Assembly: GCA_038877255.1 (NCBI GenBank)
Contig: JAVYWZ010000013.1
Span: 1 to 22,044, forward strand
Reading direction: 5' to 3'
Source of the DNA: Candidatus Micrarchaeaceae archaeon
Lineage (GTDB): Archaea; Micrarchaeota; Micrarchaeia; Micrarchaeales; CABMGC01
Length of the DNA: 22,044 nucleotides
Part shown: positions 1 to 22,044 of the stretch, piece by piece
Layout: every line of letters begins with the position of its first letter
Numbering within the stretch: the stretch's first letter is position 1
Notes under the pieces: model-generated
The model's database searches: none
Told to the model about the DNA's origin: nothing
What the model saw: the letters and a program-made list of their open reading frames with translations, nothing else
Position numbers and translations under genes: made by a program

Positions 1-117
1 TTACATAAAGATTGTAAGGCTCGCTGAACCTATTCCTTATGTGGAATGCGCCTGAAAGGCTTGCCTTGCACGCTGCATTTGCATGCTAGAAGCAGTTCGT
101 AGAGCAAAGCACTCTAC

Positions 118-158
118 GTAAACACCCAGCTCTTACAGACTTGCTTCAGCTAGCTGAG
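118..158 (-). repeat. Family B remnant (IS200/IS605-type right-end-like), copy B3
   Basis: Minus strand GCTGAAGC-AAGTCTGTAAGAGCTGGGT-GTTTAC aligns with GCGTAAGCTAAGTCTGTAATAGCTTAGTAGTTCAC at 18620-18654 (shared exact AAGTCTGTAA then AGCT). Lies directly after the gdh stop. Confidence 0.55.
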
Positions 159-1430
159 TTAAACCCAGCCCCTGGCCTTCATTGCGTTTGCTACTCTTGT
201 AACAGCAACTATGTATGCGGCTTCTCTTGCATTTATCTTCTTTCCTTTGCTTGCATATTCCTTTTGAGTGCTTATGACATCTCTGAACGATTTTGTTATT
301 ATTGTGTCGAGCTTCTTGTATACTTCATCTGCGTCCCAATAGTAGCTTTCTATGTTCTGCACCCATTCAAAGTAAGACACTATAACGCCGCCTGAGTTTA
401 CGAGAAAGTCCGGCAGATCGAATACGTTGTTATTTGAAAGAATGCTGTCGGCTTCTGGAGTAACAGGGCCGTTTGCAAGCTCAAGCAATATCTTTGCACG
501 CACCTTGTCTGCATTTGCCTTCGTTATCTGGTTTTCTATTGCTGCGGGTATAAGCACATCAACGTCTGATTCTAGCAGTTCCTCGTTTGTTATCTTTTCA
601 GCGCCCTTGCCTTCATATGCCTGTACCGTATCTCGCTTCTGCTTTGCCTCTTGCAGCAACTTGTAATCGAGTCCTTTCTCAGAATAAACACCGCCCTTAG
701 AATCGCTTATAGCGACTACTTTTGAGCCAAATAGTCTAGTTACAAGGTCCATTGCGAACATGCCTGCATTTCCAAAGCCTTGTATTGCTACTTTTGCGTT
801 TTTCAGGTTTATCTTCTTAAGCTTTGCAGCTTCGCGGAGCACGTACATGCCACCCATTGCTGTAGAATCAAATCTGCCTTCAGAGCCCCAAACTTCAAGA
901 GGCTTGCCGGTTATTACTGCAAACTCATTTGTGCCGCTCATCTTGCTGTACTCATCCATCATCCACGCCATTATTTGAGGCGTTGTGTAAACATCTGGTG
1001 CCGGAATGTCCTTGTCAGGGCCTATGAAGCTTGCTATTGCGCGTATATACGCCCTTGACAAGTTTTCCAGCTCCTTATTGTTCATCTGCTTTGTATCGCA
1101 GATTACGCCGCCTTTGGCTCCGCCATAAGGTATGTTCGCAAGTGAGGTCTTCCAAGTCATCCATGCCGAAAGCGCCTTAACTGTGTCGAGGTTTTCCTGC
1201 GGATGAAATCTTATGCCACCTTTGCCAGGTCCTCTTGCGTTATTGTAAAGTACCCTGAATCCCGTGAACGTTTTCTTTGCGCCGTCGCGCATCTCAACAG
1301 GAAAGTTCACTATCACTGTTTGCATGGGCTCTCTGAGAAGCGCGAGTACATGCCTGTCTAGTCCCATAAGTTCTGCTGCAGCATCGAGCTGCGTCTGTGC
1401 TATTCTAAATGGGTTTAATTCTTCTGGCAT
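159..1430 (-). CDS. gdhA: Glu/Leu/Phe/Val dehydrogenase family, NAD(P)-dependent glutamate dehydrogenase
   Basis: Motifs GKGGIRFHP, GGAKGG, DIPAPD, ITGKP, Rossmann GFGNAG, ELANGP, GGVIVSYFEWVQN. GGTGA RBS upstream of ATG. Confidence 0.95.
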   Translation of the reverse strand: MPEELNPFRIAQTQLDAAAELMGLDRHVLALLREPMQTVIVNFPVEMRDGAKKTFTGFRVLYNNARGPGKGGIRFHPQENLDTVKALSAWMTWKTSLANIPYGGAKGGVICDTKQMNNKELENLSRAYIRAIASFIGPDKDIPAPDVYTTPQIMAWMMDEYSKMSGTNEFAVITGKPLEVWGSEGRFDSTAMGGMYVLREAAKLKKINLKNAKVAIQGFGNAGMFAMDLVTRLFGSKVVAISDSKGGVYSEKGLDYKLLQEAKQKRDTVQAYEGKGAEKITNEELLESDVDVLIPAAIENQITKANADKVRAKILLELANGPVTPEADSILSNNNVFDLPDFLVNSGGVIVSYFEWVQNIESYYWDADEVYKKLDTIITKSFRDVISTQKEYASKGKKINAREAAYIVAVTRVANAMKARGWV

Positions 1431-1444
1431 TTAGTCACCAAATA

Positions 1445-1654
1445 GTAACATCATCTTCCAACCGAATGCTGGAGCTGTGAGGAACATGAACATCTGCATA
1501 TCTAATTTTGCTTTTTGCTCAATTGAAGGATGTGCATGTTTATATTCAGTTTTCATGAAAATCATTGTTATGATTTTATGCGTCTCAAAATTTATACGCA
1601 TTTCAAGTTTCGCTCGAAGCCAATCTGAATGATAGAGTTTTTCGGCTCACTTTT
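1445..1654 (-). mobile_element. Non-autonomous miniature IS200/IS605 (tnpB-derived) element, copy A1
   Basis: Homologous to 2666-2833 (39 nt identical, 1471-1509 vs 2692-2730) and 16043-16244. Starts after TTAT, contains TnpB N-terminus relic MKTEYKHAHPSIEQKAKLDMQMF, ends hairpin + GATGTTAC. No target duplication. Confidence 0.8.
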
Positions 1655-1708
1655 ATAACTGTGTTATGTGCACAAAACTATAAATGTGTTGCGCTGCGCT
1701 GCGCTGCG

Positions 1709-2029
1709 TTAGCTGATTGCTCTCATTGCTGCTGTATTGTTGAGCAGCGATTCACAAAGCCTGTCTATTTTAGTGCTTATCATGCTGCTTTGCTTGCCTG
1801 CAAGTATGCTTTTGATTATTTCATCGGCAAGACCTTTGTTCGTTATGTATTTGCTAAGCTTCTCTATCTTTTTAGAATGCTTGCCTGTAACGCTTTTGCT
1901 TACCGCCGCTTGCACTATCCCCAGCTTGTCTGCTACTTCAGTTTGCGTAAGCCCATGGGCAATGAGCGCTTTTGAAACTGACACACGCACTGCTGGCAGT
2001 ATTATTTTTATTATGCTCTCGCACTCCAT
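1709..2029 (-). CDS. HTH transcriptional regulator, archaeal COG2522-like (XRE-type HTH)
   Basis: CE..K.ILPAVR...SKAL...GLTQTEVADKLGIVQAAVSK pattern typical of this family. Confidence 0.75.
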   Translation of the reverse strand: MECESIIKIILPAVRVSVSKALIAHGLTQTEVADKLGIVQAAVSKSVTGKHSKKIEKLSKYITNKGLADEIIKSILAGKQSSMISTKIDRLCESLLNNTAAMRAIS

Positions 2030-2050
2030 GCCATTGCCATTAGATTGCCA

Positions 2051-2620
2051 TTAGATTATACCCAACGCATTCTTTATTTTGCCCAATAATCCTTTGCCCG
2101 AGCTGCCTGAGCCTGTTTCATTGTCGTTATCTTGCCCCTCGCTCTCGTCATCTATTTCTTCAGACTTCTGCTTCTGCTGCTTCTTTGCTTGCTGAGCCTG
2201 CTGGGCTTGCTGTTGAATGCCAGGTAGGCCCGACTGAAACTTTGGCAATTGCAATTTGAAAAAGCCCTTGTTGTAACCAAGCTTGGAAATTGCACTTGTT
2301 ATTTCACCAAGTGCTTGCGATTTGGGATCTCGTATCACAAACACATTGGCATTGCTAGATTTGCCAAGGGCAACATCAGCTGCAGAATTGCAAACTGCAG
2401 CCATTATGCCTTCTTTTTTGTTCAGCACCATGCTGACAAGTATTGGATCCTTCGCCATTACTACGCACACGTCATAGCCATTACCAAGCTCGTTAGCTGC
2501 AATATCTGCAAGCTCGCCGCTCTGCACATTGACTTCTTTTGCCACTATGCTGTTGCTGCCAAGACCATTGACTACGGCATCTACGCTTCTGGGCACATTG
2601 CTAAGCACAAGTATGCGCAT
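2051..2620 (-). CDS. Degenerate RpiB/LacA/LacB-fold protein with Q-rich/acidic tail and C-terminal amphipathic helix
   Basis: SMVLNKKEGIMAAVC...A....SNANVFVI resembles the RpiB core (SIAANK..GIRAA.C......HNNANVL). DHAG and CGTG motifs absent. Confidence 0.6.
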   Translation of the reverse strand: MRILVLSNVPRSVDAVVNGLGSNSIVAKEVNVQSGELADIAANELGNGYDVCVVMAKDPILVSMVLNKKEGIMAAVCNSAADVALGKSSNANVFVIRDPKSQALGEITSAISKLGYNKGFFKLQLPKFQSGLPGIQQQAQQAQQAKKQQKQKSEEIDDESEGQDNDNETGSGSSGKGLLGKIKNALGII

Positions 2621-2665
2621 TAAGTCATTCCTACAATTTACTATACAATATGATGATTCTGTATT

Positions 2666-2833
2666 GTGACATACGCTCCCAACTGAATGCCGGAGCTGTG
2701 AGGAACATGAACATCTGCATATCTAATTTTCATTACGATCATGGTTATAGTTTTATGCATCTCAAAATTTATACGCATTTCTGCGGTTCGCTCGAAGCTA
2801 GTATCTGAATAATAGGGTTTTCCGCTCACTTTT
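2666..2833 (-). mobile_element. Non-autonomous miniature IS200/IS605 element, copy A2 (44-nt internal deletion relative to A1)
   Basis: TTAT|AAAAGTGAGC left end. Right end CTCCGGC-ATTCA-GTTGGGAG-CGTATGTCAC. Deletion lies between AAAA microhomologies. Confidence 0.8.
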
Positions 2834-2917
2834 ATAACCTAAACTTACAAAACATATTTTACAAAACATATTAAATATATGTGCGTGTAATATGCAAGCA
2901 ATTTAGAGAGGAGTAAT

Positions 2918-3151
2918 ATGAGAGGTCGTGAAGGACTCGTAACATGCGACAACTGCGGCAGAAAAGTACCTAGAAACAAGGCAGTAGCTTATGAGAAGGG
3001 AGTTTCCTTCTCAACAGATTTACACACTTCCAACGACATAAGATTCTTCGAAAGGAAGAAAGTGTACTATTGCATAAGCTGCGCTAAGCATCTAGGCATA
3101 TTTGAAAAGAAAAAAGAACAGGCAAACCGTAGGAAGGGCTTCGGCGTTTGA
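2918..3151 (+). CDS. rps26e: 30S ribosomal protein S26e (eS26)
   Basis: VTCDNCGRKVPRNKAV...YYCISCAKHLGI zinc-binding signature of eS26. Confidence 0.85.
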   Translation: MRGREGLVTCDNCGRKVPRNKAVAYEKGVSFSTDLHTSNDIRFFERKKVYYCISCAKHLGIFEKKKEQANRRKGFGV

Positions 3152-3889
3152 ATGCCAGTCGACGTTAACGACATATTGATTTTCAAGGAAAGGGGCATGG
3201 TGCAGGCTCAGGCGCAGCCATCGCATGCTACGGTTGGGCAGGCATACACATCACAGCAGGCGCAGGCTGCACAGCCAAAAGCAACGGTTAGCAAAACAAA
3301 ATCGGAAGAAGAGGTCGAGGCTGCAAGGCGCATAGAGGAAGAGGTAAAGGAACAGCTGGAAAAGCAAGAAGCCGAAGAAGAGGGATATGGCCGTAGCACT
3401 GAAGAGCATGCCAATGCTGCAAAATCAAAAGCAGGAAGAGTAATAGCAGGGCCCTTCAGCGTAATAGCAGGGGCTTTCCTGTTTGCAGATGCTGCTCTGC
3501 TTGCTTTCTTCGGCTATCCGCAATATGCGTTGATGTTCTCGCAATTCAAAGCTCTTGGCTTTTTCGGATTCATTAACTCGATAAATTATGCGTACGGCAC
3601 TTCGCTACTCAACCTTTTGCTGCTTCTCGCAATAGGCATATCAGGCCTGCTCATGATTGCCAGACTAGGAAAAATGTATATTGTGGCAGGCTCTCTTGCA
3701 GTGGCATTGCTAGTCTCTGCGAGCTTTGAATACTTGAGTAGCAACGCGACATACTTGGCAGTTGTTAGCGCAGTCACGTTCTTTAGCATAATAGCAATTG
3801 CATATAGCAGGATGAGTGCTGTTACTGTTGCTGAAGAAACCGAAACAGAGCCAGAACAGGTAGTATGGCCACGTATAGAAACTTTCTGA
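3152..3889 (+). CDS. Hypothetical membrane protein (about 4 TM helices, charged/low-complexity N-terminal region)
   Basis: 245-aa ORF whose ATG immediately follows the S26e stop (TGA ATG). Hydrophobic segments in the C-terminal half. Confidence 0.7.
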   Translation: MPVDVNDILIFKERGMVQAQAQPSHATVGQAYTSQQAQAAQPKATVSKTKSEEEVEAARRIEEEVKEQLEKQEAEEEGYGRSTEEHANAAKSKAGRVIAGPFSVIAGAFLFADAALLAFFGYPQYALMFSQFKALGFFGFINSINYAYGTSLLNLLLLLAIGISGLLMIARLGKMYIVAGSLAVALLVSASFEYLSSNATYLAVVSAVTFFSIIAIAYSRMSAVTVAEETETEPEQVVWPRIETF

Positions 3890-3940
3890 ATGCTATTTGT
3901 TTTGCAGCACATACCACACGCATTGCATACGGCGCATGCA

Positions 3941-4423
3941 CTACATGATTTTGTCCTGTTGCACGCTTATGCTGCTTGCATTTTGTAATTCGCGTCTCTG
4001 CAGCTTCTTGTCATAAAGCGACACGGCTACAGACGCTACAATACCGAAGATGAAGCTGAATACTATAAAGTATAATTGATATGACAGCGTAAATGAAAAC
4101 AGGCTCACTGTTGTGCCCGGAGCAACTAACATTGGAAGAATCGCATAGTAAATTATTATGAATATAGGAAGAACGACGAGCAGGGGCTTGAACTGTATTT
4201 TCATTGTCTCGCTCAATAGTGGAGTAAGCTCTTTCTGCTTTGCCGCAAGTGTTGCAGGATCTGCATGATTCTTGCTCAGCTCGGTAAGCTCCTTTGATTT
4301 TGCCTTTATGGTATTTTGTATCTCTCTCAGGCGCTTCGGATTGCCAAGCTTGCGCTGCAAAAATATGGAAAATACAACATATGCAGCGGCGCCAAGCACC
4401 AGAAAGATTGCAAAAAAGCTCAT
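3941..4423 (-). CDS. DUF106 / EMC3-TMCO1 family (Oxa1 superfamily) membrane insertase
   Basis: TM - coiled coil - (QFKPLLVVLPIF) TM - TM architecture. Canonical position downstream of adk. Confidence 0.8.
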   Translation of the reverse strand: MSFFAIFLVLGAAAYVVFSIFLQRKLGNPKRLREIQNTIKAKSKELTELSKNHADPATLAAKQKELTPLLSETMKIQFKPLLVVLPIFIIIYYAILPMLVAPGTTVSLFSFTLSYQLYFIVFSFIFGIVASVAVSLYDKKLQRRELQNASSISVQQDKIM

Positions 4424-4432
4424 AAAATAACC

Positions 4433-5005
4433 TTACATGTTTAGTTCCTGCAGAATACCTTTAAGCCTTTCCTGAGCTTCATTAAGACTGCCTTCCTTGT
4501 TATGTATTATGTAAAGAGGTATATTAAGGTATGCTGAAAAAAACGATGCTAACGAGAGGTTTATGCTTCTGTGCTGGTCTATTCCTTCCGCGGTGTCATG
4601 CTCGCGGTTTCTTGTGTTGTCGTTTGCGCGCCTGCTTAGCACCTCTTCTGTTGTGGCATCTATATATATTATGCCTTTCACAAAGCCTTTCATCGCATCG
4701 AGGTCGCGCATTGTCAAGCCAGGAGTGTACCTGTCTGCGCTTTTGATGCTCGCATGAGTATCAAGCAATACAGTTCCATCAGTTGCCTCTATTTGAGAGA
4801 AAATTTTGACACGCCATTCCTGCGATTTTTCAGCATAAGCAGGTATTGTTCTCATCTTGTCGCGGTCGTTTATTCCGTATTCCTGTTCGGCCATTTTTAG
4901 CATCTCATCTCCCATGTTGACTATTTTGGCGATTCCTGAAATGCCTGCAAGCACATGGCTTTTTCCTGCGCCCTGCGTTCCAAAAACAACGAGCAAATTT
5001 GCCAT
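4433..5005 (-). CDS. adkA: Archaeal adenylate kinase
   Basis: Start reassigned to MANLLVVFGTQGAGKS (P-loop). NMGDEM, RDKMR, DTHA and TPGL motifs of the archaeal AdkA family. Confidence 0.88.
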   Translation of the reverse strand: MANLLVVFGTQGAGKSHVLAGISGIAKIVNMGDEMLKMAEQEYGINDRDKMRTIPAYAEKSQEWRVKIFSQIEATDGTVLLDTHASIKSADRYTPGLTMRDLDAMKGFVKGIIYIDATTEEVLSRRANDNTRNREHDTAEGIDQHRSINLSLASFFSAYLNIPLYIIHNKEGSLNEAQERLKGILQELNM

Positions 5006-5024
5006 ATTATTAGTTAGAAGATTA

Positions 5025-5116
5025 AGTTTAAAAAAACAATCAAAAAGCAATTGAAAAGGAAAAAAGAAAAGGAAAAACGAAAAATAAAAATAAAAATAAA
5101 GGAAAAATAAAACAAA
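5025..5116 (-). terminator. Oligo-T tract terminator region after the thermosome gene
   Basis: Repeated T4-T7 runs on the minus strand directly after the stop codon, typical of archaeal intrinsic termination. Confidence 0.5.
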
Positions 5117-5126
5117 TGCGATGCGT

Positions 5127-6794
5127 TCAGTCTTCGCCTGCGCCTGCGCCTCCGCCAGGCACGCCACCCGGTGCGCCAGCACCGCCGGCAGGTTGCGAAG
5201 ACTTTGAGCTTATCATATCGTCTATGCGAAGTATTTGGACGCTTGCTTCTGTTGCGCTGGCTATTGCCTGCATCTTTATTTTTGTAGGCTCAATTACGCC
5301 GAGTTTGTCCATATCTCCGAGCACGCCCTTGAAGACGTCTATGCCATAAGACCTGCCTTCTTTTGTTCTCTGCTTGCTTCTCAATTGTACTATTGTGTCT
5401 ATGGGATCCATGCCTGCGCTGTCAGCCAGAGTTTTTGGTATTATTTCTAGCGAGTCTGCAAACGCCTGTATTGCGAGCTGCTCGCGGCCGCCAACTTCGT
5501 TTGCATAGTCTCTAAGTTCTTTTGCGAGGCTAGACTCTATAGCTCCGCCGCCGTACACGCAAGAGCCGTACTCAAGCGCAGCAGTAAGAGCACCTATTTC
5601 ATCGTCTATTGTTCTATTAGCTTCGTCTATTACCTGTTGATTGCCGCCGCGTACGAAAATAGTTACGCTCTTAGGATCCTTGCACTTTTCCACAAATACC
5701 ATTTCTTCGCCGCCTATCTTGCGTTCTTCGATAAGGCCAGCGAAGCCAGTATCTGCAGGTGAAAGGTCGTCAAGGCTCGTTACAAGCTTCGCGCCTGTTG
5801 CTTTTGAAAGCTTCTCTATGTCGCTCTTCTTAACGCGCCTAACCGCGAGTATACCAGCCTTTGCAAGATAGTGCTGCGCAACATCGTCTATGCCCTTCTC
5901 TACAAAGATTGCATTCGCTCCGCTCTGTGCTACCTTGTCAACCATCTCTTTGAGCATCTTCTCTTCCTGCTTGAGGAATGATTCCATCTGCTCTGGGGAT
6001 GTTATCTCAATGCGCGCGTCGGTCTCTGTTTTTTCTATTTCAAGAGCGACGTCAAGCAGTGCTATCTTTGCGTTAGACAACGACTTAGGCATTTGAGGAT
6101 GGGCCACTTCCTTGTCTATTAGCACGCCGTTTATAAGCTGCGTGTCTTCTATGCTGCCTCCTTCTTTTTTCTCCACTTTTATGTAGTCTTTATTAACAGT
6201 AATTTTGTTTCCTGTTTTTTCGACAACTTGCTTTACCGCTTTTATGACGATTTGCGCAAGATACTTGCGCGTAGAATCAGAGCCTATGTTCTTCGAGCCG
6301 CCTGCAATCTCAACGATTTTTTCGAGAAGGGCGTCGTCATCTACGTTTACCGCTATGGCGTATTTGCTAAGCAGATCTTGTGCCTTCTTGGCAGCCATGT
6401 CGTAGCCTTTTATTACAGTGTTAGGGTTTATGCCTTTCTCTATTAGGTCGCCGGCGTTTTTGAGGAGTTCTCCTGAAAGAACGACAACGCTTGTTGTGCC
6501 ATCTCCCACTTCCTTGTCCTGTGTCTTTGCTATTTCAACCAGGAGCTTTGCAACTGGGTGTTCTACATTCATTTCCTCAAGTATAGTAGCACCGTCGTTT
6601 GTTATGACTATATCGCCAAGCTCGCTCACCAGCATCTTGTCCATGCCCTTTGGGCCGAGCGTAGATTTCACTATGCTCGCTACTGCGTACGCGACTGCTA
6701 TATTGGCGCGCTGCGCCTCCCTGCCCAACAGCCTCGTGGCGCCCTCTGGCAGTATGTAATACTGTTGACCTAATGTGTTTTCGTTTGTTGCCAT
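5127..6794 (-). CDS. ths: Thermosome subunit (group II chaperonin)
   Basis: TLGPKGMDKML, ITNDGATIL, EVGDGTT, YGGGAIE motifs. AAGGTGA RBS. Confidence 0.97.
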   Translation of the reverse strand: MATNENTLGQQYYILPEGATRLLGREAQRANIAVAYAVASIVKSTLGPKGMDKMLVSELGDIVITNDGATILEEMNVEHPVAKLLVEIAKTQDKEVGDGTTSVVVLSGELLKNAGDLIEKGINPNTVIKGYDMAAKKAQDLLSKYAIAVNVDDDALLEKIVEIAGGSKNIGSDSTRKYLAQIVIKAVKQVVEKTGNKITVNKDYIKVEKKEGGSIEDTQLINGVLIDKEVAHPQMPKSLSNAKIALLDVALEIEKTETDARIEITSPEQMESFLKQEEKMLKEMVDKVAQSGANAIFVEKGIDDVAQHYLAKAGILAVRRVKKSDIEKLSKATGAKLVTSLDDLSPADTGFAGLIEERKIGGEEMVFVEKCKDPKSVTIFVRGGNQQVIDEANRTIDDEIGALTAALEYGSCVYGGGAIESSLAKELRDYANEVGGREQLAIQAFADSLEIIPKTLADSAGMDPIDTIVQLRSKQRTKEGRSYGIDVFKGVLGDMDKLGVIEPTKIKMQAIASATEASVQILRIDDMISSKSSQPAGGAGAPGGVPGGGAGAGED

Positions 6795-7105
6795 AAATTC
6801 ACCTTGTTAAAATAAACAGAAATTTGCCATTGCAAAATTTATATGTATATGATAATATTCTTTGATAATATTATTCCGCAAAGATTTAATAAGCTTATGG
6901 ACTCGCTTACCCTCGCCGTAGCGCATGCAGTTATGAAAACAAGGAGTTATTGTTTAGTATTGATTTCTGCATATGCTTTTTACAAATCATGCTTAAATGG
7001 AAAAGAAAAATATTGCTGTTTATGGTGCGTATGCTATTCGGCAATTGGATAACGCCTTAACCCTATTTATAAGCTTTTGCTAGAAAAATACTTTCACGTG
7101 CTTGT

Positions 7106-8827
7106 ATGAAAAGTGTAGCTGTAAGAATAGCAGGTGCAAACGGCGATGGAATAGAGTCAAGCGGAGCCTTGTTGAACAAGATTGCAGCAATGCAAGGCTT
7201 CCATGTTTTCGCCTATAGGGGCTACCAATCGATAATACGTGGAGGACATTTATGGTATCAGGTAAGAATCTCTGACGAGGAAGTATACAGTTATGGAGAC
7301 AAGATAGACGTGCTGATTGCGCTTAATCAAGATGCCATAGAAAACCAAAAGCCGCATCTTAATGCACATGCTACTGTGATTTACGACCCGAAGCATGTAA
7401 ACGTTGACGCACTGCCTGATAGCATAAGAAAATTGCCAATACCAATACTCGACATAGCAGTACAACAATCAGGAAATCCGGTAATGAGGAACGTAGCGGC
7501 GATAGGCGCACTCCTAAAAATATTAGGCATTGACATAAGCTCTTTTGACGAAGTAATAAGAAGCACTTTCGGGAGAAAAGGCGAGAAAATTATAACTGAT
7601 AACATAAAGGTAGCGAGCGCAGGCTACAACTACGAAGGGGTCAGCACGCTCTATGACATAAAAGGAGATGGCATAGTGAGACGTGTTCTTGATGGCAACA
7701 CAGCATTGTCAATAGGCGCTTATGCTGCAGATTGCAAAGCATATTTTGCATACCCGATGACCCCTGCCAGTGGCATACTTCAGTGGTTCGCCGCGCACGC
7801 GAACAAGGGTGTTTTGTTCAAACAAACAGAAGACGAAATAGCAGCAATAAATATGGCCATTGGCGCTGCAAGCGCAGGAGTAAGAGCCATGTGCGGAACA
7901 AGCGGCGGGGGCTTCTCGCTTATGGTAGAGGGCCTTGGCATGTCAGGCATGATAGAAGCACCGATAGTAGTGGTAATTTCGCAGAGATCCGGACCAAGCA
8001 CAGGCCTGCCTACAAAGCACTCGCAGGCAGACATGCTCTTCGTAATGCATGCATCACAAGGCGAATTCCCGAGGATAGTGGTTGCGCCTAGAACTATAGA
8101 GGAAAGCTTTGAAATTGGATCAAACGCATTTAACCTGGCAGACAGGTATCAGTGCCCTGTTCTCATTTTAATGGACCAATTCATTTCTGAAAGCTTCATG
8201 AGCATCAACGAGATTGATGCGAGCAAGGTAAGCATAGACCGTGGCAAAATAGTTGAAACGGCGCAGGCATCAGGCAAGTTTGAAAGATATAAAATCACAG
8301 ATGATGGCATTTCTCCGAGATCAATTCCAGGAACTCCTGGCTTAGAGTTCGTTGCTGCTAGCGATGAGCACGACACATATGGCAATTTGATAAGTGACTA
8401 CTTTGCAGGCATAGACAAATATGTGGAGTTGAGAAGAGACATGTATGCAAAGCGCATGAAAAAGCTTGAAACAATGCTCAGGAATGAAAGCGTGTTCGTG
8501 CCGCATGTTCTCAACGAAGACGCAAAGAAGTTTTTTGTAGTATATGGCTCAACCTACGGGCCAGCAAAAGAAGCAATGCAGATGCTTAACAACGAAGGCT
8601 TTGACTTTGGTATAATTTCGTTCAACTATCTGCTTCCACTAGACAAGGAAAAGACAAAGGCAGCATTGGAAAACAGGGATCTTATAGACGTAGAAGCTAA
8701 TTACAACGCGCAGCTCGCGCAATGGCTGCGCATGAACACAGGAATAAGCATTGAGAAAAAAATAAGGAAGTGGGATGGCGAGCCGTTTACTGCTGAAGAG
8801 ATTTATGAGCAGGCTAAAAGCCTGTAA
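7106..8827 (+). CDS. 2-oxoacid:ferredoxin oxidoreductase, fused gamma-alpha subunit
   Basis: IAGANGDGIESSG, IRGGH, YPMTPA, QTEDEIAA, TSGGGFSLM, QRSGPSTGLPT motifs. Confidence 0.93.
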   Translation: MKSVAVRIAGANGDGIESSGALLNKIAAMQGFHVFAYRGYQSIIRGGHLWYQVRISDEEVYSYGDKIDVLIALNQDAIENQKPHLNAHATVIYDPKHVNVDALPDSIRKLPIPILDIAVQQSGNPVMRNVAAIGALLKILGIDISSFDEVIRSTFGRKGEKIITDNIKVASAGYNYEGVSTLYDIKGDGIVRRVLDGNTALSIGAYAADCKAYFAYPMTPASGILQWFAAHANKGVLFKQTEDEIAAINMAIGAASAGVRAMCGTSGGGFSLMVEGLGMSGMIEAPIVVVISQRSGPSTGLPTKHSQADMLFVMHASQGEFPRIVVAPRTIEESFEIGSNAFNLADRYQCPVLILMDQFISESFMSINEIDASKVSIDRGKIVETAQASGKFERYKITDDGISPRSIPGTPGLEFVAASDEHDTYGNLISDYFAGIDKYVELRRDMYAKRMKKLETMLRNESVFVPHVLNEDAKKFFVVYGSTYGPAKEAMQMLNNEGFDFGIISFNYLLPLDKEKTKAALENRDLIDVEANYNAQLAQWLRMNTGISIEKKIRKWDGEPFTAEEIYEQAKSL

Positions 8828-8844
8828 TATGTTAAGATGATTTC

Positions 8845-9720
8845 ACGGAGCAACAAGTAAAACAAATTTACACATCTGGCGTAAAACCGGTATGGTGCCC
8901 TGGCTGCGGCGATTACGGCGTAGAAGCAGCAGTGCTCAAAGCACTCAACGATCTAGGCATTGATAAAAGCAAAATAATGATAGTATCGGGCATAGGCTGC
9001 AGTTCGGCAATGCCGCACGTTTTCAGCACTTATGGAATACACAGCCTGCACGGCCGTGTTCTGCCTGTTGCAACAGGGGCAAAACTGGCAAACGATGAGC
9101 TTACAGTAATAGGCACCGCTGGAGATGGAGACGCATATGGCATAGGCGTAGCACACCTCATACATGCTGCGAGGAGGAATATAGACATTACCTATGTTGT
9201 GATGAACAATGAAATATACGGTTTGACAACGGGCCAGGCATCTCCCACGAGCCTTATCGGCGCAAAGACAAAGTCAACGCCATTCGGCGATATAGAAGAA
9301 CCAGTAAATCCAATAGCGCTTGCGCTGAGCGCAGGTGCCACGTATGTTGCAAGAGGCTTCTCAGGCGAGCCTACGCATCTTGCCGAATTGATAAAACAAG
9401 GCATACTGCACAAGGGGTTTGCGCTAATAGATGTGTTCAGCCCGTGCGTCACGTTCAACATGCTAAATACATATGATTGGTTCAGGCAAAGAGTGTACAA
9501 GCTAGAAGCGCAGCACGACACGAGCAACATAGCAAGCGCATTTGACAAGGCAACAGAGGCAGAAAGAAGCGACTGGAGCAAAATACCCATAGGCATATTC
9601 TACAAGGCAAACAAACCCACATATTCTGAGCTTGACGTAACGCTCAAGAACGGCATCCTGGCAAAGCAGCAACAGCATACAGTACAGCAAGTGCAGGAGC
9701 TTCTTGATGAATATTTATAA
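8845..9720 (+). CDS. 2-oxoacid:ferredoxin oxidoreductase beta subunit (TPP-binding); probable ACG start
   Basis: Frame extends upstream of 8932 through the conserved WCPGCGDY to an in-frame TAA at 8833. Also [35 protein letters not shown]. Confidence 0.9.
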
Positions 9721-9734
9721 CACAAGGCAATTGC

Positions 9735-10787
9735 ATGGCAGGCATTGTTGGATATGGCGCGTATGTGCCTAAGTACCGCATAAAAGTAGAAGAGATAGCG
9801 AGGATGTGGGGCGAAGACGCAGAATCGGTAAAATCAGGGCTTAATATCGTTGAGAAGAGTGTGCCAGGAATAGATGAAGACTCTGCAACGATAGCAGTTG
9901 AAGCAGCAAGACGCGCAGTAAAGCACGCTGGAATTGACGCAGAGGAGATAGGAGCAATATATGTTGGCTCAGAATCGCCGCCTTATGCTGTTAAGCCAAC
10001 TGCAAGCATAGTTGTAGAAGCAATAGGAACTGGCCCTAACACTATGGCTTCAGACCTTGAGTTTGCTTGCAAAGCGGGCACAGACGGCATTCAGATAGTA
10101 ATGGCTCAAGTAGACAGCGGCATGATAAAATATGGGATGGCTATCGGCTCAGACACATCTCAGGGCAGGCCAGGCGACGCGCTAGAATATACGGCAAGCG
10201 CAGGAGGCGGCGCAATGATAATAGGCAATAAGAAGAGCGAAGTTATAGCAGACATAATAAAAACAATAAGCTATGTTACTGACACGCCTGATTTCTGGAG
10301 GAGAGACGGAGCTAAATATCCTTCGCATGGTGGCAGGTTCACTGGCGAGCCGGCATATTTCAAGCACATAATAAACGCGACAAAGCTGCTTTTTGAAAGC
10401 ACAGGCTTTAACGCAGGCGATTTTGCATACGCTGTGTTCCACCAGCCAAACGGCAAATTCCCGCTTATTGCGGCAAGGCAGCTGGGATTTTCAGATGAGC
10501 AGGTTATTCCAGGATTGCTAACCCCGAGAATAGGAAATACATACTCTGGAGCTTCAATGCTTGGCTTAGCAGCAGCGCTTGACAGAGCAAAGCCAGAAGA
10601 TAAAATACTCGTTACAAGCTTCGGCTCGGGCGCCGGGAGCGATTCTTTCGCGATAGAGGTTAAGGAACCGATAGAAGAGAAGAAGGGCAGAATTGAAGAA
10701 ACAGTGGAGCACATGATCAATACAGACAAGATATATCTAGACTACGCCGCGTATTTGAAGAACCGCGGCGCAATAGAAAAGGCATAG
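9735..10787 (+). CDS. Hydroxymethylglutaryl-CoA synthase (archaeal)
   Basis: [18 protein letters not shown] (catalytic Cys), [25 protein letters not shown]. Confidence 0.95.
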
Positions 10788-10795
10788 GTGCTAGT

Positions 10796-11959
10796 ATGAG
10801 AGATGTTGCTATAATAGGCGTTGGGCTTACTAAGTTTGGAGAGAGATGGGAATCCGGGCTCAAGGAGCTTATGGCTGAAGCTGGGCTTGCTGCTCTTGAA
10901 GATGCCAACATTACAAGCAAAGAAATACAGGCCATTTACGGCGGCAGCATGACTCCAGGCAGATTTACTGGCCAAGAGCACATAGCTGCGCTAATGGCAG
11001 ATCAACTTGGCCTTGGCAATATACCTGCAACGCGCGTAGAGAACGCGTGCGCAAGCGGCGGCACAGCGCTCAGGCAAGGGTACATGGCAGTAGCTAGCGG
11101 CCTGCACGATATAGTAGTAGTCGGCGGCGTAGAGAAAATGACCGATGTCGGCACTGACGGCGCAACAACTGCGCTTGGCGGTGCAGGCGACCAAGAATGG
11201 GAGCTCTCGCAGGGCATAACGTTCCCAGGCCTTTATGCGCTTATGGCAAAGAGGCATATGCATGACTATGGCACAACAGAAGAGCAGCTTGCCGCTGTTG
11301 CTGTAAAGAACCATGAAAATGCATACAAAAACAAGTATGCACAGTTCCACAAGCGCATAACTATTGAAGAGGTGCTAAATTCAAAGCTTGTTGCTGATCC
11401 TTTGAAGCTCCTTGACTGCTCGCCTATAACAGACGGCGCAGCTGCAATTGTTTTGGCACCGCTCGATACCGCAAAGAAGTACAACGACACGCCCATAAAG
11501 ATAGCTGCTAGCGAACAGGCAAGCGACACGCTAAGGCTTGCTGACAGAGATGACATAACAGGCATAAAGGCAGCGAGGATTGCTGCGCAGAATGCGTACA
11601 AGCACGCCGAAGTATCGCCAAAAGACATAAAAGTAGCAGAGGTTCACGACTGCTTCACAATAGCCGAGATAATGGCTATGGAAGACCTTGGCTTCTTCAA
11701 GAAGGGCGAGGCAGCAAAGGCAATAGAAGAAGGCCAAACTGCAATAAACGGTGTTGTATCAGTAAACACTAGCGGCGGCCTAAAGGGCTGCGGCCATCCT
11801 GTAGGTGCAACTGGCATAAAGCAGGCAGTCGAGATAACATGGCAGTTGCGCGGCGAAGCTGAAGGCAGGCAAGTTAGCGGTGCAGAAATAGGCCTTACGC
11901 ACAATGTAGGTGGCAGTGGCGCAACAGCAGTTGTGCACATACTCAAAAGGATAAACTAG
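10796..11959 (+). CDS. Acetoacetyl-CoA thiolase (archaeal SCP2-type)
   Basis: [32 protein letters not shown]. Confidence 0.95.
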
Positions 11960-11966
11960 TGATATT

Positions 11967-12362
11967 ATGGAAAAATCACCTGCTGATCTGTGGAGAAAGA
12001 TAAGAACAAGATACATGCTTGTAGGCAGTGTATGCGAAAACTGCGGAACAAAGTACTTTCCGCCCAGAGCAGTCTGTAAAAAATGCGGGAGAAATACAAA
12101 AATGAAAGAATACGTATTTTCTGGAAGAGGAGAAGTGTACTCTTTCACCAAGATAAGGGCGCCTACAGAAGAGTTTGAAGACATTGCGCCTTATATGATA
12201 GCCTTGATAAAGCTTGACGAAGGGCCCATAGTAGAGGCGCACGTTGTTGAGAGCGCAAAACCAATAGACATAGGAACAAAGGTCAGGCTCGTGTTCAGGA
12301 AGATGTACGAAGAAGGAGATGAAGGCCTTATTCATTACCAGTACAAATTTGAGCCCGTGTAA
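11967..12362 (+). CDS. DUF35 Zn-ribbon/OB-fold protein (scaffold of the thiolase/HMGS complex)
   Basis: CENCG..YFPPRAVCKKC, OB-fold region, GLIHYQYKF. Canonical third gene of the cluster. Confidence 0.92.
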   Translation: MEKSPADLWRKIRTRYMLVGSVCENCGTKYFPPRAVCKKCGRNTKMKEYVFSGRGEVYSFTKIRAPTEEFEDIAPYMIALIKLDEGPIVEAHVVESAKPIDIGTKVRLVFRKMYEEGDEGLIHYQYKFEPV

Positions 12363-12438
12363 CTATACAGAACAATGACTAATGCACAACAGCACAACAG
12401 CATAACAGCGACTGAGATTGTCTCATGTTGATTGCTGA

Positions 12439-12747
12439 CTATTGCTTGAGCAGCTCGGTTATTTTTGAATGATCAGGAACTTGCTTGATCTCTATTTTTA
12501 GCGAGCTGAGATTGTCTCGCATACGCTCGCCGAGCTCAGTGCAAAAGACTATTTGCGCCTTATTTTGCACAAGAAACTTAAGAAGCATGCCATGCCCACT
12601 CTGATCGCTCTCTGCTTTGTTGTGCGGGTTTTCCACAAACTTTATGCCTTGCGCTCCTGCTTCTGTGTCTGCTATCGCAAAATACTGCGCTCTGCCGAAG
12701 TGCTCAGATATATGTTCTTTGTCATCTGTAGGTATGCATACTATCAT
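12439..12747 (-). CDS. NifB/NifX-family (dinitrogenase FeMo-cofactor domain) protein
   Basis: MIVCIPTD...ISEHFGRAQYFAI...ENP...GHG pattern. Start reassigned to ATG at 12747. Confidence 0.85.
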   Translation of the reverse strand: MIVCIPTDDKEHISEHFGRAQYFAIADTEAGAQGIKFVENPHNKAESDQSGHGMLLKFLVQNKAQIVFCTELGERMRDNLSSLKIEIKQVPDHSKITELLKQ

Positions 12748-12784
12748 GCTATCACTATTCAAACAGAAACAAATTATTTTAAAG

Positions 12785-12899
12785 CGCCAGGACTGGGATT
12801 TTCACAGCGAAGCTGTTTTGAACCCAGAAGGCTCGGAAGAGCCATACGCTACCTAGAAATTCTCCAGGCGTACGCGTTACCGGATTCCGCCATCCTGGC
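12785..12899 (-). tRNA. tRNA-Ser(GGA) with two introns (37/38 at 12851-12861; 59/60 at 12799-12816)
   Basis: Acceptor GCCAGGA/TCCTGGC+G, anticodon stem TACGC/GCGTA, long variable arm GGCTC-TTCC-GAGCC, T stem CTGGG/CCCAG. Removing both inserts restores 7-nt loops. Confidence 0.92.
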
Positions 12900-13005
12900 T
12901 CAATACAGCTGCGCAAAAGAAATTAATAACACTTTCCTGTGTAATTTGCAACGAATCAACAAACAGGTTTTATAATTATACCATGCTAATTTTATCTGTG
13001 TATTC

Positions 13006-14454
13006 ATGGTAGAGAAAGACAGGGTTGAAAAGCTAGAGAAGCTTAAAAGCAAGGGCATAAACCCTTATCCTTACTCTTATGAGCAGACACACCATGCAGA
13101 AGAGATAAAAAATAAGTATCAAGACTTAGAGGGCAAAAAAGTAAAAGTAGCAGGAAGAATAATAGGAGAGCGCGAGATGGGCAAGCTCCACTTCTATGAC
13201 TTACTCGATTCCAGCAGCAAGATACAGATAATGGTAAGGGCAAACGTTGCTAGCAAGCAATCGATAGACATGCTTAAGCTGCTTGACGTTGGCGACATAA
13301 TAGGAGTGGAAGGAGCTGTTACAAAGACCCAGAAAGGTGAGATAAGCGTTGATGCAAAAGAGATAACGGTTCTTGCAAAATCCCTTAGCAGCTTGCCCGA
13401 AAAATTCCATGGGCTAAAAGACACTGACATACGCTATAGAAAAAGGTATTTAGACCTTATAGTAAACCCCGAAGCAAGAAAGATTTTCAGAACAAGGACT
13501 AAAATCACAGATTATATAAGAAATTTTCTTAATGAGAGAGGCTTCTTAGAGGTAGAAACACCAATTTTGCAGCCAGTATATGGGGGCGCTACTGCAAAGC
13601 CATTCAAAACCCACCACAATTACCTTGGCGTGGACATGTACCTACGCATAGCTGACGAGCTTTACCTTAAGAGGCTCATTATAGCTGGGCTTGAGCGCGT
13701 ATACGAATTCTCAAGAGACTTCAGGAATGAAGACGTAGACTCTGAGCACAACCCTGAATTTACAATGCTTGAATTTTACCAAGCATATGGCGATTACAGC
13801 ACGTTCATGCAGCTTACGGAAGAGCTTCTAAGTGGCCTTGTCAAAAGCCTTTACGGCACTTACAAGATAGAATACCAAAGCAATAGCATAAACTTTGAAC
13901 CACCATTCAAAAGGATATACTTCGTTGACGAAATAATGAAGCAATCGGGAATAGACATTACTGCTCTTACAGATGACAATGCAGAAGAGATAATAAAGAA
14001 AGAGCAGCTTGAAACCTCAATACATAATGCCTATCACGTAGCTGATGCGCTGTTTGACAAATACATAAAGCCATTGACAAAGGACCCTACTTTTGTGCTT
14101 GACTACCCTTCATTTATGTGCCCTCTTACAAAAGACAAGCGCGGTAATAGCAAGCTGAGCGAAAGGTTCGAACTTTTTGTAACAGGCAAAGAGATAGCAA
14201 ATACATATTCGGAGCTTACAGACCCGATTGAGCAGAGAAGCAAGTTTGAGGAGCAAGATGCTGAAAGAAGGAAAGGCGATCCTGAGGCGCCGCCAAGCGA
14301 CGATGATTTCTTAGAAGCCATAGAATACGGCATGCCTCCAACAGCAGGCATAGGCATAGGCATAGACAGGCTTGTCATGCTTCTAACTAATTCGCCTTCA
14401 ATAAAAGAGGTAATCTTATTCCCTACGGTAAAGCCCACACAGCAAGAAAGCTAA
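13006..14454 (+). CDS. lysS: Lysine--tRNA ligase, class II
   Basis: OB domain VAGRI...MGK, YRKRYLDL, EVETPIL, LRIADELYLKRL, FRNE, HNPEFTMLE, GMPPTAGIGIGIDRL. Confidence 0.97.
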   Translation: MVEKDRVEKLEKLKSKGINPYPYSYEQTHHAEEIKNKYQDLEGKKVKVAGRIIGEREMGKLHFYDLLDSSSKIQIMVRANVASKQSIDMLKLLDVGDIIGVEGAVTKTQKGEISVDAKEITVLAKSLSSLPEKFHGLKDTDIRYRKRYLDLIVNPEARKIFRTRTKITDYIRNFLNERGFLEVETPILQPVYGGATAKPFKTHHNYLGVDMYLRIADELYLKRLIIAGLERVYEFSRDFRNEDVDSEHNPEFTMLEFYQAYGDYSTFMQLTEELLSGLVKSLYGTYKIEYQSNSINFEPPFKRIYFVDEIMKQSGIDITALTDDNAEEIIKKEQLETSIHNAYHVADALFDKYIKPLTKDPTFVLDYPSFMCPLTKDKRGNSKLSERFELFVTGKEIANTYSELTDPIEQRSKFEEQDAERRKGDPEAPPSDDDFLEAIEYGMPPTAGIGIGIDRLVMLLTNSPSIKEVILFPTVKPTQQES

Positions 14455-14585
14455 ATGACAAAAACAAGAAATAAAAATTAGAAACTGCACAGTGCGCTTG
14501 ATGCAATATAGCCAAAGGCGTGCTGCAAAAATTTTGCAGTGGCATTAGCAGCTATGTTATTGGAATCATTACTCTTATAGAGCTG

Positions 14586-14659
14586 CGGGCCTGGAGGGAT
14601 TTGAACCCTCGACTTAGAGGTTAAAAGCCTCCCACTCTGCCATGCTGAGTTACAGGCCC
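14586..14659 (-). tRNA. tRNA-Lys(TTT)
   Basis: GGGCCTG/CAGGCCC+G acceptor, ACTC/GAGT D stem, GGAGG-CTTTTAA-CCTCT, GAGGG-TTCAAAT-CCCTC. Confidence 0.95.
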
Positions 14660-14724
14660 ATGTTTAGAATTTATATTCGTCAACCATATATAATTTATGC
14701 TAGCATTGAATTTTGGGTAGTTGT

Positions 14725-15843
14725 ATGCCATATAAAGATGCGCTCGAGCAGCGCCTTGATGAACTCAGGGAAGAATACGCAAGAACAAAATACAATAAGG
14801 CAACTGACAAGCACCTGGGCCTGCTGAGAGCACGCATCGCTAAGACAAAACGCGAGATAGAAATAAGGTCTAGGAAGAAGCATGGCGCAGGCTTCGGTGT
14901 GAAAAAGGCAGGAGATGCGACAGTGGTGCTTGTGGGCTTTCCGAAAGCGGGCAAGTCTTCTTTGCTTAACGCACTTACTGGCACTGAATCAAAAGTTGCC
15001 GATTATGCGTTTACCACTCTGGATGTGATACCTGGCATGCTAACCTATTCCGGAGCAAGCATACAGCTGCTTGACCTGCCTGGAATAATAGAAGGCGCGC
15101 ACTTAGGCAGGGGTGAAGGCACTAAAATAGCTAGCATAATACGCTCTGCTGACCTGCTGCTTATAGTGATAGATGCCACAACTCCCAATCAGCTCGATAC
15201 CGTGCTAGATGAGCTTTACAAGCTAAACATACGTGTGAACAAGGACAGGCCAAATATAGCGTTCGAAAAGTCGAGCAGAGGCGGCATAATAGTGGAAGGC
15301 GCGATAGAACAGGCAAGCAGGAAAGAAATAGCAGAGGCGCTTATTGCCAGTGGAATTTATAATGCTAATGTTGCAGTGCTAAAACGCATGCCAAGCGATG
15401 AGATAATAGACTACTTGCTAGAGAACATAACCTATGTAAAGGGCATTATAGCGGTAAACAAAAGCGACATTATCGGCATTGATGCTGCAGAAAAGCTTGC
15501 GAATAGCATAAGCAGCAAGACTGGGCTTATTGCAGTGCCCGTGAGTGCTCAAAACGGCACAAATCTAGATATGCTTAAGGAAACGTTGTTTAGCAACTCT
15601 GACCTCATAAGAGTTTACCTAAAGCCCAAAGGCTCAGAAGCAGACATGAAAAAGCCGATGATAATAAAGAAGGGCGCAACAGTGTTTGGCGTAGCAAAAA
15701 AGCTTAATTCGAAAATAGCAAAATATCTGAAGCATGCATATATCACCGGACCGAGCTCAAAATTCGCAAACCAAAGAGTTGGAATCGAGCACGTTATGCA
15801 AGACGGCGACATTGCAACGCTCGTTTATGAAAAGCATCAGTAA
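14725..15843 (+). CDS. DRG/OBG-family GTP-binding protein with TGS domain
   Basis: NKATDKH, GFPKAGKSS, YAFTT, DLPG, NKSD, C-terminal TGS. Start taken at ATG 14725. Confidence 0.92.
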   Translation: MPYKDALEQRLDELREEYARTKYNKATDKHLGLLRARIAKTKREIEIRSRKKHGAGFGVKKAGDATVVLVGFPKAGKSSLLNALTGTESKVADYAFTTLDVIPGMLTYSGASIQLLDLPGIIEGAHLGRGEGTKIASIIRSADLLLIVIDATTPNQLDTVLDELYKLNIRVNKDRPNIAFEKSSRGGIIVEGAIEQASRKEIAEALIASGIYNANVAVLKRMPSDEIIDYLLENITYVKGIIAVNKSDIIGIDAAEKLANSISSKTGLIAVPVSAQNGTNLDMLKETLFSNSDLIRVYLKPKGSEADMKKPMIIKKGATVFGVAKKLNSKIAKYLKHAYITGPSSKFANQRVGIEHVMQDGDIATLVYEKHQ

Positions 15844-15931
15844 AACAACAGAGTAAGAAGCATCGACGCCATTGCTTGCTTATTGGTGTGAGCTTCTTTG
15901 TAAGAATTAGGTTAGAATTAGGCGAATAAAG

Positions 15932-16003
15932 CGCCCTGAGTCGGGATTGAACCGACGACCTACCGGTTAACAGCCGGTCGCTCTACCACTGAGCTATCAG
16001 GGC
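15932..16003 (-). tRNA. tRNA-Asn(GTT)
   Basis: GCCCTGA/TCAGGGC+G, GCTC/GAGC, ACCGG-CTGTTAA-CCGGT, GTCGG-TTCAATC-CCGAC. Confidence 0.95.
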
Positions 16004-16042
16004 ACCAACATTTACGCATGAACATATTTTATCTCTTTTTAT

Positions 16043-16244
16043 AAAAGTGAGCTGAAACCTATCATTCAGATAGTGGCTTCGAGCGAAACTTGAAATGCGT
16101 ATAAATTTTGATGCATAAAACTATAACCATTATTGTAATGAAAACTGCATATAAATACCGTGCATATCCTTCAATGGAGCAAAAGGAAAATTAAATAGCA
16201 GATGTTCCTCGCAGCTCCAGCCTTCAGTTTGGAGCGTATTTTAC
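16043..16244 (+). mobile_element. Non-autonomous miniature IS200/IS605 element, copy A3
   Basis: After TTAT (16039-16042). Left hairpin CTATC-ATTCA-GATAG. ATG 16138 reads MKTAYKYRAYPSMEQKE (TnpB N-terminal HTH_OrfB-like). Right hairpin CTCCAGC-CTTCA-GTTTGGAG then CGTATTTTAC. Confidence 0.82.
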
Positions 16245-16759
16245 TTTTTACTTTCCAATCTGAAAACAAGCCTTGCTTCTTCTGGCGAAACCCGCCGCGC
16301 ATCTATCAACTTGAGTCCTTTTTCAAAATCTTTTCCCTCGAAAAGCCTTATGCCTTTTGTAACGAGCTGGGGCTCAACGTCAAGAATCAGCTCGTCAACT
16401 ACGCCTTGCTTTATGAAACTTGCGTTCACGTGGCCTCCGCCTATTACCAGCGCCTCGCTGAAGCCTTTCTGCTCAAGCATTTTCAGCACTTGCCTTGGCG
16501 ACTTGCCCGTGAAAACAACCTTGCTGCCCCACTTGTTTTTGATTTTTCTTTTTGTCATGACTACATTTAGGCAATTGTAAGGAAACTTGCCTTTCTTGAA
16601 CAGCGCTTCGTATGCGCGCCTGCCCATTATGCAGTTTCCTATGTCGTATGCCTTTTCCATCATACCCTGCCATTCTGTGCTAGTTATGAAGTCAAGCCTG
16701 TCTCCTGATTTCGCAATCATACCGTTAGGCGTAATTGCAGCGTACATAATTACTTTCAC
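16241..16759 (-). CDS. Dihydrofolate reductase / RibD C-terminal family protein
   Basis: YAAITPNGMIA, IMGRRAY, VIGGG, VDELILDVEP...GIRLF. GTG start after GAGGTGA, which overlaps the polX stop. Confidence 0.85.
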   Translation of the reverse strand: MKVIMYAAITPNGMIAKSGDRLDFITSTEWQGMMEKAYDIGNCIMGRRAYEALFKKGKFPYNCLNVVMTKRKIKNKWGSKVVFTGKSPRQVLKMLEQKGFSEALVIGGGHVNASFIKQGVVDELILDVEPQLVTKGIRLFEGKDFEKGLKLIDARRVSPEEARLVFRLESKK

Positions 16760-16763
16760 AAAA

Positions 16764-18494
16764 TCACCTCTTGAAGATTTTAAGCAAATTTTGCAAATCA
16801 TACGTGTTTATTATGTCTTCCTTGGTAAGCCAGCCTCTCCTTGCTGTGCCAATGCCATAACGCATAAACTCAAGGTGCTGTGTTCTGTGCGAGTCCGTTC
16901 CTATCTCAAATTTAACCTTATATTTTCTTGCCTTCAGTATGTTCTCATCATTCAGGTCCAGCCTGTTCGGGAAGGAATTTATCTCAAGTACAACGTTGTT
17001 TGCCTCTGCGGCTTCAAAAACCTTGTCAAGGTCTAGCTGTATAGGCTCGCGTTCGTTTATGAGCCTGTCTGTAGGGTGTGCAAGCACATTAATGTGCGCA
17101 CTTTCAATAGCTTTTACTACTCTTGCAGTCATCTCATCTTTGCCCATGTTTATGCTTGTGTGCACTGCCCCTATTACATAATCCATTTCCTCAAGGGTCT
17201 TGTCCTTCAAGTCGAGCGAACCATCTTTCAAAATATCAACTTCGCCGCTCTTGAGCACACGAATCCTGCCTTCGTACTTATCATTAATCGCATCGACCTC
17301 TCTGAACATTTTCTCGAAGCCAGCGTCGTCCATGCCCCTTGCTATATGCTCGCTTTTTGAATGATCTGAATTGCCAATGTACTTTCTGCCGAGTTTAACT
17401 GCTTCTGATACCATCTCGTCAAGCGTATTTGCGCCGTCGCTATGGTTCGTATGCGTATGCAAATCCCCTTTTATATCTCCAAGCTCAACAAGCTTTGGAA
17501 CCTTATGCTCTAGCGCGAGCTCAACTTCGCCGCGGTCTTCGCGCATCTCAGGCTCCACGTACTGCAAGCCAAGCTTTTTGTATATCTCGCTTTCATCTTC
17601 GCCTGCAACTACGTTATTGTTGCTCTTGTTGAAAAGACCGTACTCGTTAAGCTTGTAGCCCTTCTTTATTGCTATCTCCCTTAACTTTATGTTGTGATTC
17701 TTACTGCCTATGAAATACTGCATTGCAGCACCAAAACTTTCTGGCTCTATTACCCTGAAATCGCAGCTCAGACCAATTTTAAGCCATACTGTTGTCTTTG
17801 TAGGCCCCTTTACTATTACATGCTCTGTTTCTTGCATCTTTGTAACGAAGTCCATAACCGCATCTGCTTTCTTTGAGATGAGCAATATGTCAAGATCACC
17901 AACTGTTTCGCGCATTCTTCGCGTTGAGCCGCACAATTCTGCACGTTCTACAAGACCCGATTCCTTAAGCTTCCTTATAAGTATCTCTGCCTCTGGCAGA
18001 GCTGCGCCAAGAAGCATGCGTCCCTTGCTCTCTTCAAGCAGGGCTATTCCCTTTGAAAGCTCTTCCTCGCTGCGCTCACCAAAGCCTTCGAGATTGCGTA
18101 TCCTGTGCTGCCCTATCGCCTTTTTCAAATCGTCAATGTTTTTAACTCCAAGCAACTGGTAAAGTTTTAAGGCCTTTTTTGCGCCCATGCCTTGTATCTT
18201 CGTAAGACCTGCGAAATCTATAGGAAACTTTCTTTTGAGCTCGTCATATTTCTTTATTTTGCCTGTCTTGAAATATTCAGCAAGCCTCTCTGCTATAGTC
18301 TTGCCCACACCTTGCAGCTTGAGCAGACCATCAATACCCTCTTTTTCATAAATCTCGCGCACGTCCTGCTGCAAGGTGCCTATCGTGAGTGCTGCTTTTC
18401 TATAAGCAAGCGGCTCGAACCGATTAGACTTAGGATCGAGTTCTAACATGTCAGCGATTTCTTCGAATATCTCTGCAATCTTTGAGTTGTCCAC
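16764..18494 (-). CDS. polX: DNA polymerase X family / PHP-domain protein
   Basis: HhH motifs (GVGK, GMGAK), GSTRR...GDLDIL, CDFR, YFIGSKNHN, LNEYGLF. PHP motifs DLHTHT..SDG, SDHS, AHPT, GTDSH. Likely GTG start MDNSKIA. Confidence 0.95.
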   Translation of the reverse strand: MDNSKIAEIFEEIADMLELDPKSNRFEPLAYRKAALTIGTLQQDVREIYEKEGIDGLLKLQGVGKTIAERLAEYFKTGKIKKYDELKRKFPIDFAGLTKIQGMGAKKALKLYQLLGVKNIDDLKKAIGQHRIRNLEGFGERSEEELSKGIALLEESKGRMLLGAALPEAEILIRKLKESGLVERAELCGSTRRMRETVGDLDILLISKKADAVMDFVTKMQETEHVIVKGPTKTTVWLKIGLSCDFRVIEPESFGAAMQYFIGSKNHNIKLREIAIKKGYKLNEYGLFNKSNNNVVAGEDESEIYKKLGLQYVEPEMREDRGEVELALEHKVPKLVELGDIKGDLHTHTNHSDGANTLDEMVSEAVKLGRKYIGNSDHSKSEHIARGMDDAGFEKMFREVDAINDKYEGRIRVLKSGEVDILKDGSLDLKDKTLEEMDYVIGAVHTSINMGKDEMTARVVKAIESAHINVLAHPTDRLINEREPIQLDLDKVFEAAEANNVVLEINSFPNRLDLNDENILKARKYKVKFEIGTDSHRTQHLEFMRYGIGTARRGWLTKEDIINTYDLQNLLKIFKR

Positions 18495-18543
18495 AATAAT
18501 AATAGCATGTTGCAAGCTTAAAATGTTTTGTTAGCGGAAAAGA

Positions 18544-18654
18544 AACGCTGTCCCTTAAACGCAGGTGCAAAAGCTAGTGCGTTGGCGTTGAAGCGAGAAG
18601 CTCAAAACAAGCAGATGTGGCGTAAGCTAAGTCTGTAATAGCTTAGTAGTTCAC
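18544..18654 (+). ncRNA. Structured IS200/IS605 right-end / omega-RNA-like element, family B copy B1
   Basis: Nested stems AACGCT/GGCGTT and AACGCA/TGCGTT, then GAAGCGAGAAG, AAGCT/AGCTT enclosing CAGAT/GTCTG and TGGC-GTAA-GCTA, ending GTAGTTCAC. Two other partial copies in the window. Confidence 0.55.
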
Positions 18655-18748
18655 CGCAGACGCGCTGCTAAATGGATTTGCAATAAGCGAAACAAACTTA
18701 TTTATTCTTTAACGCCTAATTAGAATTTGGCGACTAGTTGGTAATTTA

Positions 18749-19825
18749 ATGGCTGGAGAAGTAAACTCACCCGATGACGAGGAGCTTCTGAAGTTTATAG
18801 AGGCTGCTAGGCCAAAAATATACATATTTGGGGCCGGCGGCAGCGGATCTAACACCATAACGCGCATGTATGAAACTAACATAGAAGGCGCGACGCTTGT
18901 TGCTGCAAACACAGATGCGCATCATTTAGCAATTACAAAATCGCACAGGAAGATACTTTTAGGCAAAAAGACAACAAAAGGTCTTGGTGCTGGTAGCGAT
19001 CCAAAGTTAGGCGAGGACGCGGCACTTGAAAGCAAAGAGGAGATAAGGCACATGCTGAGCGATGCACAGCTTGTTTTTGTCACATGCGGGCTTGGCGGCG
19101 GCACAGGCACAGGCGCTGCGCCAATACTGGCGCATGAAGCGAAAGAAGCGGGAGCGCTCACTATAGGCATAGTTACACTGCCATTTTCGAGTGAAGGCAG
19201 ACTCAGAATGCACAACGCACTTGAAGGTCTTTCAAAACTGAAACGTGCAACTGATACTACAATAATAATACCAAACGACAAGCTGTTGGGCATAGCGCCA
19301 GACCTGCCTCTTAACATGGCGTTCAGGGTGAGCGACGAAGTTCTTTCGAATGCTACAAAAGGCATAGTAGAGATGGTTACAAAACCCGGCATGGTCAACC
19401 TCGACTTTGCAGATTTAAGGAGCGTAATCAAGGATTCTGGTTATTCAGTAATAGGCATGGGCGAGAGCAATGGTGCAGATACCAAGGATAGGGCAATAAT
19501 TGCTGTTGAGAATACGCTCAAAAGCCCTCTGCTCGATGTAGACACTACAACTGCAAAGCGCGCGCTAGTTAACATAATCGGAGGCCAGGACCTCACACTG
19601 CGCGAAGCAGAAAGCATATTTCAGGAAGTGGCAAGCAGGATAAGCGATGATGCATTACTCAAATGGGGCGCGAGAATTGAACCTGAGATGCAGAAGAACG
19701 CGCTAAAGGTAATGGTAGTAATGGGCGGCGTGGAATATGCTGAATATACGGAAGACGGCATAAAGAAAAAAACTGAGAAAAGCGCAGGCGAAGGAGAGGA
19801 CCTTGACAAAGTATTTGGGGACTAG
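18749..19825 (+). CDS. ftsZ: Cell division protein FtsZ
   Basis: GAGGSGSN, ANTD, GLGAG, GLGGGTGTG signature, NDKL, NLDFAD T7 loop. Confidence 0.97.
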   Translation: MAGEVNSPDDEELLKFIEAARPKIYIFGAGGSGSNTITRMYETNIEGATLVAANTDAHHLAITKSHRKILLGKKTTKGLGAGSDPKLGEDAALESKEEIRHMLSDAQLVFVTCGLGGGTGTGAAPILAHEAKEAGALTIGIVTLPFSSEGRLRMHNALEGLSKLKRATDTTIIIPNDKLLGIAPDLPLNMAFRVSDEVLSNATKGIVEMVTKPGMVNLDFADLRSVIKDSGYSVIGMGESNGADTKDRAIIAVENTLKSPLLDVDTTTAKRALVNIIGGQDLTLREAESIFQEVASRISDDALLKWGARIEPEMQKNALKVMVVMGGVEYAEYTEDGIKKKTEKSAGEGEDLDKVFGD

Positions 19826-19875
19826 TGGAACTGCAACAATTTTAGACTTGGCTTTTGCTACATCTTTTGTTTGAG
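19825..19875 (-). repeat. Family B remnant, copy B2
   Basis: Minus strand CTCAAACAAAAGATGTAGCAAAAGCCAAGTCT...GCAGTTCCAC aligns with CTCAAAACAAGCAGATGTGGCGTAAGCTAAGTCT...GTAGTTCAC (18601-18654). Confidence 0.55.
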
Positions 19876-19958
19876 GCGGCTGGCTCTCTAGCCACAAGAT
19901 ACCAAGAACTGTGCGCATACGCAAAAAGCTTTATTAAGCAAAAATACAAAACCAAATC

Positions 19959-20141
19959 ATGAACTTTAATCCAATCTCCGGCTTCAAGCATTTCTACGAA
20001 GAGTCGAAGCACATAATGAACGTAAGCTACAAGCCAACGCATGCCGAGTTTATGCGAACGCTCAAGATAGTGACAATAGGCGTCATAATCCTTGGTGTGA
20101 TAGGATTCATAATAGCCATAATAATAGGAGCGTTAACTTAA
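19959..20141 (+). CDS. secE: Protein translocase subunit SecE / Sec61-gamma
   Basis: SYKPTHAEF..TLKIV.IG..ILGVIGFII motif. Canonical position after ftsZ. Confidence 0.9.
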   Translation: MNFNPISGFKHFYEESKHIMNVSYKPTHAEFMRTLKIVTIGVIILGVIGFIIAIIIGALT

Positions 20142-20187
20142 CATTTTTGATATGCAAGTCTATTAATTTTGAATGGTAAATAATATC

Positions 20188-21036
20188 ATGCCTATAGAAG
20201 CTGACATCGATTATACGGTTTCTGCCCAAGAAAATGCAGAACAGTATTTCAAAAAGGCAAAGGAATTTGAGAAGAAATCTGCAGGAGCCGAAAACGCAGC
20301 AAAAGAGCTTGAGGTAAAACTGGAAAAAGTCAAAGCAAAACATGTTAAAGAAAAAAGACTCAAGATTGTTAAGAGCAAGGAGTGGTACGAAAAATTCAAT
20401 TGGTTCTTTACAAGCAACGGCATGCTTGCAATAGGCGGCAGGAACGCCCAGCAAAATGAAGAGATAAACTCGAAATATTTTGATGACAAAGATTTTTCTT
20501 TCCATGCAAATATATTCGGCGCTTCCCTGGCAATTCTTAAAGGCGGAGCCAATGCAGATAGAAGCGTAAAAGAGGAAGTGGCACAGTTCGCGGCATGCTA
20601 TTCGAAGGCATGGGAGAATGGCCAAAGCAGCGTAGATGTATTTGCGGCAAGACGCGATCAGGTAACGAAATCAAGCCAAAGTGGCTATATAGCAACTGGT
20701 AGCTTTCTAATAAAAGGAGAACGTGAGTGGTTTAGAAACGTTGAATTGGCGCTTTGCGCATTTATAGGCAATTCAGAGGTTTTGCTTGAAAAAAGCACAT
20801 TAAATAGCAACGCGGTATTGGGTTTTGGACCTAACAAGATAATAGTAGAAACACCGCCATTTGGAGTGGCTCCATTAAAAACATGCCAAAAAACCAATGT
20901 GACAAAGTTTGTCATGCTCAGGCCTGGCAAGACGAAAAAATCAGAAGCAAGTAAGGCAATTGCACAAAGGCTAGGGATTGATGATATAGATTATATTATG
21001 CAGCACCTTCCTCCCGGAGGGTTTTCTCTGAAGTAA
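20188..21036 (+). CDS. NFACT-R (DUF814) domain protein, N-terminally truncated Rqc2/RqcH homolog
   Basis: SAQENAEQYFKKAK, WYEKFNWFFTSNG.LAIGGRNAQQNE, FHAN..GA, AQFAACYSKAW, GSFLIKGER. Start could also be ATG 20173. Confidence 0.85.
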   Translation: MPIEADIDYTVSAQENAEQYFKKAKEFEKKSAGAENAAKELEVKLEKVKAKHVKEKRLKIVKSKEWYEKFNWFFTSNGMLAIGGRNAQQNEEINSKYFDDKDFSFHANIFGASLAILKGGANADRSVKEEVAQFAACYSKAWENGQSSVDVFAARRDQVTKSSQSGYIATGSFLIKGEREWFRNVELALCAFIGNSEVLLEKSTLNSNAVLGFGPNKIIVETPPFGVAPLKTCQKTNVTKFVMLRPGKTKKSEASKAIAQRLGIDDIDYIMQHLPPGGFSLK

Positions 21037-21078
21037 TCTTACAATAACTTTTATAACTCTGTTATTCATAAGTTAATT

Positions 21079-21527
21079 ATGCTTAGTGAGAGCGAAGATT
21101 TCACATTGGTTATAAAGAAGATGAAACGATACGCAGGCGCAGGGCAACTTTCAGATATTGAGAATACGCTCTTATCTCTCGATGATTCAAAAACATAAAG
21201 CTTGCACTAGCCTACGATGTGCTAGACCTTTGCAAACTCTCAAAGCCAGGAAACATTGAAATGCTTGATGCAATAATAAAACTCGCAAAGGCTTTTTCAT
21301 CAAGGCCCAGAGTTCTGCACGAGATTATTGGTGTTGCTGCAGATACATATAAAATGCATAAAGTCGAGAAGACTGCCGAGCACTTTGATAAAGATATAAT
21401 AAGTGCGTTTAACGCAGTAATAGCAAGTGCGAATGAAATTTGCTCCATAGATGGTGACAGCGCCGCTGTTGAAAAAGCAGTAGTCATAATATTGAATTCT
21501 GGTATGAAAAGCTTAGTTAGAGGGTAG
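21079..21527 (+). pseudogene. Hypothetical helical protein split by a 1-nt frameshift
   Basis: 39-codon ORF 21079-21198 joins the 21219-21527 frame if one A is added to the A5 run at 21189-21193. TATA-like TTTTATAA upstream. Confidence 0.55.
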
Positions 21528-21652
21528 GTGCTGATTTGCATGCCAAATTTTTAAATTTTTATTCTGCTTCTGATAGACATCTATGCCGTCTTCACATTAG
21601 CTCTCTTGCAACGGCATAGCTAATTTTATATCTGACGATAGTTAATATTGGC

Positions 21653-22044
21653 ATGCTTTCCAATATAATATTTGACGTTGGCGGGGTAATAATCAAATAC
21701 AACAACTACACCGATTACTACCTAGGCTATCTCGCAAAGAAGACAGGAATAAGTGCAAAAGAGATACAACGAAGAGTAGAAAGCCGGCTTCTCCCTCTTT
21801 TTTACACTGCTAAAATTTCAAAGGCCGAATTTTACCGGAGGCTCGCAAAATCTATAGGCATAAGTGAAAGAGAGGTGCGATGGTCAGACAACTTTGTAGA
21901 GCGCGCAAGAATAAATAAACAAACAATCAGAACAATAAAGAGGCTTAAGCATAAGTATGTCATAGCATATTTTTCCAATGTAGATTATGCGGTATATGTA
22001 CACATGCGCGAAATGCTAAAGCCTTATTCTGCCTTGTTTGACTT
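21653..22044 (+). CDS. HAD-superfamily hydrolase (partial, runs off the window)
   Basis: MLSNIIFDVGGVII (motif I) and IAYFSN (motif II). Open to the window end. Confidence 0.85.
   Translation, partial: MLSNIIFDVGGVIIKYNNYTDYYLGYLAKKTGISAKEIQRRVESRLLPLFYTAKISKAEFYRRLAKSIGISEREVRWSDNFVERARINKQTIRTIKRLKHKYVIAYFSNVDYAVYVHMREMLKPYSALFD

Follow-up and report, generated by a model that had tools for sequence, protein, structure and literature searches.

Three copies of an internally deleted, PATE-type tnpB element share one deletion junction in a Micrarchaeota genome

What are the three similar tracts of about 200 bp that recur in a single contig of a Candidatus Micrarchaeaceae archaeon, and how did they come to lie there? 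The window, by which we mean the whole stretch of 22,044 nucleotides that was analyzed, holds them at 1445-1654 (minus strand; A1, 210 bp), 2666-2833 (minus strand; A2, 168 bp), and 16043-16244 (plus strand; A3, 202 bp). The original prediction held these tracts to be homologous, and this proved correct at 86 to 88% identity. When the 713-kb genome was searched with A1, A3 was recovered with an E value of 4.9e-50 and A2 with values of 7.4e-27 plus 1.1e-18, so that the homology, by these scores, is far above chance expectation; pairwise identities of the trimmed copies were 87.3, 86.3, and 87.8% over aligned bases. The predicted boundaries were also observed. All three copies begin with AAAAGTGAGC and are preceded by TTAT, the target or transposon-adjacent motif (1655-1658, minus strand, for A1; 2834-2837, minus strand, for A2; 16039-16042, plus strand, for A3). 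The right tip is TCAC in A2 (last bases GTCAC) and TTAC in A1 (GTTAC) and A3 (TTTTAC). With TTAT on the left and TATT, AATA, and TTTT on the right, the flanks of A1, A2, and A3 carry no target-site duplication, and the ends (AAAAGTGAGC... and ...ATGTCAC/TTAC) form no terminal inverted repeats.

The interior of the copies retains the beginning of a tnpB gene. In A1, read on the minus strand, the left end (1620-1654) includes an eroded remnant of the left hairpin (1620-1637) and is followed by a TATAAAT box (1590-1596), a tnpB N-terminal remnant (1476-1556), and the right end (1445-1475). A3 has the same order on the plus strand, with the box at 16100-16106, the tnpB remnant at 16138-16213, and the right end at 16214-16244; the TATAAAT noted beforehand was thereby located in A1 and A3. 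A1 and A3 keep the start of tnpB with about 26 codons; from these, another 47 bp are missing in A2. As had been proposed, a single junction, present in all three copies, fuses these N-terminal codons to the right hairpin: it reads ...ATGTTCCTC(A/G)CA followed by GCTCC..., running onto the hairpin, and lies between 1476 and 1475 in A1 (minus strand) and between 16213 and 16214 in A3 (plus strand). This A-type junction offers no more than one A of microhomology, which makes it unlikely that deletions ended at this point more than once. Among 41 genomes searched, the A-type junction occurs in this genome only, and it differs from the family's other junctions, of which there are at least five (the 550-bp type, which joins GKTLT to KCGN, and those of C21, C9, C24 and C11, C17, locus L024 of G002, and locus L018 of G033). 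It also turns the GAAG guide of the right end into ACAG or GCAG, in which only the final AG is original, and this change could impair cleavage. Two possible products of the copies were rejected: a functional peptide, because the remnant reading frames of the three copies differ and that of A3 stops early, and an omegaRNA, since its region is deleted. The 44-amino-acid reading frame of A1 had no match in Pfam, and A1-A3 contain no functional TnpB/omegaRNA unit, having at most 26 codons and nothing upstream of the right hairpin.

The parent is a tnpB-only IS200/IS605 (IS1341-type) family of Candidatus Micrarchaeota. A full-length member in a genome of the same order (L019) encodes a 406-amino-acid TnpB between homologous left and right ends, and its protein matches the Pfam families HTH_OrfB_IS605, OrfB_IS605, and Cas12f1-like_TNB, each above the cutoff. 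More than 15 further full-length loci were found in records titled Candidatus Micrarchaeota, so that a complete tnpB with the same ends does exist in relatives. Copies cut by contig ends but with an identical left end occur in two congeners, genome G041 holds at least four full-length copies, and 32 related loci were found among the genome contigs searched. The full-length parent is absent from the present assembly; its two full-length tnpB genes (C27:2132-3454 and C7:40058-41443) were rejected as the parent because they belong to other, unrelated tnpB families. Viral contigs yielded no TnpB relative and no exact match to the right end. The family includes nested deletion derivatives of about 550, 255, 245, 200, 75, and 31 bp, and A1-A3 are one tier of this larger swarm, not the whole family.

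The ends of the family have an architecture like that of IS608. Within this genome, TTAT precedes 17 of 19 left ends, and all 16 right ends terminate in TCAC (13) or TTAC (3), confirming that the boundaries are constant among genomic copies. The family has stems of 7 to 8 bp at the left end and 8 bp at the right end. In A1-A3, the left loops are all ATTCA and the right loops are ATTCG, ATTCA, and CTTCA, in agreement with the related loops described originally, with the qualification that the stems are eroded relative to the family: the left stems have 3 to 5 bp, and DNA folding of the right ends gave -3.0 to -5.2 kcal/mol, compared to -8 to -9 kcal/mol in intact copies. The 5' arm of the right hairpin occurs in 21 distinct sequences among 38 right ends, variants that still pair. 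The guide tetranucleotide and the cleavage site covary at position 4, with GAAG/TCAC in the family and GAAT/TCAA and GAAC/TCAG in two tnpA-plus-tnpB elements of other Micrarchaeota that have a near-identical right hairpin; the right guide of IS608 is GAAT. This natural three-way covariation supports end recognition of the IS608 type in Micrarchaeota. In IS608 of Helicobacter pylori, cleavage takes place 19 nt from the left hairpin and 10 nt 3' of the right one, and each hairpin has a 4-nt guide on its 5' side (PMC3201880). Likewise, the family would be cleaved 3' of a tetranucleotide lying 5' of the left hairpin, with 17 nt between the predicted cleavage point and the hairpin foot. On the right, the predicted cleavage site follows the hairpin by 10 nt, a 10-nt tail being present in 34 of 38 right ends by automatic parse. 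The left guide and target are AAAA/TTAT, compared to AAAG/TTAC in IS608. Furthermore, IS608 carries both tnpA and tnpB, whereas the Micrarchaeota family carries tnpB alone and A1-A3 carry neither. IS608 is the mechanistic model of the IS200/IS605 group.

Empty orthologous sites, which had been named as something to look for in relatives, were found in five of five congeners for A3, in five of five for A2, and in four of five for A1. Together with the full-length relatives and the constant boundaries, this means that none of the three results named beforehand as refuting the prediction was obtained. At the A1 site, congener G004 is empty to the base, reading AACACTGTTAT followed by TTTTGTTGGTGAC, that is, TTAT and then TTTTGTTGGTGAC; TTAT is followed by TTTTGTTGGTGACAAAATG in G004 and by A1 and then TATTTGGTGACTAAATG in the window, with no duplication. 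The element is missing there from G001, G003, and G005 as well. The closest congener, G002, has a longer copy at this site, with a different right-hairpin subtype (CCCACGA...) and the omegaRNA-coding region retained. At the A2 site, the spacing is 60 to 123 bp in the congeners versus 295 bp in the window. At the A3 site, 64 to 91 bp separate tRNA-Asn from the next gene in the congeners versus 254 bp here. Upstream of this tRNA gene (15931-16003, minus strand), 39 nt separate its 5' end from the left end of A3; at gathering thresholds, Rfam matched only two tRNAs in the window. On its other side, the TAA stop (16241-16243) of a RibD_C/DHFR-like gene (16241-16801, minus strand; supported by Pfam and the C termini of congeners) falls inside the final bases of A3. 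Contigs from four DNA sequencing runs were compared with the region 1200-3000; no RNA run was listed for it. Those of run X1 span the right end (1215-1487) and the left end (1624-2231) of A1, although X1 may be the sample behind the window assembly and is not independent support. No contig of the four runs joined sequence across A1 or A2, and the single joint listed (1223-1375), whose shorter side has 23 letters, falls within the dehydrogenase gene next to A1.

We consider it likely, with a probability of about 0.8, that A1-A3 are nonautonomous, internally deleted PATE-type copies of the Candidatus Micrarchaeota tnpB-only IS200/IS605 (IS1341-type) family, formed by one deletion that then spread. 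A single internal deletion would have removed everything from about tnpB codon 26 into the guide tetranucleotide of the right end, sparing its last two bases and joining a left end (guide, hairpin, and tnpB promoter and start) to a minimal right end (hairpin and 10-nt tail). The resulting unit of about 200 bp would then have reached at least three sites, most likely through single-strand "peel and paste" by a Y1 (HUH) TnpA acting in trans, a route that would place it 3' of TTAT without duplicating the target. With their eroded hairpins and broken coding remnants, the copies look like decaying fossils and are presumably immobile at present; no tnpA is detectable in the genus.

That the miniature arose once and moved as a unit, as originally predicted, is the simplest reading of the common junction, but the history of the copies appears less simple, as conflicting characters point to gene conversion between them. 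A1 and A3 agree in the central part of the left end, a 6-bp duplication is common to A1 and A2, and A2 and A3 share CGT in the right tail. Because each of these derived characters unites a different pair, the copies would have swapped sequence or mutated in parallel. It is therefore conceivable, though unlikely, that gene conversion or recombination copied a deletion allele among longer elements already in place, or that A1 shrank in situ from a longer insertion, an account with which the presence of all three complete A-type copies on one 22-kb contig and the longer, omegaRNA-retaining copy at the A1 site of G002 would agree. However, the G002 occupant has the CCCACGA... right-hairpin subtype and A1 the CTCC... 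subtype, so that A1 does not simply descend from it. In addition, the lineage must have acquired insertions under either account, since none of the five congeners has an element at the A2 or A3 site, and the contigs of the one strongly matching run showed no long intermediate form there. Spread of the deleted unit by transposition remains the favored reading.

A still less probable explanation is that the copies are kept for host use, with the TATA box of the element, or read-through from a split native promoter, driving or tuning the downstream gene (the dehydrogenase for A1, a 189-amino-acid reading frame for A2). A1 lies in the leader of a Glu/Leu/Phe/Val dehydrogenase gene (159-1430, minus strand; Pfam PF00208 and PF02812), 14 nt upstream of the ATG, and the TAA of its remnant reading frame directly abuts this ATG. 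Since A1 separates the native TATA-like box (TTTATAG, about 1675-1681) from a GGTGA ribosome-binding-like motif, dehydrogenase transcripts must start in A1 or cross it. Other family members lie 10 to 25 nt upstream of tRNA genes and of one gene that resembles a threonine synthase gene by eye. In contrast, A3 faces the 3' end of a gene, and the copies decay like neutral DNA, with indels in addition to their 86 to 88% identity. Family members show no clear enrichment upstream of same-strand genes: a same-strand start lies within 80 nt of the right end in 5 of 16 cases when genes are called crudely, or in 7 of 16 once C7 and C4, which the caller missed, are added by eye, against a background of 431 of 1,838 intergenic TTAT sites (23%). 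Chance resemblance, or a host regulatory motif of nontransposon origin, has next to no likelihood; only the AT-rich, promoter-like look of TTATAAAAG speaks for it, against E values down to 5e-50, recognizable tnpB coding sequence, full-length relatives, and empty sites in congeners.

The search suggested at the outset for a parent and a tnpA succeeded for the former, with full-length tnpB loci in relatives, but not for the latter: this genome (92% complete) and five congeners, all of them drafts, gave no match to Y1_Tnp (PF01797), and neither did G032, G033, and G041. Of the 41 genomes searched in the order, 20 have PF01797. Mobilization of A1-A3 in trans by a TnpA can therefore only be inferred. 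Six tnpA loci of relatives (L077 to L082) had no family end motifs, and a search of them with end profiles gave one weak right-end match (L079; E value, 0.0019); among seven further loci searched with the same kind of profile, right-end matches occurred in L083 and L085 only. More speculatively, and with low probability, the family and its miniatures, which have inserted at new sites in a genus devoid of a detectable Y1 transposase (none in six drafts), may have used a TnpA foreign to the cell lineage, for example one from the archaeon that hosts these episymbionts, a plasmid, or a virus, or a TnpA-independent route.

The class of element is not new. The PATE class, known from Haloquadratum and Geobacillus, fits A1-A3. 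Of the proposed designation as a PATE/MITE-like family, the PATE part stands, given subterminal hairpins without terminal inverted repeats or duplication. Like MITEs, A1-A3 are short, noncoding, multicopy derivatives missed by annotation based on open reading frames, but a MITE in the strict sense, with terminal inverted repeats and usually a target duplication, was rejected, as A1-A3 have neither. The PATEs of Haloquadratum walsbyi arose from IS605/IS1341-type elements by core deletion (PMC3119063). They resemble A1-A3 in their near-terminal palindromes, in lacking terminal inverted repeats and target duplications, in being too short to encode a transposase, and in being internal-deletion derivatives of IS1341-type tnpB elements, with terminal-only versions of about 52 bp; there, too, insertions are strain specific even though intact tnpA is scarce or absent. 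They differ in that the deletions described there are flanked by direct repeats of at least 19 bp, compared to at most 1 nt of microhomology at the A-type junction. Moreover, unlike the H. walsbyi elements, the A1-A3 copies keep the tnpB promoter and about 26 codons, have unrelated sequence, and belong to the DPANN phylum Micrarchaeota, in a 0.7-Mb genome. In Geobacillus stearothermophilus, the preprint of Meers et al. (PMC10055086) describes tnpA-less IS605 copies and gene-less, PATE-like members. As here, many copies lack tnpA but have conserved ends with transposon-adjacent and transposon-encoded motifs, and movement in trans by one TnpA is predicted; in contrast to the Micrarchaeota genus, in which none was found, an active tnpA is resident there.

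A 2026 survey reports IS200/IS605 elements in more than 65% of Micrarchaeota genomes (PMC13343696). No paper on PATE-like or nonautonomous IS605 elements in Micrarchaeota or DPANN archaea was found in the non-subscription literature searched. The present analysis documents, to the base level, a PATE-type family in the 0.7-Mb genome of a DPANN archaeon, with a graded series of shrinking copies. For annotation, the copies account for several "long" intergenic regions and contig breaks, and they touch host genes directly, A1 lying in the dehydrogenase leader and A3 supplying a stop codon. If true, mobilization from outside the lineage or independent of TnpA would be relevant to the long-standing question of how IS1341-type elements that carry only tnpB are spread.

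Three homologous stretches of the window, A1 (1445-1654, minus strand), A2 (2666-2833, minus strand), and A3 (16043-16244, plus strand), were found at exactly the coordinates of the original prediction. Read in the direction of the tnpB remnant, each copy has TTAT directly 5' of an element that starts with AAAAGTGAGC and carries a short left hairpin with the loop ATTCA. Each also contains a TATAAAT box, 3' of which come an ATG and up to about 26 tnpB-like codons. The right hairpin follows, with a 10-nt tail whose last four bases are TCAC in A2 and TTAC in A1 and A3. No duplicated bases were seen in the flanks. The trimmed elements are 210 bp (A1), 168 bp (A2, which has lost an additional 47 bp of coding remnant), and 202 bp (A3) long and are 86-88% identical over aligned bases; A1 as a query against the 713-kb genome recovered A3 with an E value of 4.9e-50 and A2 with 7.4e-27 plus 1.1e-18. 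At the deletion point common to all three, hereafter the A-type junction, ...ATGTTCCTC(A/G)CA runs directly into GCTCC..., where the right hairpin begins. The TTAT start, the two hairpins, the TCAC/TTAC ends, the lack of a target duplication, and the shared fusion of TATAAAT and about 26 TnpB codons to the right hairpin had all been predicted.

The insertion sites were compared with those in five genomes of the same genus (G001 to G005). At the A3 site, the interval between tRNA-Asn and the RibD_C-like gene measures 64-91 bp in the congeners versus 254 bp in the window, and at the A2 site, the interval between a 189-aa ORF and a divergent S26e-like gene measures 60-123 bp versus 295 bp; both sites lacked the element in all five congeners. 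At the A1 site, G004 reads AACACTGTTAT directly followed by TTTTGTTGGTGACAAAATG, whereas the window reads AACACAGTTAT, then A1, then TATTTGGTGACTAAATG, fixing both boundaries of A1 to the base, with no duplication. The element was likewise absent at this site from G001, G003, and G005, so that four of the five congeners lack it there. The closest congener, G002, carries a longer family member at A1's TTAT, upstream of the dehydrogenase gene (L025, contig C3:1-150). This copy is cut by the contig end, retains the omegaRNA-coding region, and has a right hairpin of the other subtype (CCCACGA...), now decayed; either the site was used twice, or an older insertion was remodelled later.

Full-length, parent-like tnpB elements with homologous ends were found in relatives. 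Locus L019, in a genome of the same order, encodes a 406-aa TnpB starting with MIVMKTAYKYRAYPSKEQK, in which Pfam HTH_OrfB_IS605, OrfB_IS605, and Cas12f1-like_TNB each scored above cut-off, and two congeners have copies that are truncated by the contig end and whose left end is identical, TTTTAT followed by AAAAGTGAGCGGG.... A scan of genome contigs gave 32 related loci, 31 of them under the titles Candidatus Micrarchaeota, Micrarchaeaceae, or Micrarchaeia and the other under "bacterium." In most full-length loci, the left end precedes the ATG by about 85 nt, and the right end, which closes with ...GGAGGATGTCAC, lies 15-60 nt past the stop. Because no tnpA was found between the ends of full-length loci, the family is of the tnpB-only IS1341 type. 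The genome of the window, G000 (30 contigs, 713 kb, 92% complete; the window is the whole of contig C13), has two full-length tnpB genes of its own, C27:2132-3454 and C7:40058-41443; these were rejected as parent, their N-termini and ends being unrelated to the family. A fragment of the C7-type element lies near C4:9200, adjoining a mini-element on C4.

Profiles of the family ends gave 16 left-end and 17 right-end matches in G000 (E up to 0.1), which on inspection form a nested series of deletion derivatives from one element. Copies of about 550 bp lie at C4:8305, C7:5062, and C8:16906, and contig ends truncate two more, on C2 and C29. Their intact 125-aa ORF joins the N-terminal 47 residues of TnpB to its last ~78. 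The C21 copy has a different junction and keeps the full zinc finger, the C9 copy (~255 bp) has a third junction, and in C24:5003-5246 and C11:9319-9535 (minus strand) the filler between the ends is unrelated. These last two constitute a second gene-less subfamily: their left end is of the A type, roughly 100 nt without relation to tnpB follow, and the last ~70 nt of the omegaRNA region lead into a right end. A1 to A3 form the ~200-bp tier. Smaller still are a ~75-bp copy at C17:8975-9035 (minus strand), comprising the left tip plus the right hairpin, and a 31-bp copy at C15:12455-12483, in which the left tip AAAAGTGAGCGGGAAA is fused to the right tip GGAGAGGATGTCAC without hairpins; both miniatures still have TTAT or TTGT 5' and a TCAC end. 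Several solo left or right ends are also present. Mini-elements at C4:8836-8900, C8:17447-17500, and L024 (contig C1 of G002) have tRNA or tRNA-like sequences 10-25 nt downstream of their ends; the one beside the C4 mini-element gave no ARAGORN call.

The 125-aa ORF occurs at C4:8405-8779 (L003), C7:5172-5546 (L007), C8:17016-17390 (L008), and, cut by the contig end, on C2 (L004), with one junction common to all four. Behind TnpB residues 1-47, it retains half of the zinc finger, the DRDINAS helix, and the C-terminal tail. Pairwise dN/dS was 0.19-0.46, from small counts and copies that are not independent: ~0.1 in the zinc-finger/RuvC-III part, 0.05-0.71 in the N-terminal part (very few changes), and, in the part overlapping the omegaRNA, ~1 in four of six comparisons and 0.71 and 0 in the other two. 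Either retention of a small protein or conversion by full-length copies under selection could account for this signal.

The A-type junction was seen only in A1, A2, and A3, and matches of the A1 query in relatives never extended beyond query position 175. With no more than one base of microhomology at the junction, and no other family junction like it, descent of the three copies from a common ancestor is the simplest reading. Three derived characters, however, each join a different pair: the middle of the left end (A1 and A3), a 6-bp duplication with CTCAC (A1 and A2), and CGT in the right tail (A2 and A3, and also C17). The copies have thus exchanged sequence or changed in parallel. Gene conversion among longer copies could in principle have spread the junction itself, but we regard this rival reading as unlikely. 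The parent loci, constant ends, and empty sites support the predicted transposed family of tnpB-derived miniatures.

Palindrome-associated transposable elements (PATEs) of Haloquadratum walsbyi are described as having near-terminal palindromes, no inverted repeats, and no duplication, as deriving from IS1341-type elements by core deletion, and as having inserted in a strain-specific manner although intact tnpA genes are few or absent (PMC3119063). A1 to A3 fit the definition given there, as well as the description of PATE-like and tnpB-only elements in Geobacillus stearothermophilus (PMC10055086). The "PATE/MITE-like" label thus holds for its first half; strict-sense MITEs were rejected, as there are neither inverted repeats nor a duplication. 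A1 to A3 are PATE-type elements, a kind already known; our literature search found no published account of PATE-like elements in Micrarchaeota.

In their present state, A1 to A3 look like fossils. The folding energies of their right ends are -3.0 to -5.2 kcal/mol versus -8 to -9 in intact copies, their left stems are 3-5 bp, and their coding remnants differ, that of A3 meeting a stop after 18 codons. A 44-codon ORF in A1 (1431-1565, minus strand) extends through the right end, its TAA directly abutting the dehydrogenase ATG (GACTAAATG); the 44-aa product had no Pfam match. A1 separates the native TATA-like box of this Glu/Leu/Phe/Val dehydrogenase gene from its GGTGA motif and lies 14 nt from the ATG, so that dehydrogenase transcripts must begin within the element or cross it. 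Just upstream of that box, directly past the stop of an HTH_3 gene, lies a CAGCG repeat run (GCAGCGCAGCGCAGCGCA, 1688-1708). The RibD_C/DHFR-like gene now uses a stop at 16241-16243 (minus strand), inside the last bases of A3 (16239-16244), and its product ends ...LESKK versus ...LEA in G002. The TTAT at the A3 target appears to have formerly been part of this gene's stop codon, on the opposite strand.

In IS608, the left end is cleaved 3' of TTAC, at a distance of 19 nt from the left hairpin, and the right end 10 nt past the right hairpin; a 4-nt guide immediately 5' of each hairpin foot reads the respective site (PMC3201880). The family shows the same end geometry, with 17 nt from TTAT to the left hairpin rather than the 19 nt from TTAC described for IS608. 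TTAT precedes 17 of 19 left ends in G000, and AAAA occupies the four bases 5' of the left hairpin. At the right end, a GAAG guide precedes a hairpin with an 8-bp stem and a loop of 4-5 nt, which is followed by the tail AGGATGTCAC; across G000 and relatives, an automatic parse found a 10-nt tail in 34 of 38 right ends, among which 21 different 5'-arm sequences preserve pairing. Of the guide, the A-type deletion spares precisely the final AG, and the minimal right end is thereby retained. Movement of the family would depend on a TnpA. PF01797 (Y1_Tnp), however, had no match in G000, the five congeners, or G041, a holder of at least four full-length copies, and so we can only infer this dependence. 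Within the order, PF01797 was present in 20 of the 41 genomes searched, G000 being one of the 41, and in three of the five genomes with full-length family copies. Two tnpA-plus-tnpB IS605-type elements in other Micrarchaeota genomes, L090 (G043:C1:27500-30100) and L091 (G045:C1:535000-537700), have a right hairpin and tail nearly matching those of the family. Whereas the family combines a GAAG guide with a TCAC end, L090 and L091 combine GAAT with TCAA and GAAC with TCAG, respectively. The final bases of guide and element thus covary, as would be expected of TnpA-type recognition. This covariation identifies a transposase lineage with a matching hairpin, whose members are candidate sources of a compatible TnpA.

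Follow-up and report, generated by a model that had tools for sequence, protein, structure and literature searches.

A probably defunct, PATE-like remnant of an IS1341-type tnpB element in the polX-ftsZ spacer of a Micrarchaeaceae archaeon

We analysed a stretch of 22,044 nt (the window), which is contig C13 of a draft genome of a Candidatus Micrarchaeaceae archaeon (G000; 713 kb, 30 contigs, 92% complete), for which the best-matching sequencing run is a hot-spring metagenome. Here polX and ftsZ are divergently oriented, with starts at 18494 (-) and 18749 (+). The 254-nt spacer between them contains an element of at most 112 nt without any transposase or nuclease gene. A first-pass annotation had described it as an orphan omega-RNA-like structure, representing either a decayed right end or a stand-alone guide RNA acting in trans, and had correctly noted that no tnpB gene is adjacent. 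The locus is organized as follows:

16764..18494 (-): polX, family X polymerase with PHP domain (Pfam PF14791, PF02811, PF14716), the divergent neighbour, GTG start at 18494
18514..18535 (-): probable polX promoter, host sequence; 22 nt identical in the genus relative G002
18543..18578 (+): degenerate 5' segment, placed by the covariance model on model positions 1-37
18549..18569 (+): stem-1-like helix, 6/8 pairs retained in the model register; loop AAACG against GGAAC in the family
18579..18654 (+): core of the right end, conserved in the IS1341-type tnpB family and forming the 3' part of its omega-RNA scaffold; 76 nt, 93.4% identity to two siblings
18611..18636 (+): hairpin with GTAA loop (18622-18625), mutually exclusive with the terminal hairpin; counterpart helix in the family consensus (RNAalifold columns 140-148 with 169-174)
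18626..18647 (+): subterminal hairpin of the right end (stem 4), 7/9 pairs; GTAA loop at 18635-18638
18650..18654 (+): TTCAC, 3' end of the element and common 3' end of the family
18655..18674 (+): nominal guide, host flank; pairs with 18572-18586 and is colinear with the G002 spacer
18697..18751 (+): AT-rich block of the ftsZ promoter/leader, conserved and alignable in G001, G002, G004 and G005
18749..19825 (+): ftsZ (Pfam PF00091, PF12327)

Since the 22 nt at 18514-18535 (-) recur exactly in G002, we assign them to host promoter DNA. They include a TATA-like TTTTAA (18523-18518, -), 29 nt from the polX GTG and preceded by an A-rich BRE-like stretch, and going by the archaeal consensus we take them to be the polX promoter. 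Downstream of the element, the ftsZ promoter/leader block is undamaged. No plus-strand gene reads into the element, and the sole candidate TATA box upstream of it is that of polX, the BRE-like side of which points to polX; these motifs presumably act as a promoter. A scan for sigma-70 promoters and terminators, which is unfit for an archaeon, was uninformative. The element matched no family in an Rfam scan of 17500-19500 at E <= 10.

A whole-genome search by iterated nhmmer returned 21 right-end matches at E <= 1e-3, including the window copy. The element is therefore not an orphan at the genome level, but one of 21 such ends with a TnpB-coding parent. Of these, sixteen terminate with TTCAC and three with a variant of this motif; the other two are truncated. 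The sequences beyond are unrelated, with the exception of one pair (C7 and C2:31161), and this agrees with the 3' boundary that had been placed at TCAC. The copies of this pair (C7:41452 and C2:31160) have an identical 3' flank past TTCAC, either because the flank was duplicated together with the element or because the assembly is faulty at the end of a contig. The parent, C7:40012-41451 (1.44 kb), consists of a left end, a stop-free gene for a TnpB of 446 aa (40127-41443, L007; PF01385, PF07282) and a right end, the core of which overlaps the final tnpB codons. The window copy matches the C7 tnpB end with 80.6% identity over 98 nt (E 1.9e-18).

A left-end profile seeded from seven copies identified the matching end 1439 nt upstream of the C7 right end. 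Left ends were also found 58-260 nt upstream of twelve other right ends (two of them weak), and some left ends stand alone. Such lone ends, together with gene-less derivatives of about 58-260 nt that have both ends, indicate that internal deletion is routine in this family. TTAA directly precedes 11 of the 13 listed left ends and is likely the target motif. The same profile gave no match in 18501-18600 of the window, and the TTAA near the window copy defines no left boundary. By eye GTTAGCGGAAAA in the 5' segment is similar to a left end, but it was rejected on account of the negative profile result; moreover, its first six bases also occur in G002 host DNA. Neither a Y1 TnpA (PF01797) nor a serine recombinase (PF00239) was found in the 92% complete assembly. 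We classify the family as IS200/IS605, IS1341-type, with many gene-less derivatives.

The genome encodes two long PF07282 proteins, on C7 and C27. At the position that we take to be the RuvC-II motif, the C7 TnpB has Q (AYQND) where the C27 protein has E (AIENL), so that judged from its sequence the C7 site may be rearranged or inactive. Record titles of relatives of the C7 TnpB name Micrarchaeota, Nitrososphaeria, Parvarchaeota and Thermoplasmata; a search of viral contigs with this protein gave one weak locus. At C2:21049 (-) (L131) a left and a right end are fused within 100 nt, and the 3' flank there appears by eye to be the reverse strand of a tRNA gene. A second family of mini-elements is present at 2836 (-) and 1657 (-) of the window, with 14 matches genome-wide. 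Its left end starts GTGAGCGG, after TATAAAA, and one copy precedes a 140-aa, internally deleted tnpB ORF (HTH_OrfB_IS605 and PF07282).

For a covariance model (CM) of the scaffold, right ends were gathered from 37 TnpB loci and from 200 genomes of the order, of which 16 gave a match. Among 48 distinct candidates, 23 full-length ends were kept; we dropped ends that lacked a real stem 1, as well as short variants from a single bin that hardly differed from each other. The resulting family scaffold has 178 nt. Its 5' helix, stem 1, covaries, with two-sided changes in 4 of 8 pairs. Covariation among homologs, which the first-pass annotation had proposed to look for, thus exists, but outside the nested stems it had described. 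Stem 4 is 85% paired and has two pairs with two-sided change. An upstream CTCGC is the partner of GCGAG, which is located inside what had been called a linker; this helix is 99% paired and shows no two-sided change. The whole proposed structure outscores 500 of 500 shuffles for paired cells plus covariation, a value that is not a probability because the sequences are related. The stem-1 loop GGAAC is complementary to the terminal GTTC, again without two-sided change. The pseudoknot claimed earlier, TGAA (18589-18592) with TTCA (18650-18653), is formed by complementary letters, but shows no two-sided change in the 23 family sequences. As neither candidate covaries, the choice of partner rests on the analogy to ISDra2, which leads us to favour the stem-1 loop over TGAA.

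The model matches the window copy at 18543-18654 with 56.9 bits (E 1.5e-13) and 65 model positions deleted. Together with the 21 family matches, this confirms the proposed homology to a tnpB 3' end, that is, to an IS605-type right end. Siblings without stem 1 score 54.6-62.7 bits, and full-scaffold copies 116-207 bits (six of these eight were in the training set). In the model register the window copy retains 6/8 pairs of stem 1, 4/5 of stem 2 and 7/9 of stem 4. The pseudoknot loop reads AAACG and keeps 1/4 pairs in register, or 3/4 if shifted by one. The next match in the window reaches only 8.6 bits (E 0.34) and lies right after ftsZ, at 19826-19932 (-); it is probably due to chance and possibly a much older remnant.

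Two gene-less mini-elements of this genome, C6:39335-39559 (+) and C9:26193-25931 (-) (L125, L127), combine a left end with a near-complete scaffold, for which the model, trained on both, gives 116 and 150 bits. A TTTATA box precedes the scaffold by 33 nt, and the elements end in TTAAC and TTCGC. Judged by these features, they would be far better candidates for stand-alone omega-RNA genes than the window copy. Further natural minimal forms occur in relatives (L081 and L097 in G033, L082 in G021), in which the left end is joined directly to the right-end core (about 120 nt) or stem 1 is joined to the core (109 nt, 89 bits).

The two siblings closest to 18579-18654 are C5:40400-40475 and C1:87468-87543 of the same genome. 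TGAAGCGAGAAG begins at 18589 and GTAGTTCAC finishes at 18654. The part that is certainly derived from the element is 18585-18654, whereas 18579-18584 could be host sequence as well. The segment 18543-18578 most likely represents the stem-1/stem-2 domain of the family, which the loss of about 65 nt brought next to the core, and may in part be host sequence. Its profile score is 11.3 bits, a value that one shuffle in 1000 and six genomic 46-mers in 2000 also reach; seven copies in which the stem-1 region is clear score 34-56 bits. MAFFT groups it best with the C6 and C9 mini-elements. It also resembles the tnpB tail (6/1000 shuffles), and stem 1 alone gives 8/1000. The left boundary of the element thus falls between about 18543 and 18585, according to tests that were chosen post hoc.

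Placing this boundary at its inner limit leads to a rather unlikely variant, in which only some 70 nt (18585-18654) derive from the element and were dropped into a host palindrome by a one-ended or recombinational event. Everything 5' of 18585, the nested stems included, would then be host spacer. This would account for the sharp drop in identity to the siblings, and the two flanks do form an imperfect inverted repeat. Moreover, the global fit to the G002 spacer is best when 18585-18654 is excised, in which case a block of 30 nt spans the junction, and the anchored left arm (18570-18584) matches that spacer at 12 of 15 positions (12/2000 shuffles; 45-109/2000 at other lengths). But the whole-spacer shuffle test is not significant (50/400), all of the boundary tests, for and against, were picked after inspection of the sequence, and 18543-18578 would have to resemble the 5' domain of the family by chance (1/1000 shuffles), a resemblance missing from the spacers of G001, G002 and G004 (62, 73 and 17 of 200, respectively). 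In any case, this variant alters the boundary of the element and leaves the verdict reached below as it is.

The nested stems of the first-pass annotation can be formed on paper, AACGCT (18544-18549) with GGCGTT (18584-18589) and AACGCA (18558-18563) with TGCGTT (18578-18583). However, they do not stand as scaffold structure, since the fold is no better than that of shuffled sequences and the covarying helix of the family is a different one. The fold of 18544-18655 has a z of -0.80 (44/200 shuffles equally stable), and the nested part, 18544-18589, a z of -0.79 (58/300). The terminal hairpin at 18622-18648 alone stands out (z -2.2, 7/300). If 20 nt of 3' flank are added, the pair probability of both nested stems drops to 0.0, because 18572-18586 pairs with 18655-18668 instead. 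The long GTAA hairpin (18611-18636) is present and has its counterpart in the family, but this counterpart competes with the terminal hairpin.

Five other genomes of the genus were available for comparison. In three of them polX is adjacent to ftsZ, and none of these three has a right end in the orthologous spacer. The genus relatives are too diverged to place the exact insertion junction. In G002 (L010), about 100 additional nt lie between the polX promoter and the polX start; by eye they are similar to a mini-element of the second family on the polX strand. The polX-ftsZ spacer thus seems to have been struck independently in this sister species. Among the contigs of sequencing runs X1-X3, no joint skipping the element was found; the X1 contigs listed do not cover 18576-18585. 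In one X1 contig, the core and the ftsZ flank are preceded on the 5' side by sequence of the C1/C5/C15 type. Because the C1 copy has 34 exact nt in common with the window copy, this contig is ambiguous: it may represent a longer allele or a chimera created in the assembly graph. Pattern scans of the metagenome for other alleles gave no match, and then one with an apparently unrelated flank.

The nominal guide is colinear with its counterpart in the G002 spacer. Its duplex with 18572-18586 has -20.7 kcal/mol (89/2000 shuffles), and guide nt 1-12 have a predicted mean unpaired probability of 0.11, compared to 0.27-0.50 in three other copies. There is no second match to the guide within the window, as had been stated. 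In its own genome, the best match is 13/16 without TTAA, and the best TAA-flanked match 9/16. Among the 120 exact viral 14-mer matches listed, none exceeds 15 contiguous nt or has TAA/TTA upstream. With one mismatch, the guide 14-mer matches 66 of 118 related genomes at scattered places, which we take as chance. We conclude that the guide is mere host DNA beside the insertion point, as in every copy.

Sharing the right-end core and the common 3' end of its family, lacking a left end and part of the scaffold, and occurring in this lineage specifically, the window copy is very probably a dead or dying, non-autonomous, PATE-like remnant of an IS200/IS605 tnpB element of the IS1341 type. As far as its sequence allows us to judge, it most likely sits between the two promoters as harmless ballast and does not work as a guide RNA. 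Of the two options offered by the first-pass annotation, the decayed right end holds, given the right-end homology, the missing left end and the incomplete scaffold. The stand-alone guide is unlikely, given that no TAM-flanked target, no conservation and no left end were found and that the guide is predicted to be sequestered.

Such a remnant could have arisen if a family element entered the polX-ftsZ spacer by TnpA-type single-strand transposition in trans. The insertion would have been tolerated because both divergent promoters stayed intact. Left end and middle would later have been lost by microhomology deletions, followed by drift, and the copy would have no present function. This insertion route is our inference: no TnpA was found in the assembly, and no TTAA of the family stands at a demonstrable left boundary. 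With its left end absent, the copy cannot be excised as a unit, and the damaged stem-1 loop together with a guide that is not free would make TnpB loading unlikely.

Several observations speak against the remnant reading. Most pairs of stems 1, 2 and 4 are kept in the model register, and a plus-strand CTTAAA at 18517 lies 25-26 nt before the model start at 18543. One stem of the ISDra2 omega-RNA (reRNA) is dispensable, according to a passage of PMC10097598, and the region deleted from the window copy would, by analogy, include its equivalent. Finally, the 3' core is 93% identical to the siblings and the 5' part far more diverged, a pattern that uniform decay fails to explain.

The retained helices and the TATA-like hexamer 25-26 nt before the model start would also fit a working, trimmed omega-RNA that belongs to a selfish mini-element. 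The polX TATA box, used in reverse, would drive its transcription, the TnpB of the family would take it up in trans, and its target would be this very site on an allele without the element, for homing or retention. Action of stand-alone omega-RNAs in trans is described in parts of PMC10691335 and PMC10055086, and a full-length tnpB of the family is encoded in the same genome. We nevertheless regard such a guide as improbable. Its GGAAC loop is mutated, with 1/4 pseudoknot pairs in register, and the predicted fold leaves the guide engaged in pairing. The BRE-like stretch is on that side of the TATA box which faces polX, and the element-free junction that fits best lacks a TTAA ahead of the guide. 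The parent TnpB has Q at the putative RuvC-II position, which its sequence suggests might impair it.

It is very improbable that the copy is a naturally minimized omega-RNA of 112 nt (about two thirds of the scaffold), made from the reverse face of the polX TATA box and served by TnpB in trans, the guide of which is masked by fold-back until the protein binds and which acts on the polX-ftsZ promoters of element-free chromosomes. If true, a minimized omega-RNA would be a selfish guide tied to a cell-division promoter in a tiny archaeon. If the trimmed copy worked at all, it would represent a natural minimal guide scaffold. A domesticated stand-alone guide RNA for a binding-only (TldR-like) TnpB or a Cas12f-like protein, with a host gene, a partner cell or a virus as target, can hardly be credited: it would suit the position between two housekeeping promoters, the non-canonical RuvC-II residue and the presence of two long PF07282 ORFs, but the site is not conserved in 3/3 comparable relatives, the best own-genome match is the one of 13/16 without TTAA, the 120 viral matches listed include no TAA/TTA-flanked target, and the parent TnpB is still flanked by transposon ends. 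An origin from a Cas12f tracrRNA or CRISPR locus was set aside once the tnpB parent turned up.

In its vicinity to host promoters, the TnpB-type guide scaffold of the window copy is comparable to guides of TldR or domesticated TnpB, but no conserved locus, target or immobilized, end-less TnpB was found here. In the solved RNA of ISDra2 from Deinococcus radiodurans, as a section of PMC10097598 describes, the terminal bases pair with -103 to -105 and not with the nearer predicted partner. Our family appears to correspond to this RNA in the complementarity of the 5' stem loop to the 3' terminus, in a stem 2 that closes shortly before the 3' part and in the terminal hairpin before the guide. It differs from the 116-nt ISDra2 RNA of that section by its length of about 178 nt, an extra segment before the terminal hairpin and the end TTCAC, and in the window copy the loop is mutated as well.

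Our literature search, supplementary tables aside, found no description of this IS1341-type family. As a by-product, our analysis yielded a scaffold of 178 nt, backed by covariation, for a TnpB family of archaea that has a likely TTAA target motif and carries Q at the RuvC-II position. The accounts cited here already describe both stand-alone omega-RNAs and IS605 derivatives without a gene, and the window copy is among the more damaged copies in its genome. PMC10691335 describes, in part, stand-alone omega-RNAs and clades with rearranged RuvC-II, and portions of PMC10055086 report that PATE-like elements exist beside tnpB elements of ISGst in Geobacillus stearothermophilus and are acted on in trans. 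Like these, the window copy has a right-end scaffold away from tnpB, with a cognate tnpB elsewhere. However, the ISGst elements in these reports keep both ends, expression was observed for the omega-RNAs of several transposons, and action in trans is reported for stand-alone ones, whereas the scaffold in the window is deleted and mutated and known from its sequence.

The closest parallel concerns the PATEs and core-deleted IS605/IS1341-type elements described in Haloquadratum walsbyi (in passages of PMC3119063). A complete PATE keeps both ends, unlike the window copy with no detectable left end. In common with the PATEs described there, the window copy is gene-less, has a near-terminal palindrome and shows no terminal inverted repeats, its boundary is similar to that of a tnpB-coding IS605-type parent, and it belongs to a set of heterogeneous copies formed by internal deletion.
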